In this document: positions 1 through 64,000 of the stretch, piece after piece
How the letters are laid out: each line of letters opens with the position of its first letter
How positions within the stretch are numbered: position 1 is the first letter of the stretch
From: a virus
Reading direction: 5' to 3' (one strand)
IMG/VR virus record: IMGVR_UViG_3300019776_000919
Location: 32,001-96,000 of that record
DNA: 64,000 bases
Position numbers and translations under genes: made by a program
The notes under the pieces: generated by a model
Databases searched by the model: none
What the model saw: only the letters and a program-made list of their open reading frames with translations
Told to the model about the DNA's origin: nothing

Positions 1-24
1 GGTACTTCTAGAAATGCCTCTAGT

Positions 25-1191
25 ATGGTTCTTACGGACGGGAATCTTAAGATGCAGATTTATATGCCGACTCATGGTTTCGTAGTAAACCAACAACTTT
101 CGGTAATTGAGTCTGGTAGTTCGGTTAGTAAATTGGTTTTAAACAGAGTCCATGTAACAGACGTGGTTGATGCAGATAACTTTAAGATTAATATCGATGT
201 TTCTGTAACCCCTAGAACTTTCTTATATCCAGTAGTCACCCCTTTAGAAGAGGATGTATATATTCATTTAGGTGGTCAAGTAGATATTCATTTATCTGAA
301 ACAGTATCATCATCTTTACATCAATACACATTAGATTCTACTGGATCTGTAAATTTAACTGGACCTATATATAGCATAGTACGTAGCTCAGTATCTCCTG
401 GCACAGCGGATACTGTTCCATTTGGAACTCCTTTTACGATTACGTATCCCGGTCATACTCAAGATAACAGTGCTACATTTTCTCAGGACGGTACAGGCAC
501 TATCACAGTAGTATTAAAAAATCATCCTATGTCAGTAGGTAGAATGGTAAACATAGTGGGTTGGCCTACAGGATCTTCAAATTTACAGTTTACAGTATCT
601 AGCGTAATAGACGGCAACACATTTAAAGTAGGATCGGGACTACCTATCTATACAGTAGACTCCGGATTATCTCCGTATATAAAATATGTATATCCAGGAA
701 AAGATGTAGGGTTTTCTCAACGTCAAGTTTTAAAGGTGAGTTTTGGCCCTACTTATGCAGGGGGAACAGCTAGTTTTACTTCTAGTCAATTTGAATACTT
801 AGATTCAGTACAACCATATTTAGAATTACCTGAAAATAGAGTTGTTTGCGCTGACCCTTTAGCAAGAGGGTTTGATATATACGCATTAAACGTTGGTATT
901 ACTGTGTACGATACGACTCTCCCTACTACCGGTTACGTTCAGACTTTAGTAAATGATTTCTTAAAAACCTTAGCCCCAGGTCAAGATTTCATTTTATCGG
1001 ACTTAGTTGCGTATTTAACTTCTACGGGGGGTATTACTAATTTACAAACCCCTCTAAACGTTACATATACCTATTACACAAAAGACATGTTCCCTGGCAG
1101 AGCAGGTACTGTGACGGACGTACTTATGGCTGAATCAAGTACTTCGATTTATATTGTTAACTATGTATCTACTGCACTAATTCATCTATGA
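25..1191 (+). CDS. Baseplate wedge / baseplate J-like structural protein, probably the C-terminal part of a gene starting upstream of the window
   Basis: Beta-rich Thr/Ser/Val composition; J-like C-terminus (VQTLVNDFLKTLAPGQDFILSDLV); first gene of the + strand tail cluster. Confidence 0.55.
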   Translation: MVLTDGNLKMQIYMPTHGFVVNQQLSVIESGSSVSKLVLNRVHVTDVVDADNFKINIDVSVTPRTFLYPVVTPLEEDVYIHLGGQVDIHLSETVSSSLHQYTLDSTGSVNLTGPIYSIVRSSVSPGTADTVPFGTPFTITYPGHTQDNSATFSQDGTGTITVVLKNHPMSVGRMVNIVGWPTGSSNLQFTVSSVIDGNTFKVGSGLPIYTVDSGLSPYIKYVYPGKDVGFSQRQVLKVSFGPTYAGGTASFTSSQFEYLDSVQPYLELPENRVVCADPLARGFDIYALNVGITVYDTTLPTTGYVQTLVNDFLKTLAPGQDFILSDLVAYLTSTGGITNLQTPLNVTYTYYTKDMFPGRAGTVTDVLMAESSTSIYIVNYVSTALIHL

Positions 1192-2429
1192 CAGCACCGA
1201 TTTCTCTATTTGATGCTAAGGGGTTAGATGTAGGTTCTGATGCTCGGAATATGAGCTATCTATATGGCCTCTCCGACTTCTTTTCTTACGTATTTGAAGA
1301 TACGAGTACTGTCAACTTAATGTTAGAGGCGAACGCAGTTACTGCATCGGAAATTTATAGTAATTTTTTACAGCTCACTTCTTCCTTATCAATTTCAAGT
1401 ATTCAGACTACATTAGGCGCAAGTATAAAACTAATCCTTATCAAGGACTCGGATAAGGTGGGGAGTACTCCTAAATATAAAATCAATCTTCCTATTAGTA
1501 AAGCTAAATACTTAGCAAATAAACCATTTCTTCCTACAGATTTACTAGAATCGAACGTAGACTTCAGAATAACCCAAATAGATAGTGAATCTTGCTACAT
1601 TGAATTTGCAAAACCACTGATCAATCATACGTTTAGTAAAAGGCCTACTACTTCTGGTGAAAACGAATATGCAATTTGGGCAACCGATGTAATGATCGAT
1701 GCTCAATTAATGTATACCTATTATGGAAAAATACTAGGAGTAAACCCTGAAGTTTCCAGTGAGCAATTTTCTAATTTTATATATGGACTTTACTACCTCT
1801 ACGTAAATGGTCCTACTTTGCAAATAATGGAACAGGGGTTAAATCTTGTTTTAGGTATACCACTAGTAAGAAGTTCTTCTACTGTAGTTGATATTCGTTA
1901 TAACTCTACTACTAGTCAATATATAATCATTACTGATAATGAGCAGTACGTATTACCTACGGGAATATCTCCATTGGTAAATATAGGTGATTCACTAAGC
2001 ATAGGTGATAGTTTAGCTAAATGGATTGAATTAAAGGATTATACTTCCGATGGGGCGTGGTGGCTAAATGTAAGTATCCCTGATAATATTATTAAGAATT
2101 TATCTGGGAGTCAAACCGATAGATTTGCTAAAGCCGGTAGTAATTTTGATTACTTAATGTCAAACTACCTTTATAAAAATACGTTCCTAGTAAGAATTAA
2201 TATAGGTACTTTTAATGATAATAAGTACTTTTCATACTTATCTGATATATTGTATAATGCGAAGCCTTCCCACACTCAAGCAGTATATGTCTGGAGAATA
2301 GATTTAGGGAGTGTTAATGAAGGAGTTAGCGTATCTGAAGTATCTTTTACAACAAATCAAGTAGCAGCAGATATAGCCTCTATGCGGTCTATCAATACAT
2401 TCCAAATAAATTACACATATAATGATTGA
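1188..2429 (+). CDS. Putative baseplate wedge protein
   Basis: ATGA overlap with upstream gene; LYYLYVNGPT...GLNLVLG and C-terminal KPSHT motif typical of baseplate wedge/P2 I-like proteins. Confidence 0.5.
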   Translation: MTAPISLFDAKGLDVGSDARNMSYLYGLSDFFSYVFEDTSTVNLMLEANAVTASEIYSNFLQLTSSLSISSIQTTLGASIKLILIKDSDKVGSTPKYKINLPISKAKYLANKPFLPTDLLESNVDFRITQIDSESCYIEFAKPLINHTFSKRPTTSGENEYAIWATDVMIDAQLMYTYYGKILGVNPEVSSEQFSNFIYGLYYLYVNGPTLQIMEQGLNLVLGIPLVRSSSTVVDIRYNSTTSQYIIITDNEQYVLPTGISPLVNIGDSLSIGDSLAKWIELKDYTSDGAWWLNVSIPDNIIKNLSGSQTDRFAKAGSNFDYLMSNYLYKNTFLVRINIGTFNDNKYFSYLSDILYNAKPSHTQAVYVWRIDLGSVNEGVSVSEVSFTTNQVAADIASMRSINTFQINYTYND

Positions 2430-2922
2430 AAAAGAAACATCACAATTAGGTATGAGTCTCGGTCTTCGTGGGTTTCTTACCGTTGCTAAAATTTATGAAG
2501 ACGGAAATAGAGAAGTAATATTTGAAGATGAAAATCTTATTGTAAATGGTGGTCGTTTAATTGCAGCTAGGCAATTACAATATTCTTCAGGATCAGGAGA
2601 CCCTCTTTCATACGCAAAAATCGGAACCGGGGGAGCTACAGACGGTGCAGGTTTATATTTAAAAACTCCTACTGTAACAATGACTGATTTATATACCCCG
2701 GTAGGTATTAACATCCCTATTGTAAAAACCGCTCACAACGATTCTATACCAACAATAACATTATTAGCAAACGTAGATAATTCTGTTGCCAACGGACTAT
2801 ATATTAACGAAGCTGGGTTTTTCTCCGCATCGGGAGTAATGTTTAATATCAAAGTATTCCCCCGAGTACTTAAACAATCATCCTTTTCACTGACTCTAGA
2901 GTGGGTTTTACAAGTATCATAA
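2422..2922 (+). CDS. Baseplate / tail-collar fibre N-terminal-like protein
   Basis: NLIVNGGR, KIGTGG and INEAGFF motifs typical of tail-fibre attachment domains. Confidence 0.55.
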   Translation: MIEKETSQLGMSLGLRGFLTVAKIYEDGNREVIFEDENLIVNGGRLIAARQLQYSSGSGDPLSYAKIGTGGATDGAGLYLKTPTVTMTDLYTPVGINIPIVKTAHNDSIPTITLLANVDNSVANGLYINEAGFFSASGVMFNIKVFPRVLKQSSFSLTLEWVLQVS

Positions 2923-2923
2923 T

Positions 2924-3286
2924 ATGTCTACCTATACAATTACAATTACTACTACTTTAGAACCAGACCACTACGTTGTTACTGCAACAGCAGTAGGAAC
3001 TGATACTTTACCGTCCGATATTTTTGTTTATGAAAACTTAGGTACCTCTACATTAGGATCCTACTACGGGGTCTGCTCTTATTTAGATTACGGAAGATTT
3101 CAACATTTTAACGGTACACCTATTCCAACGTTTGGAAATAGATTTGTAAAAACTTCAACGGCAACAATCTTAGTTCCACTGGATAAGAGTCCCGAGTCAG
3201 TAAAAGCTAAGATTGTTAGCGATATTACAAAATTTAAAAACGCATTCTTAATTAGTCACACTTCTACACAGGTATACACAGTATGA
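2924..3286 (+). CDS. Hypothetical virion protein
   Basis: Tightly packed ORF in the structural operon. Confidence 0.45.
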   Translation: MSTYTITITTTLEPDHYVVTATAVGTDTLPSDIFVYENLGTSTLGSYYGVCSYLDYGRFQHFNGTPIPTFGNRFVKTSTATILVPLDKSPESVKAKIVSDITKFKNAFLISHTSTQVYTV

Positions 3287-4122
3287 GTCTTAAGTTCACA
3301 AACAACGCCCGTACCTTGCTTACGGCTAATATTTCAGCAGTGGATACTACTATTCCAGTATCTTCTACGTCAGCTTTCCCTACTATCAGTTCAGGGGCCG
3401 ACGCTTTTTATGTAACTATTTCAGATGGAACAAATACGGAAGTAGTCTATGTCACGGGTAAAACAGGTACTTCTTTTACGGGTTGTGCTAGAGGTGTAGA
3501 CGGTACCACCGCTAGAGCTTTTACATCCACTACTCCAGTTGAACAAAGACTGAATGCAGGGGCTCTGAATTCATTCCTTCAATTAGGCGGCGGTATTATG
3601 GCCGGGAGTTTACAAGCTGCTTGGGATGCAAGCTTACCCTATGAAGTAGTTACTAAGCGACAGTTAGATACTGTAACAACAACTGCAAATAGTGCGGCGG
3701 CAACTGCTTCTAATGCATTGCCTCTATCCGGCGGTACCATGACAGGGTATATTACGTTGCACTCTGGAGCTACGGCATCTTTTCATCCCATAGCTAAAGC
3801 GCAATTAGATACAATACTTACTAGTTATCTAACCGTGGGTAATTTTGCAAGTTCGTTGGCTGCAAATGGGTATCAATATTTACCAAGCGGTTTGCTAATT
3901 CAATGGGGGTACCAGGCAACTCCAAATGGAAACTACTCATTCCCAATTGCATTTCCCAACGTATGTTATGTTATAGTAGCTGGTAATGCTGACTCTCAAG
4001 GTTCTAACGTAGATAACTCTTTTGCATACCCTGTTAGTTTGAGTCAATTTCATATGGCTTCTAAATCAAGTCCAGGTTCAATTTCTGCTTATCCTACGTA
4101 TTGGATAGCAATAGGAAGATAA
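3283..4122 (+). CDS. Tail fibre protein with gp53-like C-terminal domain
   Basis: N-terminal FTNNARTLL...RGVDGTTARAF; LSGGTMTG repeat; C-terminal NGYQYLPSGLLIQWG...FPIAFPN...WIAIGR. Confidence 0.8.
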   Translation: MSLKFTNNARTLLTANISAVDTTIPVSSTSAFPTISSGADAFYVTISDGTNTEVVYVTGKTGTSFTGCARGVDGTTARAFTSTTPVEQRLNAGALNSFLQLGGGIMAGSLQAAWDASLPYEVVTKRQLDTVTTTANSAAATASNALPLSGGTMTGYITLHSGATASFHPIAKAQLDTILTSYLTVGNFASSLAANGYQYLPSGLLIQWGYQATPNGNYSFPIAFPNVCYVIVAGNADSQGSNVDNSFAYPVSLSQFHMASKSSPGSISAYPTYWIAIGR

Positions 4123-4125
4123 TTT

Positions 4126-4563
4126 ATGACGATATTTTTTAGTAAAACTCAAAACGGATTTTTCAATTCGGATATTCACCAGTCTATGCCAACTGATGTA
4201 ATAGAGATTTCAGATGAATTACATCAATCCCTACTTCAAGGGCAAAGTGAAGGTAGACAAATTTCAGCAGACGAGTCTGGTAATCCAATACTGGTAGACA
4301 GGTCGGGGCCGTTAGTCACAAAAGAAAATATGTGTTCCTTTATTCAAGCGGCGTTAGATGAAAAAGCCAAAGAATATGGATATGACAATATAATGTCAGC
4401 TATCTCCTATGCGGATGAGCCTGGGATTAATAAGTTTCAAACTGAAGGTAAAGCTTTCAGGCTTTGGCGTTCATTAGTATGGGATTATGTTTTTAACTCC
4501 CCAGAAAGCATAGCTCCGGCTGATGTTTTGGCAAATTTGCCAGAATTCTCCTTGGAAAATTAA
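4126..4563 (+). CDS. Tail fibre assembly chaperone
   Basis: FFSKTQNGFF...PTDVIEIS...GQSEGRQISADESGNP motif directly after the tail fibre gene. Confidence 0.75.
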   Translation: MTIFFSKTQNGFFNSDIHQSMPTDVIEISDELHQSLLQGQSEGRQISADESGNPILVDRSGPLVTKENMCSFIQAALDEKAKEYGYDNIMSAISYADEPGINKFQTEGKAFRLWRSLVWDYVFNSPESIAPADVLANLPEFSLEN

Positions 4564-4581
4564 CGAATTAAATCCTCATAC

Positions 4582-4598
4582 AGCTTTAAAATAATAGC
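4582..4598 (+). promoter_or_regulatory. Candidate late promoter (AGCTT(T)AAAATAATAGC)
   Basis: Same motif recurs at 53403-53418; both copies precede + strand lysis/virion genes. Confidence 0.45.
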
Positions 4599-4611
4599 TT
4601 AAGAGGAAGTA

Positions 4612-5004
4612 ATGGCAGAACCAAGTTTAGCAACAGTAAGTGCAGGGGCAGGGCTGGTAGTAGTAGCTACCGTAGCCCTAGGCCCTATTCTAGGCGAATA
4701 TTCTATTATTATAGGATTCGGCCTGTTAGGTACATTAATTGCACTATCTGAATCTGTACAAACATCAATTTGGAAATCACTTCTTTTCGTGATAAGAGGG
4801 GTGATTTTCAGTTTTGTTTTTTCAGGACTTATAACTTCTTTAGTAGTAAAATACTTATTACCTCAAGACCTCGGTAACACTCCTTATATTGCAATGGGGG
4901 CAGTAGCTTTTGTAATAGGTTGGTCAAGTGACAGATTTCAAGTTATAAAAAATGCTCTTTTGAAAAGAGTATCCAAGATAGTAGATAAGAATGATACCCC
5001 ATGA
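4612..5004 (+). CDS. Putative holin
   Basis: 130 aa, 3-4 hydrophobic segments, basic C-terminus, GAGGA RBS, follows the tail genes. Confidence 0.55.
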   Translation: MAEPSLATVSAGAGLVVVATVALGPILGEYSIIIGFGLLGTLIALSESVQTSIWKSLLFVIRGVIFSFVFSGLITSLVVKYLLPQDLGNTPYIAMGAVAFVIGWSSDRFQVIKNALLKRVSKIVDKNDTP

Positions 5005-5504
5005 ACGCACTTGTTACTTTCGGATTTTTAACAGTAATAGTAGGTGGTTATCTGTTACACAAGGTGGATAAAACATACTCTTGGTTTACCCGAATGAGCA
5101 TAGTTGCCTTAACTATGTCTGGTGTTCTTATGATTTGGTTCGTAGCGTCAGTAAAAACTCCACCCGTAAGTGAAGCTAAGGTTGAAATTTTAGGATATAA
5201 CTCTCAAGGTTTAGTGGCATCATTCAGTGCGGTCAGTACTAGGAACTGTTCAATAGAAGGTATTGATGCCTTCACTATAAACCAAGGTGACCTTTCTTTG
5301 CTTCAATCTAAGTTTATCTATCTGGGAAAAAGCAACGGGGTTGAAAAAGGTTTCATTACAGTTTCCAATCCAGAGCATATCAGTTCGGATAAAATTACGT
5401 TTAAAACAAGGCATTTTTGCCCCTTTGGATTTCAAGTAGTTACTAAACTAGAAGAATTTAACATCCCTAAGATACTGGATAAATCCAAGGTGCAATTACC
5501 GTGA
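5001..5504 (+). CDS. Membrane-anchored protein, possibly lysis-associated
   Basis: Two N-terminal TM segments then a soluble domain; ATGA-coupled to the holin. Confidence 0.45.
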   Translation: MNALVTFGFLTVIVGGYLLHKVDKTYSWFTRMSIVALTMSGVLMIWFVASVKTPPVSEAKVEILGYNSQGLVASFSAVSTRNCSIEGIDAFTINQGDLSLLQSKFIYLGKSNGVEKGFITVSNPEHISSDKITFKTRHFCPFGFQVVTKLEEFNIPKILDKSKVQLP

Positions 5505-6130
5505 TGCAATATAAAAACTTTGAACTAACTCCTGGTATCTCTCAAGATTTAATATTTGAAATATTAGATGATACTTATTTAAAAGTCGATCTTACAGGAT
5601 ACACTGCAAAGTTAGAAGTTCTTAATGAAAATTCTTCACTCAGATTAACTTCAACTACCTCTTCTGTTATCGGACTGGGAAATCTAAAAGTCCCTGTAGT
5701 AGATGTTGACACATTAAAAATTGGTAGCGGTCAATATCAGTATCGCCTCGTATTAACAGACTCGTCTAGTAAAACCAGAGTTCAGTATAAAGGATTCTTA
5801 ACTCTTTCAGAGCCAGTATTCAATAGCGGGTCCATTGCCCCAGTTCAAAACGTTGTTTTGGCGGACGGGTCTTTATTCCTAAATGCCCCAGATTCATTAT
5901 CATTAGGAGTATGGTACTCAACAGTCAACCCGTATAGATTAATGGTTTCAGGTACTGGGGTTTTATCTATGGATTTAAGAGATCCTGCCGGAGCTATTAC
6001 TATGGATACTCAGAGATTTGTAGGAGATCCTACCAGTGAAGTTCAGTGGGTATTCTATTATGGTCCAAATCCCGGGTTTAGAATAAATCAAAACTCTGGT
6101 ACTAATACAATTAGGTTTGCACCCCAATGA
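5501..6130 (+). CDS. Virion structural protein (BppU-like N-terminal domain)
   Basis: VDLTGYTAKLEV...YQYRLVLTD...KG pattern. Confidence 0.45.
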   Translation: MMQYKNFELTPGISQDLIFEILDDTYLKVDLTGYTAKLEVLNENSSLRLTSTTSSVIGLGNLKVPVVDVDTLKIGSGQYQYRLVLTDSSSKTRVQYKGFLTLSEPVFNSGSIAPVQNVVLADGSLFLNAPDSLSLGVWYSTVNPYRLMVSGTGVLSMDLRDPAGAITMDTQRFVGDPTSEVQWVFYYGPNPGFRINQNSGTNTIRFAPQ

Positions 6131-6399
6131 AACTAAAAAAAGTACAAGAAGGGTTACCTCCTGAAGATTGCCCGAAAGTAGTCCTTATTTCATGGGAGGA
6201 CGCCAAAGTAATTTCAGATGGTGGAGTCTGGATGACAAATAGAGAATTTGACTACGAACCCCATACGGTATGGCAGGTTGGGTTTTTATTAAAAGACGAC
6301 CCTGCCGGAATCATAATTGTAGAGGCGTGGCATAAAGATCTAATAGGGAATCCAACTCAAATACCCAGAGGTATGATTAAATCATTACAATACCTGTAA
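6127..6399 (+). CDS. Hypothetical phage protein
   Basis: VLISWEDA...VGFL...IPRGMI motif of a small phage family; coupled start. Confidence 0.55.
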   Translation: MKLKKVQEGLPPEDCPKVVLISWEDAKVISDGGVWMTNREFDYEPHTVWQVGFLLKDDPAGIIIVEAWHKDLIGNPTQIPRGMIKSLQYL

Positions 6400-6417
6400 A
6401 GTATAAATCTCACACTG

Positions 6418-6442
6418 AAAAGCACCGTTCTGGTGCTTTTTT
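6418..6442 (+). terminator. Rho-independent terminator of the structural operon
   Basis: AAAAGCACC-GTTCT-GGTGCTTTT stem-loop followed by a T run. Confidence 0.75.
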
Positions 6443-6448
6443 CATTTC

Positions 6449-7007
6449 AAAGCCAGTTTTTATTTCCACTTGCCAGTTTTGTCCGAAATTTATGGCAGAA
6501 ATTGTTCCAGTAAAATCAGGCAAAAGCCAGTTTTTAAAAAAGCTAAAAATAAAAAGTGGCTTCAGAAGTTCCAGTATCTATTAAGGAAAGAGGGTCAAAA
6601 GCCAGTTTTCCACCTTTTTTTGAAAAAAATATACATACTCTGTGTGAGAGATGAATTGGAAAAAAGTAGAAGCCATAAAAACGTCTCTTATATATATTAT
6701 ATATATAGATCTCAGGAGAAGAATATATTATATATATAAGAAGATGTATGTTTTACTGGCACTTTAATATTACAATACTTAATTCTATTTTTCTAGAAAT
6801 TTTTTCTCTCTCATAGAGTATGTATATTTTTTTCAAAAAAAGGTGGAAAACTGGCTTTTGACCCTCTTTCCCTTATAGATACTGGAACTCTTGAAGCCAG
6901 TTTTTAAAAAAGCTAAAAATAAAAAGTGGCTTTTGCCTGATTTTACTAGAACAATTTCTGCCACAAATTTCGGACAAAACTGGCAAGTGGAAATAGAAAC
7001 TGGCTTT
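6449..7007. repeat. Large inverted repeat (~200-bp arms) with GCCAGTTTT iterons and AT-rich core; candidate replication origin
   Basis: 6449-~6651 is the near-perfect reverse complement of ~6805-7007; TA-rich inner palindrome at 6686-6741; lies between convergent transcription units. Confidence 0.85.
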
Positions 7008-7164
7008 ACAAGTAAAACGTAGATGTTTACTTTACAACCTACTTAAATTTATAGACGGTAAGAAACCCACTCTTTTCTTTAGTACCTCACCCCTTCTATT
7101 TCAAACGAAAACGGGCCTAGCTTCGTTTTAAATTTAAAGGTAGTACTACGCCCTACCCTAAGCT

Positions 7165-7189
7165 AAAAAAAGGGCTTAAAAGCCCTTTT
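7165..7189 (-). terminator. Rho-independent terminator
   Basis: AAAAGGGCTT-AA-AAGCCCTTTT stem-loop; A-tract gives the U tail on the - strand. Confidence 0.7.
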
Positions 7190-7212
7190 ATCAAATTTGC
7201 TCGGAACTAGCT

Positions 7213-8211
7213 TCAGCCAATTAACTTACGCAAGAACCTGCGGATAGGTCCGGGACTTTTTTCCTTTTCTGAAACTACAGATGTCACCTGTTGAGCAGCA
7301 GGTTTTTCTTCAAGCGGAGTTTCCACTTTAGGTTCTGCTTTACTTTCCACTTCAGGCTCTTGTCTCAGACCTTTATTGTCGTGTATGTTTCGAGGAGTAG
7401 ATTTTGATTGCATTTCCTCATCGCAATCGTCAATTTCTTTGACTATCTTTTGAAGTTCAGCAATCAATCGAGCGGCCAAGGCCTCTTTCTCTTTAGCACT
7501 CATACCGGCAATAGTTGAGATATTAGGAATGATTTGGTTGGAAACCGTTTCATTCTCTAGCGTCAGCCCCAACCCTAGTTTTTGAAGCGACCCTGCTTTA
7601 TTCAGGATTTCTTTAGCTTTATTGTCAAATTCTTTATTTCCACTATGCATTCCGATAGCAGCTTTAATGGCTTCATCGAGGTTGTCTATTTTGTTTAGAA
7701 TGTCCGTTTCAAGATCGTTGTATTCCGGAAGGACGAGTTTGTATTCAGGAACATACCCTTCGATAGATAACCCTTCATACCGAATTTGAATAGGCAGCTT
7801 CATGGCTCTACGCATGTATTCCAGATTCAAAATGGAATTTAACCTAGAGAATCGAGGACCTAATACTGACAGTGAAGATGTCAATTCGATACCAGACCCA
7901 AAACTGAGGATATCCGTAAATAGGATAAACGTATCTGAAGACAAACTTTTAGGTGCAAAAGTGACAACCTTAGGTTTATCTTTTTGAAAACCCGCATCTG
8001 TATCAAGAGAATCCCGAAGGTTTCTCATTTCTACCATGAGACTGTTAAAAGCATCGATAGCTGCGAGGATGTCTGTAGTAGACATATCTCGAATAACAAA
8101 TCCAACGTTGATATTGCCTTTGGATTTAATGTCACCAACAATGTTTTTAACAAAAGCAGGGACTTCTTTATCCGAAAGAATAGAATCGAGATTTAAATGA
8201 AACTGGTCCAT
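7213..8211 (-). CDS. Hypothetical protein
   Basis: 332-aa ORF coupled to the tmk stop. Confidence 0.65.
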   Translation of the reverse strand: MDQFHLNLDSILSDKEVPAFVKNIVGDIKSKGNINVGFVIRDMSTTDILAAIDAFNSLMVEMRNLRDSLDTDAGFQKDKPKVVTFAPKSLSSDTFILFTDILSFGSGIELTSSLSVLGPRFSRLNSILNLEYMRRAMKLPIQIRYEGLSIEGYVPEYKLVLPEYNDLETDILNKIDNLDEAIKAAIGMHSGNKEFDNKAKEILNKAGSLQKLGLGLTLENETVSNQIIPNISTIAGMSAKEKEALAARLIAELQKIVKEIDDCDEEMQSKSTPRNIHDNKGLRQEPEVESKAEPKVETPLEEKPAAQQVTSVVSEKEKSPGPIRRFLRKLIG

Positions 8212-8879
8212 TACATTACCTTTTTAAGAAAATCTAAAGTATTTGAAAAAACTTGGGTTCGAGTTTGATTTGCATCAACTACAAAATATGCAGATCTATT
8301 GCTTAAAATTCGTTGCTCATACCTTTCGGCAATATCTGACATGAAGTCCATTGCGTCATCGTCTAGTGCCTCAGAGACTTTATCCCTGAGTTGCAATCTA
8401 GATTCTGCTATACCAACTGCAACGTCTAAATATATTGTCACATCAGGGACAATAATATCCTTATGCTGGCTTTGTACTGCGTTAATGAAATCAGAAGATA
8501 CTCCCATTGCCCCTTGGTATGCCCAAGAAGAATCTGCGTGCCTGTCGGTAAGAACAACAGCGTTATCTTTCCTTGCAAGAACTTTTTGTATCATTAGTAA
8601 GTTTTCAACTCTGGCACCTTCCAGTAAAAGAAATGCTACTCGGGGATCTACTGAAGCTTTTTTCAAAATGCTTCTAACTCCGGTACCTACTTGAGTAGAC
8701 CCTGGCTCAAATAGTGTATATACAAAGTCGCTATTACTACGAAATTGAGTAGCTAATGCAGAAACTAAATCTGATTTACCGCTACCATCAATACCTTCAA
8801 AAGCAATGAACCGAACTTTTTTACCTGCAAAAGATTCGGGTGTGGGGTTAGTTTGTAAAAGTTTACTCATTTGTTTCAA
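8211..8879 (-). CDS. tmk: Thymidylate kinase
   Basis: FIAFEGIDGSGKS P-loop, EPG, TDRH-x-DSSWAYQG, PDVTIYLDV. Confidence 0.92.
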   Translation of the reverse strand: MKQMSKLLQTNPTPESFAGKKVRFIAFEGIDGSGKSDLVSALATQFRSNSDFVYTLFEPGSTQVGTGVRSILKKASVDPRVAFLLLEGARVENLLMIQKVLARKDNAVVLTDRHADSSWAYQGAMGVSSDFINAVQSQHKDIIVPDVTIYLDVAVGIAESRLQLRDKVSEALDDDAMDFMSDIAERYEQRILSNRSAYFVVDANQTRTQVFSNTLDFLKKVM

Positions 8880-8896
8880 TATTGTTGTGCTTTAAA

Positions 8897-9727
8897 TTAC
8901 AGCATACTAACTAACCACTCTATATCGGCTCGGCCACCTGATGCGTTTCGGTGACCCCCGCCATTAAAATTTTTTGCTACATTGGATACGTCAAAGTTAG
9001 ATTTAGTAGCCTCGCTTCTGAAACTTAATCTAACTACGCCAGACCCGTCAATGTACCAAAGAATTGCGTAATCAATGTCCAATTGCTTGCATAACTCATT
9101 ACCCATTTCTGAAGTTAAATGAGTAGTATTTAATAGGGCAATCTTACTACCACCGTAAGTCATTAGTTTTACATTACCAGATGGTATGACTCGGCCTACC
9201 TCTTTATCTTTATATTGAGAAATTGCTTCCCCACTATTTTTCAGAAAAGAAGATCCTTCCTTGCTTGAAATGGCATCCCATGCCCCCATATCTTCTGGAA
9301 TAACAGAAAGACCTGACAGTACTGCTTTTGTATCAGGTAACTCCCATCGCCAAAGATCACGGTCTTGGATAAATTCTAATAGGGTAGGGGTTGGTACGCC
9401 AGGATGAAAATATTCCCAAGCTAGTACAGCCCCGCTTTTTTCCATGTCGAATGTAGCGTAGGGCTCGTCACTTAAGATTTCTTTTGCAGACTTATGGTGA
9501 TCTAATACTTTCAGTACTTTAGACCTAGAGTACAAATCCCGTAAGAATTCTTTACTATATGAAAAATCTGCAATGTAGACTTCAGATCCTGATTCTATTT
9601 CCGGAGTAGGATCTTTATAATCCGCTGGAATATAAATAGCTTTATCACCGAATTTTTTCCAAGCAGCATACTTAGCCCCTAAACCATCCGTACAAGGATA
9701 GTGGTGAATTACATAAATTTTAGTCAT
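8897..9727 (-). CDS. DHH/DHHA1 family phosphoesterase
   Basis: H-x-x-C-T-DG, ADF, LDHH, QDRDLW and GGGHRNASG motifs. Confidence 0.9.
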   Translation of the reverse strand: MTKIYVIHHYPCTDGLGAKYAAWKKFGDKAIYIPADYKDPTPEIESGSEVYIADFSYSKEFLRDLYSRSKVLKVLDHHKSAKEILSDEPYATFDMEKSGAVLAWEYFHPGVPTPTLLEFIQDRDLWRWELPDTKAVLSGLSVIPEDMGAWDAISSKEGSSFLKNSGEAISQYKDKEVGRVIPSGNVKLMTYGGSKIALLNTTHLTSEMGNELCKQLDIDYAILWYIDGSGVVRLSFRSEATKSNFDVSNVAKNFNGGGHRNASGGRADIEWLVSML

Positions 9728-9809
9728 TAGTGATTTGAACTTGGATTTGAATTGTAAATTGATAACCTAAAGAAAAAGGGTTTCTTTTTCCTTCGTTGAC
9801 TGAATTGGA

Positions 9810-10857
9810 TTCAATCTTATCATTCCTGATAAGATTGAAGACATCTCTGATAGATATCTTTGTTTATGTGGGGGTCGTGTTGGGTTTTATCGGGGTTTTA
9901 ATCCCCTGCACCGACAGCCTCACTAAGGACATACAGTTACTGTACATCTGAGCTACATCTTACTACCCTATTAACCAATGTAATTGGTAGTCTTTTGCCG
10001 CTATTTACTCAACGTGAAACGCCGTTATACTCCGGCTGAGTTTAAGAGAACGTTAACTCTGCACACCTCACGAGATCTGAGTACCAGGTGTTAATGGTCC
10101 AGCTGCATGCAGGATCCATGGAGGAGTGACTCTTGACCAAGTCATGCAATGACTAGGTCAGTTGGTTTCGAATAATGTATACACTATTCCTGACAGCATA
10201 TTCTTACACAATAAGATAGTTTTCGGCCTACCCTACTCTGTAAACATACACTTATCGAATACTTAACGTCTGGGTAAAGATTGAGCTTAATGAAACCATT
10301 TTCCCCGTTTCTATGAAAACTTCAGGGGGAAAAGACTATTATCGAGCAGTGACTGCTCAAAGCTTTTAATGCTACCAAAATCTTTACAAAAAAAGGATAA
10401 ACTTATCCACTGGGTATGAGGTGCTCTTCTTATTTATATAAAACTTATTAAATGTTCTATATAAGTTTTAAAAGAGACCACGTCGTAGATGTCCAATCCA
10501 GTGGCCAGTTCTTCGGTAGCCCAAGCTACCGAAAACAGCTTTGAAGATAGTTACGTTATCTTCATGCTTTTCAGCAATACTTTATCCGACTCAAATTAAT
10601 GAGTATTTCAAATCAAACAATACACTATATTTATTCATTATTTCTACTGCAGCTCTCTTTAGAACCGGTTAGTACTACTGGAGAAGACCTTATGTCGACA
10701 TATGTCGAGATCGATGTCCGCCGGGTAGTGCGTCAGTAGTCCTTGGCTAACAAAGTTAGCCAAAAGAGCTTTGAAGATAGTTACTCATCTTCCGCCGTTT
10801 GGCGTACTATATTTATATTTGATTTGAAATACAACCTAGGGTTTAACTAGGTTGTTT
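9810..10857 (-). ncRNA. Candidate large structured non-coding RNA(s) with a duplicated module
   Basis: No ORF of 60 aa or more between 9727 and 10876; many hairpins, most G-U pairs favour the - strand; two related modules at ~10470-10590 and ~10680-10815. Confidence 0.6.
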
Positions 10858-10875
10858 ACAGCACTTTAAGTCTGT

Positions 10876-11079
10876 TTAGTCAGCTAAAGCAAATTCTTCG
10901 ATTGCTGCCATTTGCGCAGGACTTCGACTCTTCCAGCTTTTTGGCCAGTTATCAGGAGTCGGGGAATCTAAAGTTTCGATACTATCGCTATCTCGAAATG
11001 CAAGGTATGCGCCTTGATTATCTTTAATAATTGCGAAACCCTCATCTGGGTATTCGATAACTTGTTGCGTCATGCACAT
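10876..11079 (-). CDS. Hypothetical protein
   Basis: 67-aa ORF downstream of tRNA-Arg. Confidence 0.5.
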   Translation of the reverse strand: MCMTQQVIEYPDEGFAIIKDNQGAYLAFRDSDSIETLDSPTPDNWPKSWKSRSPAQMAAIEEFALAD

Positions 11080-11117
11080 GATGGTCTTTCAACGGTTAGA
11101 ATACTGCTAGGGAAAGA

Positions 11118-11194
11118 TGGCGTGTCCAGAGGGATTCGAACCCCCGACCTACTGCTTAGAAGGCAGTTGCTCTTTCCAGCTGAGCTATGGACAC
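11118..11194 (-). tRNA. tRNA-Arg(UCU)
   Basis: GTGTCCA...ACTGC-CT-TCT-AA-GCAGT...GGTTCGAATCC...TGGACAC-G-CCA. Confidence 0.95.
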
Positions 11195-11197
11195 TTA

Positions 11198-11434
11198 TTA
11201 CTTCAGGATTTCAAAGTCCATTCGATGAGTGTAAATATCATCAGCTTGGACACCGACGCTCTTAGCAATAAGTCTAACAGTTTTGAATGACGGGGAATAA
11301 TCCGCATTCGTGCTAGACGCATGGCTAAGAACTCGGCTGACAGTCGTTCTGCTCAAACCAACGTATTCAGCCAACTGTGCGTTGTTGAAGTTACCTTGAT
11401 TCTTAAGTTTACGAAGATTTTCAGCGAGTCTCAT
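11198..11434 (-). CDS. XRE-family helix-turn-helix regulator
   Basis: LAENLRKLK...QLAEYVGLSRTTVSRV...PSFKTVRLIAKSVGV. Confidence 0.85.
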   Translation of the reverse strand: MRLAENLRKLKNQGNFNNAQLAEYVGLSRTTVSRVLSHASSTNADYSPSFKTVRLIAKSVGVQADDIYTHRMDFEILK

Positions 11435-11490
11435 TTGTTTTCTATTTTGGTTAAGTTAAGAAATAAACCTATACATGGTTCTGTACTTTT

Positions 11491-11520
11491 CTTATACCAA
11501 AGAATAGAAAAAAATTGAAT
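11491..11520 (-). promoter_or_regulatory. Phage promoter motif TCAA-N15/16-TGGTATAAG (representative copy)
   Basis: The + strand motif (C)TTATACCA begins at ~11491, 15562, 21430, 25590, 26096, 29865, 33971, 41205, 42686, 47041, 53343, 56380, 56991, 57890, 60332 and 63779; always upstream of - strand genes or tRNAs, most with TTGA 15-16 nt further right. Confidence 0.8.
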
Positions 11521-11837
11521 CAATGAGCCCTGACTACAGCAGGTTTCTTGATATACTTCAGCTCAATGACTCGGTTCTTATTTCTCATTTCAGATAGCAT
11601 CTCTTTTATTTCACCGGGTAGATTCTTATCAGAAAACCCGGCAGGGATTACTAAAAGGTCTCTATTAGAATTAAACTGAGACTCACCCATTCTAGGGCTG
11701 TGAGATACATACTTGTGGTTAAATACTTTTTTCAATTCTAATTCTTCTTCGGATACCAACGGAGTATCAACTTTTATTTCAACGATTTCTTTATTTCCTA
11801 ATTCTTGCTTTTGCGCTTTCTTTTGCGTTTGCAGCAT
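11520..11837 (-). CDS. Hypothetical protein (start probably MLQTQK)
   Basis: Track ORF 11520..11903 overlaps the resolvase; the internal ATG reduces the overlap. Confidence 0.45.
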   Translation of the reverse strand: MLQTQKKAQKQELGNKEIVEIKVDTPLVSEEELELKKVFNHKYVSHSPRMGESQFNSNRDLLVIPAGFSDKNLPGEIKEMLSEMRNKNRVIELKYIKKPAVVRAH

Positions 11838-12375
11838 CGTTGAAAATAAAGGGTAAAGATGCAAGGCAACAAGCGTCCGCCTCATGATCAGTTTTAAATT
11901 CATATGAATTATCTGTTATATGTTTTGCCAAAGCTACGCTGAATTTCTTATCGAAAGACGGCGATGGGTTACTAAATCCTGTATGTTGATTGCATATCTG
12001 AGATATTTTGATTTTCCAATCAATAGCTCTGATCATCTTTGGATACACACTTGAATCAGTACAAGCATTATACCCTAGAAATCGTGCTCTAATCATGCCT
12101 ATCAACATGGTTATGTTTTCAGTCTCTGAACTGAATACATTGTTGTATGGCACATATCTTTCTATAGTGATGAACTTTATCTCGAATTGAGAAGTATCAC
12201 TGATCATGGAATTGATTATGATTGGAAGTTCTTCTATAAAACCATAATCGTTTTTAGAAGGATTAAATACCCCAGATGCAATTACTTTTACTTTAAAAGG
12301 CTGTACTTTTTGAACTATGGAAAGTCCTAGGTTTACCCACCCAGGATCTATTCCTATTGAGATTTCTGTTTTCAT
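11791..12375 (-). CDS. RuvC-like Holliday junction resolvase
   Basis: IGIDPG, ITIE, WK and DHEADA acidic motifs. Confidence 0.8.
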   Translation of the reverse strand: MKTEISIGIDPGWVNLGLSIVQKVQPFKVKVIASGVFNPSKNDYGFIEELPIIINSMISDTSQFEIKFITIERYVPYNNVFSSETENITMLIGMIRARFLGYNACTDSSVYPKMIRAIDWKIKISQICNQHTGFSNPSPSFDKKFSVALAKHITDNSYEFKTDHEADACCLASLPFIFNDAANAKESAKARIRK

Positions 12376-12686
12376 TATTCCGATTTAACAATAGAAGATC
12401 CGGATGTTATAGTACCGGTACCACCTTCTATTACGATAACTGCATCTCCTTGCCTAGCTATAGTTTTACCACCTGCACCTTTAAGCACTCCGCTACCCCC
12501 GGTTACTTTAAAATGATGACCACAATTAGTATTACCAGTATCGTTTACTGCTACCGCATCTTGACCATCAACTTTAAACCCGCCTGACCCGGACGTAAAT
12601 ACTCCTGTCCAGGCCCTGGGCGAACCGTGGGCAGTACAAGTACCGGCAACAGTATCTCCGACCCTTGCTATGCCCATTTGAGCCAT
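12375..12686 (-). CDS. PAAR-family spike-tip protein
   Basis: ARVGD, C-x-x-H, VDG, CGH, ARQGD, ITSGSSIV; start taken at MAQMG. Confidence 0.85.
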   Translation of the reverse strand: MAQMGIARVGDTVAGTCTAHGSPRAWTGVFTSGSGGFKVDGQDAVAVNDTGNTNCGHHFKVTGGSGVLKGAGGKTIARQGDAVIVIEGGTGTITSGSSIVKSE

Positions 12687-13639
12687 TAATAAACCCATTC
12701 CCCAGACATTGAGTTCTTTGAGTACTGAACGGAAGTAGCTTCGAAGAAATTAGCAAAAGTATTGGATGTGATTAGGTCAATCCAAGGGAGAGGGTTTTCT
12801 TTGATTCCGAATTGTGGTTTCAATCCCATTTGCTGCATTCTATAATCACAGACGTAACGTACGTACGCCTTTACACTTTCTTCAGTTGCGTTGTTATTCT
12901 TACCAACTTTATAAGTAAGAGTAATGAATTCATCCTCTAGTGCAACGACTTTTCTGGCAGTCTCGTAGATTATCGCTTTAAAGTGATTATTGATAACCGA
13001 AGGATTTTCTTCCAAATAGAGATTAAACAAAGTAGTTAAACCGTTTACATGAACAGATTCGTCCCCGATGCTCCATTGATTACCACTTACCGTACCTGGT
13101 AATTTACCCTCTTGACTGAAAGAAAGCAGCATAGCAAACATGCCGAATAGGTTAACCCCTTCCATTAAGACTTGTTTTGCCAAATACAAAGCAATTTCAG
13201 AAGGGTTACCTAGCGGAGATTCTTCAATCATGAAATCATGCTTATCCTTCATTTCCTTAAAAGACAAAAACTCTGACATGAAAGCTTCGCTATCGTAACC
13301 TAACGTATCGTTAAGTCTCTTATACGCTTTCATATGTGTAGTTTCTCTTGCTGCAAAACTTAGCAGCATGATTCTTGCATCGGCATTCTTGAAAATAGGG
13401 AGCAGCCTATTTACGTAAGATGCACACACATCGGTATCGGATTGAGTAAACAATCGAAGAATGTTTTTTATGAACGCTTTTTCCTCTTCGGAAATAGTAC
13501 CATTCTTCCATTGCTCGCAATCTATTCTCATGTCCATTTCTTCAGGAATCCAATGACCGCGTTCATGTTCATCAGTGATTTCTTGAAGCTTCAAATACTT
13601 CGGTACAAAAATTTCATTAGTTTCAGTTAAATTTGACAT
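12686..13639 (-). CDS. nrdB: Ribonucleotide reductase class Ia beta subunit
   Basis: W-x-PEE, FTQSD, RETTH, EGVNLF, DESVH, NFFE. Confidence 0.95.
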   Translation of the reverse strand: MSNLTETNEIFVPKYLKLQEITDEHERGHWIPEEMDMRIDCEQWKNGTISEEEKAFIKNILRLFTQSDTDVCASYVNRLLPIFKNADARIMLLSFAARETTHMKAYKRLNDTLGYDSEAFMSEFLSFKEMKDKHDFMIEESPLGNPSEIALYLAKQVLMEGVNLFGMFAMLLSFSQEGKLPGTVSGNQWSIGDESVHVNGLTTLFNLYLEENPSVINNHFKAIIYETARKVVALEDEFITLTYKVGKNNNATEESVKAYVRYVCDYRMQQMGLKPQFGIKENPLPWIDLITSNTFANFFEATSVQYSKNSMSGEWVY

Positions 13640-13642
13640 TTA

Positions 13643-15484
13643 TTATCCCTGGCAAGCAACGCAGTCAGCACCTTGAGTTGACCAATCAACTAAAGCTTTT
13701 CTTTCAATATTTTTAACAGTATCAATTTTGCTTTCACGTTCTGTACGGAAGTAATACAACGTAAGAACGTTTTCCGATTTCAAGAATTTCAAATGAACAC
13801 TATTAATATATTCTCTTGACATACCTGCAGTAAAGAACAGGTTTAGAGATTGAGCTTGAGAAATATATCCACCTCTTTGATCGGCTAATTCAATCAGCCA
13901 ATGTTGATCAATTTCATTGGCGCATTTAAATACTGCCTTTTCAATATCATTTAGTTCCGGTAAATGCTGAACAGAGCCGTTATGCTCTAGAATACTATTC
14001 CAAGTTGTTTTGTTATTAATACCTTTATGTTCCAGCAAGGCTTCTAGGTAGCGATTTTTCATAACAAAAGAACCAGCTCTAGTATCTTTAACAAAAATGT
14101 TTCTATACCACGGTTCAATAGAAGGAGATGTATTTGCTAAATCCGCAGAATTAGCGTTAGGGGCAATAGCAGTAAGTCTACTATTTCTCAACCCAGTACC
14201 TAACATATCTGGAGCTTCCCCACGTTCCAAAGCTAGTTTTTTACTTTCTTCAACTGCCCTAGAACTTATCAATCCGAATACTTGATGGGTTAATTGAACT
14301 GCAGAATTAAACCCTCCGCTTTCAAACGGGATCATTTTACTTTGAAGTAAACTATGCCATCCAAATGTACCTAAACCCAATGCTCTTTCACGTTCAGCAG
14401 AAAATTTAGCTTTTGCCAGACTAGCAGGCACATTGTCGATAAAGTATTGCAAAACATTGTCTAGGAATCGAATTAAATCTTGAACAATAGTCGTGTCTTT
14501 CCACTCTTCAAACTTTTCCAAATTTAAAGAAGAAAGGCAACATACGAAGGTTCTAAATTCATCCGTAGGTAAAGTAATTTCTGAACACAGGTTTGACCCT
14601 TTAACTTTTAAACCTAGCTTTTTCTGGGACTCTGGCATTTTTCTATTTGCCAAGTCAATTTTAAGCATAAAAGGCTCACCGGTCAACGCCCTGGTGTCAA
14701 GCATATCTTCCCAAATTGCCCTAGCACTGATGGTATCAAAAATTTTACCTGAATGAGGGCACTTTAACGCTATCTGTTTATTGGTGAGTACAGCATCAAT
14801 AAATTCATCGTTTAGGTTAACTGCACTGTGAAATTGTTGACGATTATCTGACCGGCGTTTGGCATCTCCACCAGGAACCCTAAAACGAATATGTTCCAAA
14901 ATGTCTGGATGATTGACATCCATGTAAACCGCTATGGCACCTCTACGACTACCACTTTGTTTAAAGTAGCCTATAGACGAATCAATTACCTTGAGGTAGG
15001 GTATGGGTCCAGGAGCTTTTTTAGACGTGCCACGGATCGAATTATGGGCTCCCATGCCTCCTCCTGCCATACTCAGAGTTGCCAATTCTTGAATAAAGTC
15101 AACTTGACCTTTTGCGCTATCAGGGATTTCTGCTGCGAAGCAAGAAATAGGCAAGCCTGTAATCTTTTCTTCCGGAAGAAAAAAAGAATTGTACCAGTAG
15201 TGAGCACCGGTTTTTCCAGGATCCTTAACCCATTTACCCTTCGCTGCATTCGAGAGTACTGGACTTGCATACATGAACCAATTATTGTATGCATAATCGT
15301 AGATACGTTGGGCTAGCTCATAATCCCCGTAGCAAAAAGTAGTAGCTGGGCGGGCAAGAGCTTGAGGAATAGTCTCCCCTTCTCTTATATAGTGACCTTC
15401 TAATAGGGTCTTTGAGAAATCATTAACATAGTCTGGGTTTTTTCTATCTATTTGAATTCCGAGATACGAGTATTTATTGGACAT
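13643..15484 (-). CDS. nrdA: Ribonucleotide reductase class Ia alpha subunit (short, no ATP cone)
   Basis: PISCF, GSNLCSEI, VCCLSSLN, AIAPNA, QAQSLNLF, TLYY, C-terminal CVACQG. Confidence 0.95.
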   Translation of the reverse strand: MSNKYSYLGIQIDRKNPDYVNDFSKTLLEGHYIREGETIPQALARPATTFCYGDYELAQRIYDYAYNNWFMYASPVLSNAAKGKWVKDPGKTGAHYWYNSFFLPEEKITGLPISCFAAEIPDSAKGQVDFIQELATLSMAGGGMGAHNSIRGTSKKAPGPIPYLKVIDSSIGYFKQSGSRRGAIAVYMDVNHPDILEHIRFRVPGGDAKRRSDNRQQFHSAVNLNDEFIDAVLTNKQIALKCPHSGKIFDTISARAIWEDMLDTRALTGEPFMLKIDLANRKMPESQKKLGLKVKGSNLCSEITLPTDEFRTFVCCLSSLNLEKFEEWKDTTIVQDLIRFLDNVLQYFIDNVPASLAKAKFSAERERALGLGTFGWHSLLQSKMIPFESGGFNSAVQLTHQVFGLISSRAVEESKKLALERGEAPDMLGTGLRNSRLTAIAPNANSADLANTSPSIEPWYRNIFVKDTRAGSFVMKNRYLEALLEHKGINNKTTWNSILEHNGSVQHLPELNDIEKAVFKCANEIDQHWLIELADQRGGYISQAQSLNLFFTAGMSREYINSVHLKFLKSENVLTLYYFRTERESKIDTVKNIERKALVDWSTQGADCVACQG

Positions 15485-15592
15485 TTATTATTTAAGAGTT
15501 TTAATTGTAATTTTTGTTGACTAAAAAAAACTAGAGACCTAATGGTAGGTCTCGTATTTTTCTTATACCAGGAAAAGTATTTTATCTGAAAA

Positions 15593-15952
15593 TTAACCGG
15601 TAGAAGCGTTATTTTCAGAAGAATTTTTTTCACCAGTTTGACCCTCAGTATTTTCTAGGGTTTCGTCACTGGGATTCATTTTTGATAACAATGTTATCAA
15701 GATGGCTATTGCTGTAACTACATTTTCAGATGGAATACCAGGATTCCAATGTTTGTTATCCGCAGGCCACCATACAGGAGTACCCTCTAAGCTTACCCCT
15801 TTCTCTAAAGAATAGGCTGAGTGGATTGCATAGCAAGCCGCCGCCGCACATTCTGAGCCGAAAGTCTTAGGGTCAGATTTTAATAAAACCCCTTCTTTTT
15901 CTAGTCGAGAAATTTCAGCGGTGATTTGTTGTTGGATTTTTTCAAAACTCAT
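15593..15952 (-). CDS. Hypothetical phage protein
   Basis: AAACYA...WWP...WNP motif of a common phage family. Confidence 0.55.
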   Translation of the reverse strand: MSFEKIQQQITAEISRLEKEGVLLKSDPKTFGSECAAAACYAIHSAYSLEKGVSLEGTPVWWPADNKHWNPGIPSENVVTAIAILITLLSKMNPSDETLENTEGQTGEKNSSENNASTG

Positions 15953-16449
15953 GATTTACTAGAGCCAGCGCTTAGTCCAGAAGTAAGTTGTTTTGTAAGA
16001 GAATCCATAGTTTTAGATAAATGTTGCTTTAAAACTTCGTTAGTTTTCTCAGTGAAAATCTTCTGAATCATCGAATCAATCCTCATACCGATTCGAGTTT
16101 CAATCAATTTCTGAGTATCTTCTTTATTCAGAATATCTGTAACTGCAGAACTCACGGTTTCTTGTATTTTTTTCTCTAAGTCCCTTTTAAATTCCGGCTT
16201 TAATTTATACGTTTCATATTTACCGTATCCGCTAGTACTCACAAATTTAGAATTGACTTCAGAAACCGTTTGGTTAATCTGAGATTTGATATCAAAATCC
16301 GCTTTTATTAGGGACGAGGAAGCTTCTTTATAAATAAACCTTTTGGTTATTTCTTCAATGACACATTGCTGAAGTTGCAAACGTACTTCTGACCCTGCGG
16401 GGAATAGTGTTTTTACCGCTGAACCATCTAGCTTTAATTCAATTGACAT
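15949..16449 (-). CDS. Hypothetical protein (start probably MSIELK)
   Basis: Helical ORF in a tightly packed - strand run. Confidence 0.5.
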   Translation of the reverse strand: MSIELKLDGSAVKTLFPAGSEVRLQLQQCVIEEITKRFIYKEASSSLIKADFDIKSQINQTVSEVNSKFVSTSGYGKYETYKLKPEFKRDLEKKIQETVSSAVTDILNKEDTQKLIETRIGMRIDSMIQKIFTEKTNEVLKQHLSKTMDSLTKQLTSGLSAGSSKS

Positions 16450-16451
16450 TT

Positions 16452-16700
16452 TTAAACTCGAAAAGTTTCTGATAGATCTACTTTTAGTTCGTCTGGATGA
16501 CAACCTTTTACCTTACCAGTACCAACTAAATACCCAAGTTCATAGCCTTTATATTTCCCGAAGCTATAACCCCACATTATACAACAAATTCCTACGACAG
16601 TAACGGTAAGAATTACTGCAACCCCTATTGCAATATTGGTAAAAACCGGGTGCATTAGAACATCTCTAATTGAGTAGTTGTTGGTAATCCTAAAGCCCAC
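16452..16700 (-). CDS. Small membrane protein (start may be internal)
   Basis: One hydrophobic segment followed by GY-rich repeats. Confidence 0.45.
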   Translation of the reverse strand: MGFRITNNYSIRDVLMHPVFTNIAIGVAVILTVTVVGICCIMWGYSFGKYKGYELGYLVGTGKVKGCHPDELKVDLSETFRV

Positions 16701-17077
16701 TGTTTTAAATAATGATCATCTTTATTCTTTGGAAATTCTACTTCTTCTAACTCATCTATAGAATATAATCGAATGCATCCATTTCCATAGTTTCTCTCAT
16801 TACTTACGGCGGAAAATACTTTACTACATTCCGAGTTATCATAATTCCGCTCCAACACACCGTACCCTTGAGAAATTGCATATATACTTTTCAGAGAGGT
16901 AATTTCTATAAAAAATACACGGTTGGGGTACTTGGTTGTAGTAGACCAAGGCTCCTCTTTAAATTCAGAGTTTGGAGGATGACAATTCGGCCATCTAAAA
17001 TATCCAAAATCGTGAGATATGGTAGCCCCAGGCTTTATACGGGCCCAGAAGAAAGACTTTGTGACTTTAGTGTCCAT
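16655..17077 (-). CDS. Hypothetical protein
   Basis: 140-aa ORF overlapping its neighbours' ends. Confidence 0.5.
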   Translation of the reverse strand: MDTKVTKSFFWARIKPGATISHDFGYFRWPNCHPPNSEFKEEPWSTTTKYPNRVFFIEITSLKSIYAISQGYGVLERNYDNSECSKVFSAVSNERNYGNGCIRLYSIDELEEVEFPKNKDDHYLKQWALGLPTTTQLEMF

Positions 17078-17444
17078 ATTCTTTTAAGAAATTTTCAAAA
17101 TCTTTTTTCAACAACTCAGCCATTTCCCCTCTAACCGGTTTGCCATCGGCAGCATCCCTTTCTAAGACGTTACAAATCATCTTGACAGATGCACACAATT
17201 TAATGTGCGCAGCCTCTTTTTTACTGGCAGTATCAGGAGGGAATCCTAACTTTATATCTTTTTGTACTTGTAAGGATTCTTTGATCGAAGAAGCTTCTTG
17301 TTTTCCTAAAAACTTTTCTTCGATGGCTTTAGTAGCTTGAATCATATCCGCTAAAGTTCGAATTTCTTGTTCAGCCGGTCTAATTTGACCGGGAGCATGA
17401 GTTTTATTTGTTACTTTGTGAGCGGGTTGAAATGGTATAGACAT
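17067..17444 (-). CDS. Hypothetical protein
   Basis: 125-aa ORF. Confidence 0.5.
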   Translation of the reverse strand: MSIPFQPAHKVTNKTHAPGQIRPAEQEIRTLADMIQATKAIEEKFLGKQEASSIKESLQVQKDIKLGFPPDTASKKEAAHIKLCASVKMICNVLERDAADGKPVRGEMAELLKKDFENFLKEYGH

Positions 17445-17480
17445 ATTATACTGACCCGGTTACCCGGGCCAGTTCCTTAT

Positions 17481-20078
17481 TTATAGACGAGGGTCAAGGA
17501 GCTTTTCTTGCTTCATTTGACCAATCATTTTAACAACGTACATTTTCCGGTCTTCATCATTTGCAGTTAGCATGGCTGATGCTAAAGCATGTTCCTGAAT
17601 ACTTGTACGGACTTTGCCTGAAATGTTCTTTTGACGACACAGACGGAGATATCGTTCCGGACGCGTATAGTCGTAACCATACACAATCCGTAGATACTCC
17701 TCTGAGCGTACTTTTAAGAACGGCAGTTCTGAGTTAGGATCTTCAGCCTTGACTACTAACCCTTCCATACCATTCTCGATAGTAAGGACATTGAAGAATT
17801 GTTTTGCAACTTCCACTTCTTCCGGCTTGGTCGTATCTATCTTCAAATAAGCGTCTTTATTTACGCTTTTAAAGTTGATAGATTGTAGCTGCTTAGACCA
17901 ATCCGTTACTGAAGTATCTGAATTATACAACACTTTGAATGGCCTAAATTCAACCGGAGTATCTTTGGTAAACAGCGCCAATGATTGGTGGAATTTCTTC
18001 AAATCTTGTTGTCGATTCGAAACATCCATTTCAGTTGCAAATCCGGTAAGTTTACTGAATTCAGAATCTGAAGCCAACGTCGTCAATTCATGATTGACCA
18101 AAAGCCCGTATGGATAAAAGTGAGAAGTAATGAGCCCCTCACCTAATGCCATCCACGGAAGAAGTTCTCCGTCGATGATCATATCTCCATAGGTCTCCAA
18201 GTCTGACGCTCTCTTAGCGTGTTCCGATAGTAGAAATTGCTTGTATTCTTCCGGAGTTTTCCCATGCACTCCTTTAATTACCCAGCCGCCACGACTAACG
18301 GCAAACGTTTTTTCAGGTTGACCCTTGTACAAATACAGCTGGCAACGACTACCCATGTATTTGCTTTCCAACGTTACTTCCGTTACTCCCCGATTTTTAA
18401 AGAAGTTAAACGCCCCTTCGAGAGGTTCGATTTTTTCATTTGAACTAGGTGCCGGAGCCATAGTTCCAGAAATATATCGAACACCGTTTTTCATGACTTG
18501 ATCCAAGAGACGTAAATCCCTTGCCTCTAAGTCATAGTCGAGGATGTTGAATTTGTTGTCTACCAGAATACCTTTTGCAAGGTCTTTAGCAACCGAAGGA
18601 TCTTCGACCCGAGTCTTGCATTTGATTTGAATTTGACTTGCAATCTTACCGTTTTCGATAAGAACTGCGGTCAGATCCCCTCCATACACAGCACCGGTAT
18701 CTAAGAAAACCTTATTTTTAAAGTTGAGCTTTTTGAACCTATCACTTTGCATCGAGGTCACATGACCAAAAATATGCAAAGGCATACTGGCATCAGCTTC
18801 TTTATAAAGCCAATTCAGATTTTCTTGGACTGATTTTTCACGGTCTTTAATTCGATAGTTTCTTTGGGCAGTTAAAGTATTGTCGTGTACTTTACCTAGC
18901 TCAGAATTCAGGCACGGCGCATGGGTAATGTAGACGGGTAGGCTACCATCTTCTGCAAACGTGTTGATAACTGCAAAAGGAAGTGATTGCTCAAAGATCT
19001 TAAAGAACTTTTCACGATGCTCCTCACTTTTCTCCAGAACCGAAACAGACGTAAAATAGTCCTTTTCAATTTCTAGATTGGGCTCAATCATCCCTTTCAG
19101 ACGCTTATAGACATAATTTTCGTGATTACCGATAATTACTATGTCGGTAGAAATACGCCCATACATCAAATCAACCATCCGAAGAGTATCGTTACCCTTG
19201 TCAAGATAATCCCCGACATGAATGATTCGATATTCTTCCGGAATTCGACTGATCAGCAGTTGCAGTTCATCAACGCATTCGTGAGAGTCTCCAATTACTG
19301 CAAACTTAGAAATCCCATCTCCCCCGTTGTAGTTAATTTCCGAGCACTCAAATTGAAGTTCAATTTTTTGCTTGGCAATTTCAGTAAGGGCGTGATCTTC
19401 CCATACTCCAGATGCGCCTTCAAACCACCAAGAGTTGTCTCGGGGAAGATCCCAGCCAAAAGACTCTTTATATGAAATCCGTAGACGCTCATCAAAGTTT
19501 TTTGCCTTAAGAGCAGGAAGGATTTTTCGGCGGAATTTGATAACTGAATTTTCAATGATTGCTTTTTCAGATTCAGTGTCTTCCTCATGGAAGTAATCCG
19601 AGCGATTCTTGTATTCAAAAGTAACTAGAACAACTTTATAGCCGTTTTCTTTACCAATGTTGAGAACCAGTTCCCGAAATTTCTCATCCATACCTGTAGT
19701 ATCTATTACTACAATCTCAGTGGAGATGGGGAAAGATACTGCTGCCCTGTATTTAGTAATGAGAAGCTTAAAAGCTTGTTCACTTACCGCCTGCATACCT
19801 TGAGTGTATTTGCTTGATGAGGCATACGGGGACAGATTTGAAATTTTCAACAAATCTTTGCGAATACGATCAGACGAGATGACCTCCCAGGGGATCATCA
19901 TTGCATCGCTCAAATTTGCAATGTCTTCAGCAAATTGAGATTTACCAGAAGAAGTGGGTCCGCAAAGAACAAACACCGTATGCGGAACCAAATTGATCTT
20001 CGGGATCAAATTGATGGGAGGTTCTGTGTTGCTAGAAGTATCGTTTGAATTCATGGTATTTTCGCTAGTCATTATCAA
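17481..20078 (-). CDS. pnkp: Bacterial-type Pnkp (polynucleotide kinase + metallophosphoesterase + RNA ligase/adenylyltransferase)
   Basis: GPTSSGKS P-loop; IGDSH, VGDYLDKG, GNHE, GHV, LDTGAVYGG; ligase motifs ESKYMGSR, DGELLPW, EGLVVK, KVR-x-x-EYLRIVYG, terminal DPRL. Confidence 0.92.
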   Translation of the reverse strand: MIMTSENTMNSNDTSSNTEPPINLIPKINLVPHTVFVLCGPTSSGKSQFAEDIANLSDAMMIPWEVISSDRIRKDLLKISNLSPYASSSKYTQGMQAVSEQAFKLLITKYRAAVSFPISTEIVVIDTTGMDEKFRELVLNIGKENGYKVVLVTFEYKNRSDYFHEEDTESEKAIIENSVIKFRRKILPALKAKNFDERLRISYKESFGWDLPRDNSWWFEGASGVWEDHALTEIAKQKIELQFECSEINYNGGDGISKFAVIGDSHECVDELQLLISRIPEEYRIIHVGDYLDKGNDTLRMVDLMYGRISTDIVIIGNHENYVYKRLKGMIEPNLEIEKDYFTSVSVLEKSEEHREKFFKIFEQSLPFAVINTFAEDGSLPVYITHAPCLNSELGKVHDNTLTAQRNYRIKDREKSVQENLNWLYKEADASMPLHIFGHVTSMQSDRFKKLNFKNKVFLDTGAVYGGDLTAVLIENGKIASQIQIKCKTRVEDPSVAKDLAKGILVDNKFNILDYDLEARDLRLLDQVMKNGVRYISGTMAPAPSSNEKIEPLEGAFNFFKNRGVTEVTLESKYMGSRCQLYLYKGQPEKTFAVSRGGWVIKGVHGKTPEEYKQFLLSEHAKRASDLETYGDMIIDGELLPWMALGEGLITSHFYPYGLLVNHELTTLASDSEFSKLTGFATEMDVSNRQQDLKKFHQSLALFTKDTPVEFRPFKVLYNSDTSVTDWSKQLQSINFKSVNKDAYLKIDTTKPEEVEVAKQFFNVLTIENGMEGLVVKAEDPNSELPFLKVRSEEYLRIVYGYDYTRPERYLRLCRQKNISGKVRTSIQEHALASAMLTANDEDRKMYVVKMIGQMKQEKLLDPRL

Positions 20079-21376
20079 GCAACCTTTTTAAAGTGAACCA
20101 TGAATGAACAAGGTTCTGAATTTATAACATCACCTAATGCAGAAACTTCTACATCAAAATGTTTAGGCGTAGCGATTGAACTAAGAAAGTCGCTTAGATC
20201 TTTCAGATCAGGTTCCCACTTGTGGTCATCGTGTCGGAATTGACCTTCTAAACCGTAGTTGACATTGAACGCATGATTAGGCATAGTAACCACTACGTTA
20301 GTAGGGCCTTCACCGCCATTTAGAATTGCTTTAAGAATCTCGATGGATTCTTTACGATCCATGTGTTCCAATACTTCTGACAACAATACATCATTGTTTT
20401 CAGCAATAGATGGATTGGAAGATAGAAATTCCATGTCAAATCTTTGATTGATGACATCGATATTTTCAATCTTGCGTTTCTTTAAACGTAAAGAATTAAT
20501 CTCGCAAATTTCAGGATCTACTTCAAACGCCAGAATCTGTGTGTAATCTGGCGACAATTTCAAAGAGTGGGACAACTCCCCGCATCCGATATCGAGCAGG
20601 CAGTCAGATACTCCTTTAGTCGAAAGAATACTTCTGACTGCATTCAATCGCTGGTTTTGATTATTACCCATTTGGAAAGTCATAGTTGCAGTATCTAAGA
20701 TACCCAATTTTCGTGCCTCTTCAAATAAAGGCCGGTTTGTTATAGCCCGTGAAATAAACAGGTGACGCAACGCATATGGGGCATCTGCGGAATTCAAAGA
20801 TCTCAAATATTTGAATACTACTTCTTTGTTCATCGGCACATACAAAGATTCGTCACTTAAAGTAACAATGATGCAGATAATTTGAAGCGTATTGAGGACC
20901 GCCGACACTGTAGGTCCAGTGACCTTAACCTTGTGGATAAAATTACTAACGTCTTTGTTCAAAGGCGTCATTTCAATTTGACATTCACCTTTGATTTTTA
21001 GCCAATTTACAATACGAGGGTTGGCTTGAATCACAACTTCTACATAAGCAGAGTTTGCAATAGGAATATCTAATTCATTACCGAGGGCTGCGGAACGTAA
21101 AGCCTCATTAATAATTTGGATGGGTGAATAGGGACTTGCATATCGAGTCAAGTCCAGATACTCAAATTCTCCGTTTTCACTAAAAGAATTTTCTAGATCT
21201 GAGTCTTTAAACAGAATTCGAAATTCTGAATTATCCGGCTTTGAAAACCAGCCGTAAATATTACCTTTGCGAACTTGTCGTTTAAAAGGTGTTTTAGATT
21301 CTTGAATCGTAGCGGGATTCTTAGAAAGGATAAAAGAAAATTGAGGATTGGATGAACCAACGGTAAGAATCGTCAT
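20075..21376 (-). CDS. hen1: Hen1 3'-terminal RNA 2'-O-methyltransferase with N-terminal ligase-activating domain
   Basis: LLDIGCGE SAM motif, EVLEH, TMPN, FRHDDHKWE; N-terminal F-x-L-x-KNP and Y-x-D-x-x-RYAS; coupled to pnkp. Confidence 0.9.
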   Translation of the reverse strand: MTILTVGSSNPQFSFILSKNPATIQESKTPFKRQVRKGNIYGWFSKPDNSEFRILFKDSDLENSFSENGEFEYLDLTRYASPYSPIQIINEALRSAALGNELDIPIANSAYVEVVIQANPRIVNWLKIKGECQIEMTPLNKDVSNFIHKVKVTGPTVSAVLNTLQIICIIVTLSDESLYVPMNKEVVFKYLRSLNSADAPYALRHLFISRAITNRPLFEEARKLGILDTATMTFQMGNNQNQRLNAVRSILSTKGVSDCLLDIGCGELSHSLKLSPDYTQILAFEVDPEICEINSLRLKKRKIENIDVINQRFDMEFLSSNPSIAENNDVLLSEVLEHMDRKESIEILKAILNGGEGPTNVVVTMPNHAFNVNYGLEGQFRHDDHKWEPDLKDLSDFLSSIATPKHFDVEVSALGDVINSEPCSFMVHFKKVA

Positions 21377-21440
21377 GTGTGTTTCCCTATACGGGTTCCG
21401 TTGTTAAAAATAAATAACCTGGCACTACTCTTATACCAAA

Positions 21441-21818
21441 TTACAACTGATTATTGAATATGGCGTTTCTTTGTTTGACAACGCTTCTATTTAAATCTTT
21501 TAAATACTCTATCTGCCTAGCAAAATACAACTTTTTCCGTTGGCTTTTTGTAGCCAATTTTTGGTCAAAAATTTGTTGTAAAGCCTCTACTTGACGAGCA
21601 TTAAGTTTTTCTGCCTCCAGTAGATCTAGTGTGTAATGAAAGCTTTCGGCCAATGTAGAATATGCTTTACCATCTATTTCAAACCACGCATTATTAACTT
21701 CGCAATAATAACCATCTCTATTAAATTTCGGAGGTATTTCCTTGCAACACTCAAGAAGTTCCTCTTCATCTAGGTTTGTCATCCAAAATTCTAACTGAAG
21801 GACTTTTGTTTTAGGCAT
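21441..21818 (-). CDS. Hypothetical protein
   Basis: 125-aa ORF overlapping the deaminase stop. Confidence 0.5.
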   Translation of the reverse strand: MPKTKVLQLEFWMTNLDEEELLECCKEIPPKFNRDGYYCEVNNAWFEIDGKAYSTLAESFHYTLDLLEAEKLNARQVEALQQIFDQKLATKSQRKKLYFARQIEYLKDLNRSVVKQRNAIFNNQL

Positions 21819-22287
21819 TCGTATGTCTCCACACTTTAACGGTTTCAGGATCTACACAAATATAAGGTATACCAGCTTCTTTAAACATCATCTCTCCGAC
21901 TTCTATAGATGTCTGCCAATCCGAACTTAGAGATTTGCTCGTATCATCAATGATTATTTTCAAAGGACGATGCTGGATAATATTACCGGCACAGGCGGCA
22001 CAAGGTCTATGAGTTACATGAAATGTAGAATTTTCTAGGGATCCTGTGCTGAAATGAATCGCATTTAATTCCGCATGTACCATCATGAGTCGTTTAAGGT
22101 TCTTATCATTCAATCTTTCCGGCGTATCCTTTACCATCTTAGGAAAGCCGTTGAACCCTTGACCTATTACTATGTCATTTTTGGAAATGACACACCCTAC
22201 TTTTGTAGACGGGTCTTTTGACCATTGCGCTATGAATTTTGCCTGGTTTAAGTATCGAAGGCTCCAATGGGAAATCATTTCATTCAT
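21811..22287 (-). CDS. dCMP deaminase
   Basis: WSKDPSTKVG, GFNGFP, HAELNAI, PCAAC zinc motifs. Confidence 0.92.
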   Translation of the reverse strand: MNEMISHWSLRYLNQAKFIAQWSKDPSTKVGCVISKNDIVIGQGFNGFPKMVKDTPERLNDKNLKRLMMVHAELNAIHFSTGSLENSTFHVTHRPCAACAGNIIQHRPLKIIIDDTSKSLSSDWQTSIEVGEMMFKEAGIPYICVDPETVKVWRHTNA

Positions 22288-22484
22288 ACAGAATACCCTA
22301 TATCAACATTAGGTACCCCTACGATACTTTCTTTTGAGAAAATACGCCATTTACCATCCTGGAAAATTACCTTAGTTTCTTCCCCGTCCAGAATAATAAT
22401 TAACGTATCAGTTCGTTCCAGTTTTACCTTCGCCTCGGAATATCTGAGCAAAGGTAAATCCATGTCTGCAGTTGTTAAAATCAT
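22284..22484 (-). CDS. Hypothetical protein
   Basis: 66-aa ORF, ATGA-coupled. Confidence 0.45.
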   Translation of the reverse strand: MILTTADMDLPLLRYSEAKVKLERTDTLIIILDGEETKVIFQDGKWRIFSKESIVGVPNVDIGYSV

Positions 22485-22497
22485 ATTTTTTTTACGT

Positions 22498-22525
22498 AAA
22501 AAAAGCCTATTGAAATAGGCTTTTT
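22498..22525 (-). terminator. Rho-independent terminator (bidirectional form)
   Basis: AAAAAGCCTATT-GA-AATAGGCTTTTT. Confidence 0.75.
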
Positions 22526-22544
22526 AGCTTAGTCAAATATTGAC

Positions 22545-23579
22545 TTAAGCGGGCTTCTTGACGACAGGTTTACCTGCCGGTTTAGCGGAAGGCTTGGCGG
22601 CATCCGGGCCACCCCAGATTTGCCAAGCCCCGATGTTGGCGTTCTTGTTGAACGCAATGTACCGCCATGCCGGGTGCGTCTTGGGCGTTGAAGCGATGTC
22701 TTCGGCGTTGTCCAGAATGCATTTGCGGAAGCTGGCCAAAGCCTTGCCCATCGGAGAGGTAGCTGAGTAATTCGTCACCAGCATCGAACTCATGATCTGA
22801 AACGTCGGAACTCCGCTGCCCAAGGTCGGGTATGTCAGAGAATCTTGGTTCGGGTAGATCATCTTCAAGCGGGCCAGAAGTTCTGCAGGAACGGGCAGGA
22901 GCTTCAGTTCAGCCATGCGTCCCTTCAGGTTTGTCAGAACACCGGAAGGCTGAGCAGTCACCAGGATGGCGGCATCGTAGTCACCCTTCAAGACGCCGTC
23001 CACCGCTTCAGCTGAGCTTTTGACTTCGACCAGATTCATCGGCAAATTGCCAACGCTGGGGTGGGCCAACATCTTGCCCGTGACCAAGCTGCCACCGGCA
23101 GCAGCAACGGTCATGCCTTGCAGATCAGCGACGGTCTTCAAGATGATTTCTTCACCGCTCATCGAGAACTTGCCGATGGACAGTGCAACCCCGCCAACCG
23201 TGGCGACCTTCTTTTTGCCGAAATTGGCCCGGGTAATGAAGTGAGCTTGCTCGGGGAAAAGCGGCAGCAGAACCCGCAGACTTGTCAGATCACGTTGGTT
23301 GCGATTCAGCTCGGCAACGTCCATTTGAACGATGCTGACCCCGGCGTCGTTGGACAGCAAAGCATCCAGATTCGCTGAACTTCCGCTGGAAACCTTGGGG
23401 GTCACCACGTAACCGTCGCTTTTGCAGGCGGACGCTGCTTCGGTGACAAACCGAAAATAGCTGCCGGAGCTGTCACCGGTCGGTACTTCCAGCACCGTTT
23501 GGGCAAAACTGCTCATGCTCAGACCGATGCACAAAACAGCCAAGATGGCAGCAAAACCGCCATTGAAAAACTTTTTCAT
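22545..23579 (-). CDS. TAXI-family TRAP solute-binding-like secreted protein
   Basis: Signal peptide; TG-x-x-SGSY, SSGSSANL, VQMDV, LLPLFPEQAHFI, DLQGMTVA; GC-rich codons. Confidence 0.8.
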   Translation of the reverse strand: MKKFFNGGFAAILAVLCIGLSMSSFAQTVLEVPTGDSSGSYFRFVTEAASACKSDGYVVTPKVSSGSSANLDALLSNDAGVSIVQMDVAELNRNQRDLTSLRVLLPLFPEQAHFITRANFGKKKVATVGGVALSIGKFSMSGEEIILKTVADLQGMTVAAAGGSLVTGKMLAHPSVGNLPMNLVEVKSSAEAVDGVLKGDYDAAILVTAQPSGVLTNLKGRMAELKLLPVPAELLARLKMIYPNQDSLTYPTLGSGVPTFQIMSSMLVTNYSATSPMGKALASFRKCILDNAEDIASTPKTHPAWRYIAFNKNANIGAWQIWGGPDAAKPSAKPAGKPVVKKPA

Positions 23580-23585
23580 TTCGAT

Positions 23586-23747
23586 TCACTTCCTCGGGTT
23601 GTTGGCCATTTGGCCGATAGCGGAATCCATGTTGGATCCAGATTGAGTCGGGATGACGGTTTGTTTTGAACCACCTTCTTGCCCCTGAGATAGGAACAAA
23701 ACAATGGCACCGAACAAAGCCAGACCCACGGCGGTCAGAGCTTTCAT
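23586..23747 (-). CDS. Small membrane/secreted peptide (53 aa, MKALTAVGLALFGAIVLFL...)
   Basis: Read manually; GAGG RBS; fills the gap between two GC-rich genes. Confidence 0.5.
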   Translation of the reverse strand: MKALTAVGLALFGAIVLFLSQGQEGGSKQTVIPTQSGSNMDSAIGQMANNPRK

Positions 23748-23748
23748 G

Positions 23749-24567
23749 CTACCTCTTGATGGGTTGCGGTTGGTAAATTTTGCTGTCCAGCGTTTCCAGG
23801 ACCACAGGACTGCTTTGCGTCAGTGCAGGCTTTGCCCCGGGAGGTGAAGCAGTCGCAAGAGTTTTTGCACGAGCAGAATCCGTCATGACGCGTTTCATGT
23901 GGTCCAAGTTGGCAAACGAATCGGTCATTCGTTTTTGGATTGCCAGGATCGATTCATCCTGCTGGATCTTGGCAATGGCTTCCGTTTTGCCAATACGGCC
24001 AGCAAATTTCGACAGACTGTCGCTGGACTGAGTAGCCCGCCAAATAGAGTCGGCCCGCTTGATCTGCTTGGAAAATTCCACCAGACCATCTTTGGCTTCA
24101 GAAATGGCTTGGTACACCAGCTCCCGGGTTTGAACCATAGATTCCAGGTGAGCCTTGAAGGCCGCAGCATCTTCTGGATAATTGCGGGCAATTTCTGCAA
24201 CTACCGGCTTGTGAGCTTCAACTTGTCTGCTGAACTCGTTTGCCATTTCCTCGTCAGCGTTGATCTGCTGCTGAGCCTTGTTGTAAAGGTTTTGCAGAGT
24301 CTCGACCGGATTTCTTCGGCTCTCCCATTTGATGGCTTTCAGGGTGGCATTACCCACCATGATGCCAAAAACAGGAGCCATCTTCAACGCAGTCCAAGCG
24401 ACTGCGCTGGCCACCAGAAGCCCTATCAAGCCGCCAATTGCCATGAAGATAAAAGGTGCGACCATAACGCACCCGACCAAGCCTAGGACCCAAGCTATCG
24501 TGCCTGAGAATCCTGTGCTGGTCGCCCCATCGAGGGGTTTGGGAAGGAACTTTTCAGAAAAGGACAT
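23749..24567 (-). CDS. Membrane-anchored coiled-coil protein (PspA/IM30-like)
   Basis: Two TM helices then NPVETLQN and a long coiled coil; start set at MSFSEK (AGGAG RBS) because the track start lies inside tRNA-Leu. Confidence 0.6.
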   Translation of the reverse strand: MSFSEKFLPKPLDGATSTGFSGTIAWVLGLVGCVMVAPFIFMAIGGLIGLLVASAVAWTALKMAPVFGIMVGNATLKAIKWESRRNPVETLQNLYNKAQQQINADEEMANEFSRQVEAHKPVVAEIARNYPEDAAAFKAHLESMVQTRELVYQAISEAKDGLVEFSKQIKRADSIWRATQSSDSLSKFAGRIGKTEAIAKIQQDESILAIQKRMTDSFANLDHMKRVMTDSARAKTLATASPPGAKPALTQSSPVVLETLDSKIYQPQPIKR

Positions 24568-24597
24568 TGGATCTCCTATTAGTCCTTGTTTGTTAAC

Positions 24598-24682
24598 TGG
24601 TGTGGGTAGAGGGACTCGAACCCTCAAGCCTTGCGACGAGGCATTTTAAGTGCCTTGTGTTTACCGATTTCACCATACCCAC
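24598..24682 (-). tRNA. tRNA-Leu(UAA)
   Basis: GTGGGTA...AGGCA-CT-TAA-AA-TGCCT, long variable arm, GGTTCGAGTCC, TACCCAC-A-CCA. Confidence 0.95.
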
Positions 24683-25119
24683 TATGTATTTTTATAAGAT
24701 ACTTTCTTAATTACATTTTCTATTGTTTTTCTGCTAACCCCGTATTTTACAGATAGCAATGAAATGAACCCTCGTGTCTTAGGGAACGACCTTATCTCTG
24801 AAACATCTTTTTCTGAAAGTTTTGATCTACCGTTCCCAGAACCGGAAAGTTTAGACTTGTGACTTTCAGAAAGAGATATTCCTTTTGATGGTGAGAAATT
24901 TTTACGCTGCTTTTTTACGTTATCTGATTTTGACAACAACTGTAAATTAGAAATATCGTTGTTTAAACAGTTATCATCAATATGATCCACTTCCATGGCG
25001 GGATCAATTTTTACACCATGATGTTTTTCGTATAGGTAGCGTGGATATGAAACGGTCTTACCATCGATTATGATAATCAATCTACCATCTGTTCTTTGGT
25101 AAGGACCGTGCGTAGCCAT
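24682..25119 (-). CDS. Free-standing HNH homing endonuclease
   Basis: EVDHIDDNCLNNDISNLQLLSKSDN; NUMOD-like LSESHKSKLS and C-terminal HTH. Confidence 0.88.
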   Translation of the reverse strand: MATHGPYQRTDGRLIIIIDGKTVSYPRYLYEKHHGVKIDPAMEVDHIDDNCLNNDISNLQLLSKSDNVKKQRKNFSPSKGISLSESHKSKLSGSGNGRSKLSEKDVSEIRSFPKTRGFISLLSVKYGVSRKTIENVIKKVSYKNT

Positions 25120-25122
25120 TTA

Positions 25123-25395
25123 TTAATGCCCCTTTGACTTCAGTGCCAGATCTAGCATCTTGTTTTCTGCTTCCAAGGAATTGATCTTTGCTTGAAGTCT
25201 TTCAAACTCCACTGCGATAACTCGGAACCTCCTGGCGTGAACCAGAAATTCTTTTCCTTCAGGCAAGCCTGTGTACTCAGCGGCAAGCCGTTGAGATTCC
25301 AGTGCCCAATCTAAAGGCGTAATCAGAATGGATGGAATATTCTCCACCGGGGTTTCCGGAGTCAATGTCCGGCTCGTTTTTTCAGGACTTGTCAT
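25123..25395 (-). CDS. Hypothetical protein
   Basis: 90-aa ORF preceded by a sigma70-like TTGACA-N18-TACAAT at ~25404-25433. Confidence 0.55.
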   Translation of the reverse strand: MTSPEKTSRTLTPETPVENIPSILITPLDWALESQRLAAEYTGLPEGKEFLVHARRFRVIAVEFERLQAKINSLEAENKMLDLALKSKGH

Positions 25396-25665
25396 AGTCT
25401 CTTATTGTAGTGGAAATCGACAGACTTTGTCAAGCCTTATCGGAAAACAAACGGAAGGGCACAAAGACCCACGATGAGGATTGCAATCCCCTCCACGGCG
25501 AAAGGGTCTTCTTTGACCCATTGCTTGATTTGTTCGATGCGGTTCATTTGGTTTCTCCGGTTTGATTAAAGATATATCTCTGTACTAATCTTATACCATA
25601 AATTACAAATAGTATTGAATGTAAATTTAAGCTAAAGAAACGGGGCTGCCGTTTCTGAGGGAAGT

Positions 25666-26052
25666 TTAGACTTCCACAAACCCAACGTGTTTGAACACGC
25701 TCTTTTTTACTACTTGACCTTCCGGGCCGAGGGACTCTTCCGAAACCCTTTCAGAAAAAGCGTACACTGGCTTCAGGTCCAGTTCTTTACATTTAGCCTC
25801 CAGAAAAGGCATTAGGAACGGAGCCCCGCCGATCATCACTGCGGCCGTATCTAATCCTTTTTCGAAGACTTCTTGGAGGCCTAGGGAGGCGATACCCATA
25901 GCCCTCGCCGCTATCCACTTCTTCTCAGGGAGGCTCTCAAAAGATAACAACTCCTTGAGCTTTTTCAAGGAATCCCCTTCCAGGTTAATAACCCCAGCGT
26001 TGACCTGCTCAGGAGTTGCCTTGTGTTGAGTAAGATTGATAATCACTGACAT
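25666..26052 (-). CDS. Csx20-like protein (candidate cyclic-oligoadenylate ring nuclease)
   Basis: N-terminal H-x-x-T-x-EQ, central VMIGG, C-terminal PVYAFSERVSEE...G-x-VVKKSVFKHVGF resembling Csx20; has its own promoter cassette. Confidence 0.5.
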   Translation of the reverse strand: MSVIINLTQHKATPEQVNAGVINLEGDSLKKLKELLSFESLPEKKWIAARAMGIASLGLQEVFEKGLDTAAVMIGGAPFLMPFLEAKCKELDLKPVYAFSERVSEESLGPEGQVVKKSVFKHVGFVEV

Positions 26053-26346
26053 ATACCCTCATATATATGGAAAAGGAATATTCCTTCGTACTATTCTTAT
26101 ACCATTTTTCATTCTTGCAATTGAAAAAACCAAGCTAAAAACAAGGCTCACGCCTTATTTTCCACAAAGCTATCGAGCCTTATATTTCTCTTTACCAGTC
26201 CCGTCACAACCTCCGCATTTAGGGCGTCTACCGCTATCGTATCTACCGCTCCCGTTGCAAGCTACGCATGGCCTGGTTTTCCAACCATATATGTATTTTT
26301 TATAGTACTCCGTTCGATCTGCTTTTCTTTCCAAAAAGGTCATATT

Positions 26347-26796
26347 TTACGCTGGTGTCGGAGGAGTTAACAATCCCAAATCTTGGATCGCCTTAGTGTA
26401 TTTAGGGAATTTCTTAACAACAGCTTCGACTGAATAGCAGGAATCTAATTGTATTTCAGTTTCCCGTATAAGAGTACCAAATTTAACGCTTTCTTCTTCT
26501 TTTTGCCTAACTATGTCTGCCATTAAAGTTTTCAGTTCTTCAGGGACATCGTTTTCTGAAGGCCAGAAATAAATATTAGTACGTAGATTATAAGAATACA
26601 CAAACTTTTGATTTCTACCAAAATAATTACTATATTCCGGATCTTCTAGAGTTTTCTTTACGTAGTCGGGAGCTTTATTAAAGAAGTAGTCTTGCTGAAC
26701 TTTGAAAAGAATCGACTCAAAATCTGGCCTCTCTACGCCATAAATGAATTTGTTTCGGATATTTCTTCTATTGTATGAAGTTAATCTAGTTGCCAT
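26347..26796 (-). CDS. Hypothetical protein
   Basis: 149-aa ORF. Confidence 0.55.
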   Translation of the reverse strand: MATRLTSYNRRNIRNKFIYGVERPDFESILFKVQQDYFFNKAPDYVKKTLEDPEYSNYFGRNQKFVYSYNLRTNIYFWPSENDVPEELKTLMADIVRQKEEESVKFGTLIRETEIQLDSCYSVEAVVKKFPKYTKAIQDLGLLTPPTPA

Positions 26797-26804
26797 TTGT
26801 TCAG

Positions 26805-27134
26805 TTAATTATTGCGTTTGGTTAAATTATAAAGTTCATCATGAGTCGAATCCCAATACTCCATATCTACCGGAGATGGTACATATTCCGGGTCTATTAT
26901 TATATCTGTGACAATTTGTTTCCAGATCTCTAATCGTGCGGACTTACTTATAACTTGCTGAATACGTGGATGCTTAAAGTTAGGCTCTTTCTGAGATTCC
27001 TCCCAAACAGCTCGTCCAAAAGCCAAGATTACTTCTAAATCTGCACCTTTAAGTTTATCCATCCCCCATTGCGATCCGATTTTTATTAAATTCAAATCTA
27101 ACGAGTCATTGTTTATATTGCTTGTTTTTTCCAA
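26805..27134 (-). CDS. Hypothetical protein
   Basis: 109-aa ORF. Confidence 0.5.
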   Translation of the reverse strand: MEKTSNINNDSLDLNLIKIGSQWGMDKLKGADLEVILAFGRAVWEESQKEPNFKHPRIQQVISKSARLEIWKQIVTDIIIDPEYVPSPVDMEYWDSTHDELYNLTKRNN

Positions 27135-27433
27135 GTACGGCCTTGATAATACTCTTGATTTTTTGCCACTGCAAAAGCATAGGCTTCTCTGTGGTATTCC
27201 CAGTATTGTTCACCTGAAAAACCGGATGGGGTTACTACGGTCCAGAGCCCATGACGTTTTACAAGTCTTGGTTTTTTTACAGGTGATGTTTCAAGAACTT
27301 TAATCCTGTTTTTAATTATTAGATCTATCAAATCCAAGTTTGAACAGGTGCATGTTTTCCCCCAAGGTTTTTGTCCTGGAAGTATTCCTGAAGCGGATTT
27401 CAACCCTCCGCATTTTGTACAAATCATAGTCAA
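27113..27433 (-). CDS. Hypothetical protein with Cys motifs
   Basis: CTKC...CTC possible zinc site. Confidence 0.5.
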   Translation of the reverse strand: MTMICTKCGGLKSASGILPGQKPWGKTCTCSNLDLIDLIIKNRIKVLETSPVKKPRLVKRHGLWTVVTPSGFSGEQYWEYHREAYAFAVAKNQEYYQGRTWKKQAI

Positions 27434-27699
27434 GGCTTATTATAAGAAGAGTAAGAGGAATACCAAACACAATTGTTTTGATTGTGTATATATTTACCGT
27501 CTTGGGTTAGTACATAAGGCTTAGGTTCATTTCGTGAATAAACCGCCCACCCTTTAATTGATATTCCTGGGCAAAAGATTTCCGCTTGAATTTTTGCCTC
27601 TGGTAATGGTACGTAAGTCTGAGTTTCACAACCTAACATACTACCGAATAACACGATCAGGAAGAAGAAAAACAGAGTAACTTTATTGATTCTTTTCAT
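27430..27699 (-). CDS. Putative lipoprotein
   Basis: Basic N-terminus, hydrophobic core, lipobox-like MLGC. Confidence 0.55.
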   Translation of the reverse strand: MKRINKVTLFFFFLIVLFGSMLGCETQTYVPLPEAKIQAEIFCPGISIKGWAVYSRNEPKPYVLTQDGKYIHNQNNCVWYSSYSSYNKP

Positions 27700-27858
27700 T
27701 TAGAAAATCCCGAAGTATTTCAGTAGAAACTCTACGGATAAGTATAGAGAGTAAACGGGTATAATTAAAGCTAAGGTTGTTAACCAAAAACCTTTAGCTA
27801 AAATGATACCCATTATGTGTAAGATTAGGATTATAAATCTGAACATACTGTTTATCGG

Positions 27859-28044
27859 CTACGGAAAAACAGACCAAAGTAGCTTTATTACTTGCCACAG
27901 GAAATATCCAATCATACCTGTGAACCCGAGTAAACCAAGAAGACCTATAGGTAAATAGATTGGATCTGGAACCTTAACTAAATTGCCATCTATTGCATTA
28001 ACTATTGCTGCCAATACTAATAAACAAAAGCAAATTGCAATCAC
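27859..28044 (-). CDS. Small two-TM membrane protein
   Basis: Hydrophobic 61-aa ORF. Confidence 0.45.
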   Translation of the reverse strand: MIAICFCLLVLAAIVNAIDGNLVKVPDPIYLPIGLLGLLGFTGMIGYFLWQVIKLLWSVFP

Positions 28045-28047
28045 GAG

Positions 28048-28593
28048 TTAGTCCTTTTTGCTTAGAAGATCTTGGAATTTTTTTTCGTAATACTTCATGT
28101 TCATCCCGTCCTCTCCGGAAGAGTCTTTAATAAGATCCTCCATTAATTCGACAGCCTCTTGGTTAAACGCTTTCAATTTAGCATGATCTTTTAAAACAAC
28201 TTCAAATAGATCAGCTGCTTTCTGAGCATCATACAGAGTTCGTTCTAATTTTGCTTTTAAAACCCCTGCTTCTGAACCTACCCCACGAAAACAATACTCT
28301 GCAAATCGAACCCCTTCTTCGAATGCAGAAGCTTCTTTTTCCGTAGGGTCTTGTATGCTACTTAGCAGCCCTACTCTAATTTCCCCTTCAGGTAGGGGTT
28401 TATTTTTAAACTTGTTCTGCTCGTCTAGAATTTCCACTACTTCAGAAGTAAGCCTATATTTGCAAGAAAAAGCATGAGTCTCAACTCTCGGAGTTTTTGT
28501 GTTGCAATTACAAGAACCTACTAATAGTTCAGTAAGTTTTTTACTTAGGTTTTCATTTGGAAATCCCGCCAGCTTCTTAATTTGGTCGTTCAT
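28048..28593 (-). CDS. Hypothetical protein
   Basis: CNCNTKTP-x-x-x-x-H-x-x-x-C motif, coiled-coil C-terminus. Confidence 0.55.
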   Translation of the reverse strand: MNDQIKKLAGFPNENLSKKLTELLVGSCNCNTKTPRVETHAFSCKYRLTSEVVEILDEQNKFKNKPLPEGEIRVGLLSSIQDPTEKEASAFEEGVRFAEYCFRGVGSEAGVLKAKLERTLYDAQKAADLFEVVLKDHAKLKAFNQEAVELMEDLIKDSSGEDGMNMKYYEKKFQDLLSKKD

Positions 28594-28596
28594 GAA

Positions 28597-28956
28597 TTAA
28601 CCTTTTTCCAATTTTGCCAATTTTGACTGAAGTTTCATAATTTGATGCTCCATGGCATTCACGAGATCTGGATAACTTTCTACTTTATAAAATTTACAAA
28701 GCTCCGGATCTGGTCTAGGAAGAACTAGACATGGCATTTTTTCTTCCGGTTTAAATTGTTTTGAGAATTGCAGTGAATTCAGAATATATACCAGGCCATT
28801 GTCTTTGACTACCCAGTGGTCAATAGCTCTATCTTTTATCTGCGCAACTGCGTCTTCCGCCCAAGTTGGTACTTCAAATAGACTTGTATTTTTATTTATT
28901 AAAATTGCGTCTACGATAGTTACATACTTAGCCAACTCAAACGCTCCATTCGTCAA
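28597..28956 (-). CDS. Hypothetical protein
   Basis: 119-aa ORF. Confidence 0.5.
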   Translation of the reverse strand: MTNGAFELAKYVTIVDAILINKNTSLFEVPTWAEDAVAQIKDRAIDHWVVKDNGLVYILNSLQFSKQFKPEEKMPCLVLPRPDPELCKFYKVESYPDLVNAMEHQIMKLQSKLAKLEKG

Positions 28957-29542
28957 AACTAAGCATCTTTAAAGGCCCTCCGCTAGAATCTACAACCCAT
29001 TTACCGACCTCCGAGTTATATTGCATGGGTAAGAAGGCTTTCTTTTCTTCATTCCAAAAACCGAAAAAGATTGGACCCCAATATGATTTAGGGACTTGAT
29101 TGAGATCTAGTCCCATAGTTTTTTTACGCAGCTTATAAATTCCTGAAATTGTCGGGGGCTTCGAATAAGGAGTCCAACCTTCTTTAGGCTGTATTTCTGG
29201 ATTTGCAGACGTATTATTAACTGGTTTACTGGAAGCTTCGCTACCCACCGGCAAACCTGAATACAGTGGCCACCCTTCTACTAAAGGTTCACCTGTCCAA
29301 GGGTTGTATTTCCAAGTAGGATCTAAGCCACTTACAGTCTTTTGCAAGATGGCCTTTCCCTCCGCAAAAGGAACAGTATTTTTCGTACACGATATACCAT
29401 CGAAGGATGAAATAGTTAATGTGCCGTTATGTGTTAACGGAGAGCTTAAATTGTTAGTCCCAGGTTTTGGAAATAATTCATTCAGAGTAATGTTTTTAGA
29501 TTCAAGCATTTTTAAACCTTTGTATTTTTTCGTAAACAACAT
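28937..29542 (-). CDS. Hypothetical protein
   Basis: 201-aa ORF containing W-x-YNPWTG. Confidence 0.5.
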   Translation of the reverse strand: MLFTKKYKGLKMLESKNITLNELFPKPGTNNLSSPLTHNGTLTISSFDGISCTKNTVPFAEGKAILQKTVSGLDPTWKYNPWTGEPLVEGWPLYSGLPVGSEASSKPVNNTSANPEIQPKEGWTPYSKPPTISGIYKLRKKTMGLDLNQVPKSYWGPIFFGFWNEEKKAFLPMQYNSEVGKWVVDSSGGPLKMLSFDEWSV

Positions 29543-29816
29543 CCGCTCTGTTATCTACTTCAACTAAGAGTTGATCCCTTATTTCTTCAGAAATAAATTT
29601 TGATTCATGCATAGTCATTATTCTGTGCTCGTCCCATTTTATAGCTTTAATTTCTCTTTTTATTGAACGAAATTCTAATTGAATTGATATCCAATAAAAC
29701 GTAGGTATACCTAATGCAATACTTGTAAATACAAGGCCAACAATAAAATAGTCTTTTAGCAAAAGGCCTGCCATTATAGAAAAGAAAAAGGAGGCGTATT
29801 TAAGTTCTTTTTTCAT
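29502..29816 (-). CDS. Membrane protein
   Basis: Two N-terminal TM segments; first gene after the promoter at 29865. Confidence 0.55.
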   Translation of the reverse strand: MKKELKYASFFFSIMAGLLLKDYFIVGLVFTSIALGIPTFYWISIQLEFRSIKREIKAIKWDEHRIMTMHESKFISEEIRDQLLVEVDNRADVVYEKIQRFKNA

Positions 29817-29900
29817 AAGCTTTTTGTATAAGTTAAAGAAGAAACGTGTTCGTCTCTTTCTTAACTTATACCATAAATATTACAAGGATTGATTTATTGA

Positions 29901-32127
29901 TTACAGCAACAAACTGCCACCAAAACTGGCTGCGGATTTGGTTTTAATCTTTTCAATTATTGCATAGATTTCTGTTTGAGTAACTCCGGAATGTACAACT
30001 TCCGTTTCACCCCAAGAGATGCCAACATCGCCTTCACAACCAATGGGTAATTGGAGCCAAGGAAATGCTTTCATCGGGTATTCATCCATGGTCCGATAAG
30101 TTAGGTTAATAACTTCTGCTGCTTTTTCTATGGGGCACTCAATTTCTATCGAATCGTAGCTTGATTCAAAAATATTTTCATATTTTTATGGACTATATCA
30201 TAATGTGTTTAATACCCAAGTACCAAACACATTCCGTGCGCTCTAGAGGTTTTACCACCCGGTCAGGGCTCCATACCTTAGTCTCTGAACCTTCCACCTA
30301 TTCCTAGGCGGCTTGGCTGCTGATTATCCAATCTTTCTCTTTTTCAAACTATCACGTTTACTATTACTAATTACGTTGTAGTAGAGAAAGCTCTCAGGGG
30401 TTTCCAGCAATTCACACGGTTTTCAGTTATTCCTCACGAAATAACGCCGCCTACGTTAACGGTACATGTACAAATAGCACCGAAAGGTTTAACTACTCTA
30501 TTTACTTCTGTAAAAGTAGCCAAGCCGATAGTACTAGTTGCGCTTTGAATGATTACGTTTTGACTGTTGCGCAAAGAACCGTTATAAGCGGCTGTAGGCT
30601 TGAAGCAATTATAAGTCCCGAACTGACGCTTGCGTTGGCCAAGCGGAGTAATACTGAACTGATTGTATAGTGCAAATTTATGAGCTTTTTCAATGTATTC
30701 CTTTACTTTAGGGAAAGTGTTAAAGTACATTGCAATGAGCGTTTCAGCTTCCGATTTTTCCAGGTTAAGCTGCATTGCAATGCCTGCGATTGAAGATCCG
30801 TATAAGCAGATACTCTATATGTTTCCATATAGTCTAGACTATACCATCATCCTTTTATCTGTGAATCGATAAAGGATGCTCGCCGTGTTATGGATAAATC
30901 CATCCTAGTATCATCTGTTCTAGATGACCTATGAGTCGTTGAACCATTTATAACCATCCCTGGTTATTCTGGCTGCTGATTGCCATACCTGATTTCAGGG
31001 TTAGGGTTCCAGCAATTGAGCGAGTTTGCATACTTATGTTACCACAAGTAGGTACCGTAATCAATACTAAAAGTCAAAGTCTTGCTCAGCTGGCGCAACT
31101 CTTTATATTCCCTATATTTAGGATGACTGCTGTCTGACAACACAGCAATAATCTCTTCATAAGGAATCTTTCTCATGGCACTTGCAGAGAATGAATGGAA
31201 GTCCAATCCCTCTGCAATAGCTTTCAGCATAGCTGGCTCTTTGGATATGTTTGCTAGAACCTTGACTTCAGCAGAGCTAAAGTCAAAGCTAATAAACACA
31301 TACCCCTCCCTTACAGTATAACAAGTTCTTACGTTGTATCCGTGCCTTGCTCTTGGGAGCTGGGTCAGGTTAGGATCTGAACCGGTTATACGGAATGAAG
31401 AGGTGCCAAATTGATTGTAACTGGGATGAATTCGTCCGTCTCTTTTTACCCAGTCTTTGACGTACGTTTTAATGAACGTATTATGAACCGAGGAAATATC
31501 ACGGCGAACAGCCATATCAGCTAGGAACTGAAGCTTTTCATCTTTAGTTACGTATTTACCACCTAAAGGATCTAATCCTGCAAGAGTCAATAAGGCAACT
31601 CCATCAGTAGCAGGTTCACCACCTTTCGTAGTAAACGGTACTTCAAACCCTAGTTCTTCATACAAAAAGCTAGCTACTGCAGGGCCAGAATTTAAATCAA
31701 TTTTCTTCCCAATTTGAGAGAATATCTTATCTTCTAATTGAGCTATTTGCTCAACCATCTTTCTATCAAGGAATTGATTGCGGGGGATGGAATAACCCAT
31801 ACCTGCAATTTCCAAGTCGATAAGAAATTCATGAGCTGGTATTTCTAATTCCAAAAAGCTTTGAATTATAGGCGGAGCTTTCGAGTCCACTCTATTGCCC
31901 CGATCATCAAAATCGATAATCGGAGTTTCCATTACTAAATCTGGAAAAGTCTTGGCTAAAAGTTCAGACGTAGCAATGCAATCTATGCCTGCATAAGTAT
32001 AGAGTTTTTCTTCATCGAAATCTTCATACGTAAGTTTTTCTGAGGCGCTTACTTCTGATTTCTCTTTAGACTCGCTGTTTTCAGAATCGTCAAATAGTTC
32101 GTCAATCCAAATCAGTTGTGAACTCAT
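29901..32127 (-). CDS. polA: Family A DNA polymerase, C-terminal subunit; spliced join(32127..31064, 30806..30459, 30159..29901)
   Basis: ExoIII YAGID; R-I-T-G-x-x-PNLTQLP; motif A FDFSSAEVKV; splicing restores motif B KTLTFSI|LYG and motif C TV|YDS in frame. Confidence 0.92.
30160..30458 (-). mobile_element. Group I intron 2 in polA (299 nt, no ORF), in motif C
   Basis: Exon ...ACCGU with IGS GCGG; core AAUUGCUGGAA, AAUCAGCAGCC, UUCAGAGACUA, GAUAUAGUCC; terminal G; junction GT|C restores Val-Tyr-Asp-Ser. Confidence 0.93.
30807..31063 (-). mobile_element. Group I intron 1 in polA (257 nt, no ORF), in motif B
   Basis: P1 GUAU|UG-AUUA-CGGUAC with U-G at the splice site; core AAUUGCUGGAA, AAUCAGCAGCC, UUCAACGACU, GGUAUAGUCU; terminal G; junction AT|C restores Ile-Leu-Tyr-Gly. 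Confidence 0.93.
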
Positions 32128-32360
32128 TCACTCACCTTCCATTTGTTTATTAAGTTTGTCAAAAATTCATTTTCCTTTTCTAGTTGTCTAATCCTGTCCT
32201 TCAATGAAGGATTCTCATACTCATATTTTTGATTTAAATGATGCAAAGTACGACACTCTTCCGCTAGAAAAATAAGGTCTTTATTTTTACTTAGTAGTGC
32301 GTCATTTACTTGCTTATATGGAAATATGTAGATTTGAGCATTATATTGCTGATATGGCAT
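32124..32360 (-). CDS. Hypothetical protein between the two polymerase genes
   Basis: 78 aa; ATGA-coupled to the C-terminal pol gene. Confidence 0.5.
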   Translation of the reverse strand: MPYQQYNAQIYIFPYKQVNDALLSKNKDLIFLAEECRTLHHLNQKYEYENPSLKDRIRQLEKENEFLTNLINKWKVSE

Positions 32361-32365
32361 ATTTT

Positions 32366-32656
32366 CTATGAAGCTTTAGTTAATGCTATTACCGATACCG
32401 CCTTTACATGGCCAGTAAAATTATTCTCAATACAATATCCCTCTGAAATCAATCTAGAAGAGTATTTACCTATTACAGTACAAGTACCCCAATGAATACT
32501 CTCAACTACTTGATCCCCAATTTGGAATTCATCATTGGGATTTTTTATTTCCGCAGATAAATTCAAGGGCTTGCAAAAGGGACAAGTATCTGGCTCCCAT
32601 CCAGAAGTCTCGCTGACACTATCACAGCAATCCCATTCTTTACGATATGTTCCCAT
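32366..32656 (-). CDS. Hypothetical protein between the two polymerase genes
   Basis: 96 aa; CC...CPFC and SH3-like FQIGDQV; AGGA RBS. Confidence 0.55.
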   Translation of the reverse strand: MGTYRKEWDCCDSVSETSGWEPDTCPFCKPLNLSAEIKNPNDEFQIGDQVVESIHWGTCTVIGKYSSRLISEGYCIENNFTGHVKAVSVIALTKAS

Positions 32657-32670
32657 TTGAAATTCCTTAT

Positions 32671-33963
32671 TTAATCGGCATATTCAGTGCCAACAGTTTC
32701 CAATTCAGCGTCAGCTTCTTTCGCTCTAAGCTTTGCTAGTTTCTTCAGATCACCTAGGCCATCTTCGTAACCAGCGTAACCTTCTTCGTACAGATAATCC
32801 CAGCAAGCTACCTTTAGGCCGTAACATCCTTGAGTACCAGATTCAATACTGTGCAATACTAGTAAAGTATCAAAAGTAACATTGACGACTCTAATGTTTT
32901 CTGCCCAATATAATACCAATATATCAAATTTTGCGTTGTGGCCTACTTTTGGTCGCTTACTTAAAAGAATCGGTTTAACTAAATCCCACGCTTCATCATG
33001 GTCATAAAATTTATTCTTACGATGCCGTAAAGGTATTACTCCAGCTACTACTTTACCCGTAACAGAGTCTCTCCATCCGAACTGAATAGTTAAGATTTTC
33101 AGATTTGGATCTAGCGGATCAAGAGAAGTTGTTTCTGTATCGAAAGATATTACTGCGTTTTCAGGAAGAGCTTCTATAGTATTTACTATAGATTTAACAT
33201 CTTCAATACTTCTTGCAATTTTGATTCTTTTGTTTAATGCAGTAAGAGCATTGAGATGAGTATCTGCGCCGAACTTCCAATCACCCCGGGCTATTTTTGC
33301 AGCTTTTTCAAAATCCCTCTGAATAACTTTCATATAGTCAGGCCCCCACATGCCGCCTTGACCACGGGCGTTTTGCCGAATATATGAAAGAATTCTGGGG
33401 TGTAGTGTAAGTACTACAGGACCGAAATCGGACATACATACTTCTCCCCGATTTCCAGAATTACTTTTATTTAACAGTCCTAAAGATTTTGTAGTAGCAG
33501 TTCCTAAAGATATAATTGCTTTAGGTTTTGTTCTCTTAATCTCTGCTAAAAGATACGGAGAACATTTCTGAAGAGTAGTTTGAGTAGGTGGTTTTCCTTG
33601 GGGGAAATCTGCATTACTGGCTTTACATTTAAGTAAGCTTACAACTCTGAAAGTAAGGCCTTCTAAACCAGATTGATTAGCTATGAAGTTTATGATACCG
33701 GCTTGGATATTGTCCTGTTGATCCGGTCTGCGATCATATTTACCAGGAGGGTTTTGATGATCTTGAATAATCAGAACATCCACTTCATGGTTTAAAAGAC
33801 TCACTACATTTGTAGTTTTACATTTTAGTTTACAGATTTTTTCACAATAAGTGTCATCTATTTTTGAGAAGTCAGTAAGTTTAATTATTGCAGCCTGAGT
33901 TGCTGCTGTTATTTTCGGCCTAGAGTAAAGTTCCTCTAGGCTAAGGTCTGTTAGTTTTGCCAT
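32671..33963 (-). CDS. Family A DNA polymerase, N-terminal subunit: UDG family-4-like domain + ExoI/ExoII of the 3'-5' exonuclease
   Basis: LLKC, KCSPYLLAEIKRTKPKAIISLG, TLHP (SPO1-type UDG-like domain); FDTETTSLD and GHNAKFD; start set at MAKLTD downstream of the promoter. Confidence 0.85.
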   Translation of the reverse strand: MAKLTDLSLEELYSRPKITAATQAAIIKLTDFSKIDDTYCEKICKLKCKTTNVVSLLNHEVDVLIIQDHQNPPGKYDRRPDQQDNIQAGIINFIANQSGLEGLTFRVVSLLKCKASNADFPQGKPPTQTTLQKCSPYLLAEIKRTKPKAIISLGTATTKSLGLLNKSNSGNRGEVCMSDFGPVVLTLHPRILSYIRQNARGQGGMWGPDYMKVIQRDFEKAAKIARGDWKFGADTHLNALTALNKRIKIARSIEDVKSIVNTIEALPENAVISFDTETTSLDPLDPNLKILTIQFGWRDSVTGKVVAGVIPLRHRKNKFYDHDEAWDLVKPILLSKRPKVGHNAKFDILVLYWAENIRVVNVTFDTLLVLHSIESGTQGCYGLKVACWDYLYEEGYAGYEDGLGDLKKLAKLRAKEADAELETVGTEYAD

Positions 33964-33996
33964 ATTATTGTTATACCACAAATACCTGTAAAACCT

Positions 33997-34030
33997 AAAA
34001 AAAAGAAAACCCCCAGTTACGGGGGCTTCT
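33997..34030 (-). terminator. Rho-independent terminator after HU
   Basis: CCCCC-AGTTAC-GGGGG stem with A-tract. Confidence 0.7.
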
Positions 34031-34050
34031 GAACAAGGAGATTTACTTTA

Positions 34051-34314
34051 TCAAATGCCGTCAGGGAAGGTGCGGAACTTCAAAACCTGTTTGGCGGGGA
34101 TTTGAATAGCCTCACCGGTCTTTGGATTATGCCCACGTCTAGGAGCACGGGTTACCAGCATCATTCTGCCGAGTCCGGGAAAAACAGCTTCTCCCTCTGC
34201 TTGAAGGTGCTTCTTTAGGGCCGCAGTAACGGCAACTAGAATTTGATCACCCTCAGCGTTTGACTTACCCAGTGACTCAGCAATAAGAGCTGCAAATTGT
34301 GAACGATTGCTCAT
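34051..34314 (-). CDS. HU/IHF-family DNA-binding protein
   Basis: FPGLG...RAPRRGHNPKTGEAIQIPAK-x-x-x-KF. Confidence 0.92.
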   Translation of the reverse strand: MSNRSQFAALIAESLGKSNAEGDQILVAVTAALKKHLQAEGEAVFPGLGRMMLVTRAPRRGHNPKTGEAIQIPAKQVLKFRTFPDGI

Positions 34315-34347
34315 GTGTATTTTCTTTCTTTTTAAGTTTTAATTGAT

Positions 34348-34638
34348 TTAGAGTTTTTTATTTGGACCCAAGAGTTTAATCTTAGGTTGAAATGTGCAAT
34401 TATACGGATTCAAAATTCCCTTGTCAAATCCGATACGTTCTGCCAAAAACTCATTATCAGCAGATACGATGCCTAGTAGGGGAGGTTTACCCCAGCTACC
34501 CTTCCAGTAATCTGGATAAAATGCGTAGCGGTTTTCACCTCTTCCAAAAAACTGCCTGTATTGAGCGGAAGCAAAAGCTGCTTGTTCTTTTTCGCTAACC
34601 GACTCAATTGCTATAGTACTAATTTCTGTGTTGCTCAC
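34348..34638 (-). CDS. Hypothetical protein
   Basis: 96-aa ORF. Confidence 0.55.
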   Translation of the reverse strand: MSNTEISTIAIESVSEKEQAAFASAQYRQFFGRGENRYAFYPDYWKGSWGKPPLLGIVSADNEFLAERIGFDKGILNPYNCTFQPKIKLLGPNKKL

Positions 34639-34719
34639 TTTGATTATTAAAGTTGTTGTGAAGATTCAGATTGTACACTACTTTTTTTATAACGCAAGTA
34701 TTTTTTCTAATTTTTCATA

Positions 34720-37700
34720 TTATTTATCATAACCCACTAAGCTCTGTACTTGGAAAGGTGCTTTGCTAAGGTCTAAAGTAAGAACAGTTCTCCTGTCTTG
34801 CAAAAGACCCATAGTCACCCGACGATCATCACTGACGAAATAAGGCTCTTCTCTAAAAGCTCTGAGAATAGCATGCTTAGAAAAACGCTGCCTTTCATCT
34901 CGAATGCTATCGTTTACCTCTTTAAATACCGCACTATACCAGATGTTGATAAGATTAGGGTCTTTTGCATCTCTGCTTATATGACCATCATCCAACACAC
35001 TATTAACTCTACCTTTTAACTGCTCCATATAGTCAATAAATCTGGCTAAGGTGTTGTCGTTTTTCTGAGCATTATGCTCACTAACACTGGTCTTAACTAA
35101 GTAACCAATAAAGTCATACTCCGGGAAATACTTGTCTGCTAATTGCTTAGCAAAATAAGCAGCCCCCGACCATACCTTACTAATTCTATTCGAACATCCG
35201 TGAGAGACTAGGACAGAGTCCAGCTTACGTATCTCAGCCATGACATCTCGGTGATCTGTCCGGCAAGAATCAATAATCCAATAGTAAGTGATATTGCTAA
35301 ATTTCTCGCTGAGATTTTCCATGTTGTCATAATTTTTCTGCAGCACCGGATCTTTAGTGTCATTGTTAGGTACTCGAATCATAATGCATCGTTCTTTAGT
35401 AGCAGGGTCTTCTGGGAGATCTTCCCCTGCTATCATCAACGTTGCATTGATTTTCTGATTTCGTATCTTTTTAGCATCATTTTTATCAGCAATAGTACGA
35501 CCCTCTCTATCGTACCACGACCGGATAGTCCCCAGGTGACGACTAGATTCTTCATCTGCTCTTAGCTCATCGAGAAATAGGGGTAACGAAGCATAGTACT
35601 CCGCTTTTCTCATGAAACCAATCCCGCTACGCAGTTGTTGCACCGATGTGCTAGCCATCTTATCTCGGAAACCAAAGAAGTTTTGAAGCCATCTGGCCAA
35701 AGTAGACTTACCTTTACCAGCAATACCCCAAAACATCAATGATCCCATGCCCCCATTAAACTTAAAAATGCTATTAGAGTATACGTTCGATTGTATCCAA
35801 CCCACAGCCATTAAAGCAGCGCCAGGATCTTTTAAGATCATAGCCATACCCTTAACAGCTTCTCCTAACAAGTTTTCAGTTTCTTCTCTAGATAAGCCAA
35901 CCTGCAATGAAGGTATACCATCATACCCTTCGGTTGAAGAGATACTTTCCGGTTTAATACCCATTGCTCCACTGGGCCAAAATACGCCGTTAGCGTCAGG
36001 CTCTACACAAACCCCGCTATCTGTAATCAGTAAGTTCTTAAAGATCCAGCATTTTTGCGGTTCGTATCTACCTACTTGGCTTGCAATCTTGATCGTAGAA
36101 CCTGTAAATTTGTTATATACAAGTCTCCATACCCCATCAAGATCTTGCTCTCTACCAGACCATTCACAATCTCCATATCTAGCCACCATAATCTTAAAAA
36201 GCTTAACGGTAACCTTAGTTTCAGAATTAACTAGAAACGGCTCACTCTGAAAACCGTCTTCTCGAATGAGTACCACTTCTCTCCATTGCTCCCGGTCATC
36301 ATCTAGATAGATGTTCAGTAATTTCATCGTGAAATCACTGATTCGAGTTTCAATGGTACGATCTTTTACTTCTCGTACTTTGGCGTAATGGGTTCTACGT
36401 TGAATGATATATCCATCATCCTTCATAACCCCCTCTTCTACAAAAGATTCTTCTTCTGCAGCAGATCCAAACTCCGTAGGCAACCTATGGGCCTGGGCTT
36501 GTTGAACAGTAGGTAATGCAGGACCTGTAACATGCATTCCTTCACTAATCATTCCTCCTGGACCAACTTGAAACGTATCTCCTACCGAGAGTCCGTTTTC
36601 TACTATGGTCCCATTTGGGATTAGATCGGGCTTTGGGACGATTTCTGACCACAGGACATCCTCTGCCTTGGTCGACAGTTTTTTTTCCTCTAAAACGACG
36701 TTTACGACGTTGGCCTTGATCAGGTCAGCAATAACTGCACCGGCTCTTACATGCTCGTCAATATCCTTGTCTTCAGGGGGTCGTACATGGACCAATCCCT
36801 TGAAGTTCTTCTTTACAGCTTCAAGTTTCTTTCTATACCCATCCCCGGCATCGTCCGGATCAAATATAGTAAGAATCTTTTTGTCTTTACAATGATTCTT
36901 TAACCATTCGATCTGGTCTGCAGAAATCTGACCTATGATTGCCGCCACTGAAGTTAATCCGGCCCGCAACAAAGACAATCTATCGTTCTCGCCTTCTACC
37001 AGGATAATAGTAGAGTCCGAGCTTAAAGCATCTTGACCATAAAACAAATACCCATTCAAACTGTATTTCTTGGGTAGTTGGTATTGGAGGCGTTTTAAAG
37101 GATCTTTGAAAGTAAAGTGACTGACTCTACCCTTTATGAAATGAGGGTAGATAAAGCAATTAGCAGGCAGGAAATCTTTTCCTGTCTTGAGATTTTTAAG
37201 ACCGCTTTTCTCAACGATTTCCTGATCTATACCAACCGATTCAAGATATTCCAACAGGCCGCCATCGGAGAAACCAATCTTGTTAGTACTCAAAATATCC
37301 TGAGTATGGCCTCTAATTTCGGTTTGATATCTAATTGGAGTAAGTCCGTTTAGAACCGGATAGGGCTTATCGCAAGTTTCAATCAGGCACTGGTGGTAAT
37401 AATCTGCTGCAAGATTAAATACTTGTTGAATTGGATTATACGAACTGGGTAATCTAATACCGTAGTCATTAGCCAACTCCTTGACAGCTTCACCTACAGA
37501 AATACCTTTCCGCTTTGCCCGCCAAGTTATTACGTCGCCTTTCTGTCCGCAAGAAAAGCACTTGTAAAAAGAGTTTTCTGGGGAAGTTTCCTCGTGTTTA
37601 AGAGAGAAGCAATCGTGGTGAGAGCAAAACGGGCAAGCCTCTAATTCTTTATCTTCTATTTTCCAATTCTTTTCCCCGGATTGTTTGAAAGTTACTCCGA

Positions 37701-37755
37701 GGTCTTTTTCTACTTCTTTTAATAAATTGACTTGCTGTTTTACGAGATCAAACAT
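34720..37755 (-). CDS. DnaG-type primase fused to a C-terminal P-loop (helicase-like) domain
   Basis: CPFC...YKCFSC zinc finger; TOPRIM LVEG-x-x-D and FDPDDAG; Walker A GIAGKGKS, Walker B LFLDE. Confidence 0.88.
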   Translation of the reverse strand: MFDLVKQQVNLLKEVEKDLGVTFKQSGEKNWKIEDKELEACPFCSHHDCFSLKHEETSPENSFYKCFSCGQKGDVITWRAKRKGISVGEAVKELANDYGIRLPSSYNPIQQVFNLAADYYHQCLIETCDKPYPVLNGLTPIRYQTEIRGHTQDILSTNKIGFSDGGLLEYLESVGIDQEIVEKSGLKNLKTGKDFLPANCFIYPHFIKGRVSHFTFKDPLKRLQYQLPKKYSLNGYLFYGQDALSSDSTIILVEGENDRLSLLRAGLTSVAAIIGQISADQIEWLKNHCKDKKILTIFDPDDAGDGYRKKLEAVKKNFKGLVHVRPPEDKDIDEHVRAGAVIADLIKANVVNVVLEEKKLSTKAEDVLWSEIVPKPDLIPNGTIVENGLSVGDTFQVGPGGMISEGMHVTGPALPTVQQAQAHRLPTEFGSAAEEESFVEEGVMKDDGYIIQRRTHYAKVREVKDRTIETRISDFTMKLLNIYLDDDREQWREVVLIREDGFQSEPFLVNSETKVTVKLFKIMVARYGDCEWSGREQDLDGVWRLVYNKFTGSTIKIASQVGRYEPQKCWIFKNLLITDSGVCVEPDANGVFWPSGAMGIKPESISSTEGYDGIPSLQVGLSREETENLLGEAVKGMAMILKDPGAALMAVGWIQSNVYSNSIFKFNGGMGSLMFWGIAGKGKSTLARWLQNFFGFRDKMASTSVQQLRSGIGFMRKAEYYASLPLFLDELRADEESSRHLGTIRSWYDREGRTIADKNDAKKIRNQKINATLMIAGEDLPEDPATKERCIMIRVPNNDTKDPVLQKNYDNMENLSEKFSNITYYWIIDSCRTDHRDVMAEIRKLDSVLVSHGCSNRISKVWSGAAYFAKQLADKYFPEYDFIGYLVKTSVSEHNAQKNDNTLARFIDYMEQLKGRVNSVLDDGHISRDAKDPNLINIWYSAVFKEVNDSIRDERQRFSKHAILRAFREEPYFVSDDRRVTMGLLQDRRTVLTLDLSKAPFQVQSLVGYDK

Positions 37756-37804
37756 GAATTCTTTTCTTCTTTTCTTTTCAAAGGGTTATGACTCAAGGGG
37801 TGAG

Positions 37805-37834
37805 ATTATAAGCCATAGCCCTTTGATTAGACAA
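37805..37834 (-). promoter_or_regulatory. Sigma70-like promoter for the primase gene
   Basis: TTGTCT-N18-TATAAT on the - strand. Confidence 0.5.
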
Positions 37835-37837
37835 GGG

Positions 37838-38428
37838 CTAAAACAATTCTAATTGAGTACCTGGTTTTGGATCTTTATTTGGATAAGACGGATTATCCAC
37901 TCCAATTTCTATTTTTACAACCGAACTTGGCTCACTGACTTTAAATGCATACAACATAGACATTTTCAGATCATCATCATAGCTTCGGATACTTTCTTTT
38001 TGAAACCGATATTGTTCTGCTCTATTTAATAGATCTGCATACTCTCTTGCGGTTAAATTAAGTGAACCTATATTACTTTCTAACACATAAGCAGTTTTAT
38101 CAACAAAAGACCGTTGTGCCCAACTTTGACCGTACATTTTCCATCGATCAGGTTGAGTAATTCTAACTGTACTGACTGAAGTTATTGGTTTTGTGCGCTG
38201 ATTTACCGTATCAAGTATATCTGATTGATACGGTAAAGTAGTAGGAGAGTTAGTTGAAGTCGAAGCCGGGTGAATGCATCCATTGGTTAAAGTTACCGGC
38301 GTACCTTGAGTGTAATACGTTGAAGAGGTAACTGAATCTGGGTCGTAAAACTCCCAACTTCTCCCGGACTCACGGTGAGTTTTTTCTTTAATAAAATCAG
38401 CAATTAATTCTGAATTGAAAGTTGACAT
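37838..38428 (-). CDS. Hypothetical protein
   Basis: 196-aa ORF. Confidence 0.55.
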   Translation of the reverse strand: MSTFNSELIADFIKEKTHRESGRSWEFYDPDSVTSSTYYTQGTPVTLTNGCIHPASTSTNSPTTLPYQSDILDTVNQRTKPITSVSTVRITQPDRWKMYGQSWAQRSFVDKTAYVLESNIGSLNLTAREYADLLNRAEQYRFQKESIRSYDDDLKMSMLYAFKVSEPSSVVKIEIGVDNPSYPNKDPKPGTQLELF

Positions 38429-39460
38429 TTATTTCCCTACTGCTATTTTTATCCATTTTTTAGTACTTAACTCTAATGGTTTAAATTCACCAGATTTACA
38501 TCCAATGTTGTCATATTCACACCATTTGCAATAAGGACCTCTAACATGCTTGAAATAACCCATTTCTTTTAGAAGATCTATTGCACCTTCCAGGCTCATT
38601 TCTAAGCCATTCTTAAGGTTATTTTCAATATCATCCGGATCAGAAAAATCAAGCATCTTAACTTCACCCTCCCCGATAAAATGCACGCCCGTCTGAGCAC
38701 CTTTTACTTTAGAGATAGAGAAGTGAAATAGGATCTTATACCAGTCTAATTGTTCTTTATAAACCTTAGGACTTCCTTGCCCGCCGCCAGTTTTATGATC
38801 CAGGATAACAATATCCATGCACTCTAGTAGTAAGACTAGGTCAATTACGCCTCGAACCCATACGTTCTTGCCAAAAAAATCAGCGGGTTTGAAATCTCTA
38901 GTGATACCCATTCGAAGTTCCGTAAACACCTTTTTAATAGGAGTACGTAACTTAAAGTTATCTATTCGATCCTTGAATTTATTTATGTTGAAACTTAGAA
39001 TAGTAACTCGTTCCTCCCAAACTTCAGGGGTCAACAGTTTTTTATCTAAGTAATCTTTCTTTACTTTAGCGAAAGACTTTTCAACATCTTCACCTAGTAA
39101 TACGTTCTCTAGGATTTCGTGCGCAGCTTTACCCACGTTGGCTGAAATAGGATCTGACTGTAGAAGTAAATTTTCTGGCAGTTTGAACTTAAGAATGTAC
39201 TTCAAATAGAATTGAAAAGGACATTTCTTTAGAGATTTATACTTTGAGTATGACCAGGGGCCCAATGACAAAATATCTAAAGGAACGTGTTTTAATTCTC
39301 GATCTAACTTTTCTATCTCAGTTAGAAATACGTTCTTAGGCTCGGCTAGTTCAGCAGGAACGGGGTTAGGAAGATCTTTCTCAGTTTCAGCTACTTCATT
39401 TTCCCAAGGAGGAGTAGATGCTACTTCCGATTTTTTAGTTTTAGTTTTTTCTTTTTTCAT
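38429..39460 (-). CDS. PD-(D/E)XK exonuclease (RecB/Cas4-like, Fe-S Cys)
   Basis: WSYS...CP...Y, G-x-x-x-H-x-x-LE, RGVIDL, ILDHKTG, QL-x-x-Y, CKWC...C. Confidence 0.85.
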   Translation of the reverse strand: MKKEKTKTKKSEVASTPPWENEVAETEKDLPNPVPAELAEPKNVFLTEIEKLDRELKHVPLDILSLGPWSYSKYKSLKKCPFQFYLKYILKFKLPENLLLQSDPISANVGKAAHEILENVLLGEDVEKSFAKVKKDYLDKKLLTPEVWEERVTILSFNINKFKDRIDNFKLRTPIKKVFTELRMGITRDFKPADFFGKNVWVRGVIDLVLLLECMDIVILDHKTGGGQGSPKVYKEQLDWYKILFHFSISKVKGAQTGVHFIGEGEVKMLDFSDPDDIENNLKNGLEMSLEGAIDLLKEMGYFKHVRGPYCKWCEYDNIGCKSGEFKPLELSTKKWIKIAVGK

Positions 39461-40050
39461 TAATGACGATATTTAGATTTGACTGATTTCACGAAAAAAA
39501 GGCTAGAATCTTCATCGTCAAAATCATTTAACTGATTCTCTTCAGTAGAAGTGTCGATTTTTTCACCGGAAGTACCCTTTATTTCATTAGTGTTTTTTAA
39601 CTGAGTCAGTAGGGCATCCACTTGATTTCTGCGTTCCTGGTTAAAAAACCCAGGGATACTGCTAAATCTATCCTTAGTCAGATTCAAGTAATGGTAGAAA
39701 ATCGTAGGGGTTGGTAGAGCCATTAAGTAACTACCAGTTTTGAACAGCTTAACCATAGCAGAAGGGGCTATGAATTCTGCAGTTACTACGCCAGTCTCTG
39801 TATTACTGACTAAACATGTTGGAAGTGCAACAATAAATCCGTCGTCAGTTTCTTGAAGTAGATATGCTACGATAGTCTTCCCGCCCCCCATGGAAAACAT
39901 TCGTACAGATACTGCCCCTTTCCTAATAATGACCCCTTTTTGATTAAGGGCGGCCATTTCACTAATAAAGGCTTTTTCTTCATTAGTCATTTCCGGTAAG
40001 GGGATTTTTTCTGTGCTTTCCGGATTAAAAGTTTTAATTTCTTCAGTCAC
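39460..40050 (-). CDS. Hypothetical protein
   Basis: 196-aa ORF in the replication block. Confidence 0.55.
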   Translation of the reverse strand: MTEEIKTFNPESTEKIPLPEMTNEEKAFISEMAALNQKGVIIRKGAVSVRMFSMGGGKTIVAYLLQETDDGFIVALPTCLVSNTETGVVTAEFIAPSAMVKLFKTGSYLMALPTPTIFYHYLNLTKDRFSSIPGFFNQERRNQVDALLTQLKNTNEIKGTSGEKIDTSTEENQLNDFDDEDSSLFFVKSVKSKYRH

Positions 40051-40122
40051 GCTAGCCTTTGATATTGTAATTTTTATTAACTAAAAAAAGGGAGGGAATA
40101 TACCCTCCGTTTTTATTGCCTA

Positions 40123-40980
40123 TTACAGGCTGTAATTTTTAGCTAGGTTGCTGACTTCAGAAGCTTTAACTTCGTCTACTACAACATTGCTTTCTAAAGC
40201 CGGGGTATCACTCTCAGTTGAATTGTTTGACAGGGCCAAACGATCCCGACGCTCAGTAGCATTCTTGTAGAAAATCTCAATAGTCTTCTTGCGATCTTCT
40301 GAGACTGCGCTAAACAGTTCCTTGAGGAATGGGAGAAGTTCTGCAGGGGTTTTGCGATCCTTTTCATCCAGAACTTGGACTTTGAAATTCTCAACATTCT
40401 TAGCCGTCGAACTAGTTGCGCTTGTCAACCCATAGATTCTCTGATAGGGCAGGACCCCAGCCCGTTTCATCAAACCTTCCAACTCATTACCAATCTTGAA
40501 ATTAGATTTCGAGAATTGGATCAAGAAGATAGATTTCAGATCGCTGGAGATAGCCAAGACAGACTTACTCTTGCCGCAGTCACTTCCAACGCCTTCAACC
40601 CATTTTGCATGTTCACAAGAGTAACATTCACGACCGATTTGACCCATCTTAGCGTCAGGGCTCCAGCACAGCATCTTGTTGTTGGTTTGGTCCGGGTCCC
40701 AGTATTGACGAGTATCCCAAATGCGGATAGGGATGAACTTCAGAGGCTGTTCAAGTTTAGTTTCACCAAGAACGAAATCACCGATAGAAGTCCCCTTAGG
40801 GAGAGAAGTTCTATCCGTGGTTCCTTGAACCAGACGCAGGAAACCGGGCTTCCATTGAGTAGGAGTATCGCCAATGCCTTCAATCGGTGTACCCATTTCT
40901 TCGATAAGTTTCAAGGCATTTTCTTTAATACCTTCGGGGAGGGCTTCGGCTGCAGAGGTCAGAGTTTCAAGATTATTCAT
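40123..40980 (-). CDS. Putative ssDNA-binding / recombination protein
   Basis: CWSPD...C-x-x-C...C zinc motif, acidic tail, position among replication genes. Confidence 0.5.
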   Translation of the reverse strand: MNNLETLTSAAEALPEGIKENALKLIEEMGTPIEGIGDTPTQWKPGFLRLVQGTTDRTSLPKGTSIGDFVLGETKLEQPLKFIPIRIWDTRQYWDPDQTNNKMLCWSPDAKMGQIGRECYSCEHAKWVEGVGSDCGKSKSVLAISSDLKSIFLIQFSKSNFKIGNELEGLMKRAGVLPYQRIYGLTSATSSTAKNVENFKVQVLDEKDRKTPAELLPFLKELFSAVSEDRKKTIEIFYKNATERRDRLALSNNSTESDTPALESNVVVDEVKASEVSNLAKNYSL

Positions 40981-41012
40981 AAATATAAAAGTTAGTTTTA
41001 GTTGTTAAAAAA

Positions 41013-41198
41013 TCAGAGCCCGGATTGAAGAACTGTAGGGTTCGCATCCGTGAGTTGAAATTGTTTGTTTTCAATTATAACAGACAAATCTGCCAAAGAC
41101 AATCCCCAATTTTGTTTAATTCTCTCGGGGATTACTCCAGTTTTAATTTGAAAGTACTCGTCTGAAGTTATCAGTAATGATCCAGTTTTTTCCATCAT
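41013..41198 (-). CDS. Hypothetical protein
   Basis: Directly behind the promoter at 41205. Confidence 0.45.
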   Translation of the reverse strand: MMEKTGSLLITSDEYFQIKTGVIPERIKQNWGLSLADLSVIIENKQFQLTDANPTVLQSGL

Positions 41199-41236
41199 AT
41201 TTTTCTTATACCAGGAATTTCGATGTTCTTGAAGTA

Positions 41237-41458
41237 TTAATCTTCTTTCGGCTTAAAGATTTCTTCGGGCATGCCTGAGACGTGAATTATCAGCCTGTTT
41301 GACGAGGCAAATCCGCACTCGGTTTTATATCTACCGGAGAATGCCTCAGCAAGAAGATCTAGGTTAGGTAATTCTCCAGCGCCATTTCCCTCTATGGCAA
41401 CTGCAAAAATACCTCGTTCGGGGATGAGTTTAATTTCAGTTTTTAACATACTTGACAA
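41237..41458 (-). CDS. Hypothetical protein
   Basis: 73-aa ORF divergent from the sigma gene. Confidence 0.45.
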   Translation of the reverse strand: MSSMLKTEIKLIPERGIFAVAIEGNGAGELPNLDLLAEAFSGRYKTECGFASSNRLIIHVSGMPEEIFKPKED

Positions 41459-41480
41459 TTTAAAATTAGTGATTTAAAAT
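41452..41480 (+). promoter_or_regulatory. Near-consensus sigma70 promoter for the phage sigma gene
   Basis: TTGACA-N17-TAAAAT. Confidence 0.7.
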
Positions 41481-41504
41481 ACCGGCCATCAATACAGGTG
41501 ATTA

Positions 41505-42290
41505 ATGGATCTCGGCGCGTACTATGAAAGTATAACAAAAGAACCCTTGTTAAGCAAGGAAGAAGAGTATGATTTTTTCTTAGAGATGAACGATGCGTCT
41601 ATCTCAGAAAAACGTAAAAGAGAAATTCAAGATAAAGTTATACGAGCAAATCTTAGATTTGTATTTAAGGAAGCTAAGAGACGCAGTAAAGGAGATCCTT
41701 ATCTTTTTGAAGAACTTATTGCAGCAGGTAATGATGGTCTTATCGCTGGAATGAGTAAGTATGACCCTGACAGCGGATACAGATTTCTAACCTATGCCGG
41801 GTGGTGGGTTCTTCAAAGAATGCTTAACGTCATGGGTAAACAGCGAATAGTTGCATTACCTATATGGAGGCAGCAATTATCCTCCAGAATAGAGCGAGTG
41901 ATTGAAGCCAATGAAGATATTACATTCCCCGAGCTAAAAAAACACTTCCCAGAAGTACCAGATAAGGATCTTAAAGAACTATTTGAAACTCGCTTCTTAA
42001 CCTTCTATATAGAAGATATGGGAGAAGACAGTGAATTTCAAATAGACCCTATTGAAACAGTCGTCAACACAAAACTTGACAACGAGCGTATTCAAAGCAC
42101 TGTAGAGCAGTTACCTGATTTGCATAAGCAAGTTATACAAGCTTCGTTTGGATTGATAGACGGAGATGATAAAAGAAAACCTGCAGATATTGCTAAAGAA
42201 TTAGGGATCTCCAGGGATAGGTTTAATCAAATTAAACGTGAATCTCTGGAGATGTTGCGTTCAAAATTCGGGGGAGTCAACCCCTTTTAA
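41505..42290 (+). CDS. Phage-encoded sigma70-family RNA polymerase sigma factor
   Basis: PLLS-x-EEE, ANLRFV, ELIAAGNDGL, YDPDSGYRFLTYAGWW, region 4 IAKELGISRDRFNQI. Confidence 0.92.
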   Translation: MDLGAYYESITKEPLLSKEEEYDFFLEMNDASISEKRKREIQDKVIRANLRFVFKEAKRRSKGDPYLFEELIAAGNDGLIAGMSKYDPDSGYRFLTYAGWWVLQRMLNVMGKQRIVALPIWRQQLSSRIERVIEANEDITFPELKKHFPEVPDKDLKELFETRFLTFYIEDMGEDSEFQIDPIETVVNTKLDNERIQSTVEQLPDLHKQVIQASFGLIDGDDKRKPADIAKELGISRDRFNQIKRESLEMLRSKFGGVNPF

Positions 42291-42422
42291 TCGCCGCCGT
42301 CTACTTCGTTACTGTTTGGGAAGTGCAGATGGAGGATCATCCTCATCTTTATCCCTAGGCCATGCGCCCCAGTTCCATAGACCCAGTACTGCTTTATGGA
42401 TAAGTATGGCAGCGATCATTGT

Positions 42423-42644
42423 TTAGTAGCCTCTCAGTTCGAGGGGGCTACATAAACTGCTAAATTCTAAATCCCTTTCGTCCCCAAGTTGAGGTCGTGA
42501 ACAAGAGGTACCTAGGTACCAATTCAATTCTTCAGAAGATATCTTCTTACGTGGTGTTTCAAATGGATCATTCGAACTTTCTCCGCATTGAACTACTTGC
42601 GGACGACGTTGAACTATTCCGGCTATGTTTTGAATATGTGCCAT
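42423..42644 (-). CDS. Hypothetical protein
   Basis: AGGAG RBS; behind the promoter at 42686. Confidence 0.5.
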   Translation of the reverse strand: MAHIQNIAGIVQRRPQVVQCGESSNDPFETPRKKISSEELNWYLGTSCSRPQLGDERDLEFSSLCSPLELRGY

Positions 42645-42715
42645 AGCAGGCTCCTAGCGGCGTGACAATGTTACCGCTTAATACTCTTATACCAAAACTT
42701 AAGCTTGTAATTGAA

Positions 42716-44353
42716 TTACGATTTTCTAACTATAGCTTCTTTTACCCAGCCGGGTAAAACCTTGCTGTTTCTAGAAACGAATTTATTAAATCGTTCATCG
42801 AGTAAGAATGTTACTCCGTAATCCGAAGCAGATCTATTCACTCGACCTATTTGTTGACCAAAAATTATCAAGCTCTGATAGTTATACCATTGAAAATCGT
42901 TTTGTACTTTGTCGGATACAAAGGCAGAGCTTGTATTTAGGTAAGGTACTCTAAGTATGATCTGGAATCTAGCCCGATCTTCTTTGAAGTCTACTCCTTG
43001 TTGACACACCGGAGACAGCAACACCTTAGCCTCTTTGGCTGCAAAGAACCCCTGTAACTTCTCCTGAAAGTCCATCGAAGAATGGCTAATGAATCGATCA
43101 TTGTTTAATGCATTTCTAATTTGTTCCCCTGCTAAATAGCTGGGTACATGGATAAGGCCCTTTACATCATGGAATACTGTGCAAATATTCTTGATAATTT
43201 CAATCATCCCTGCAAAATTATCATTCCATTTTGCGTGAGATGTATCGATTTGATATTTAGGGATTGCGTATATGGGTCTGTTTTCTTTCGGGAAAGACGA
43301 CCCTATTCTTACAAAGTAAGCAGAACTAGGGTCAATGCCTATGTTTTTACAATACAACTCTTTGTTATAAATTGTACCCGACATTAGGAGAATTTTTTCT
43401 CCGAACGCCAAGAGCATGGCATTTACCGCACCACCTACGTTATGAGGTACGAACTCTAAGTTTGTCCCGTGAGGTAGGCTTGTTCCCGGCCTTACTTCAG
43501 GAATGACTTCTACTGAAAAACCTTTATCAAGATTGCCGTTCATATTTACGGCCAAAATTTGCATCAAGTATTTTTCTTTAAAAGACTTATATTCCTTGTC
43601 ATGCTGCCTCATTAATTCATCACGAGCAGTTTCTTTAGGGACCAGTTCATCAGACAACAGGAATGTTTCCCAATCTTTCCATGTTTTCAGTTCATCAAAA
43701 GTACCTGGGGGAAATACCTTGGGCAAATAGATCTTTTTAGTGACAAAAGATCTAATGGTACCTTCAATTTCATGCGCCTCATCTATGATGAGAACATCAC
43801 GTTTTTGAAAGCTGTTTCCAAAACTGGATTGAAAGATAAACGAGTGGAGGTTATGGACAACCATCGAGTGAGATTGGGCTATACCCATTGCCACGGTATA
43901 TGGACAAGCCCTGTCAGAAGTGCATAGATTATACACGTCTTTATCATCCCTACAAGGGGCATCTGAGCAATTAGGCTCACCTCTTTTTGGCTGGTCTATT
44001 TTTCCTTCCTGTATTAAAGATATGACTTTTCTATAGGAAGTTGACTTTAATTCGTGAGTGCACGGGTATGCCGCCCTACCCTTCATTAAGACTAAATGCT
44101 TATCGAAATCTTCAAAGTATTGATCTTGAAGACTTTTTCTAGGAGTAATAATGTGAGCGCCGGATTTACCGTAGAATTTAGCTATTGTAGCGGCAATAGC
44201 ACTTTTACCAGACCCCACTGGGGCCTCTAAGATAACAATCTTACTGCCGCTACTAAAAGCTTTATCTATTTCCCGAATCACCAGCTCTTGGCTTTTTCTA
44301 GGTGATTCTAAAGGAAAACACTCCATTATATCTGGAGTGGTTTCGTTACTCAT
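42716..44353 (-). CDS. DinG/XPD-family superfamily 2 helicase
   Basis: EAPVGSGKS, KGR-x-x-YPC, Cys cluster, IIDEAH, MSGT, QGVDF, QQIGRVNR. Confidence 0.9.
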   Translation of the reverse strand: MSNETTPDIMECFPLESPRKSQELVIREIDKAFSSGSKIVILEAPVGSGKSAIAATIAKFYGKSGAHIITPRKSLQDQYFEDFDKHLVLMKGRAAYPCTHELKSTSYRKVISLIQEGKIDQPKRGEPNCSDAPCRDDKDVYNLCTSDRACPYTVAMGIAQSHSMVVHNLHSFIFQSSFGNSFQKRDVLIIDEAHEIEGTIRSFVTKKIYLPKVFPPGTFDELKTWKDWETFLLSDELVPKETARDELMRQHDKEYKSFKEKYLMQILAVNMNGNLDKGFSVEVIPEVRPGTSLPHGTNLEFVPHNVGGAVNAMLLAFGEKILLMSGTIYNKELYCKNIGIDPSSAYFVRIGSSFPKENRPIYAIPKYQIDTSHAKWNDNFAGMIEIIKNICTVFHDVKGLIHVPSYLAGEQIRNALNNDRFISHSSMDFQEKLQGFFAAKEAKVLLSPVCQQGVDFKEDRARFQIILRVPYLNTSSAFVSDKVQNDFQWYNYQSLIIFGQQIGRVNRSASDYGVTFLLDERFNKFVSRNSKVLPGWVKEAIVRKS

Positions 44354-44772
44354 GCGTATTTTGCGTTTGCCGGTTTGAGTTTAGTAAACAGAGTTTCCAC
44401 TTCACTCTGATCTAAACCTTTTTCAAAGTATAGGGCAGTTATCTCTTTTTCATAAGCAGCTATAACATTGTCAAAATACTTCTTTATCGCCTCAGTTTGT
44501 CCCGGATTTTTAGACGTGGATTTAGAAGAATCATTTTCGATTTCTTCTTCTGCATTGGCATTTATGTAAAATGCATTTTCAGGGGCTTTGTCAAAAATGT
44601 CTGCTAGGGGGACGTTTCCTGACACAACCCAATTCTCAATGTAAGCCCTGCGTTCCAGTTCAGACTTTGTAAAAGTACGATGATAAGCAGAAGGGGTCCA
44701 ACCGGAAGTGGTAGGAGAACTTATAGTATCCGGCATGGCGATAAAAAGATCGGGAGTAAAATTAGCAGTCAT
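44350..44772 (-). CDS. Hypothetical protein
   Basis: 140 aa, ATGA-coupled. Confidence 0.5.
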   Translation of the reverse strand: MTANFTPDLFIAMPDTISSPTTSGWTPSAYHRTFTKSELERRAYIENWVVSGNVPLADIFDKAPENAFYINANAEEEIENDSSKSTSKNPGQTEAIKKYFDNVIAAYEKEITALYFEKGLDQSEVETLFTKLKPANAKYA

Positions 44773-45023
44773 AGTAATAATGGCCTTTCAAAAATATCCA
44801 GCTTATTTAGCTGCAGTAGAAACTCTTTAATTATCAAAGATTCAGAATTTACACCAGAATCCTCAATAGAAGAAACGGTGTCAAAAATTTTGAAATCTAA
44901 CTTTGAAAATATTTCAGTTGATAACTCTTGCAAAGATATGTCAGGTGCATACTTTAGGTTTTTTTGATTTTTACATAGAATCTCTTCTATGCCTTCTATC
45001 GAAATAGAGTCCAAGTTTATCAT
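44769..45023 (-). CDS. Hypothetical protein
   Basis: 84 aa, ATGA-coupled. Confidence 0.45.
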   Translation of the reverse strand: MINLDSISIEGIEEILCKNQKNLKYAPDISLQELSTEIFSKLDFKIFDTVSSIEDSGVNSESLIIKEFLLQLNKLDIFERPLLL

Positions 45024-45481
45024 TGAACCCCCGTACTTCCAAAACCATTTTCACCCCGCTTTGTAGATGAAAGGGTTTCAGATTTTACAAAAACCACTTT
45101 AGGAACAGGAATAATAACTCCCTGTGCAATACGATCACCCTTCTTTATCTCCATGGATTGTTGCCATGAGCCTACATCCATAGATAATTTAATCATCAAT
45201 TCTCCTCGATAATCAGAATCAATGACTCCGACGCAGTTGGCCAATCGAGTATCTTTATTGAATCCATGCCCACTGCGGGAATAGATGAACATTGCATGTC
45301 CGGAAGGTATTTCGAACTTCAGATTAGTTTTTATTACGGCAGGAGATCCATACGTCAGAACAGCATCTTCTGATGCACTAATATCGAAAGCTCCTGAACC
45401 ATCTGTTGCATATTTAGGTTCATTAGTGGGGATTTCGATATTAACGCAAGAAAAGTTAACAGGTAGAGTTTGAATTGTCAT
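45020..45481 (-). CDS. dut: Trimeric dUTPase
   Basis: GAFDI, RSG, GVIDSDYRGE, GDRIAQ, RGENGFGSTG. Confidence 0.95.
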   Translation of the reverse strand: MTIQTLPVNFSCVNIEIPTNEPKYATDGSGAFDISASEDAVLTYGSPAVIKTNLKFEIPSGHAMFIYSRSGHGFNKDTRLANCVGVIDSDYRGELMIKLSMDVGSWQQSMEIKKGDRIAQGVIIPVPKVVFVKSETLSSTKRGENGFGSTGVQ

Positions 45482-45538
45482 GTATATTTATTAAAAAAGA
45501 AAAGCCCTGTTTTGGCAGGGCGGGAATGTGACCTAAGA

Positions 45539-46081
45539 TCACGGTTTATCGATAAGTCTGGCGTTGTAAGCCAAATTACCAAAATCCAAAGACAAACGTT
45601 CACAAAGAATGTAAACGCATGTAATAATTGAAGTTATTTGAAATTCTTTATTATCGTCTTTAGGAGCATCAGGATCGGGTTCATTAACTTCATCCTCATC
45701 ATGCCAGACGTACAGGTCCTCGACAATGCTAGTGATAGCAGTGATGCCGCTGATACTGCAAAGGATCGCATCTTGATGATAAATAGGGTCGAATTCTTCC
45801 ATGCATGCATCAATCAGCTCTTCGTCAATCTCCATGTTGAGATTGAGCAGATTCACTAACCCTGCAGTGTAGAAAAGAACTCTTGAAAGTTCTCGACCTA
45901 CGTCCTCCATCTTAGCTTCAGTCAAAGGTTTATTTCGACAAGCCAAAATGATTTTGTTAACTTTACTAAAAGAATCAATACCTTTAACTAAACAGGTTGA
46001 AATCAAAGCGTCGGTATCAAAAGATTCCTCTTTAGATGAATCGAGCAGGAGATCACCTACTTTTTGAATAAGTACTTGCAT
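45539..46081 (-). CDS. Hypothetical acidic protein, weakly MazG-like
   Basis: RELSRVLFY resembles a degenerate EL-x-DVL-x-Y. Confidence 0.4.
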   Translation of the reverse strand: MQVLIQKVGDLLLDSSKEESFDTDALISTCLVKGIDSFSKVNKIILACRNKPLTEAKMEDVGRELSRVLFYTAGLVNLLNLNMEIDEELIDACMEEFDPIYHQDAILCSISGITAITSIVEDLYVWHDEDEVNEPDPDAPKDDNKEFQITSIITCVYILCERLSLDFGNLAYNARLIDKP

Positions 46082-46377
46082 TTACTAAAAGAGCTGGTTA
46101 GGCTCTTGATGGTGCCTTATTTAGGCGGGTTTTTAGGGCCGGAAAAACCGGAGAAGAAAGCAACGATCATGTTGAGAATTAGGGTCAATGCCCATACACA
46201 GACTGAGTATATGGCAACTGCGGACAGTATCATTATGATTCCTGCCGCAAACAACCCAATGATTGCTTTAATGATCATAGAGTTCCTCAATCATCTCTTT
46301 TGACTGTCGGTAAACAAACCTGCCTGCGTAGTACAGGCAAATTCCGACAATCAAGGTTTGAACTACCAGGGGAAGAT

Positions 46378-46911
46378 TCATACAAGCCTCAATATTCGAT
46401 CTTTTGCCTTTTCAACCTTTTTTGTATAGGCTGATTGGCAGGTTACAGGATTCTTCTTACAAAACTTGTCAGCGCCGGTTGGGCCGAGGTTGTATGCGAG
46501 AAGGGCTTGCCGATTAGTCTTCAATCGGTTTCGATACTGAGTCAATATCTCGACCCCGGTTCGAACGTTTGTTACTGATGAATGCTGGACTTCTTTACCG
46601 TGAACTTTTACGTTCACTTGCATCAAGCCTACGCTAGGTCCGATCTTGTGAATCGCCTGCGGCTTGAAGCTAGATTCTACTGCCATTACTGACAGTACGT
46701 CTACTGGGGTTGGGAATGTATCACCCCCGAATTTGTACGCTAAGCTAACTGCCAGTTGGGCATCAGATCGGGAGATGTTAAAACTTTCTGCCAATCTATC
46801 AGCCACCTTCATCTCAATATACTCCCGTCCAGGCAAGCATTGCGATGGTTGGATAGGGTTTAATGACAACAACCCCATAAACATTACTACTACTGAAAGT
46901 AGGTATTTCAT
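46378..46911 (-). CDS. SLT-family lytic transglycosylase with N-terminal signal/SAR segment
   Basis: VESSF, GLMQV, AYN-x-G; start moved to MKYLL because the track start lies inside tRNA-Leu. Confidence 0.88.
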   Translation of the reverse strand: MKYLLSVVVMFMGLLSLNPIQPSQCLPGREYIEMKVADRLAESFNISRSDAQLAVSLAYKFGGDTFPTPVDVLSVMAVESSFKPQAIHKIGPSVGLMQVNVKVHGKEVQHSSVTNVRTGVEILTQYRNRLKTNRQALLAYNLGPTGADKFCKKNPVTCQSAYTKKVEKAKDRILRLV

Positions 46912-46930
46912 GGATTTTCCTTTGGTAATA

Positions 46931-47015
46931 TGGTGCGGGTGAAGGGACTCGAACCCCCACGCCTTGCGGCATCTGGACCTAAACCAGGTGCGTCTACCGA
47001 TTTCGCCACACCCGC
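46931..47015 (-). tRNA. tRNA-Leu(UAG)
   Basis: GCGGGTG...CTGG-TT-TAG-GT-CCAG, long variable arm, CACCCGC-A-CCA. Confidence 0.95.
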
Positions 47016-47075
47016 ACAAAACATATATCTCCGTACTATCCTTATACCAGAATATTGACGAATTATTGGTTAATT

Positions 47076-47768
47076 TTACACCAATATCTTACCTGCGTCA
47101 ATATCGTTTTTCAGTTCAACCAACTCATCTACGTTCAGACCCAATTCTTGTTTTAGTAGATGTTTTGCATTAGCTATTTTCTGAGCTTTAGCTATTTCAA
47201 CTCTTTTAAGAAGCTCTTCTTTTTCTTTCAAAGCGTATCTAATGGCTTTGGCAAAAACAAGGTATTCTTGATCGCTTTGATTCGTTAAACTTCTTTTGGA
47301 AAAAGCTGCCAACAAAAACCTTTGAGCATCGTTATTTAAAAGAGCAGGGGGTCTTTTGTAATGAGATGGATGAACGAAGACAGTTATATAATACAGTTGC
47401 GCTTTTAAACCTACAAAATTTGCTTTAAATTTTTGATGATTACTATCGATATAGGACTGGATGTCGGTAACCAGTTTACTATAATTAACCAATAATTCGT
47501 TAATCCCCATGTTGGCTATACAAATTGCTGAAGCTTCTGACCAAGAGTTTTCATCGGTAAGTATTTTATGAAATTCAGGATCCTCATCTCTTCTGACAAA
47601 AGCAAATTTCAAAATATCATGAGGGCTTTTAATGTTCAGATCAGAACCCAACCGGTCTTTAATAAAAGCAATTTTGGCCTGGTCTTGAATTTCTATTGGG
47701 AAATCTTCAAATTTTTCATCTTGACCAGATTTGGATTTATATGAACTCATTTTTTGAAATGACATCAC
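47076..47768 (-). CDS. Hypothetical protein (paralogous with 47765..48424)
   Basis: Shares AKIAFI, F(V/I)(R/S)RD-x-x-P and terminal AK-x-x-L-x-x-ELGL with its neighbour. Confidence 0.6.
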   Translation of the reverse strand: MMSFQKMSSYKSKSGQDEKFEDFPIEIQDQAKIAFIKDRLGSDLNIKSPHDILKFAFVRRDEDPEFHKILTDENSWSEASAICIANMGINELLVNYSKLVTDIQSYIDSNHQKFKANFVGLKAQLYYITVFVHPSHYKRPPALLNNDAQRFLLAAFSKRSLTNQSDQEYLVFAKAIRYALKEKEELLKRVEIAKAQKIANAKHLLKQELGLNVDELVELKNDIDAGKILV

Positions 47769-48424
47769 AGTCTCAATCCCAATTCTTTAGCCAATACTTC
47801 TTTTGCCTCTTGAATTCTTTTCTGACGTTCTTTTTCTTTTTTCTCTGCTAAGTATTCTCTCCTTACTTTACTAGTCCAAGCATCTTTTAGGCAAGATTGA
47901 TAAAGTTTTTGTACGTAGTCAAGTCTGGCAAACTCACTATCGGAAGATAACAATAACCCTGAATATTCAGGTAAGCGGGAAAGACGATTTTGTTCAATGA
48001 TTGTTTTCTCGTCTATATTGAGGATATGAGATGTTTCTTCTATTGACTTTTGTTTGAATAAGATGAAAAAATCCTCATCGACCTCAATGTTTTCTATAGC
48101 ATGTAACTTCTCTGCTAAACCTAGTACCGTAGTCTTAACCCATAGATTTTTAGATTCAGCAAAAAGATAATTGACTAAAGTTCTTTTATCATAATCTAAA
48201 TTTGGACTTCTGTCCCGTGATATAAATATGTATTGTACCTCATCCGTCGGAATGAATTTTTGGTTCTTTTCTATTCCTAGGGCGTTGTAAACATTAATAC
48301 TCCAGTTTGTAAATACTTCCAATATAAATGCAATTTTTGCCTCCGTAAGGTCTTGAGGCGACAAGTCATTTACAGAAAAAACACGGGCAGGGGCTTTTGC
48401 TTTTACAGATTTAGAAATAGCCAT
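47765..48424 (-). CDS. Hypothetical protein (paralogous with 47076..47768)
   Basis: AKIAFI...FISRDRSP...AKEVLAKELGL. Confidence 0.6.
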   Translation of the reverse strand: MAISKSVKAKAPARVFSVNDLSPQDLTEAKIAFILEVFTNWSINVYNALGIEKNQKFIPTDEVQYIFISRDRSPNLDYDKRTLVNYLFAESKNLWVKTTVLGLAEKLHAIENIEVDEDFFILFKQKSIEETSHILNIDEKTIIEQNRLSRLPEYSGLLLSSDSEFARLDYVQKLYQSCLKDAWTSKVRREYLAEKKEKERQKRIQEAKEVLAKELGLRL

Positions 48425-48439
48425 GATTATTACAGTACG

Positions 48440-49147
48440 TTATGCGGGATAAGGGACGCCGTGAGATTTATACACAGCTTTGATACCCTCTTCGGAAAGA
48501 AAAGTACCTTCTGATTCAAGGTTACTTATGAATTTTTTAACTTTCAAAACCTTCTTCTCTTGTTCTCGGATGCGGGCTTTTTCTGCTCTTTTTTCCAATT
48601 CTTTTTGACGAATTTCCGCAGTCTTTCTATTTCTCCTATTAGAGTCCAGTGACTCTAGTACGGAGCTTAGGTAATGATAAAGGCCGGATTTACTAGAGTC
48701 AGCTACCGTCAATGCATTTTCAAGATCTTTTCCAGAAACTTTCTGAGGCTTAATAACCACCAGAAATCCCCTAGACGAAGCGTTGTACACTCTATTTAAG
48801 AAATCTTCCCGAGAGCTTGTTACCCACGCGTCTGATTCTACAAGACTAGAATCAAACATATACATCAGCTCATGTCCGTAATGAGATGGGATGGGGTACA
48901 CTTTTTCTTTATCAATAAATGAATACGTAAGTTCGCTGGGCATATTAGTATACCAATATGCAGGCAATTGATGGTTGTTTGCAACTGTAGTAGCGTTGAA
49001 AATTGTCCGGAGTTTTCGCCGGGATTCGTTAATCAATTCCGCTTCTGGGAATTCCTTTAAAGATTCTTTTACCTTAGTCAAATGAAGTTCAACCGAACGT
49101 TCATCTACGTAAGAAGGGAGTTTTTTAGGTTTGATTGGCGAGTTCAT
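48440..49147 (-). CDS. Hypothetical protein
   Basis: 235 aa, charged coiled-coil C-terminus. Confidence 0.55.
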   Translation of the reverse strand: MNSPIKPKKLPSYVDERSVELHLTKVKESLKEFPEAELINESRRKLRTIFNATTVANNHQLPAYWYTNMPSELTYSFIDKEKVYPIPSHYGHELMYMFDSSLVESDAWVTSSREDFLNRVYNASSRGFLVVIKPQKVSGKDLENALTVADSSKSGLYHYLSSVLESLDSNRRNRKTAEIRQKELEKRAEKARIREQEKKVLKVKKFISNLESEGTFLSEEGIKAVYKSHGVPYPA

Positions 49148-49644
49148 TTACTTATCAGTTCCAAACGTTTATCCAAAGCTTCAAAAGCTTCAGTGTGAGT
49201 TAACCCTTTTTTAGACTTACACCAGATATACCCCGGTAAGCCCATAGGGAATTCTGCGGCGGCGTCATCAATAATTGCGTATTTTGTCAATTTGAATTGA
49301 TGAATATATTCTTGGATGGCTTCCCATCTACGGGGCTCTGAAGGCCTAGTGGTACCGATTATGTACGGTCTAATTTCTTCTGGGAAAAATCCCACTAGGT
49401 CTTCATAGTTCCAACAATATCTCCAAGCCGAACTTATAACAATTTTGACTTTAGGATATTTTTGTAGTAACCCTAAAAGCAACGGGGCCCATCGAAACAA
49501 CCTATTTCCACAAGGGGTATTAAATGCGGAAATCTGCGCCGCATTGTCGGGGTGTAACACCCCATCAATATCTAGAAAAATTATAGGTATTTCAGGAGAA
49601 GGGGACCCCGTTATGTATATAAGAATAGGCTCGGAGATATTCAT
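49144..49644 (-). CDS. HAD-superfamily phosphatase (Swiss-Army-knife RNA-repair type)
   Basis: IFLDIDGVL, IVISSAWR, AIIDD, GLT. Confidence 0.8.
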   Translation of the reverse strand: MNISEPILIYITGSPSPEIPIIFLDIDGVLHPDNAAQISAFNTPCGNRLFRWAPLLLGLLQKYPKVKIVISSAWRYCWNYEDLVGFFPEEIRPYIIGTTRPSEPRRWEAIQEYIHQFKLTKYAIIDDAAAEFPMGLPGYIWCKSKKGLTHTEAFEALDKRLELISK

Positions 49645-49652
49645 AGATCTAG

Positions 49653-50054
49653 TTAAAACTCAGGGAAAATAGCATAAGAGGTGGAGTAACCCTCGTAATG
49701 CGCTTTGACGTTGTAAATGCGAGTGACATAATAATTACCGTCTTCATTTTCTTCTACCGTAAAACTGGCAGTAAAATGACAAAGACCTTCTGCTTGATGC
49801 TTTTTCAAATCACGTTTCATGAAACCCAATTGAGCACGCAAAAGCAGGTTAGCATTATTTTTGTGGAAAACTACAATACCACTGCTAAAAGGATTCTGCT
49901 CAAACTGGGACGGATCATTTTGAATAAGCGTCCCATCAATGTTTTGAATAAGCAAAGCAATCTTACCTGCGCCAATAGAATAATTGGTATTGATATCCAC
50001 AATGCGGAAAGAGTTTGCATTGCGAGTACCGGTCAGGTTAATTTTCTTAGGCAT
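49653..50054 (-). CDS. Hypothetical protein
   Basis: 133-aa ORF. Confidence 0.5.
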   Translation of the reverse strand: MPKKINLTGTRNANSFRIVDINTNYSIGAGKIALLIQNIDGTLIQNDPSQFEQNPFSSGIVVFHKNNANLLLRAQLGFMKRDLKKHQAEGLCHFTASFTVEENEDGNYYVTRIYNVKAHYEGYSTSYAIFPEF

Positions 50055-50148
50055 AATATTTCCAATTCTTCAGTAACTAAAGTGATTAAAAGATTCAAAT
50101 TTTATTGGAATTATTATCATGCGAGTATAAGTCCGCCGACTTAAAACA

Positions 50149-50457
50149 TTACTTCAAAATCCCTTGATTCTTAAGGATTTTTTGCCAATCAGATTCCCAT
50201 TTTTCCGATTCGGGTTTTACACAATCAGGCTGATTGGTATTCTTATCGTACTCCATTGCCTTGCGTTTAAGAGCCTGATATTCTTCCCATTGCTCTTTAG
50301 TAATAATAACAGTTTTAAGAGGAAATGGCCAAACGCCGGGAGTAAATGGAGTGACTTTCTTATCGCTTTCGTAAGGATATACATCCCCCGGAGCAGGAAA
50401 CTTTGGTAAAGGCCACTTATCCTGATAGTGGTCTGTAATCATGGATACAACGCACAT
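50149..50457 (-). CDS. Hypothetical phage protein
   Basis: MCVVSMI-x-DH...A-x-x-YD-x-x-x-x-QPDC family motif. Confidence 0.6.
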   Translation of the reverse strand: MCVVSMITDHYQDKWPLPKFPAPGDVYPYESDKKVTPFTPGVWPFPLKTVIITKEQWEEYQALKRKAMEYDKNTNQPDCVKPESEKWESDWQKILKNQGILK

Positions 50458-50459
50458 GC

Positions 50460-51413
50460 CTATTCCTTAAAATGTTTCTTGAATAACTTTTCAAAATCAA
50501 TCGCTTCAGCAGGTTTCTTAAGCTTATTAAGAATTTCTACTCTATTGGCCAATTCATCGTTCCGTTCGGTTTTTATGACCCTAACCCAGGAACCATCAGT
50601 CATAACCAATTTCCCATCCCAGATCTCTACTTGATCACTGGGGCTACCGGTGCCAGCAAATTCACTAACACACATATATTCTGGGATACTTGTTTTCCCC
50701 CAATCTACAATCTTGGCCGCAAGAAGATTTTTATCAGCCTCAACTTCTTCTTTCATTCTTTTTTTAAATTTAGAAAGGCGTTGCCAGTGATCCGAAGACC
50801 CGTCTTTATATTCAGGGGAGACGTAAAAGAGGGCATCGCTAAAATGAAATCCACCACCATAATAATTATGGCTAGCATCCTTATGTACGACACTCCCTAA
50901 TTCCAACATCAATACCCAAACTTCCTTTAAAAGCTGAATGTCTTCAGGGGTTCTTTCTTCTGTTTCGTTTTTTGCGGTCATTTTTAAATAAACGCTTTCG
51001 AGAGCCTTGTAAACCAAGGTATTAAACAGCTCATCAGAAGATCGATTAAACCCTCGTTCAAACTTCAAGTAATCAACGGCAAATTTGCAAATTGCACCAG
51101 ATCGATAAACCCCTGAGTAGCATTGAACAAGAACATTGTTTTCTAATGCTTTCGCTTCTAATAGGATTTTTACAATCTCGAAAGATTGTTGTTCAGTTAT
51201 ACAAAACTCCCCCATTTGAGACAAGAGGGACGTATGTTTTTCATCCAAGTCTAAAAACTCAAATTGATGTTCTTCTTTGAACTTGGAATTATGAGTTGCA
51301 AACCTGCTAGCAGGGTCTGATATTTGAATCAGAACGGTTTTCTCAGTATTAACCTGAGAAAAATCAATACCCAAGGGTAGATTATTCTTAGATGTCTTTA
51401 AGATTTTAGACAT
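50460..51413 (-). CDS. Protein with N-terminal PTP/dual-specificity phosphatase-like domain
   Basis: LIQISDP, F-x-D-x-D, and C-x5-R loop VQCYSGVYRSGA. Confidence 0.65.
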   Translation of the reverse strand: MSKILKTSKNNLPLGIDFSQVNTEKTVLIQISDPASRFATHNSKFKEEHQFEFLDLDEKHTSLLSQMGEFCITEQQSFEIVKILLEAKALENNVLVQCYSGVYRSGAICKFAVDYLKFERGFNRSSDELFNTLVYKALESVYLKMTAKNETEERTPEDIQLLKEVWVLMLELGSVVHKDASHNYYGGGFHFSDALFYVSPEYKDGSSDHWQRLSKFKKRMKEEVEADKNLLAAKIVDWGKTSIPEYMCVSEFAGTGSPSDQVEIWDGKLVMTDGSWVRVIKTERNDELANRVEILNKLKKPAEAIDFEKLFKKHFKE

Positions 51414-51450
51414 GAATCCCTTAATGTATGTAAGGGTAAAAGTTAAGGTT

Positions 51451-51535
51451 TGGTGGAAGAGGTTGGATTCGAACCAACGTAGGCTGAGCCAGCGGATTTA
51501 CAGTCCACCCCCTTTAGCCACTCGGGCACTCTTCC
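51451..51535 (-). tRNA. tRNA-Tyr(GUA)
   Basis: GGAAGAG...GTGGA-CT-GTA-AA-TCCGC, long variable arm, CTCTTCC-A-CCA. Confidence 0.95.
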
Positions 51536-51545
51536 ACAATTAAGT

Positions 51546-51622
<77 letters not shown>

Positions 51623-51638
51623 GTTAAGGTATTATAAC

Positions 51639-51863
51639 TTAAGTTTTAAATCTTTTCAATAAATACAAAACACCACATATCAAAAACCAACTAAGCATCA
51701 AAATTACGCCCAAGGTGTTCAATACGGGGACGTAACAAATCCACGTTGGTATTTCATATTTATTAGTGATTTTATTATCTACTTCCATACTAAATTCTAG
51801 CGGGAGTGCCAACCAGCATACTACCACGGAAATTACATATATGAGATTTAAATTGTTAACCAT
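51639..51863 (-). CDS. Small membrane protein (paralogous with 51890..52174)
   Basis: Shared LP...YVPVLN / YIPGIN motif between two TM segments. Confidence 0.5.
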   Translation of the reverse strand: MVNNLNLIYVISVVVCWLALPLEFSMEVDNKITNKYEIPTWICYVPVLNTLGVILMLSWFLICGVLYLLKRFKT

Positions 51864-51889
51864 AAAATACCCGTCGCAATTTGACCTGA

Positions 51890-52174
51890 TTATCCCGGGC
51901 TGTCAGTATTGATATTGAGTAACGCGTCAAATAGCCGCTGAAATACTATCGTAAGGACGACACATGCATACACCATTAAAACCAATAGTACACTAGTAAC
52001 AAATATTGAATTTATACCTGGTATGTATGCAATTCGAAATGGTAGGCGTACATCTTCTCCAAATCCCGGCACGTCCAGTTTTACTGGAAGTATTATTACA
52101 CAAATTAACCAGGAGAAAAAATAGAGAAGAAGAATTAAATTTAAAATGTTCATGTTACTTGTAATTTGGTCCAA
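51890..52174 (-). CDS. Small membrane protein
   Basis: Two TM segments, YIPGIN motif. Confidence 0.5.
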   Translation of the reverse strand: MDQITSNMNILNLILLLYFFSWLICVIILPVKLDVPGFGEDVRLPFRIAYIPGINSIFVTSVLLVLMVYACVVLTIVFQRLFDALLNINTDSPG

Positions 52175-52258
52175 TAAAAAAAACTAAGAGGAGAAGGAGA
52201 GAACCTCTTAGTTTATAAACCGACTAATCTCTAAAAGAGAATAGTCGGTTTTTTTACA

Positions 52259-53086
52259 TCACAGACCGTTTTGCAGGACCGGGATTCCGCCACGGGTAAC
52301 CGGGGCCAGAGCCTTCGGAGCCTTGTCGCTACCGAACAGGTCACCGTCACCCAGCAGGGCCATCATGACCATGGGGTTCATGCCGCCAGCACCAGCGCCG
52401 CCCAGGCCACCGGTCATCATCAGCAGGGGCAGCATGTCCTTCAGGTCACCACCCTTACCGCCCAGACCGCCGTCTTTCAGCAGCATCAGGGGCAGGATGG
52501 ATGCCATGGGATTGGCAGCGGGAGCGCCAGCAGCGCCGCCAGCAGCGCCAGCTTGAGAGGTCAGCAGCAGCAGGGGCAGCAGCTTTTCCAGCTTCGAGTC
52601 GCCGTCGTTACCACCCAGCATCAGCAGAGGCAGGAGGTTGCTAGCGAAACCAGCAGCACCATCGGCACCGCCAGTGAAGCTGAACAGATTGCGAACAACC
52701 AGGATACCTGACGAACCCAGGATTTGAACCTTCGGGGGGCTGTAGGTCTTGTTGTTGCCATTGTGATCCAGAACCTTCAGAGCAGCACCAGTCTTACCGG
52801 TAACCCAACCGATGATGCCAGCATCACCAACAACGATATCGCCTTCGTTGACTTCTTCAAAAGTCGACTGGGTAGCGAAAGCGGGGATTTTGACTCCCAG
52901 ACCTTCGATGGGGTTGACGTTAACGCCGTAGATCTTCGGATCTGACGGAGTAGCGCCATGGGCAATCGACAGGCTATAAACGCCGTTTGCAGTTTCCAGG
53001 CCGATGCCGCCAGTAGTGATGTCCCAAACCAGGCCGCTGATGCGACGGAACATACGATTCATGAACTTATTGGTAATATTTGACAT
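52259..53086 (-). CDS. Gly/Met-rich low-complexity protein with repeated LPL(L/M)(L/M) motif
   Basis: GC-rich codons; followed by a terminator-like hairpin at ~52217-52255. Confidence 0.7.
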   Translation of the reverse strand: MSNITNKFMNRMFRRISGLVWDITTGGIGLETANGVYSLSIAHGATPSDPKIYGVNVNPIEGLGVKIPAFATQSTFEEVNEGDIVVGDAGIIGWVTGKTGAALKVLDHNGNNKTYSPPKVQILGSSGILVVRNLFSFTGGADGAAGFASNLLPLLMLGGNDGDSKLEKLLPLLLLTSQAGAAGGAAGAPAANPMASILPLMLLKDGGLGGKGGDLKDMLPLLMMTGGLGGAGAGGMNPMVMMALLGDGDLFGSDKAPKALAPVTRGGIPVLQNGL

Positions 53087-53221
53087 ATTGTTACTTTCAA
53101 TTGAACTAAAGAATAAGAAAAAAGAACGCGTTGCTTTTTATAGTTTTACCAAAAAAAGAAGCTTCTAATTTTCACAATCTGGTTGCCCAATCTGTTACTA
53201 ATCAGAAGCCTCTTATAAAAA

Positions 53222-53297
53222 TGGTAGCTCCGGCTGGAATCGAACCAGCGACCTTCACCTTATCAAGATGTTGCTCTACCGACTGAGCTACAAAGCT
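53222..53297 (-). tRNA. tRNA-Ile(GAU)
   Basis: AGCTTTG...CATC-TT-GAT-AA-GGTG...GGTTCGATTCC...CGGAGCT-A-CCA. Confidence 0.9.
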
Positions 53298-53402
53298 AAG
53301 GAAACTAAGAAAACCTTAGACGTAAGTCTTGTTTACAATTTTCTTATACCACGTAATTTGAAAATATTGAAATACTATTATAAGTTATTAGGTTAGTGTT
53401 AA

Positions 53403-53418
53403 AGCTTAAAATAATAGC
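53403..53418 (+). promoter_or_regulatory. Candidate late promoter
   Basis: AGCTTAAAATAATAGC, matching 4582-4598. Confidence 0.45.
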
Positions 53419-53441
53419 AACTTTCCTAAATATAAATCCAA

Positions 53442-54362
53442 ATGGCATTTACTTCTTTTACTAGATCATATGGCGTAGCTTACGCTAACTACAAGGTACA
53501 AATTACCGACGCCGCTAACGGGGCGTCCGCCATCGTATTAAATACCTCAGGGGCTGTGTTAAGTAACATTGGACTAGCTACCTTAGACTCCAGTGGAAAT
53601 TTATCTGTAATACTAGATGACTCTAGAACTTGGAATGTAAATGTAGTAGATGAAGTTCACGACGCTAATACTATCGGCATGGCTACTTCATCACCTAGTG
53701 GTCTTCTAGGGCCGGACAATAGGTTAGCTCCAGGTGCTCTAACTCCGGCGCAAGCCAATGCTCTAAAGAGTTCAGATGGTGCATGTGGATACTTAGGTAC
53801 TTTAGCTTGGGCAAGCAGGCCACTTACAGGATTAAGTGTAGGTAATACCGCTAGGTTTACTGGAATTGGTAGACAAGTGGAGTTATGGACTTGGGATGGC
53901 TCAAGATGGATGGCACCCGGCATTATAATCTTGGCACAATCAGCAGTAAGCGCACCTTTAACCGGAACAACTTCAGCCACTATACTTACAAATATTACAA
54001 TTCCAGGTGGATGTATGGGTCCTAACGGCAGTATTAGAATTACTTTCTACGGATCCATGACTAATAACGCTAATAATAAAACTTGGATTGTTAGATTCGG
54101 AACGTCTACTACTCAATATTATTTAGTAGGGCTTAGTAATGCTGCGGCAGTATGGTCTACTTTAACAATTTCAAACAGGGGTGCAGTCGGTGCTCAAATA
54201 GGCACTCCTACCGGATCTTCTGTAGCCCCGGGTCCCATTCCTGCGCTAGTAACGGGAAGTGATAACACTGATGTGGATCAAACACTGCAAATTATCGGTA
54301 TTCTAGGTACGGCGTCAGACACTATGGCCGTAGAAGCCTATAAGGTGGAACTATTGCAGTAA
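53442..54362 (+). CDS. Putative virion fibre/appendage protein
   Basis: Ala/Thr/Gly-rich beta composition, W-x-WDGSRW motif, beta-sandwich-like C-terminus. Confidence 0.55.
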   Translation: MAFTSFTRSYGVAYANYKVQITDAANGASAIVLNTSGAVLSNIGLATLDSSGNLSVILDDSRTWNVNVVDEVHDANTIGMATSSPSGLLGPDNRLAPGALTPAQANALKSSDGACGYLGTLAWASRPLTGLSVGNTARFTGIGRQVELWTWDGSRWMAPGIIILAQSAVSAPLTGTTSATILTNITIPGGCMGPNGSIRITFYGSMTNNANNKTWIVRFGTSTTQYYLVGLSNAAAVWSTLTISNRGAVGAQIGTPTGSSVAPGPIPALVTGSDNTDVDQTLQIIGILGTASDTMAVEAYKVELLQ

Positions 54363-55363
54363 TGATAACATCCACAATTCCAGTTCTGCAAGGAAGCGTC
54401 ACTGTACCAAGCGATTTTTGTGGAAATCATTTCAACAACGTATCGCCTGTAGAAAACCAATATCGAAGCTGTGTTCTACATGATGCCGCTGGGTGTGATT
54501 GGGGGGAGATACATACTGCTCCAGGGGTATTTAATTGGTCTGCTTTAGATGCAAGAGTTGCTTCTATAGGTTCAAAATCTTGGACTTATGTTGTATCCAG
54601 AACTCCTACTTGGGCAAGTGCTAGACCCAATGAGCCTCACCCTTATGGGGCTGGGGCGGCGGCAGAACCCGCTGACATGTCTAATCTTTACAACTTTATC
54701 GTAGCTCTTTGTAATAGATACCCTACTCTATCCAAAATAGAAGTTTGGAATGAACCAGATATAGCTGCTCCGTTTGCCCCAATATGGTATACAGGTACTG
54801 TTGCTACTTTTGTAACGTTAACTCAAAGTATATATAACGCTGCTAAATCTGTCAGACCCCAAATAAAAATACTTGGGCCATCTTGTACGAACTACTTAAC
54901 CACTTGGTTTAAACAGTTTCTTCAAGCAGGAGGGGGTTCCTATATAGATGCTTGGGCAATTCACGGTTATTTCTTACAATGGAGTAGCCCCAACAACTCT
55001 ATGCTAGGGTTATTAAGAACAATCAATTGTTTATATGTATCTTGTAGTGATACAGGTATTACAAAATCGGAAATTTACTTGACTGAATTTGGTCAATTTG
55101 GAGCTAGGGCAGAATCTTCTGATTCAGAATACATACGTCAATTTAAACAAGGTATGATTCTTGCTGCGGCACTGAAGATAAAGCAGGCAAGTTGGTATGC
55201 ATACGATGATGCCGTGATGGGGTATTCTGGTCGCCCAGTAGTTGAAAACGCAATAGCTGATTTTATAAACAGTTTTTGTGGATCTACGTTATCTAATGTA
55301 ACAATAAACATGCCAGAATGTTCTATTACATGCTCTATTAACGGCGTTGTTCAAACAATCTAA
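54362..55363 (+). CDS. Clan GH-A glycoside hydrolase (GH39/GH5-like)
   Basis: G-x-FNW-x-x-LD, TP-x-WAS, acid/base EVWNEP, IHGY, nucleophile YLTEFG. Confidence 0.8.
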   Translation: MITSTIPVLQGSVTVPSDFCGNHFNNVSPVENQYRSCVLHDAAGCDWGEIHTAPGVFNWSALDARVASIGSKSWTYVVSRTPTWASARPNEPHPYGAGAAAEPADMSNLYNFIVALCNRYPTLSKIEVWNEPDIAAPFAPIWYTGTVATFVTLTQSIYNAAKSVRPQIKILGPSCTNYLTTWFKQFLQAGGGSYIDAWAIHGYFLQWSSPNNSMLGLLRTINCLYVSCSDTGITKSEIYLTEFGQFGARAESSDSEYIRQFKQGMILAAALKIKQASWYAYDDAVMGYSGRPVVENAIADFINSFCGSTLSNVTINMPECSITCSINGVVQTI

Positions 55364-55402
55364 AAAATAAACTAAAAGCTAGGGGGTCCTAGCTTACCTG
55401 GT

Positions 55403-56332
55403 TTAACCCAGGCTCTTCAAGTGTTCATGCACTGCGTCATTGGTACCCAGCAGCACCATGACTTGTTTACCGCCCCGGCGACCAAGCACCTTCTCTTTGT
55501 GAGGCTTGCTCATAGCCCCTTCGAGCACGATCATGTGATCGTAACCCATGATGCCCCGGATATCCGGGTCAGTCGAGGTTTCAATTTTAAGATGCGGATG
55601 CTTGCTCTGGTAGTTCGGCTGCAGGGCGTGGTTCACACCAAAGATCAGCACAGACGGTTTGCGCTTCGGTTGATGCAACGGGGCCGCAGTCAACGGGAGT
55701 TCCATTGCTTGGCTTTGCCCTTCTGGCCGGGTCAGGACATCCATCATCCCCTCCACTTCTGCCCGCAACTGACTCAGTTGAGCCAATTGCTGATCCTGTT
55801 TGGAAACCAGCTCAGTGAACTGAGTCAGAATCTTCGAAGAGATGGCGTCAACCAACTCAGGCATCATGGCCCGCAACTTGTCCTCAATGATCTTGCTAGC
55901 GGGGATCTCCACCTTCTCCCGTACCATGGGGGATGGAATGATGGCCTTGAGCTTTTGGGTTTGCCCGTAAGGCTTATCCCGGCCAGTCAATGTTGGGACG
56001 TAGTGACCAACGGAGAAGTCCTCAACCTTGGGCGAAGCCTTTTGAGGAGACGTGGTTGCAACCAGCTCTTCAATCTTCACCTCCAGTTCCTTCGCTGCTT
56101 TCTCTTTCTGAGCAGCATAGATACTCAGGAAAGTGCGGCTGGTGTCGTACAAAGTCGAAGGGCTGGTGAAAGCACGGCGGCGGTGAATGGGGAGATCCAG
56201 TTGGACTTCAAGAAGAAGTTCACGAAGCTCCTTCATTGTCCGAGGCTTTTCCGCCTCGTTTCTTGGGCCAAACTTTGCAGCCATCAAAGCCAACTCGTCT
56301 GCGTCCCAAAAAATTCGAACACGTTTGATCAT
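55403..56332 (-). CDS. Hypothetical protein
   Basis: 309 aa, GC-rich, behind the repeated promoter cassette. Confidence 0.65.
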   Translation of the reverse strand: MIKRVRIFWDADELALMAAKFGPRNEAEKPRTMKELRELLLEVQLDLPIHRRRAFTSPSTLYDTSRTFLSIYAAQKEKAAKELEVKIEELVATTSPQKASPKVEDFSVGHYVPTLTGRDKPYGQTQKLKAIIPSPMVREKVEIPASKIIEDKLRAMMPELVDAISSKILTQFTELVSKQDQQLAQLSQLRAEVEGMMDVLTRPEGQSQAMELPLTAAPLHQPKRKPSVLIFGVNHALQPNYQSKHPHLKIETSTDPDIRGIMGYDHMIVLEGAMSKPHKEKVLGRRGGKQVMVLLGTNDAVHEHLKSLG

Positions 56333-56413
56333 TGCATACCCTCATATGCGGTTTAGAAGGAATATCCCTTCATACTATTCTTATACCATATTACAATGTA
56401 AGAATTGACTAAA
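56332..56413 (-). repeat. 82-bp promoter/leader/RBS cassette, copy 1
   Basis: Identical to 57842-57923 except one base; contains TCAA-N16-TGGTATAAG, a leader hairpin and GAGGG-TATG. Confidence 0.9.
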
Positions 56414-56467
56414 TAATCTAAAAACAGGTATTTAAACCTGTTTTGGTCAACTTCTTGACCGGAATTA

Positions 56468-56950
56468 CTACTTTGAGTAATTCATCATGCAAAGGAAGAG
56501 GTAGTCGTTGATTTCGTCTATTTCTACATTACAAGGCTCTTTGAGCAAATCAATCCCTTTGTTGAGACTCAACAGAGCATATATGAGAAACTCTATTGCA
56601 TCACCGATATTGGTGGCGTCAAGCGCCATCTTAAAATATCCCGCTGGACTGGCTGGGTGAAACCATTTAGCAAGGTATCCAGTTTCCATTCCCTCTACAA
56701 GGTCTCCGGAGACATTGTTCAGTTTATTCGAAACCTTAGTGACGAGGTCGTCCGACAGTAACTCCCAAAACTCTCTATGAGCTTCTCCGCCCATCAGTTC
56801 CAATTTTGAAAGATTCATCGGGAGAACTTTCAGCAAATCTTTTGCCGAAATATTCTCGTCAAGTTGACAAAGAACTTCTACGTCCTCTTTAATCTCGTAA
56901 AACTTAGCAAGGGCAACTAATTCTGCTTTTTTAAAATATAACATTTTCAA
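56468..56950 (-). CDS. Hypothetical protein
   Basis: GGAGG RBS with TTG start behind a cassette-type promoter. Confidence 0.6.
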   Translation of the reverse strand: MKMLYFKKAELVALAKFYEIKEDVEVLCQLDENISAKDLLKVLPMNLSKLELMGGEAHREFWELLSDDLVTKVSNKLNNVSGDLVEGMETGYLAKWFHPASPAGYFKMALDATNIGDAIEFLIYALLSLNKGIDLLKEPCNVEIDEINDYLFLCMMNYSK

Positions 56951-57072
56951 CCTCCGTATATGTAAGGAAGAGATATTTCTTCGTACTATTCTTATACCAT
57001 ATTACAATATTAGAATTGACTAGGAATTATCGTTTTCTTAACTAAAGAAATGGGGTTGCCATTTCTAACTCC

Positions 57073-57474
57073 TTATTGGAGTTTTATCGGATTTATCTCC
57101 GGGTTGTTGAACACCCAAAGGTCCAACGCTTTTCTCAAAGTGTCACCTTGAATGCGAGTCAGGGACTTGTCCTTGAGAGGGATCAGTTCCAGTGCAATGC
57201 CATAGCTATCAAGGACATGACCGACCTTGATGATCGTCTTGAAGAATTGGTCCAGGCCAACTCCCAGGTCGACGCACAGCATCATTGCCTGGTTGAAGTC
57301 AAGGGTCAATTCTCCCCGCTCGTAACGAGAGTAATGCTTTTCGCTTACTTTCAGCGATCCGCACACCTCGGCTCTGGTGGCTTTGCGAAGCTCACGGTAT
57401 TTCCGAAGCACCAGCCCGACAATTTCGGGAAAAATGACGTAGAGATTGTTGCTCATTTCAACCTCCGAAAGCAA
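57073..57474 (-). CDS. XRE-family HTH protein
   Basis: LRKYRELRKATRAEV...YSRYERGE; real start may be MSNN. Confidence 0.8.
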   Translation of the reverse strand: MLSEVEMSNNLYVIFPEIVGLVLRKYRELRKATRAEVCGSLKVSEKHYSRYERGELTLDFNQAMMLCVDLGVGLDQFFKTIIKVGHVLDSYGIALELIPLKDKSLTRIQGDTLRKALDLWVFNNPEINPIKLQ

Positions 57475-57847
57475 TGGCTGTGTGTTCGTTATCCAATTGG
57501 ATAACTTTGTCCTTGATAAGATCTTTCAAGGCTTTACCACGGAGTTGGATTCCGGAAAGTTCCTCTTTCTCCACTTCAACTTCAATCCCCTTGTCGAAAA
57601 GGAAACACTCGACGCCGGACGTAATTTGAAAGAAGTCTTCCATCTGAACGTCCAGATGGGTGAGCGTCAGGTAGAGATTGGTGACGCTCATCGGTACTTC
57701 ACCAGTTTCGTAGCGGGAGTAAGTAGAGACCGAAACCTTCGTTTCGGCGGCTACTCCGGTCTGAAGGAGATTTCTCCGTTTGCGGAGCTGCTCGATAATA
57801 GTGCCGACGAGAACGTCGTACGTACAGAAAACTTCGGTCATTTGCAT
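57458..57847 (-). CDS. XRE-family HTH protein (paralog of neighbour)
   Basis: LRKRRNLLQTGVA...STYSRYETGE; shares I-x-L-x-G-x-x-L-type C-terminus. Confidence 0.8.
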   Translation of the reverse strand: MQMTEVFCTYDVLVGTIIEQLRKRRNLLQTGVAAETKVSVSTYSRYETGEVPMSVTNLYLTLTHLDVQMEDFFQITSGVECFLFDKGIEVEVEKEELSGIQLRGKALKDLIKDKVIQLDNEHTAIAFGG

Positions 57848-57923
57848 ACCCTCATATGCGGTTTAGAAGGAATATCCCTTCATACTATTCTTATACCATA
57901 TTGCAATGTAAGAATTGACTAAA
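57842..57923 (-). repeat. 82-bp promoter/leader/RBS cassette, copy 2
   Basis: Direct repeat of 56332-56413. Confidence 0.9.
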
Positions 57924-57929
57924 GTAAGC

Positions 57930-57955
57930 TAAAAACAAGGGGTTTAGCCTTGTTT
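57930..57955 (-). terminator. Rho-independent terminator immediately 3' of the structured RNA
   Basis: AAACAAGG-GGTTTAG-CCTTGTTT with A-tract. Confidence 0.7.
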
Positions 57956-58446
57956 GCTGCCGTTAGGCAGATCGTGAAGAACCCTTGCAACCCTAGGGAT
58001 GGTTAGTCTTAAGTCGAAAAGTCGGAACGCAGGTAGTCGGTAAATCGGATAATCGAAACGTCTGAATTCGGAAATTCGGAGTACCGATAATCCACCCAGT
58101 TATAGCCAGGCGGATGTGTTGTTTCCAATAAATAAGGTTTGCTTTACCGATGCAAATTTGGCACCTAACGATGGTGCCCCGACAATGTAGCTGCGCAACT
58201 ACTCGTGATAGGCTCACGGTGGCCTTCCTAGTCGCATTGCAAAGGTTCTTTTTATTAAGTATTACACGTATATATAGAATGTACAGCCAATAAGGCGAAC
58301 TTCTTAGCGCTACCTAAGTTTCATGCTTCTTATTATAACTAATACATTCCTCAACTAGATGGAGTCCCTACGCAGGCTCTGTCCTTTTCAGGGAGCGTAA
58401 GTATCCATTACGTGAATACTTAATTCACGATCTGCCTAACGGCAGC
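57956..58446 (-). ncRNA. Candidate ~490-nt structured RNA (or MITE-like element) with a 23-bp closing stem and short-repeat array
   Basis: Perfect 23-bp inverted repeat 57956-57978/58424-58446; nested stems 57978-57990/58237-58249 and 58255-58270/58409-58423; nine 7-8-nt repeats at 58005-58080. Confidence 0.7.
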
Positions 58447-58456
58447 TGTTTCAAGG

Positions 58457-59146
58457 TTAGTTGAAACGAACGGTCAGCGGGATTGCTGCATACTCCGGCT
58501 GGATCGGAATGTAGATCGTATTGACCTGTTCCAGATTCAGGTTGAGTTCAATGGCCCAGTTTGCCTGTTGGATTGCAGCGTCCGCTTCACGCAGGCAGTC
58601 CGAAGCAAAGCGCAAGGCCTTGACGGCACCGATCACGTCGAACGGCGTGTAGGTGAAATTCCAAACGTCTTCTGAACCACCCTCCTCTCCGGGTCGGGTA
58701 ATCCGGCCGGATTGAGGGACACGGCTGATGCCAACCACCTGCTCACCGCTGTTGGGACGGGAGGTCATTTCCGTCAACAGACGGACCTTGATCTGCAGCT
58801 TCTTGCGCAAGAGCAGCAGCTGACCCAGGGTGATCGAAACCTTGTTCTGATTCGGAGTTTCAGGGTAGCTGTTCGAAAGCAGGTATTCGGGGACCTGCAG
58901 GGTCGTCGAGGCGTTGGCCGTTTGGATGGCCAGATCCAGGGCCGTGATTGCGTTCAAGATGTAGTCTTGAGAACGCAGGGCGCTTTCAACGGTCTCGACG
59001 TGAACTCGCTGAAAAACTTCAGCGGTAACGTTTGCCCCGAGGGCGGTGCTGATCCTCTGCGGCTTCGGCGTCAGGTGAGCCGTGCTCAGCATCGTGACCT
59101 TCACGTTCATTTCCTTGCGTATGGTCAAAGCTTCAGCGAGTTTCAT
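58457..59146 (-). CDS. DIP1984/DUF6847-like helical protein
   Basis: MKLAEAL-x-x-R start, internal TL-x-Q-x-L-x-x-R repeat, I-x-x-AN twice, C-terminal AIQQANWAIEL; family recognised from memory. Confidence 0.65.
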   Translation of the reverse strand: MKLAEALTIRKEMNVKVTMLSTAHLTPKPQRISTALGANVTAEVFQRVHVETVESALRSQDYILNAITALDLAIQTANASTTLQVPEYLLSNSYPETPNQNKVSITLGQLLLLRKKLQIKVRLLTEMTSRPNSGEQVVGISRVPQSGRITRPGEEGGSEDVWNFTYTPFDVIGAVKALRFASDCLREADAAIQQANWAIELNLNLEQVNTIYIPIQPEYAAIPLTVRFN

Positions 59147-59192
59147 TTCAGTTCTTTCAGTCGGGTTGAAATAGTCGGATTGGATTTGCAGT

Positions 59193-59711
59193 TTACGACC
59201 GCAGGCGTTTCATGCATCGATCAAGTGCTTCTCCATCGATAACCCCTATGGAGAAGAAATCCTTGGGGTCAAGGGTTAGTGACCACCGATCTTGGCAATC
59301 CATTGTGGTTGCCGTGAAAGGGACGGTATTGATCACCACCACGAAAGGGTAACTTCCTTTTGAACCACGGATCATTTCACCACCAAATTTCTTGACGATG
59401 TCACCGACCTTCAAGGTGACTCCCGTCCTGACCGTCTCTTTACGGACTTCAGGGGTGGGCGAAGTCATTCGAGGTATCAACGGCTCCGCAATCAGCGGTT
59501 GAAAACCCAACCCAACTTGCAGGGTAGGGATTTCTTGCGTTGCCGATTTTTTGGTTTCCACCTGAATCAACTTGGGACCCGAATCTTGTTTCGGCAATTG
59601 ATTCGGCATCCGGAAAGGAGGAGCTGATTTTTCAATCGGCAAATTTCCAATCCCCGTTACCAACGAAGGAGGAGTGGTTTGAATCTGGAAATCAGACATA
59701 GCGTGTAACAC
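59193..59711 (-). CDS. Hypothetical protein
   Basis: Pro-rich N-terminus, SH3-like LKVGDIV domain; start probably MSDFQ. Confidence 0.55.
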   Translation of the reverse strand: MLHAMSDFQIQTTPPSLVTGIGNLPIEKSAPPFRMPNQLPKQDSGPKLIQVETKKSATQEIPTLQVGLGFQPLIAEPLIPRMTSPTPEVRKETVRTGVTLKVGDIVKKFGGEMIRGSKGSYPFVVVINTVPFTATTMDCQDRWSLTLDPKDFFSIGVIDGEALDRCMKRLRS

Positions 59712-59731
59712 CTATTTGTTCAAGTTGGTAA

Positions 59732-60280
59732 TGGTAGGCCGTGTTGGATTCGAACCAACGACCAAAGGATTCGTACCACTTCGACTTTCGCCGCCGTCTT
59801 TCGACGTTCGTGGTCTGGACTATGTCTTGACCATACTACCGTCGCAGGTTAGGTCCGTGCTGTTTAGTCTCTACACCTTTCGCCTTAGGGGAGGCGACTT
59901 GGCTCGGCATTAGCTTGGAATTGTATGAACACGTCAGGAGTTCAGGAAAGGGCGCACCACAATCCTTCAGTCCATGATCACTATTCATGCCCTTCTTTAG
60001 CTTTCGCCGAATTTAACACGATTCATCCCAAATCTCACAGTAGTTCGCATTGCATCGGATTAACCTATCCTCTGAGGGGAGGATGATTGAATTATGCCTT
60101 GTGAGCATATCAATTTATTTGCAATGTTACTATACCGGCTTTTGATTTAGTTTATACGCCTTTCGGTTGAGTCGTTACGCCATCCGGGCTGATGACTACC
60201 GCTCATTTTTCGTAGATGCACAATACTGAAAATGAGATTTACTATGAGTCCTCTGCTCTAACCATCTGAGCTAACGGCCC
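59732..60280 (-). tRNA. tRNA-Ile2(CAU), interrupted by a group I intron; exons 60280-60244 and 59771-59732
   Basis: Spliced product GGGCCGTTAGCTCAGATGGTTAGAGCAGAGGACTCAT|AATCCTTTGGTCGTTGGTTCGAATCCAACACGGCCTACCA folds as a cloverleaf; resembles Ile2 rather than Met. Confidence 0.9.
59772..60243 (-). mobile_element. Group I intron (IC3, Azoarcus-like), 472 nt, no ORF
   Basis: Core GUUAAAUUCGGCGAAA, GCUAAUGCCGAGCCAAG, AAGGUGUAGAGACUA, GACAUAGUCCAG, GGCGAAAGUC; P1 CUCAU|AGUA:UACUGUGAG; terminal G. Confidence 0.92.
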
Positions 60281-60522
60281 ACTGCCAACTTTTTAAAGCA
60301 TAAAGCAATGTACAGATTTCTCTGTACTATTCTTATACCATGTTGTAATACGATTATTGAATTACTAAAGAGATCTCAGTTTGTATTTGTCATTCCTTCG
60401 GTATACAGTCTCTAACCACACCCAATGCACAACGTCTTCATTGTATTGATTTTGAGTAGTGACTAAAACCGGATACCAAGCAAACCAATTCTTCCATCCG
60501 TGGTCAGGTATGATTCTGATTC

Positions 60523-61050
60523 TCATCGTTTAAATTTTGCCCGTGTGAAGATTAAAGCCGCCAAAGCAATGCCGAGTAAGAACATGGATCCGGGTTCAGG
60601 GACCTTGTTAGTTAATACTAGAATTTCTTTTTCCTGACTACGTTCCTCAGGGATGGGGTCCGGGATTTTGAACTCAGTTCGTTGATGTCTGTCAATTAAA
60701 GAAATGTTGTTGCAAACAGTAGGGATTATTACACACACTTTCGGGGTGCAATAAACCAGGCCTCGTTCAACCCTGGCAGGCTCCCAGTTCATTTTGACAT
60801 TTCGACAAATCTTATTTCTACCAAAAGCCATGTAGCGAAGATTGTCATATTTGTAGTAAAAGCCCTCAATACCCTTTTGAGTAATGGTTGCCATCTCTAC
60901 ATAGTCTTTTTTTTCAACTAGAGTGGTTAGCTTTCGCTTATCCTCTATGTCAATGGGTAAACGATAAATTGCATCACCTAAATTTCCGCCGCCGTTCCGA
61001 AACGAATCCAATCCTGGATTTGTCCAATCGCAATTGTCCAGAAATATCAC
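60523..61050 (-). CDS. PEP-CTERM sorting-domain protein (MHFG-family-like)
   Basis: C-terminal VPEPGS + TM helix + basic tail; C-x-W-x-x-PG, MAFG, ERGLVYC, PTVC-x-N. Confidence 0.8.
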   Translation of the reverse strand: MIFLDNCDWTNPGLDSFRNGGGNLGDAIYRLPIDIEDKRKLTTLVEKKDYVEMATITQKGIEGFYYKYDNLRYMAFGRNKICRNVKMNWEPARVERGLVYCTPKVCVIIPTVCNNISLIDRHQRTEFKIPDPIPEERSQEKEILVLTNKVPEPGSMFLLGIALAALIFTRAKFKR

Positions 61051-61442
61051 TTCTTGACTCCATCAGTTTTAAAGTCATCTTTCTTGATGTTGTATTTTTC
61101 TAATTCTGTGTCAAGAATAATATTTGCTTTCTTTCTAAGCAAACTAATGATTTTCTCTACTTCAGGAGACTCTGCAGCTTTAAGAGCATAATGAGCACCG
61201 ACCAAGTATGCAGTTTGTGTTTTATCAGGTAGGGCTACATTGGCAATAATGAAAAATAAAGAAAGAAGCGGCATTAACCTATTACCTTTCATAAAAGGGA
61301 ACTTGGTGCCAGTGTCGTTTACAGGGTCTAAAGTGAAAATAGTGATTATCAAAGCCACTATACCAGTGGCAATTGCTGCTACGGCTAAGAAGCTTCTGAA
61401 AGCATCCAGTTTTAACCAAAGATAAAGAATGAAAAGTTCCAT
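61047..61442 (-). CDS. Phage membrane protein
   Basis: LYLWLKLD, two TM segments, P-x-K-x-x-x-x-Y motif. Confidence 0.6.
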   Translation of the reverse strand: MELFILYLWLKLDAFRSFLAVAAIATGIVALIITIFTLDPVNDTGTKFPFMKGNRLMPLLSLFFIIANVALPDKTQTAYLVGAHYALKAAESPEVEKIISLLRKKANIILDTELEKYNIKKDDFKTDGVKK

Positions 61443-61477
61443 GATTTGTTTCTTAAAGTTAGGTTAAAGTTCAAAAT

Positions 61478-61708
61478 TTAAACTGGTCTATCGTAATTGT
61501 AAAGATCATAATCCCAATACCTATTTTTATTATAGGGATCATCCTGATGCATTTTTAAACATTCCGGATGCATTTTATTTGTCCCTGCATCCCCTTCGTA
61601 ATAACTACGCCAACGTTTATATTCGTGATTAATCTGAATTTGTTGGCCACAGCTATGGCAAATGTGTATTTTCCTAGCTTTATGAGTTTCTATTTCTGTA
61701 CAATGCAT
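61478..61708 (-). CDS. Small zinc-finger protein
   Basis: KARK-x-H-x-C-x-x-C...H-x-x-C. Confidence 0.6.
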   Translation of the reverse strand: MHCTEIETHKARKIHICHSCGQQIQINHEYKRWRSYYEGDAGTNKMHPECLKMHQDDPYNKNRYWDYDLYNYDRPV

Positions 61709-61917
61709 GCGTCGGATTTTTTAACGTTTAACTTATCTGCAGGGTAACCCTGAAGTATATCAATACACACCCAACCCACAATACATATATACGCAATTAG
61801 CTGAAACCAATTAAAAAAATTCAGTTTAGGATTCTTGTATGAGAAAGCCTTTAATAGATTGTATTGCAAATTTCCTAGCAAAATGCCTACGATAAAGTAA
61901 GAAAATGAAAATGACAT
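61690..61917 (-). CDS. Small membrane protein
   Basis: Two hydrophobic segments, AGGA RBS. Confidence 0.45.
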   Translation of the reverse strand: MSFSFSYFIVGILLGNLQYNLLKAFSYKNPKLNFFNWFQLIAYICIVGWVCIDILQGYPADKLNVKKSDACIVQK

Positions 61918-62001
61918 GAATCTTCCTTTAAGGGGTTAAATCGAAAAATAAAACTAAGTAAAGCTAAAGTCTACTTAGGATTTAGAGATGGGGGCGGATG
62001 G

Positions 62002-62078
62002 TGGTGCCGACTATCCGAATCGAACGGATGACCTACCGCTTACAAGGCGGTTGCTCTACCGGGCTGAGCTAAGTCGGC
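62002..62078 (-). tRNA. tRNA-Thr(UGU)
   Basis: GCCGACT...ACCGC-CT-TGT-AA-GCGGT...AGTCGGC-A-CCA. Confidence 0.95.
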
Positions 62079-62126
62079 GTGTTCCGTATTTTAAATTGAT
62101 ACTGCTTTAAAGTCAACAACATCAAT

Positions 62127-62513
62127 TTAAATTCGTTTAACTGGGAAGGTATATATTACGTACGGTTTTTTGTTGGAAAAAGTGGCAAGTATCGAATCAA
62201 CTTCGTCTTTGGCGTATCCTAGAGCCCCGTACGTCTTTCTAGCCGTAGGCATAGAGGTGGGGTCATAAAGACGCTTTAAAACGTTGTTAAGTCTAGATAT
62301 CGGAGTAATCCTTGTATGTATGCGGCGCTTTTCAAACCGCATAGAAGCAATCTTTTTATGATAACGCTTCGATTCCAAATTTTCTTTGCGAATATAGCTC
62401 TTAATGGAGGGGGTTATTCCATCAAGCGTCCATTCGTACGGATGACTTCTACTTCCGTTATTCACAACTCTGATCAAAAACCCCCTGTGGCGGAAAAGCA
62501 AAATGGGTTTCAT
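62127..62513 (-). CDS. Hypothetical basic protein
   Basis: 128-aa ORF. Confidence 0.5.
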   Translation of the reverse strand: MKPILLFRHRGFLIRVVNNGSRSHPYEWTLDGITPSIKSYIRKENLESKRYHKKIASMRFEKRRIHTRITPISRLNNVLKRLYDPTSMPTARKTYGALGYAKDEVDSILATFSNKKPYVIYTFPVKRI

Positions 62514-62514
62514 T

Positions 62515-62829
62515 TCAATCCCTGATTGTCAAGAGTTTTTTTGTCATATCCTCCGCCATTTTCTTACCCCCGTGTTTATCAGGGTGGCAAAGCATAATCA
62601 ACCTCTTTATATCTTCTTGAGAGAAGGGATTCTTAGTATTCGTTCTTTTTTGCAGTTCCGAAATGATAAATTTCATTTCTCTTATCAAATCCTCTTGGTG
62701 ATCAAGTTTGTGATGTTGTTGATGGACAAGTTCTGACAGAGATGTGGATTTATGCATAGATGCCCACAATAAAACAACTAATACTATTACCACTGCAATC
62801 AACAGGGTAATTGCCAATTGGGCGGTCAT
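62515..62829 (-). CDS. Membrane-anchored protein with a partial J-domain (HPD motif)
   Basis: N-terminal TM, coiled coil, IKRLIMLCHPDKHGG. Confidence 0.6.
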   Translation of the reverse strand: MTAQLAITLLIAVVIVLVVLLWASMHKSTSLSELVHQQHHKLDHQEDLIREMKFIISELQKRTNTKNPFSQEDIKRLIMLCHPDKHGGKKMAEDMTKKLLTIRD

Positions 62830-62886
62830 ATTTGTATATCCATTTAATCAAGTCAAAAAAATAAAGCCTAGAATTAACGTAGGCTT

Positions 62887-63144
62887 TTATGAGAAGGATT
62901 GATTCTCAGATTTACTGAGTATTGCAGATGGTGAAAATTTGTAAGAAAAAGCCATCTCTGGTGGATTTTCGTATTTCTTTACAAATTTCTCCGCAAGCTC
63001 TTGATTGGGAAAATACCTAATCAAGACTTCAGCGTTTTGATAATCCCACCCTCCGGGTATATACCAATAACTGACAGCGTGGGTTGTTTCTACGGAGGGT
63101 TCCAGAGTGCCGCCAAAACTGAATATTTCAATATGGTTTGACAA
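62887..63144 (-). CDS. Hypothetical protein
   Basis: 85-aa ORF. Confidence 0.4.
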   Translation of the reverse strand: MSNHIEIFSFGGTLEPSVETTHAVSYWYIPGGWDYQNAEVLIRYFPNQELAEKFVKKYENPPEMAFSYKFSPSAILSKSENQSFS

Positions 63145-63178
63145 TTACCACACCCTTAAAGATAACTGACGGTGTATT

Positions 63179-63254
63179 TGGTGGATCCTGACGGGCTCGA
63201 ACCGCCGACCTATGCCTTGTAAGGGCACCGCTCTACCAACTGAGCTAAGGATCC
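63179..63254 (-). tRNA. tRNA-Val(UAC)
   Basis: GGATCCT...GTGCC-CT-TAC-AA-GGCAT...AGGATCC-A-CCA. Confidence 0.95.
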
Positions 63255-63269
63255 ATATTCGTATTATAA

Positions 63270-63518
63270 CTACAATTCTTCTCGATTGGAATACTTGTAG
63301 TTTTTCCGCAACAGTTTGCAGATTGTTTCAAAGGCTTGTTTTGCCCAGACCATGTTCAGGACTGGGGTGATGCTGATCACGATAACTGCAATCGTTGCAA
63401 AAATGATTTGGCCATCCGAGAGGTAGTATCCCTCTTTCGTCGGGACAATCAATTTCAGCCCCAATAGGCAAAGGCACAGGATCACTGCGCCTTCATATGC
63501 GATTTTCAAAATCTCCAT
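63270..63518 (-). CDS. Small membrane protein
   Basis: GAGGGG RBS, two TM segments, PVLN motif. Confidence 0.55.
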   Translation of the reverse strand: MEILKIAYEGAVILCLCLLGLKLIVPTKEGYYLSDGQIIFATIAVIVISITPVLNMVWAKQAFETICKLLRKNYKYSNREEL

Positions 63519-63530
63519 GATCCCCTCGTT

Positions 63531-63743
63531 TCAGTTGAGTTTCTTGAGATGACCTTCCGCAATGCCCAGGTCCAGCCGAGTCAACGGCTTACCCCGAGAG
63601 CGAATTTCCAGGCTTTTGACATCCTTGGAATTGTCCAAAGTTTCAAGAAGCAGGACCAGATTTTCAAGTCTGGATGGAGTATACAACTCCACCGAAGTGG
63701 GGCCGATGCAACCCTCATAGAGAGTGATTTTGATAGCAAGCAT
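63531..63743 (-). CDS. Hypothetical protein
   Basis: First gene after the promoter at 63779. Confidence 0.5.
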   Translation of the reverse strand: MLAIKITLYEGCIGPTSVELYTPSRLENLVLLLETLDNSKDVKSLEIRSRGKPLTRLDLGIAEGHLKKLN

Positions 63744-63789
63744 TCCTTTATTCCCTCAATAAAGTTCTTCCTACTATACTTATACCATA

Positions 63790-63990
63790 TTACAACTTAA
63801 AGTTGAATAACTTAGCCAGTAAACCTCGTCGCTCCGTGCTAGACTTTTGGCGAAATTCTTTAAGAGTCTTGGCTAAAAACTTGAACTCTTCATCGGAAGG
63901 TCCGAGTTTCAAAAACTCATACATGGCAAGAGTTATTTGTATCTCTTCACCGGGTTTAGGATTACTGTTTTCGCTCATTGATTTATTCAC
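63790..63990 (-). CDS. Hypothetical protein
   Basis: 66-aa ORF at the window edge. Confidence 0.4.
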   Translation of the reverse strand: MNKSMSENSNPKPGEEIQITLAMYEFLKLGPSDEEFKFLAKTLKEFRQKSSTERRGLLAKLFNFKL

Positions 63991-64000
63991 TTTCAGGTTG

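Follow-up and report, generated by a model that had tools for sequence, protein, structure and literature searches.

Gene content and setting of the locus

The window, i.e. the whole 64,000-nt stretch of DNA that was analysed, covers bases 32001-96000 of a 169,713-bp phage record with terminal repeats. At 9728-10875 it contains a stretch of 1148 nt in which the longest mechanically called ORF is of 51 aa; a preliminary description of the DNA had already pointed to an ORF-free region of about 1.1 kb here, with a tRNA-Arg close upstream. The stretch lies between two same-strand gene groups, all the flanking genes being on the minus strand, with an HTH gene, tRNA-Arg(UCU) and a 67-aa ORF upstream, and a DHH/DHHA1 phosphoesterase gene and a thymidylate kinase gene downstream (Table 1). 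It is the largest ORF-free gap in the genome, which is tightly packed elsewhere; those following in size are of 609 nt (window 59914-60522), 491 nt (genome 101845-102335) and 473 nt (window 6740-7212). Each of the six reading frames contains 21-32 stops, including all three kinds, so no single stop reassignment would open the region, and stop-codon reassignment was thus ruled out. The part assigned to the RNA corresponds to 41752-42875 in genome coordinates.

The wider neighbourhood includes genes connected with tRNA and RNA repair, i.e. tRNAs, Pnkp/Hen1 and DHH, with a Thg1-like gene in relatives. The motif TGGTATAAG occurs as 17 exact copies in the window, on the minus strand only and upstream of genes (e.g. 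at 11491, 15562, 21430 and 25590), and is likely a phage-specific promoter element. No copy is present inside the ncRNA locus or inside the corresponding gap of any relative, and no promoter belonging to the locus itself was recognised. The simplest inference, given that the motif is absent from the gap, is read-through from an upstream copy together with tRNA-Arg and the small ORF; tRNA-Arg(UCU) and the ncRNA locus are probably in one transcript. A consensus terminator scan gave none on the minus strand within the region.

An ORF of 58-79 aa precedes the RNA in every lineage examined, and relatives of the 67-aa ORF form about 60 clusters in the protein collection searched, none of them named. 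The ORF is a real, conserved gene. Its product has no Pfam match, and a structure model of it is weak (pLDDT 66), with nothing found by Foldseek against the PDB at E ≤ 0.001. The product is a candidate partner protein of the RNA.

Table 1. Coordinates of the ncRNA locus, its parts and its neighbours (window positions), and of gene-free stretches at the same place in relatives (positions in their own records)
Feature	Coordinates	Strand	Evidence or remarks
Pnkp/Hen1	17481-21458		part of tRNA/RNA-repair neighbourhood
Promoter-like motif TGGTATAAG, closest upstream copy	11491-11499	-	before HTH gene
HTH gene, upstream	11198-11434	-	
tRNA-Arg(UCU)	11118-11194	-	243 nt upstream of ncRNA region; ARAGORN/Rfam
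Conserved 67-aa ORF, directly upstream of RNA	10876-11079	-	alignment A7, 32-58% identity
ncRNA locus, whole	9752-10875	-	ORF-free; minus-strand fold z -15.3; colinear homology with L168/L169, L072, L154, L159; 5' side starts past small-ORF stop, 3' side closes with conserved block
9-bp hairpin at 5' boundary, directly past small ORF	10831-10855	-	analogous hairpin of other sequence in relatives
Module A	10603-10832	-	R2 72.6 bits; single-sequence fold
Module A stem P1	10832-10808 with 10624-10603	-	phage-specific; absent from L168 (alignment gaps)
Module A core	10738-10811	-	GUA; P2 10804-10793; P3 10792-10773, loop AGUAAC; AAAGCU; P4 10765-10741
Module A long arm P5	10739-10644	-	
Module B	10395-10587	-	R2 87.1 bits; fold; 18 nt identical to module A
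Module B closing stem	10587-10581 with 10401-10395	-	
Module B core	10507-10584	-	P2 10576-10565; P3 10564-10542; P4 10535-10510
Module B long arm	10504-10407	-	
Module C, diverged copy	10299-10376	-	GGUA; short P2; P3 10360-10342, loop GUCAC; P4 10333-10326 with 10306-10299
Conserved block CGUUAAGUA (block 5)	10260-10268	-	in relatives: small hairpin with AGUA in loop, or pairing with 10051-10059
Long interrupted G.U-rich hairpin (6 G.U)	10195-10252	-	mean pair probability 0.93-1.00; stable on minus strand only; poorly kept in L168
8-bp hairpin	10170-10189	-	positional homologue of relatives' GNNAC-capped hairpin; 6/9 pairs compensatory across lineages
Hairpin UGACCUAGUCAU/AUGACUUGGUCA	10134-10160	-	kept in L168
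Conserved blocks GAGUUAACG (10059-10051) and CGUUGAGUA (10014-10006)	10006-10059	-	around hairpin 10036-10021, loop GAGUAUAA
8-pair hairpin, GUAAC cap	9928-9948	-	pair probability 0.99; also in L168, where 2 pairs are compensatory
Two perfect or near-perfect hairpins (9859-9839, 9838-9811)	9811-9859	-	not kept in closest relative L168
Conserved 3' block	9752-9802	-	CAGUCAACGA; A-rich/U-rich terminator-like hairpin 9793-9769; UUUAGGUUAUCAAUUUACAA
DHH/DHHA1 phosphoesterase gene, downstream	8897-9727	-	synteny anchor
Gene-free stretches in relatives	L072:8015-9234; L073:8190-9671; L154:3924-5000; L157:3056-4172; L159:3010-4128; L165:3246-4500; L166:3345-4288; L167:2993-4500; L003:4664-5554		

Equivalent loci in related phages

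At least 10 related lineages have a gene-free stretch of 0.9-1.5 kb at the same place. The shared layout comprises an HTH gene, often a tRNA, the small ORF, the gene-free stretch, in some cases a Thg1-like gene, and then the DHH and thymidylate kinase genes. Synteny of the gap is found in L072, L073, L154, L157, L159, L165, L166, L167, L168/L169, L174 and L003; that in L002 and L007 is weaker. The closer relatives by DHH sequence (48-53% identity) came from a large protein collection, and L168/L169 from a search with the small ORF; the family is small and poorly sampled, most of its members being partial contigs. At the DNA level, a blastn search of 50,697 phage records with the region gave zero matches, blastn and nhmmer against 42 IMG/VR loci with distant DHH relatives gave nothing (most of these are without a gap there), and a DNA search of the whole records of five large relatives gave chance-level matches only.

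The closest relative is L168/L169, in which the small protein is 74% identical and the 1.1-kb gap is colinear with that of the present phage, at about 62% identity over 885 nt; similarity in the remaining gaps, including those of L072, L154 and L159, is weak and takes the form of colinear patches with 60-78% identity. The alignment of this phage with L168 contains 23 indels, only 5 of them with a length divisible by three, and the mismatch rates across the three phases are 0.446, 0.443 and 0.454. Since the indels do not come in threes and the mismatches are equal across phases, the conservation is not protein-like.

The association of the gap with tRNAs extends to its inside, with a tRNA-Met present in that of L165 and a tRNA-Ile in that of L073; tRNA-Arg(UCU) occupies the equivalent place in L168, L154 and L072. 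In L165 and L073 the transcript must be cut by RNase P and RNase Z, because the tRNA is inside the gap, which favours processed pieces. Directly past the small ORF of L168 there is a tRNA-shaped element (L168:5093-5175), with an acceptor-like stem and a GGUUCAAAUCC T-arm, that is not called by ARAGORN and has no counterpart here. A Thg1-like (3'-5' polymerase) gene lies between the RNA and DHH in L072 (9235-9678), L157 (4173-5000), L159 (4129-5004) and L174 (5307-6134); the present phage has none there, so the RNA is independent of an adjacent Thg1-like gene. In two of the relatives homing-endonuclease-like genes (LAGLIDADG, NUMOD3) interrupt or adjoin ribonucleotide reductase genes (L072:3303-4289, L174:133-957).

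Folding, repeated modules and conserved loops

The predicted folding energy of the minus strand over 9880-10875 (996 nt) is -310.5 kcal/mol, compared with -240.1 ± 4.6 kcal/mol for dinucleotide shuffles (z -15.3); the plus strand of the same segment has z -5.7. In 200-nt windows on the minus strand, values of z within the region range from -1.1 to -4.9 and are usually below -2.5; in the neighbouring genes most of them are between +1 and -2, and isolated ones reach -3.9. For the homologous region of L168, z is -8.4 on the RNA strand versus -4.4 on the opposite strand. Consistent with this bias there are G-U pairs specific to the minus strand, as the preliminary description had claimed, e.g. the three in the hairpin 10237-10228/10219-10210.

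That description had also presented the region as a chain of helices, and all the inverted repeats that it listed are present. The region folds far beyond chance, but not every hairpin on that list is conserved: the comparison with L168 shows two elements, the hairpin at 9810-9839 and the perfect 15-bp repeat 10832/10603, to be peculiar to this phage. Moreover, rather than unrelated helices, the present picture is of a repeated module together with a conserved 3' domain. Long-range helices in the single-sequence fold have low pair probability and are absent or broken in L168, where 104 of the 269 pair cells of that fold are broken (in an error-prone alignment of 55% identity). Because the long-range helices are improbable and unconserved, the robust unit is the module or hairpin, not one compact 1.1-kb fold.

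Two minus-strand units of about 220 nt, modules A and B, have an 18-mer in common and the same architecture, i.e. a closing stem, GUA, a 4-bp P2, a 7-8-bp P3 with a loop ending GUAAC, AAAGCU, an 11-bp P4 and a long irregular arm. An exact scan of IMG/VR with the 18-mer gave a single match (L044), which is inside a coding region and was taken as chance. A first covariance model, built from a single module copy, recovered the other copy of this phage as well as five in L159, L154 and L072. In the 7-row module alignment A6, standard pairs make up 95.8% of the pair cells, and 17 of 22 pairs are changed on both sides, values that none of 500 shuffles reached and against which slid partners pair at 33-51%, bearing in mind that fitting this alignment to the model favours pairing and that paralogous copies inflate the counts.

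The rebuilt model, R2 (xGUA, a 4-bp P2, a 7-8-bp P3 with a loop ending GNNAC, AAAGC, and a P4 of 6-11 bp), has only two matches in the whole genome, modules A and B, and its matches in relatives are inside the gaps and on the gene strand. The lineages have 2-4 module copies each. L168 was not used for training, and its three modules are scored by R2 at 51, 48 and 20 bits. The third unit of the present phage, module C, is matched weakly by R2 (10 bits). In a MAFFT alignment made on sequence only (A8, 8 lineages), its P3 pairs in 64 of 64 cells, with 5 of the 8 pairs compensatory and one U.G pair invariant. The invariance of the U.G pair points to the RNA strand, because on the opposite strand it is a C-A mismatch; taken together with the indels without codon phase, it argues for an RNA rather than a DNA or protein element.

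The loops are also strand-specific. Hairpins of at least 5 bp with a GNNAC pentaloop, mostly of the form A-GNNAC-U, number 32 on the RNA strand of ten gaps, compared with 0.99 in shuffles, and forms readable on one strand only are divided 12 versus 0. GUNAC accounts for 20 of the 32 caps, including 9 GUAAC and 9 GUUAC. The most enriched words in the gaps are AGUA, GAGUA and UGAGUA, the last with 21 occurrences versus 3.7 expected; words of the AGUA type are found where modules begin and in the loops of small conserved hairpins, and their enrichment is due in part to shared ancestry, not to independent recurrence.

Beyond the modules, the conserved blocks CGUUAAGUA, GAGUUAACG and CGUUGAGUA are kept in most lineages, the first of them in 9 of an initial set of 10 lineages and additionally in L168/L169, L172/L173 and L174. 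For the segment that spans blocks 5-7, RNAalifold predicts the long-range CGUUAAGUA/GAGUUAACG pairing (blocks 5 and 6) and one hairpin, and nothing else, because the alignment is poor elsewhere. A pattern joining blocks 6 and 7 gave no match in IMG/VR and five in species genomes, without further similarity, which fits a rough chance estimate. In L159 a (GTTTTT)n run at gap positions 763-845 (about L159:3772-3854) stands in for part of the 3' domain (block 6). The 3' end is the best-conserved stretch of the locus. Its motif UUUAGGUUAUCAAUUUACAA was considered as a general promoter, which is ruled out by its single occurrence in the genome.

Relationship to known RNAs and possible roles

Rfam 15 gave no match in the region at E ≤ 10, including to group I/II introns, tmRNA, RNase P and retron msr, in agreement with the preliminary description, in which the first three had been sought by eye. 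On the loci of seven relatives at E ≤ 0.5 it returned true tRNAs only. The search works on this DNA, since it found both group I introns located elsewhere in the window, at 78.5 bits each. These introns are on the minus strand at 30169-30467 and 30815-31073, about 350 nt apart, and probably split one gene, because ORFs end and start around them. Inside 9728-10875 there is no tRNA or tRNA-like call by ARAGORN or RF00005; the helix order of the modules is cloverleaf-like, without D-loop or T-loop signatures.

Two families of large phage RNA are of particular relevance. GOLLD is a structured RNA of more than 800 nt in phages and prophages, often beside tRNA islands and of unknown function (PMC12286853), and ROOL is a large phage/prophage RNA near tRNAs, without a known protein partner or function (PMC12286853). 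In the GOLLD/ROOL setting, tRNAs are sometimes inside a variable linker, and conservation is seen in the 3' part, the 5' part being variable (PMC12286853). The GOLLD model (RF02032; at least 150 bits required) has no match at E ≤ 10 in the region or in the whole 169.7-kb genome. The ROOL model (RF03087; at least 99.1 bits required) has none in the region, the relatives or the genome, although control genomes gave no signal in the genome search, which is thus weak alone. The present RNA is like GOLLD in being large, phage-encoded and near tRNAs, with a tRNA sometimes embedded and with a conserved 3' and variable 5' part. By contrast with GOLLD, it is composed of repeated modules of about 75 nt with motifs of their own (xGUA, the GNNAC cap, AAAGC). 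As with ROOL, it is a large phage RNA near tRNAs, but its architecture is different.

Other RNAs also offer parallels. The stable RNAs C and D of phage T4 (species 1 and 2) are structured, of about 120-140 nt, and located in a tRNA cluster, with the tRNAs of which they are co-transcribed and processed; their function is unknown. Compared by description only, these are single species, whereas the locus here extends over 1.1 kb as an array of repeated modules, with a 3' domain that is conserved. CsrB and RsmZ are long protein-sponge RNAs with many copies of a short GGA motif in hairpin loops; they serve below as an analogy without homology, the motif here being GNNAC or AGUA and the RNA that of a phage. 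To our knowledge, very few classes of large structured RNA have been recognised in bacteria and phages (OLE, GOLLD, ROOL, HEARO and raiA), and the function of the phage ones is open. As a kind, large structured RNAs next to phage tRNAs are already known; the new elements here are the construction from modules, the motifs and the small protein linked to the RNA, and no described family matches.

The presence of a functional RNA locus here is well supported by the comparative sequence analysis. The earlier proposal of a large structured phage ncRNA, or cluster of such RNAs, on the minus strand is thus strengthened: homology and covariation, suggested at that stage as checks along with Rfam, have given gene-free homologues in related phages and several covarying helices, there is no coding signal, and Rfam has no match, GOLLD and ROOL included. 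Going further, the segment from 10875 to about 9752 on the minus strand probably specifies a large modular structured ncRNA of a family not described before, which is found in one clade of phages of about 170 kb. Such an RNA would share its transcript with the HTH gene, tRNA-Arg and the 67-aa ORF, by read-through from the motif at 11491-11499, and this transcript may then be cut by tRNA-processing enzymes, which are proposed because two relatives carry a tRNA inside the RNA.

As to what the RNA may do, the mechanism that we favour among those considered, though with only a minority share of belief, is a multivalent platform, formed by the RNA or by its modules, that would show the repeated A-GNNAC-U and RAGUAU loops to one RNA-binding protein. 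The protein bound could be the 67-aa product, or else a host factor that is held or decoyed. The proposal is a guess from motif repetition and gene neighbourhood, prompted by the many small loops of the same kind, the ever-present small ORF and the surrounding tRNA and RNA-repair genes. A bolder version, which we regard as unlikely, is that the locus specifies a giant phage RNA of a third class, related neither to GOLLD nor to ROOL, that forms with the 67-aa protein a multivalent RNA-protein particle shielding, mimicking or decoying tRNA-like targets. If this were true, such a particle might soak up a host anticodon nuclease or another tRNA-directed defence, acting with the flanking tRNA, Pnkp/Hen1, Thg1-like and DHH genes.

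An undescribed modular family, if that is what the locus represents, would be an independent one in a GOLLD/ROOL-like setting, i.e. beside or around phage tRNAs and amid RNA-repair genes. It would be distinct from other large RNAs in its repeated modules, its individually mutable loop motifs and a constantly accompanying candidate protein. The role of giant phage RNAs near tRNAs would thus become testable in a new system, for which R2 can annotate more members.

The main mechanistic rival is that the RNA is a self-assembling, RNA-only 'ornate' particle of the GOLLD/ROOL type, multimerising e.g. via quasi-palindromic GUNAC loops. The phage origin, proximity to tRNA islands, embedded tRNAs and conserved 3'/variable 5' organisation are all as in GOLLD/ROOL (PMC12286853), and, apart from the predominance of GUNAC among the caps, GUAAC is the exact complement of the equally frequent GUUAC. 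However, complementary loops do not occur in every member, the present phage having GUAAC and GUCAC but no GUUAC among its capped loops; the number of modules varies, and there is no similarity to the GOLLD and ROOL models. Self-assembly of this type is, in our estimation, rather improbable.

We attach a similarly low probability to the region being a spacer with signals acting only in cis, i.e. terminators, pause or processing sites, or mRNA-stabilising hairpins between operons, with no RNA product. Its position between two same-strand gene groups, the lack of a promoter of its own and the terminator-like hairpins at both ends (10855-10831 and 9793-9769) are what might be expected of such a spacer. 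It is less easily reconciled with the keeping of about 1.1 kb in at least ten lineages, in which the neighbouring gene has just about 50-60% protein identity, in a genome otherwise tightly packed; nor would it account for the conservation of particular loops and linkers, the covariation of stems, or the empty consensus terminator scan of the minus strand.

It is very unlikely that the modules are retron-like msr-msd templates, used in trans by the retron-type reverse transcriptase (RT) of the phage. The idea has some structural appeal in that modules A and B are multi-hairpin units closed by inverted repeats of 22 bp and 7 bp, respectively. In each of them the 5' arm is immediately followed by a G (AGUA) and a long hairpin arm is present, which is the msr-msd outline; moreover, the phage encodes a retron-class RT without a recognisable adjacent ncRNA, and the relative G001 has both an RT homologue and weak modules. 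Retron ncRNAs, however, adjoin their RT, whereas the RT gene (genome 6001-7227) is about 35 kb from the locus. Neither the closing stems nor the long arm is conserved: the long closing stem of module A is missing in L168, and module 1 of L159 closes straight past P4, with no long arm. The GNNAC cap, AAAGC and AGUA are not retron features, and the Rfam msr models have no match. The RT itself is on the minus strand outside the window (L045:1502-2728) and is assigned by PADLOC as RT_III-A (3e-63); upstream of it are a 242-aa gene of unknown function, a possible 51-aa ORF and a TGGTATAAG motif, with no obvious msr-msd. The RT homologue of G001 (IMGVR_UViG_3300025528_000005), 50% identical, is at 106307-107197. 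An ORF-free stretch of 650 nt, 1.3 kb upstream of it (G001 104281-104930), partly AT-rich and with repeated TTGTCCAA words, is unlike the modules and may be a regulatory or origin-like region.

Still less probable is a DNA-level element, i.e. a replication origin or a packaging or recombination site in which the inverted repeats act as DNA. Inverted repeats are certainly dense, and the plus strand also folds beyond chance, but the invariant U.G and many other G.U pairs would be C-A mismatches on the opposite strand, the loops are strand-specific, in two lineages the gain in stability over shuffles is greater on the gene strand, and the region contains neither iterons nor an AT-rich unwinding block. 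Finally, a tiling of unannotated small proteins is scarcely credible: gene callers do put a 71-aa ORF in the L169/L170 gap and short ORFs in those of L158 and L159, but stops fill all frames, no ORF is common to the lineages, and the indels and substitutions follow neither multiples of three nor codon phase.

Follow-up and report, generated by a model that had tools for sequence, protein, structure and literature searches.

A widespread phage RNA family with a self-complementary loop and a periodic repeat array, genetically coupled to DUF6847/DIP1984-like genes

In the stretch of phage DNA analysed here, a gene for a small helical protein is followed by a non-coding block of almost 500 nucleotides which contains long complementary segments and an array of short repeats. 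The original prediction took this arrangement for a candidate protein-RNA system of a new kind. The locus raises the question of whether the block is indeed an RNA, which part of it is conserved, whether it belongs with the protein encoded next to it, and what the two might do together. The stretch, referred to as the window in the following, comprises 64,000 nucleotides and represents bases 32001-96000 of a complete phage genome of 169,713 bp with direct terminal repeats (IMG/VR), the DNA of which is present in aquatic and freshwater metagenomes. The window holds eight tRNA genes. A promoter-like motif, TGGTATAAGNATAGTA, occurs in it 14 times, exclusively on the minus strand, with 0.17 copies expected by chance. 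A search for this motif between the DIP1984-like gene and the RNA block found none, and since no promoter motif separates them, gene and RNA probably lie in a single transcription unit, in agreement with the co-transcription that had been proposed. The 172-aa ORF directly upstream of the gene is 30-41% identical to the upstream ORFs of four relatives (L005, L009, L010 and L041) and weakly matches phrog_17597, and two HTH proteins are encoded just downstream of the RNA (57073-57847). A PADLOC search gave no match for the protein and its neighbours.

In this phage, the element is closed by a perfect 23-bp helix that starts 10 nt past the TAA stop codon of the ORF at 58457-59146, exactly as had been described. 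The two arms (57956-57978 and 58424-58446, 23 nt each) are 100% complementary; neither has a second occurrence in the window (0.01 expected by chance), and both are single in the 169.7-kb genome. The minimum free energy (MFE) fold of the minus strand, with a z-score of -9.45, reproduced the predicted three-way junction, which is formed by the outer helix, a helix between 58409-58423 and 58255-58270 that closes the 5' hairpin, and an inner helix between 58236-58250 and 57977-57991. The inner helix had been described as 13 bp with one G-U pair; it is present, and is 15 bp long with two G-U pairs. As the plus strand folds almost equally well (z -8.18), the strand of the element is undecidable from this sequence alone. 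The element has a lower G+C content. The terminator that was thought to follow the outer helix directly exists as a hairpin with a U-tract, but it is weak (8 bp, -9 kcal/mol, z -1.3), and a consensus terminator scan did not pick up the hairpin at about 57928-57955. A comparable hairpin occupies this position in relatives. Among the contigs of four DNA runs, no variant devoid of the element or of its extra domain was found. Exact scans of viral, metagenome and genome collections with the outer-helix arm, and of the same three collections with the P2-core pattern, returned chance matches only, located in unrelated, mostly coding DNA.

Which part of this structure is conserved can be read from the relatives of the protein. 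An exhaustive HMMER search with the 229-aa protein returned only 11 representative homologues at 27-41% identity, and no close relatives were found among viral contigs, by k-mer protein search, or by blastn and tblastn against GenBank phages. At all ten homologous loci with enough DNA, an element of 270-340 nt lies downstream of the gene on the same strand. The elements have their architecture in common, not their sequence, and the check that had been suggested for the regions downstream of homologues yielded covarying stems and a periodic array in 10/10 loci. A covariance model, R1, built from the ten nearest sequences placed the RNA immediately behind the gene, on the plus strand, in all ten independent viral loci gathered by protein alignment (E 1e-25 to 1e-7), and also recovered it in 66 of 77 further loci, which had been collected with an alignment of the small protein form; by eye, most of the misses have diverged P2 and P3 hairpins. 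R1 matches unannotated gaps in the cultured Vibrio phages PS32B.1 and 1.264.O, the RNA of PS32B.1, which grows on Vibrio crassostreae, lying at about 16971-17239 of MW824407, and about a hundred loci were found here in phages of 35 to 170 kb. The model has no further match elsewhere in the 169.7-kb genome, and none in phage T5. RAGATH-27 (RF03100) scored below threshold at other sites of the genome and had no hit at the present locus. A cmscan of positions 57000-60000 against Rfam 15 with permissive filters gave no family match even at E 10, and none of the open-access PMC or bioRxiv papers searched mentions DIP1984 or DUF6847, in line with the earlier view that the system lacks a described counterpart.

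The comparison also corrects the extent of the RNA. The unit of about 490 nt originally proposed is a real fold in this phage, but its three-way junction is peculiar to it; what is conserved is the repeat-bearing arm of about 270 nt (57977-58250), whereas the outer helix and the 170-nt 5' hairpin occur only here. When searched by blastn against all loci, the 5' hairpin (58251-58423) matched only itself, and the relatives have no counterpart; at most, this extra domain could be a later insertion. The positions of all features are given in Table 1.

Table 1. Features of the gene-RNA locus, with positions in the window, strand and basis of the assignment.
Feature	Position	Strand	Basis
TGGTATAAGNATAGTA copy, nearest upstream; probable start of the transcription unit	60325..60340	-	motif scan
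172-aa ORF, directly upstream of the DIP1984-like gene	59193..59711	-	kept in nearer relatives
229-aa DIP1984/DUF6847-like protein, two helical modules of ~100 aa in tandem	58457..59146	-	profiles, Foldseek
Whole RNA element, 491 nt, closed by the 23-bp outer helix	57956..58446	-	complementarity, fold
5' hairpin domain, interrupting the closing helix on its 5' strand; phage-specific	58251..58423	-	fold, blastn
Conserved core RNA of the family	57977..58250	-	model R1: 222 bits, E 1e-72
P1, 5' strand; partner 57977-57991; 15 bp here	58236..58250	-	fold, hand count
GCGA bulge, conserved, after the terminal U-G of P1, facing a single G	58232..58235	-	comparison of relatives
P1b, 5' strand CUAGG; partner 57993-57997 (CCUAG)	58227..58231	-	comparison of relatives
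P2 hairpin, 5 bp, loop GCCUA	58204..58218	-	covariation
P3 hairpin; tetraloop GCGC (58193-58196) is the self-complementary L3	58187..58202	-	covariation
P4 hairpin, loop AUCGUUA	58160..58178	-	fold, covariation
Variable region, two hairpins in this phage	58090..58156	-	fold
Array, about ten units of 7-8 nt (U-C/U-C-G-A-N-U), mostly unpaired, with the conserved GACUAACCA tail at its end	58000..58082	-	autocorrelation
Terminator-like hairpin, 8 bp, 7-nt loop, with U-tract	57928..57955	-	fold
TGGTATAAGNATAGTA copy, next downstream; starts the following unit (HTH genes)	57883..57898	-	motif scan

The core is built in the order P1, bulge, P1b, P2, P3, P4, variable region, array and UAACCA tail, an architecture that the earlier structural reading had missed although it had seen the junction. 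P1 measures 24-29 bp in the ten nearest relatives, its sequence being unrelated from locus to locus; in the window it continues across the junction into the 23-bp outer helix. At its inner end there is a conserved U-G pair, followed in the relatives by a GCG(A/U) bulge, and P1b forms a 5-7-bp helix with compensatory changes in 10/10 relatives. P2 is 100% paired with double changes in 5/5 pairs, and across 64 sequences it is 92.5% and P3 97% paired. In the 64-sequence alignment, 54 rows of which lie outside the set used to build R1, 85.8% of the cells are paired as compared to 50.6% in shuffles, and the covariation score is 0.81 versus 0.20 in shuffles and 0.11-0.14 when the partners are slid; pair counts are somewhat inflated in alignments A5 and A8, which were fitted to the model structure. 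As plain MAFFT alignments mis-register P1, both P1 and P1b were counted by hand. The pairs of P1 comprise 224 Watson-Crick pairs, 27 G-U pairs and 1 A-C pair, and this preference for G-U over A-C indicates that selection acts on the gene strand, i.e. on an RNA. Together with the strong covariation, it bears out the prediction of a structured RNA that is read from the gene strand. We also considered a pseudoknot in which the P4 loop (GUUAG) would pair with the tail (CUAAC); it fits L010 and L041 with 7 bp, but as there is no covariation where the tail reads UAUCCA, we do not claim it. RNAalifold further suggested a GCG:CGC pairing, which shows no variation and would cross P1b.

The repeats of the array are likewise real, with about ten units counted between 58000 and 58082 as compared to the nine that had been claimed. 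The array has autocorrelation maxima at lags 7-8, 15 and 23 (0.40-0.46 versus 0.25 expected), and it is less paired than the remaining RNA. The periodicity is found family-wide at lags 8, 15 and 22-23 with UCCGA as the commonest word, and a UCCGA-type unit is kept across proteins of only about 25-30% identity. As to what the units might resemble, anticodon-loop mimics, T-loop mimics, RNase E sites, rut sites and CsrA sites were considered, none of which fits all members.

A second feature of the core is the loop of P3. L3 reads GCGC, GGCC, GUAC, UGCA, ACGU, UCGA or AGCU in about 52 of 64 sequences, so that at least seven palindromic tetranucleotides are in use, and a CCGG or GGCC core is kept where the loop is larger. 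For a kissing contact, a loop of 4 nt is short, and such a contact would require opening of the closing pair or an extended duplex. Positions 1-4 and 2-3 are complementary in 94.2% of the cells versus 55.8% in shuffles, and double changes number 41 versus 12.4; none of 500 shuffles reached the observed level. Since neighbouring bases of L3 are unable to pair within one loop, the pattern suggests that two RNA molecules contact each other symmetrically. The same loop-palindrome argument has been applied to the OLE and GOLLD RNAs (Kretsch et al., bioRxiv 10.1101/2024.12.08.627333). Judged by this covariation, the RNA is likely to dimerise via L3. The variable region, which lies between P4 and the array, contains a complete tRNA in 26 of 53 small-phage relatives, with varied anticodons. 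In the clade of the window it consists of plain hairpins, and a tRNA occurs in 0/10 members.

The assignment of the protein to the DIP1984/DUF6847 family is supported in part. The match of the window protein to the family profiles is remote and lies below both curated cut-offs, scoring 23.7 bits against Pfam DUF6847 (PF20935; cut-off 27 bits) and 31.1 bits against NCBIfam DIP1984_fam (NF038048; cut-off 70 bits); the single-module relative in L053 scores 32.9 bits and thereby exceeds the Pfam cut-off. In favour of membership, the best fold match of the structure model (pLDDT 83.5) is 3KDQ (3kdq_A; Foldseek prob 1.0, TMt 0.72), a profile comparison gave E 1e-3, and the predicted protein has an N-terminal KLAEAL...RK and a C-terminal IQxxNW motif in common with the DIP1984 family. 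3KDQ is DIP1984 itself, deposited as a protein of unknown function; to our knowledge, it is the only solved structure in the DUF6847/DIP1984 family. The helical-hairpin fold and the terminal motifs are common to DIP1984/PF20935 and the window protein, and the latter differs in being a tandem of two modules. Each of its halves is recognised by the profile of the single module (E 4e-6 and 9e-12); by this sequence comparison, the 229-aa protein is a tandem duplication of the DUF6847 module of about 100 aa. Two modules were also fused independently in the L052 lineage. For a pair of single modules, structure prediction gave an ipSAE of 0.44, compared to 0.00 for the best control, a mark reached by 20/30 solved homodimers and 1/23 monomers in our calibration; the runs agree in at least 93% of the contacts, with pLDDT of at least 70. 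The single module is accordingly predicted to form a symmetric homodimer via the conserved N- and C-terminal motifs. The most conserved residues lie in the predicted dimer interface, and not an obvious RNA-binding face, and the proteins are near neutral (pI 5.2-9.0). The original prediction had an oligomer of this protein bind the array with one unit per subunit. Binding of the repeats by the protein is plausible and the protein is a candidate for it; the single-module form is, however, a predicted dimer and not a 9-10-mer.

The proposed pairing of gene and RNA was corroborated, as the RNA follows the homologous gene in nearly every relative examined. At the L047 locus two ORFs lie between gene and RNA, and at L133 the RNA is located upstream. 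The gene neighbours vary by clade, with TerL and portal genes in L053 and others elsewhere, which leaves the gene-RNA pair as the constant unit. Next to eight canonical bacterial DUF6847 genes (Actinomycetota), R1 found no match, indicating that the protein family does not always depend on the RNA. We conclude firmly that the locus belongs to a real, widespread and uncatalogued family of phage RNAs that is genetically coupled to DUF6847-like genes. Shared transcription alone could explain why gene and RNA are inherited together.

Beyond this, our best reading, which we consider about as likely as not, is that the minus-strand element at 57956-58446, an ncRNA of this family, forms a two-gene module with the upstream DUF6847/DIP1984-like gene, the products of both making up a symmetric RNA-protein particle. 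Several other explanations have to be weighed against it. According to the main rival, the RNA might assemble by itself, in the manner of GOLLD and ROOL, multimerising by L3 and other contacts, with an array that serves to recruit a host factor or to sequester it, for example RNase E, Hfq, a tRNA enzyme or the ribosome; in that case the DUF6847-like protein would be merely co-expressed or active elsewhere. GOLLD and ROOL are large, ornate RNAs of phages and prophages (Weinberg et al. 2017, PMC5737381; Kretsch et al., bioRxiv 10.1101/2024.12.08.627333). Like these, the present RNA is phage-encoded, often lies in or near tRNA islands and may carry a phage tRNA in a variable linker, a likeness that rests on the relatives (26/53), the window's own copy being devoid of a tRNA. 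Its self-complementary loops covary among palindromes in the same way, which would indicate symmetric RNA-RNA contacts. An assembly of RNA only would also fit proteins that are not basic, and the maintenance of a UCCGA-type unit despite a protein identity of about 25-30% would suit a conserved host target. On the other hand, the same gene family precedes the RNA in about 90 loci on unrelated phage backbones, whereas GOLLD and ROOL lack a fixed protein-gene partner, and an RNA of about 270 nt for which one symmetric contact was detected is far simpler than the cage-forming RNAs. The present family further differs from GOLLD and ROOL in size (about 270 nt versus 580-800 nt or more), in its periodic single-stranded array of 7-8-nt units and in being tied to one protein gene family, and the Rfam 15 models of both have no match in 57000-60000 at E up to 10. 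We regard self-assembly of the RNA alone as rather unlikely.

A simpler role in cis, as a stabiliser or processing site at the mRNA 3' end or as a carrier for the expression of nested tRNAs, with no function in trans, appears improbable. It would agree with the position between stop codon and terminator, with the absence of a promoter of its own, with a long perfect closing helix that resembles an RNase III site, and with the real tRNAs found inside the RNA of many relatives. However, the bulge, the loop sequences, the self-complementary L3 and the ten-unit array exceed the needs of a stabiliser, half of the small-phage members and the entire window clade (0/10) have no tRNA, and gene and RNA are split by two ORFs in L047 and reversed in order in L133.

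Two readings at the level of DNA are disposed of by the shared covarying architecture and the selection on one strand. Short tandem repeats, inverted repeats, the lower G+C content, a P3 that is almost a DNA palindrome and the HTH genes at 57073-57847 might suggest an iteron replication origin or an operator array for the two downstream HTH proteins, but such a double-stranded site is contradicted by the strand asymmetry (G-U kept, A-C avoided), most loci of the relatives have no HTH genes, and the helices covary rather than preserve a binding sequence, so that we consider this very improbable. A MITE-like insertion between stop codon and terminator, to which the perfect 23-bp terminal inverted repeats and an apparent 5-bp target duplication (AAACA on both flanks) might point, is rejected as hardly credible, since the element is single in the genome and absent from viral, phage and genome collections, relatives with a protein identity of 25-40% have an element at the same place with helices that differ in sequence yet remain complementary, and a 27:1 excess of G-U over A-C is unexpected of DNA terminal repeats.

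Two further known systems invite comparison. Bacterial Y RNAs of the YrlA type act with the partner Ro60/Rsr (Chen et al. 2014, PMC4201824). The RNA described here may be compared to these in that it is modular and has a long terminal stem and a conserved bulge, and its gene adjoins that of the presumed protein partner. Y RNAs contain an internal tRNA-like module, which the window RNA lacks and in place of which the relatives have real tRNAs; in one of them, L055, a YrlA-like permuted module scores 36.5 bits, compared to the RF02553 gathering score of 69. YrlA (RF02553) has no match in the window, TROVE/Ro60 was not detected in the complete 169.7-kb genome although control genomes were matched, and an RtcB gene was not found in the phage. 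Moreover, the partner here is a small helical DUF6847 protein, and the repeat array has no equivalent in Y RNAs. Short, evenly spaced motifs in unpaired RNA are also known from the trp and hut leaders of Bacillus, where TRAP and HutP, respectively, bind one motif per subunit of the protein oligomer. In these leaders, which act in cis to control termination, each motif is a triplet, and the proteins that bind the motifs are ring oligomers. The even spacing of short motifs in unpaired RNA is the likeness to the present array; in contrast to the TRAP and HutP targets, the units here measure 7-8 nt and are part of a closed, stand-alone RNA downstream of the gene, and the protein is a predicted dimer.

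If gene and RNA act as such a module, the RNA would arise as the 3' end of an mRNA begun at the promoter near 60340 and might be released by cleavage at the long perfect closing helix, for which RNase III is the obvious candidate. Two RNAs would then join by the self-complementary P3 loop, and a two-fold symmetric protein would bind them to give a symmetric particle. The symmetry of the protein would be provided by the fused tandem in this phage and by the predicted homodimer in the small phages. Its putative binding site is the conserved bulged stem P1/P1b, the repeat array, or both. The unpaired array of about 80 nt with its approximately ten UCCGANU-like units may present a multivalent binding surface to the same protein or, alternatively, to an RNA-binding factor of the host. 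The tRNA islands and the tRNAs nested in the RNA of the relatives suggest that the module takes part in tRNA or RNA metabolism in the course of infection. More tentatively still, and with less than even confidence, it might be speculated that the module represents a new class of phage RNPs, in which a loop-joined pair of RNAs and a two-fold protein reading the heptad array capture or protect tRNAs or another host RNA-handling factor while the phage infects its host.

We know of no RNA in which a palindrome-covarying loop, a periodic array of 7-8-nt units and a slot for a whole tRNA have been found together. The covariation of the loop would imply RNA-RNA dimerisation. The elaborate phage ncRNAs GOLLD and ROOL are still without a function, and the family described here is smaller and widespread and, unlike these, comes with a dedicated protein gene, which provides an experimental handle. 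As members of the family occur in the cultured Vibrio phages PS32B.1 and 1.264.O, the proposals made above are directly testable. The module would give a first functional lead for the DUF6847/DIP1984 family, and an RNP of the kind considered here, if it exists, might for instance serve the phage in blunting tRNA-directed defences of its host.

A promoter-like motif, TGGTATAAGNATAGTA, occurs at 14 sites in the window, all of them on the minus strand, while only 0.17 would be expected by chance. The same motif is found downstream of the core RNA, the conserved structured RNA following the DIP1984-like gene, in the related viral contigs L005, L041, L042 and L047, where it is often preceded by a TTAGCTTA box. 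The region 59732-60280 shares a transcription unit with the core RNA; it has been read as a tRNA-Ile(CAU) interrupted by a group I intron, but neither a tRNA nor an intron was detected in it by ARAGORN or by an Rfam scan at gathering thresholds.

Downstream of the RNA reside two paralogous HTH genes of the Cro/C1 type, each preceded by a copy of the terminator-promoter cassette. A single HTH gene follows the RNA in L005, and none is present in more distant relatives. In several relatives, the DIP1984-like gene and the RNA are separated by a small ORF that encodes a hydrophobic, membrane-like peptide; in the window, this place is occupied by the extra RNA hairpin domain.

Features flanking the RNA in the window and in related contigs
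Feature	Position	Strand
TGGTATAAGNATAGTA motif, example sites	57883-57898, 56984-56999, 56373-56388, 60325-60340	-
HTH (Cro/C1-type) genes	57073-57474, 57458-57847	
Small hydrophobic-peptide ORF	L005:4667-4810; L009:4046-4207; L041:3690-3839; L047:1083-1337	

Of the tRNAs nested inside the RNAs of two relatives (L088:1600-1675 and L111:1676-1750), one has the anticodon UUA, of the ochre-suppressor type, and the other is called with an anticodon of four bases (GCUG). On the 87-kb viral contig L052, the module (1367-1753 and flanks) is located within an island that also comprises seven tRNAs along with a tmRNA scoring 100 bits, and its protein consists of two modules that were fused in tandem independently.

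The exact sequence of the P2 hairpin of the core RNA, CCGTGAGCCTATCACGAG, is also present in an unrelated phage (L015:6257-6274; also L016 and L023), directly downstream of a consensus TTGACT...TATAAT promoter and upstream of an RBS; this occurrence may be due to chance.

Elsewhere in the window, at 47058-47500, a small ORF enclosed by an 18-bp inverted repeat, ACGAATTATTGGTTAATT, directly adjoins a tRNA-Leu(UAG) and a promoter motif, and looks like a bounded gene cassette. The genome also harbors two related near-perfect palindromes of 535-580 bp (window 6461-6995 and G000:C1:113593-114171), with GGTCAAAAGCCAGTTTT-type blocks common to the arms and (TA)n runs at the centers, which might be origins or hairpin-forming elements.

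Follow-up and report, generated by a model that had tools for sequence, protein, structure and literature searches.

A complete phage genome of 169,713 bp (IMG/VR record IMGVR_UViG_3300019776_000919) carries a tRNA-Ile2(CAU) gene that is split, directly after the anticodon, by a 472-nt, ORF-less group I intron, which belongs to the IC3 family of bacterial tRNA introns and has an intact catalytic core. The reading that we consider most probable, with a probability of about 0.72 given the sequence, is that of a working phage tRNA gene with a self-splicing intron, in which the intron is a selfish passenger and the expansions at its periphery have no apparent role. The element itself is of a known kind but in a rarely reported place, and what sets it apart is mainly the phage genome that hosts it and its unusual size.

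The split tRNA gene and its surroundings

The stretch of DNA analyzed here (hereafter, the window; 64,000 nt) corresponds to positions 32001-96000 of the record, and the coordinates below are those of the window unless the genome is named. The record is complete at 169.7 kb and carries direct terminal repeats, so that the phage genome is whole and the phage origin assigned to this DNA in the initial annotation stands. The gene content of the window, which includes ribonucleotide reductase, primase, helicase and DNA polymerase, is typical of a large phage. The layout of the split gene, derived from inspection of the exons and from ARAGORN, is as follows:

60280-59732, minus strand: split tRNA-Ile2(CAU) gene
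60244-60280, minus strand: 5' exon, 37 nt, ending in GACUCAU, which spans the 5' strand of the acceptor stem, the D arm and the 5' strand of the anticodon stem
60243-59772, minus strand: group I intron, 472 nt, which starts with AGUAAA and ends with UACG
59732-59771, minus strand: 3' exon, 40 nt, AAUCCUUUGG...CCUACCA, which starts with AAUCC

The loop portion of the 5' exon, CUCAU, stops at U36, which is the U-1 of the intron, and the last base of the intron is a G (omega G, 59772). The 3' exon contributes the AA that completes the loop, the 3' strand of the anticodon stem, the variable loop, the T arm, the 3' strand of the acceptor stem, A73 and an encoded CCA. In its default mode, ARAGORN lists eight other tRNAs in the window and misses the split CAU tRNA; with introns allowed, the program reports a tRNA(cat) with a 472-nt intron and with ends identical to those given above. 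Thus, the initial description of two tRNA halves 472 nt apart was correct in all its coordinates and counts, and the placement of the intron right after the anticodon (CAU|AA), with a terminal G, was correct as well. Insertion after the fifth base of the anticodon loop (CUCAU|AA) is the classical ‘Ile2.5Ug' setting, the site of the Azoarcus intron (Williams 2020), so that the sameness of the site with that in the Azoarcus tRNA-Ile(CAU), also claimed at the outset, is confirmed.

Several features of the genomic surroundings deserve mention in their own right. The G+C content reaches 44-50% in two patches of the window, 52000-60000 and 22000-26000, against about 38-40% in the genome, and the former patch takes in the split tRNA together with an adjoining RNA-rich region. 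Just upstream of the split tRNA, a 175-aa protein (60523-61050, minus strand) ends with a PEP-CTERM motif (PF07589, 26 bits, over its cut-off); such an ending is odd in a phage protein and may hint at an exosortase-bearing host. Elsewhere in the window (17481-21376, minus strand), the gene for an 865-aa Pnkp protein, with kinase, phosphatase and PNKP_ligase domains (PF16542, 107 bits), overlaps that for a 433-aa Hen1 protein (PF22032, 119 bits, plus a methyltransferase domain), a pair which suggests that RNAs cut by nucleases, tRNAs for example, are mended by the phage.

Identity of the tRNA and predicted decoding of AUA

Joining of the two exons yields a 77-nt product that forms a regular cloverleaf with A73 and an encoded CCA. 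Among 5,426 E. coli genomes, the best matches to this product are genes annotated as tRNA-Ile (86-87% identity over 77/77 nt), and the one match that was inspected (87%) has the anticodon CAT, so the spliced tRNA is assigned to the lysidine-dependent tRNA-Ile2 type, as the initial annotation had it. The split tRNA also carries C4-G69, C5-G68 and G27.U43, which we take to be recognition elements of TilS in E. coli. When introns are allowed in the ARAGORN search, the split gene turns out to be the only CAU tRNA of the phage; ATA makes up 24.6% of the Ile codons of this phage (15.9 per 1000 codons). TilS was not found among the proteins encoded by the phage and, therefore, the lysidine modification and, with it, the decoding of AUA would depend on the host.

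The group I core and family membership

The original assignment of the insert to group I is borne out by searches with covariance models. The Rfam model RF00028 matches positions 60061-59792 with 46.2 bits (E-value of 1.8e-10 for the local search and 8.8e-12 genome-wide), a score that falls short of the curated gathering threshold of 50 bits because of the large insertions and the poorly aligned P1 and P2 elements. No other Rfam family matched within the intron. For comparison, hits of at least 18-20 bits have been accepted when located inside split tRNA calls (Williams 2020).

Viral, genomic and metagenomic collections were searched for relatives of the intron with a motif of the core, and 40-44 compact introns (190-250 nt) located in split tRNA genes, each with U-1 and a terminal G, were aligned. 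In this alignment, helices P2, P3, P4, P5, P6, P8 and P9 covary strongly (for example, the P3 pairs are distributed over GC, 17, CG, 17, and UA, 6), which indicates that the reference structure can be relied upon. A covariance model built from 40 of the compact introns, with P9 trimmed off, assigns 109.3 bits to the window intron (E-value of about 4e-23), within the 104-120 bits obtained for bacterial tRNA introns that were left out of the model training; the same model yields 38.9 and 21.5 bits for the two introns in the DNA polymerase gene of the window.

The window intron agrees with the family base at each of the 52 positions with a conservation of at least 95% among 84 relatives and shows standard pairing in 24 of the 29 modelled pairs, with all five failures confined to P2. 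Helices P3, P4, P5, P6 and P8 are all paired, and the P7 strands (AGACUA/UAGUCC) are identical to those of the family. The compact, GNRA-capped P2 of the family, present in each of the 44 relatives in the alignment, is not seen at the expected location. Judging from the sequence, then, the insert belongs to the IC3 family of bacterial tRNA group I introns, and its catalytic core (P3, J3/4, P4, J4/5, P5, P6, J6/7, P7, P8 and J8/7) is complete, without any sign of decay.

Anatomy of the intron and its expansions

The following parts of the intron were delineated:

60029-60213, minus strand: insertion within P2, 185 nt, branched, intron positions 31-215 (from folding)
60005-60021, minus strand: 5' strand of P3, J3/4 (AAA) and 5' strand of P4 (UUCGGCG) (from Rfam and the family model)
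59916-59998, minus strand: P5 extension, with about 78-83 nt more in the P5 loop than in compact relatives (from the family-model alignment)
59855-59909, minus strand: 3' strand of P4, P6/P6a hairpin, J6/7, 5' strand of P7 (AGACUA) and 3' strand of P3 (from Rfam and the family model)
59817-59854, minus strand: P8 with a CCUAA...UAUGG receptor-like motif, J8/7 and 3' strand of P7 (UAGUCC) (from the family model)
59772-59816, minus strand: P9 domain, an ACCAC/GUGGU helix around two GAAA-capped hairpins, followed by ACG (from sequence, folding and alignment)

The 3' end of the intron, GUGGUACG, is a variant that occurs within the family, and the extra sequence of about 270 nt is accommodated in P2 (185 nt) and in the P5 loop (about 78 nt). 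The folds of both insertions are barely more stable than those of shuffled sequence, with z-scores of -1.9 for the P2 insertion and -1.0 for the P5 extension. No open frame on the strand of the intron exceeds 58 codons, and the longest one has no start signal, and a tblastn search with 74 ORFs from long tRNA introns against the intron matched only the shared ribozyme core; hence the extra RNA contains no recognizable endonuclease remnant. A decayed endonuclease gene was considered as the source of the insertions and discarded, given that neither the ORF scan nor the tblastn search produced a signal.

Mobile group I introns are defined by an endonuclease ORF inside the intron, and the window intron contains none; because it has no endonuclease gene, we read it as an immobilized element rather than one that is mobile on its own. 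It is among the larger ORF-less members of the family, which reach 576 nt (L153) and include introns with large peripheral insertions. The best explanation of the peripheral expansions appears to be that they are dispensable for the chemistry, with no apparent role.

Proposed splicing pathway and pairing at the 5' splice site

Given this anatomy, we infer a conventional route of self-splicing. The precursor would be a minus-strand transcript in which the ribozyme core folds and the end of the 5' exon pairs with a guide sequence, with U36 forming a U.G wobble. Free guanosine would attack after U36, and the freed 3'-OH of U36 would then attack after the terminal G (59772), joining GACUCAU to AAUCCUU and releasing the intron. 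In the spliced product, the host TilS would convert C34 into lysidine, enabling the tRNA to read AUA, and the intron would persist as an immobilized selfish passenger by virtue of removing itself from RNA.

Two sequences are candidates for the guide:

60219-60225, minus strand: candidate guide A, UAUUGUG, intron positions 19-25 (from homology)
60214-60218, minus strand: proposed 5' strand of the helix closing P2, CAUCU, intron positions 26-30 (from homology)
60024-60028, minus strand: proposed 3' strand of the helix closing P2, GGAUG, intron positions 216-220 (from homology)
60034-60042, minus strand: candidate guide B, UACUGUGAG, intron positions 202-210 (from folding)

With guide A (model A), the putative P1 is a 7-bp helix formed by exon CAU and intron AGUA, and GUGCA is found after the guide as in compact Ile2.5Ug introns (for example, L016). 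In this model, a proposed 5-bp helix (26-30/216-220) closes P2 around the 185-nt insertion, its GGAUG strand being located directly 5' of J2/3 (AAU), which is followed by P3. With guide B (model B), P1 would be a stronger, 9-bp helix that involves exon CUCAU and AGUA and leaves no P2. The U-G pair at the 5' splice site noted in the initial annotation can form in both candidate helices. The nearest-neighbour energies are -154.9 kcal/mol for model A, -163.5 kcal/mol for model B and -165.6 kcal/mol for the unconstrained fold, so that the homology-based model A lies 10.7 kcal/mol above the unconstrained fold, in which intron positions 3-29 are paired with 188-215 and both guides are buried. The trimmed covariance model cannot place P1 and P2 in the window and, therefore, offers no choice between the two guides; we favour the P1/P2 pairing of model A because it keeps the layout of the family. 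The splice-site sequence CUCAU..AGUA is repeated inside the intron, at positions 8-20, and because this copy can also pair with UACUGUGAG, several 5' pairings compete.

The native-like fold of the intron differs from its minimum-energy fold and the usual place of P2 is without the compact helix and its conserved GNRA loop (L2), as one could expect if a real core with an enlarged periphery required assistance from a phage or host RNA chaperone or a maturase-like factor. However, neither the intron nor its vicinity encodes a candidate for such a factor, and small IC3 tRNA introns, such as that of Azoarcus, splice efficiently in a protein-free manner (PMC13168695), so we consider protein-assisted splicing extremely unlikely.

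According to the initial annotation, the unspliced precursor, which has no anticodon loop, would be protected from the anticodon nucleases of the host. Put more broadly, this is the proposal that the anticodon loop stays unformed until splicing, which would provide either a nuclease shield or timed AUA decoding, with intron positions 8-20 serving as the switch. The repeat at 8-20 is compatible with such a role, inasmuch as both copies of CUCAU..AGUA pair with UACUGUGAG (202-210), and the Pnkp-Hen1 RNA-repair pair suggests that host nucleases exert pressure on the RNAs of this phage. Nevertheless, once spliced, the tRNA has a standard anticodon loop and would enjoy no more protection than other tRNAs. 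Among the 12 other tRNAs of the phage, only one is interrupted by such an intron, and that intron encodes a homing endonuclease; comparative support for the alternative pairings is absent. A regulated or protective intron is, accordingly, highly unlikely in our estimate, and the shield in its original form has no direct support; the mature tRNA, with its normal anticodon loop, would be exposed regardless. Still less probable is a more specific variant, in which the enlarged 5' domain would be a conformational switch, with intron 8-20 competing with the real 5' splice site for the guide and so gating the maturation of the only AUA-reading tRNA of the phage, while the precursor is hidden from nucleases. 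Were such a switch to operate, a group I intron would have been co-opted to regulate phage translation, with gating in time or by a cellular signal.

Relatives of the locus and the question of decay

The relationships of the locus were explored through its neighbouring genes and through the intron itself. Searches with three flanking proteins found no relatives in viral contigs, and a search of 5.8 billion proteins with the neighbouring 229-aa protein yielded no homologue. The helicase search detected two phages at 54% identity, neither of which has a group I intron or a tRNA(CAU). The relative genome (G001), which is 92% complete, with nine tRNAs and a G+C content of 53% vs 40% here, lacks a CAU tRNA and has no group I intron anywhere; hence the split gene does not represent an ancient trait common to the wider group, and the gene is dispensable in that lineage. 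A gapped pattern that combined a CAU tRNA with a 205-235-nt 5' domain retrieved 115 mostly chance matches and no enlarged Ile2.5Ug intron. The core variant CTAAAC retrieved many tRNA introns from the viral, genome and metagenome collections, none of them with the insertions of the window intron, and a BLAST search with intron positions 38-368 produced no match. The tRNA may have arrived together with its intron or may have been invaded by it later.

In a maximum likelihood tree of 164 core columns, the introns group mostly by tRNA setting. The window intron has the longest terminal branch in this tree (0.72) and its position is unsupported; free trees place it away from the Ile2.5Ug introns, and the data are compatible with a tree in which it is forced into a clade with four compact Ile2.5Ug introns (p-AU 0.7). 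Common ancestry with the Ile2.5Ug introns is, thus, neither shown nor rejected by phylogeny.

The long branch raises the possibility of a decaying relic, in which the P2 and P5 expansions and the competing 5' pairings would block folding, leaving the RNA unspliced or poorly spliced and the gene close to a pseudogene. The RF00028 score under the gathering threshold, the missing canonical P2, the burial of both candidate guides in the minimum-energy fold and the absence of this tRNA and of any group I intron from the only relative found (54% helicase identity, 92% complete) all point in the same direction. Under neutral decay, however, one would not expect to see zero changes in 52 near-invariant positions and every core helix intact. 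Furthermore, neither exon is damaged, the cloverleaf being perfect and the CCA encoded, AUA is a common codon in this phage, and the family includes other tRNA introns, 576 nt long, that lack an ORF and have large insertions at the periphery. On balance, we regard a relic as unlikely and prefer the working gene with a self-splicing, selfish intron.

Group I introns in phage tRNA genes

As of 2014, all known phage introns were located in protein-coding genes although phage tRNA genes are numerous (Hausner, Hafez and Edgell 2014; PMC3984707), and a full-text literature search found no report after 2014 of a group I intron in a phage tRNA. A BLAST search with the window gene and a compact Ile2.5Ug gene matched three of the 50,697 GenBank phage records. 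Gordonia phage Daredevil (NC_048021, MH590603) possesses an unannotated tRNA-Lys(UUU) gene with a 238-nt intron (118 bits with the tRNA-intron model), which is located at about 41820-42130 of NC_048021 (L001:1375-1686), between the integrase gene and gene 53. The uncultured 595-kb phage LR756511 has an unannotated tRNA-Leu(UAA) gene with a 700-nt group I intron at about 408.6-409.4 kb (L002:869-1655), in which an HNH-type ORF is apparent by eye just 5' of the core. Exact-motif scans of IMG/VR yielded 14 and 42 contigs with this core; it lies inside split tRNA calls, including those for Ile2, Leu, Lys and Arg, in nearly all of the 14 and in about half of the 42 contigs, some of which may be misclassified bacterial DNA.

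The same phage harbours a second split tRNA, about 3 kb past the end of the window (genome positions 98959-99691, minus strand; L272:2959-3691). ARAGORN calls it Gln(ttg); application of the U-1/terminal-G rule gives Lys(UUU), with the loop CUUU|UAA, and tRNA-Lys(UUU) is the best reading of this putative gene. Its intron, of about 655 nt, has a weak group I core (23.4 bits with Rfam and 24.5 bits with the tRNA-intron model) and encodes a 164-aa PD-(D/E)XK endonuclease (PF11645, 76 bits; weak match to PDB 2OST). Structure 2OST is presumably that of I-Ssp6803I, and we take PF11645 to be the same family as this homing endonuclease of the Synechocystis tRNA-fMet intron. Because it carries a homing endonuclease gene, the second intron behaves as a mobile element. 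Further along the genome (102027-102231, minus strand; L272:6027-6231), amid additional tRNA genes, lies a tmRNA gene of the permuted, two-piece kind (RF04321, 81.5 bits).

The rule that phage introns are limited to protein genes is, thus, broken by this locus, the second split tRNA, Daredevil and dozens of viral contigs. The statement of the initial annotation that a phage tRNA intron is unusual holds with respect to the 2014 review and to GenBank (3/50,697 records) and has to be qualified given that such introns recur in viral contigs and that the same genome contains a second one. Since phages carry the tRNA-intron family of bacteria, they may be vehicles that spread tRNA introns, a possibility that was raised already at the outset. 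Standard tRNA finders overlook split genes, to the extent that the only CAU tRNA of this phage is invisible to ARAGORN in its default mode; the tRNA repertoires reported for phages, and the codon-usage arguments based on these, are therefore incomplete. If the window intron splices, it would indicate the amount of additional RNA in P2 and P5 that is compatible with a minimal IC3 core. With Daredevil, the splicing of a phage tRNA intron can be studied in culture.

Comparison with known systems

The introns in phage protein-coding genes, such as those in td, nrdB and nrdD of T4 and in the DNA polymerase genes of SPO1 and Bastille (PMC3984707), are self-splicing and likewise borne by phages but reside in mRNAs and belong to other subgroups. 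The DNA polymerase gene of the present phage, the pieces of which include the ORFs at 31039-32127 and 32671-33981, itself contains two group I introns (30169-30467 and 30815-31073, minus strand; 78.5 bits each with RF00028). Among the tRNA introns, that of the Synechocystis tRNA-fMet, which encodes the PD-(D/E)XK homing endonuclease I-Ssp6803I (PMC3984707), is also a group I intron in the anticodon loop, whereas the window intron has neither an endonuclease gene nor a detectable remnant of one.

The introns of tRNA-Arg(CCU) (‘Arg.5Ug'), tRNA-Leu(UAA) (‘Leu.3Ug') and tRNA-fMet (‘fMet.2Ug') (Williams 2020) have the core in common with the phage intron, and the long P9 of the latter is a form that is common in tRNA introns of the Arg, Leu, Lys, Thr and fMet types. 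The Arg, Leu and fMet introns differ in that they interrupt other tRNAs at other positions of the loop and have a compact P2 directly after the guide.

In Acidobacteriota MAGs and metagenome contigs (L096, L027, L114, L088, L075, L115, L047 and others), tRNA-Ile2(CAU)-like genes with a related intron were observed. These introns sit elsewhere, between U33 and C34 (GGACU|...AAG|CAUAAUCC), and some reach about 630 nt, with the extra sequence contained in the P1 loop. These tRNAs are the nearest exon relatives of the window tRNA, with 89-92% identity over the 5' exon.

The comparison with the Azoarcus intron was made via stand-ins, namely the compact viral Ile2.5Ug introns L007, L010, L011 and L016, which we assume to resemble the Azoarcus intron. 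Together with L008, L013 and L014, these belong to the compact introns (198-210 nt) found at the same site of CAU tRNAs in viral contigs, in which the guide NNGUG lies 7-11 nt into the intron and is followed at once by a GAAA-type P2 hairpin, and P9 is short. The core of the window intron is 62-65% identical to those of the four compact Ile2.5Ug introns and up to 70-74% identical to those of others, the best full-length-row value being 70.5%, for a Burkholderiales Arg(CCU) intron (L081). The initial claim of a core close to that of Azoarcus holds for the shared core blocks; core identity is higher to other members of the family.

The Azoarcus and phage introns are both inserted after U36 of a tRNA-Ile2 CAU gene and lack an ORF. 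They share the option of a 3-bp CAU/GUG pairing with the exon followed by C, the terminal G, the 40-nt 3' exon and the core blocks AAAUUCGG, CCGAGCCAAG, AAGGUGUAGAGACUA and AUAGUCCAG. In contrast, the phage intron is 2.3 times longer (472 vs 205 nt), with a branched domain of about 195 nt in place of the compact GAAA-loop P2, a 78-nt insertion in the P5 loop, altered P3 pairs and a long P9 (ACCAC...GUGGUACG, with two GAAA hairpins) instead of the short P9 of the GGGAGUGGCGAAAGUCACACAAACCGG type. The Azoarcus intron, furthermore, resides in a bacterial chromosome, whereas the window intron is located in a phage and its splicing is a prediction. Thus, the initial label ‘Azoarcus-type' has to be dropped for the periphery, P2, P9 and length of the phage intron, and it remains apt for its family (IC3), its tRNA, its insertion site and the blocks of its core.

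Follow-up and report, generated by a model that had tools for sequence, protein, structure and literature searches.

What is the structured stretch of some 200 nucleotides that separates the 5' splice site from the catalytic core of a group I intron in a phage tRNA gene: an insertion that could regulate splicing, or a part of the ribozyme's own architecture? The intron lies in a window of 64,000 nucleotides, the whole stretch of DNA analysed here, which covers bases 32001-96000 of an IMG/VR virus record; the record is 169.7 kb long and has direct terminal repeats. In the preliminary description of this DNA, the segment at 60028-60248 (minus strand) was taken for an insertion in the L1 loop, across which P1 closes and in which a competing helix hides the internal guide sequence. 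The observation behind that proposal is partly confirmed here and its anatomy is not upheld: the flagged stretch most likely consists of the P1 hairpin and an enlarged P2 domain, both belonging to an IC3 intron of the Azoarcus type that interrupts a phage tRNA(CAU) gene. The parts of the split tRNA and of the intron core are as follows, with an arrow for the splice site.

60244-60280, minus strand: 5' exon of tRNA(CAU), with last bases ...GGACUCAU and U60244 at its end, from the sequence and from ARAGORN on the spliced product.
Between 60244 and 60243, minus strand: 5' splice site, within CAU↓AGUA.
60243-59772, minus strand: group I intron in tRNA(CAU), 472 nt, with the 3' end ...GUGGUACG.
59772-60021, minus strand: catalytic core P3-P9, from the Rfam Intron_gpI match and coordinates taken from the sequence.
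Within 59772-60021, minus strand: P3 (UCGUGUU/AGCACGG), P4 (UUCGGCG/GCCGAG) and P7 (AGACU/AGUC).
Within 59772-60021, minus strand: extended P5 arm, P6, and P9 with two GAAA hairpins.
Within 59772-60021, minus strand: P8 with a CCUAAC...GUAUGG receptor-like motif.
59772, minus strand: omega-G, the terminal intron base; exon ligation restores the host tRNA.
59732-59771, minus strand: 3' exon of the tRNA, AAUCCUU...ACCA, from the sequence and in-silico splicing.

When the exons are joined in silico, a 77-nt cloverleaf tRNA(CAU) results that is recognised by ARAGORN, which calls it Met on the basis of the anticodon only. Its anticodon stem is without the three G-C pairs of the initiator type, and the acceptor stem has C4-G69 and C5-G68, pairs that are lysidine-synthetase determinants in E. 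coli tRNA-Ile2. Because of these acceptor pairs and of the anticodon stem, an Ile2 identity is plausible for the tRNA, judging from its sequence. The Rfam group I model (Intron_gpI, RF00028) matches the intron over the full length of the model with 46.2 bits and an E value of 1.7e-10, compared with a gathering score of 50 bits; the match runs from 59792 to 60061 and takes in P3-P9 only. No relative of the intron described below reaches the gathering score, and the intron of L084 scores 37.9 bits. The tRNA(CAU) intron is presumably catalytic.

The closest known layout would be that of the Azoarcus tRNA-Ile intron, in which the guide triplet GUG runs straight into P2. Both introns sit in the anticodon loop of a CAU tRNA and are spliced after CAU, and they have very similar P3/P4/P7 core strings (AAAUUCGGCG, GUAGAGACUA), GAAA tetraloops and a P8 motif of the CCUAA...UAUGG type. 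The Azoarcus intron is about 205 nt long with a single P2 hairpin, whereas the intron in the window has 472 nt, a P2 that is a multi-helix domain of about 195 nt with invariant blocks, an extended P5 and a double P9. [quoted passage not shown]

Relatives of the intron were sought with a pattern for the core, which retrieved 75 IC3-like introns from viral contigs, and of these L075 alone had matches to the supposed insert too, in two short blocks. Searches with the blocks brought in eight real loci from metagenomes as well as L079, L080 and L091, which lie on jumbo-phage contigs 222-282 kb in length, such that the family now holds 14 distinct introns: that of the window and 13 others, all from phage or metagenome contigs. 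Inside the supposed insert, the members have two blocks in common, ..UUGNGCAYCUACGAAAAAUG.. and CAACCGAAAGGCGUAUAAA, and in every member the elements follow in the same order: guide triplet, CAYC, URCG, AAAAAUG, a variable arm, CAACCGAAAGGCGUAUAAA, a variable hairpin, G-GRUG-AAU, P3 and P4. Of the 14 aligned introns, 13 carry the 19-mer CAACCGAAAGGCGUAUAAA without a change and L091 has a diverged copy, while P3 in the core varies among the members. No further members were found when hidden Markov models of the blocks were run on the 75 generic IC3 introns from viral contigs; the 19-mer and the conserved blocks are absent from 185,579 bacterial and archaeal genomes; a different, exact 19-mer, drawn across the 5' splice site of the window's intron, has no match in IMG/VR; and elsewhere in the phage genome neither the stretch nor the module occurs again. 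A literature search found no description of an enlarged, highly conserved and phage-restricted P2 domain.

The hosts of the family are tRNA-Leu genes, the one CAU tRNA, and hairpins that resemble an anticodon arm. The spliced products of L084 and L086b are tRNA-Leu(UAA) according to ARAGORN, and L088 holds the 5' half of a tRNA-Leu, which ends in CUU. The classical site of tRNA-Leu(UAA) introns is CUU/...g/AAAA (bioRxiv 10.1101/2020.01.27.920355). L084 and L086b are inserted at exactly that site and have guides of the UUGAG type; the classical introns differ in their simple P2, and the copy in the window differs from them in its CAU host. In L075:6290-6880 (minus strand) and L083, in L080:960-1650 (plus strand) and in L082:680-1640 (plus strand), the intron occupies the loop of a long hairpin built like an anticodon arm (GAGAACAUAGGCGU-ACAU↓AAAA-GCGUCUAUGUUCUC is an example), and an open reading frame starts tens of bases downstream. 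No tRNA is interrupted at these sites, and ARAGORN finds none in the in-silico-spliced products of L075/L083, L080 and L082. Unlike these members, the copy in the window interrupts a complete and apparently functional tRNA gene.

With the family in hand, the 5' end of the intron can be divided into a short P1 hairpin and what follows it.

60240-60246, minus strand: 5' strand of P1, CAU↓AGUA, 7 bp with UAUUGUG, with U60244.G60219 at the splice site.
60226-60239, minus strand: L1 loop of 14 nt, AAUCUCAUUUUCAG, read from the sequence; the exon end CUCAU is repeated in it at 60236-60232.
60219-60225, minus strand: proximal internal guide sequence UAUUGUG, in a conserved block; GUG (60221-60219) pairs with the exon CAU.
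60034-60042, minus strand: distal complement of the splice junction, UACUGUGAG, a 9-bp duplex with CUCAUAGUA at -10.0 kcal/mol.

In the preliminary description, the distal UACUGUGAG was the guide, and P1 was closed over a loop of about 200 nt. The complementarity between CUCAU↓AGUA (60248-60240) and UACUGUGAG (60042-60034) is there as reported, 9 bp with a U.G pair exactly at the splice site; the role of this duplex as P1 does not stand. By comparison with the relatives, the working guide sequence would be the proximal UAUUGUG (60225-60219), with P2 directly after it, because the triplet covaries with the exon, as GUG with CAU here and as GAG with CUU in the tRNA-Leu hosts. UAUUGUG begins only 14 nt past the 5' strand of P1, at a position homologous to the guide in the 13 related introns, and the guide triplet of the window's intron lies 22 nt from the splice site, where the family as a whole ranges from 11 to 54 nt (in L079, L085a/L086a and L090a the 5' splice site is unplaced). 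The triplet before CAYC is GAG in introns with the exon end CUU, L084 and L086b included, and GUG in the window, with exon CAU, as well as in L075/L083 and L080, where CAU lies upstream, so that the middle pair between guide and exon switches between U-A and A-U together with the exon. The proximal site also offers a P10, in which AAU, the first bases of the 3' exon, can pair with AUU (60224-60222); the same AAU/AUU is found in L080, and the Leu introns have AAA/UUU or AA/UU. At the distal site the corresponding bases are ACU, which form no P10 with the 3' exon, and P10 thus fits the proximal site only. During the first splicing step, the exon CAU and the intron AGUA would be paired with UAUUGUG, and the AAU of the 3' exon would afterwards replace AGUA on AUU to form P10.

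That the distal UACUGUGAG nevertheless serves as guide, with P1 spanning some 200 nt and UAUUGUG left as a relic, seems highly improbable. Its duplex is the stronger of the two in nearest-neighbour energies (-10.0 kcal/mol, versus -3.2 kcal/mol for the proximal P1), 12 of 1000 shuffles within the P2 domain reach that strength, and a fold in which it is forced has -58.7 kcal/mol, near the minimum. Against it stand the matching triplet at the homologous proximal position, the missing P10 and the coordinates, which show that UACUGUGAG paired with the exon would form a pseudoknot across P2 and the P2.2 base, both supported by covariation. Moreover, the hairpin before GGGUGAAU-P3 has 13 nt in L084, which therefore has no room for a distal guide sequence. 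The points that count against the family fold with its proximal guide are the nearest-neighbour energies, the height of this fold above the minimum and the alternative pairing in the minimum-energy fold of the pre-tRNA (both given below), a complementarity that is nominally improbable by chance, the one-sided changes in P2' and the Rfam score below threshold.

The remainder of the flagged stretch, 195 nt that lie 3' of the guide, belongs to P2, and the label of an L1 insertion is to be replaced accordingly. The elements of the domain outside its variable hairpin are these.

60215-60218, minus strand: 5' strand of P2, CAUC, right after the guide, pairing with GAUG at 60027-60024.
60214-60211 and 60158-60155, minus strand: P2', tentative, UACG/CGUA, with one-sided changes only.
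Within 60168-60214, minus strand: conserved junction AAAAA, and P2.1, UGAG (60205-60202) with CUCA (60171-60168).
Within 60168-60214, minus strand: internal loop GGUAGUC / GGCGUAAC and a terminal hairpin, both enclosed by P2.1.
60150-60171, minus strand: conserved block CUCAACCGAAAGGCGUAUAAAC, with a CC-GAAA-GG tetraloop hairpin at 60166-60159.
60024-60027, minus strand: 3' strand of P2, GAUG, followed by J2/3 (AAU) and P3, from the alignment and RNAalifold.

The structure scored on the family alignment (A2) consisted of P2 (CAYC/GRUG), P2' (URCG/CGUA), P2.1, the CC-GAAA-GG hairpin and the base of P2.2. Its partners are paired in 95.1% of the cells of the alignment, compared with 81.1% in shuffled alignments, none of which (0/500) reaches 95.1%, and with 30-44% when partners are displaced by 1-3 columns; both sides have changed in ten of the pairs. 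P2 is paired in all 14 sequences, with two double changes, in the forms CACC/GGUG and CAUC/GAUG and with wobble pairs. In P2.1, 92.8% of the cells are paired and four pairs have changed on both sides. When run unaided, RNAalifold recovers P2, P2.1 and the GAAA hairpin. The comparative evidence thus identifies the flagged 200 nt as what appears to be a conserved P2 domain of a small family of phage introns. P2 (CAUC/GAUG) would close this domain of about 195 nt, within which the junction, P2.1, the invariant CC-GAAA-GG hairpin and the variable P2.2 would follow one another. The invariant GAAA tetraloop probably docks on the CCUAAC...GUAUGG motif in P8 and would thereby clamp the core, a contact that is proposed because of the analogy with L2 of Azoarcus.

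Several details of the preliminary description bear on the same stretch. It is structured as had been noted, given that its 221 nt fold better than shuffled sequences (z -3.03), and it is free of open reading frames, with none of at least 40 aa on the intron strand of 60028-60248. Among the helices reported for the loop, AUCCUC/GAGGAU and UAUGC/GCAUA recur in the minimum-energy fold, and the long-range UGCAUC/GAUGCA is given up, since it competes with CAUC/GAUG, the family-conserved P2, and with CAUUGCA/UGCAAUG inside P2.2, both better supported. The suggestion that the insert is the remnant of an endonuclease gene is unsupported, because no reading frame is present and because the equivalent hairpin, 13 to 122 nt long, is noncoding in every member.

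The variable hairpin, P2.2, is expanded in the window's intron, with 122 nt compared with 13-102 nt in the relatives, among which L084 is the shortest.

60029-60149, minus strand: P2.2 variable hairpin, about 120 nt here, from its closing stem and a constrained fold.
60149-60144 and 60034-60029, minus strand: closing stem of P2.2, UAAAUC/GAUUUG, shared in position, not in sequence, by most members.
60134-60128 and 60042-60036, minus strand: inner stem of P2.2, UAUAGUA/UACUGUG, from the constrained fold.
60126-60120 and 60054-60048, minus strand: inner stem of P2.2, CAUUGCA/UGCAAUG, from the constrained fold.
Within P2.2, minus strand: three terminal hairpins, AUCCUC/GAGGAU and UAUGC/GCAUA among them, from the constrained fold.
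60030-60037, minus strand: UGAGAUUU, 3' strand of an 8-bp helix with AAAUCUCA, at -6.8 kcal/mol.

The competing helix on which the idea of a switch was built can be verified by indexing: AAAUCUCA (60240-60233) is perfectly complementary to UGAGAUUU (60037-60030), and it excludes the 9-bp duplex of the splice junction, given that A60240 and UGAG (60037-60034) are common to both. What it was said to hide, UACUGUGAG, is not the homologous guide sequence, which in this intron is the proximal UAUUGUG. GAUUU of UGAGAUUU doubles as the 3' strand of the P2.2 closing stem, and because that stem is conserved in position, half of UGAGAUUU is accounted for as the 3' strand of a conserved stem. Similarly, UACUGUGAG has a local 7-bp partner inside P2.2, UAUAGUA, which resembles the splice junction. 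In the proposed fold, UACUGUGAG would be the 3' strand of an expanded P2.2 rod, normally masked by this partner, and its complementarity to the splice junction, to L1 and to the guide would make it a competitor that promotes misfolding, for which the role of a regulator is not required. A pairing in L080 (AUUGUGC/GCAUAAU) was also considered and dropped, as a closing stem CAUUA/UAAUG fits the family pattern at that place.

The 8-bp helix belongs to a more extensive pairing, in which 60243-60215 (L1, the true guide and the 5' strand of P2) can be bound by 60055-60029, the 3' strand of P2.2, at -19.7 kcal/mol (z -3.15; 2 of 500 shuffles reach it). In separate shuffle runs, the complementarity of the 5' segment to P2.2 was reached by 15 and by 18 of 1000; the corresponding p values of about 0.004-0.015 belong to a feature that was selected after the fact. 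The best duplex of the splice junction with the P2 domain has -12.1 kcal/mol and is reached by 12 of 1000 dinucleotide shuffles, or by 30 of 1000 when the whole intron is considered, and the complementarity of the junction is modestly beyond chance. In eight relatives with long P2.2 arms, the complementarity of the 5' segment gives z values of -1.1 to +1.2, and the feature is found in the window only. The family-constrained fold lies 9.6 kcal/mol above the minimum in the window, twice the next-largest gap, versus 0-5 kcal/mol in 11 relatives, in two-dimensional energies that ignore tertiary stabilisation. In the minimum-energy fold of the full pre-tRNA, the 8-bp helix is kept together with CAGU/ACUG and GCAUC/GAUGC, and neither P1 is formed. 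The folding models therefore indicate that, in the window's intron, the native fold faces a real competitor of unusual strength; this competitor presumably has no dedicated function.

Two observations in the same segment concern its repeats. L1 contains, at 60236-60224 (minus strand), a stretched copy of the splice junction, CUCAU-UUUC-AGUA, compared with CUCAU↓AGUA at 60248-60240. Within it, CUCAUUUU (60236-60229) is an 8-bp complement of AAAAUGAG (60209-60202), which covers the conserved junction and the 5' strand of P2.1, and the local hairpin of these two dominates the folds of short 5' prefixes.

On balance, we read this as a self-splicing IC3 intron of the ordinary kind, whose P2 domain is enlarged in a way specific to its family and whose competing pairings are incidental, and assign this reading a probability of roughly 70%. 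In the rival account closest to the original proposal, the segment 60055-60029 was selected as an anti-guide that captures 60243-60215 and turns splicing off, as a built-in switch or a kinetic trap, with UAUAGUA..CAUUGCA as the anti-anti-strand, and with temperature, Mg2+, or a protein or ligand on P2.2 or the module setting the balance and hence the supply of the tRNA. The three-strand layout is visible in the sequence, and the strength of the pairing, its persistence in the pre-tRNA fold and the outlying fold gap of the window all speak for such a device, for which there is one natural precedent: the c-di-GMP-II system of Clostridioides difficile is the only natural allosteric group I ribozyme known, and is confined to that species (PMC9481103). 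There, as here, a structured domain lies beside the guide, and alternative pairings could in principle decide the 5' splice site. The C. difficile ribozyme is hosted by an mRNA leader rather than by a tRNA, and no c-di-GMP-II or other known aptamer is detected in the window's intron, whose alternative pairing is not conserved. A scan of 59650-60400 with cmscan, at E values up to 10, returned only Intron_gpI and three chance-level matches; a riboswitch reading by way of a known aptamer was rejected, as no Rfam aptamer family matches the region at that level. The 8-bp helix, on whose conservation the preliminary description had made its proposal depend, occurs in no relative, and no close orthologue is among them. 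Because no relative shares the anti-guide pairing, a switch is possible but unsupported by the family. The likeness of the masking strand to the 5' segment is automatic, since P2.2 is a rod, and hence is not independent evidence; the after-the-fact choice of the feature and the omission of tertiary stabilisation from the energies weigh on the same side, and selection for a switch or trap is considered unlikely.

The pairing could alternatively act after splicing, as a lock in which the 3' strand of P2.2 binds the freed 5' end of the intron (AGUAAAUCUCA...) and the guide and thereby blocks re-binding or reverse splicing, or the CUCAU at 60236-60232 could guide circularisation. The alternative pairing does use no exon nucleotides, the duplicate of CUCAU lies 12 nt into the intron, and the 5' end of the Azoarcus intron, once released, pairs again with the guide, after which omega-G circularises the intron (PMC13168695). 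Here too, the family does not conserve the pairing, and CAU (60234-60232) extends poorly on the proximal guide, with only 3 bp, which makes a role of this kind very unlikely. A broader version, in which the enlarged P2 is a control module whose P2.2 anti-guide strand toggles between a splicing-competent and a locked fold, while the invariant blocks bind a protein or a small molecule, is quite unlikely as well. If it were true, the release of an AUA-reading (Ile2-type) tRNA would be timed during infection, and the intron would rank second among natural allosteric group I ribozymes and would be the first of them to act on a tRNA; any regulated form of the competition would in itself make it only the second.

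For the ordinary IC3 intron that is preferred here, the practical result concerns annotation: in the window and in its relatives, the guide is to be placed proximally, and the large 5' region is to be treated as a conserved peripheral domain outside the Rfam group I model. The domain defines a phage-restricted sub-family of IC3 introns. Its block of 19 nt, with junction and tetraloop, is invariant in 13 of 14 members while P3 varies, and it offers a structural target for the study of how peripheral domains are elaborated. The copy in the window is in addition a natural case of a native ribozyme fold set against a strong alternative pairing.

Among the relatives, L089:1-1100 (minus strand) holds two diverged copies of the intron head to tail, with no exon between them. 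The second copy starts 16 nt into L1, directly after the omega-G of the first (GUGGUACG followed at once by AGAUACUAUCG...). The pair could be a true tandem array or an assembly of variants of circular intron RNA. Inside another family intron, at L086:2346-2434 (minus strand), a segment matches positions 2126-2215 of bacterial LSU rRNA with 51.6 bits, above the Rfam threshold. These positions are presumably the L1-stalk region, and the intron arm may be a mimic that binds a ribosomal protein.

The phage genome itself carries many tRNAs and tRNA introns. At 17481-21376 of the window (minus strand), adjacent open reading frames have the kinase, phosphatase and ligase domains of Pnkp and the N-terminal and methyltransferase domains of Hen1, and by their domain content they appear to be a phage-encoded RNA repair pair of the bacterial type. 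Two further group I introns (78.5 bits each) lie at 30169-31073 (minus strand), just downstream of a reading frame with a family A DNA polymerase domain (31039-32127), with which they overlap by about 35 nt; the polymerase gene is probably split in three. Beside the split tRNA, the reading frame at 60523-61050 (minus strand) ends in a PEP-CTERM motif (Pfam E 7.7e-06) and has no relatives in IMG/VR. ARAGORN also reports a permuted (two-piece) tmRNA gene in this phage, at G000:C1:101936-102267 (minus strand), and permuted tmRNAs lie within a few kb of family introns at L075:3544-3830, L083:6148-6425 and L084:3318-3534, which suggests that tmRNA genes and introns of this family share an RNA island.
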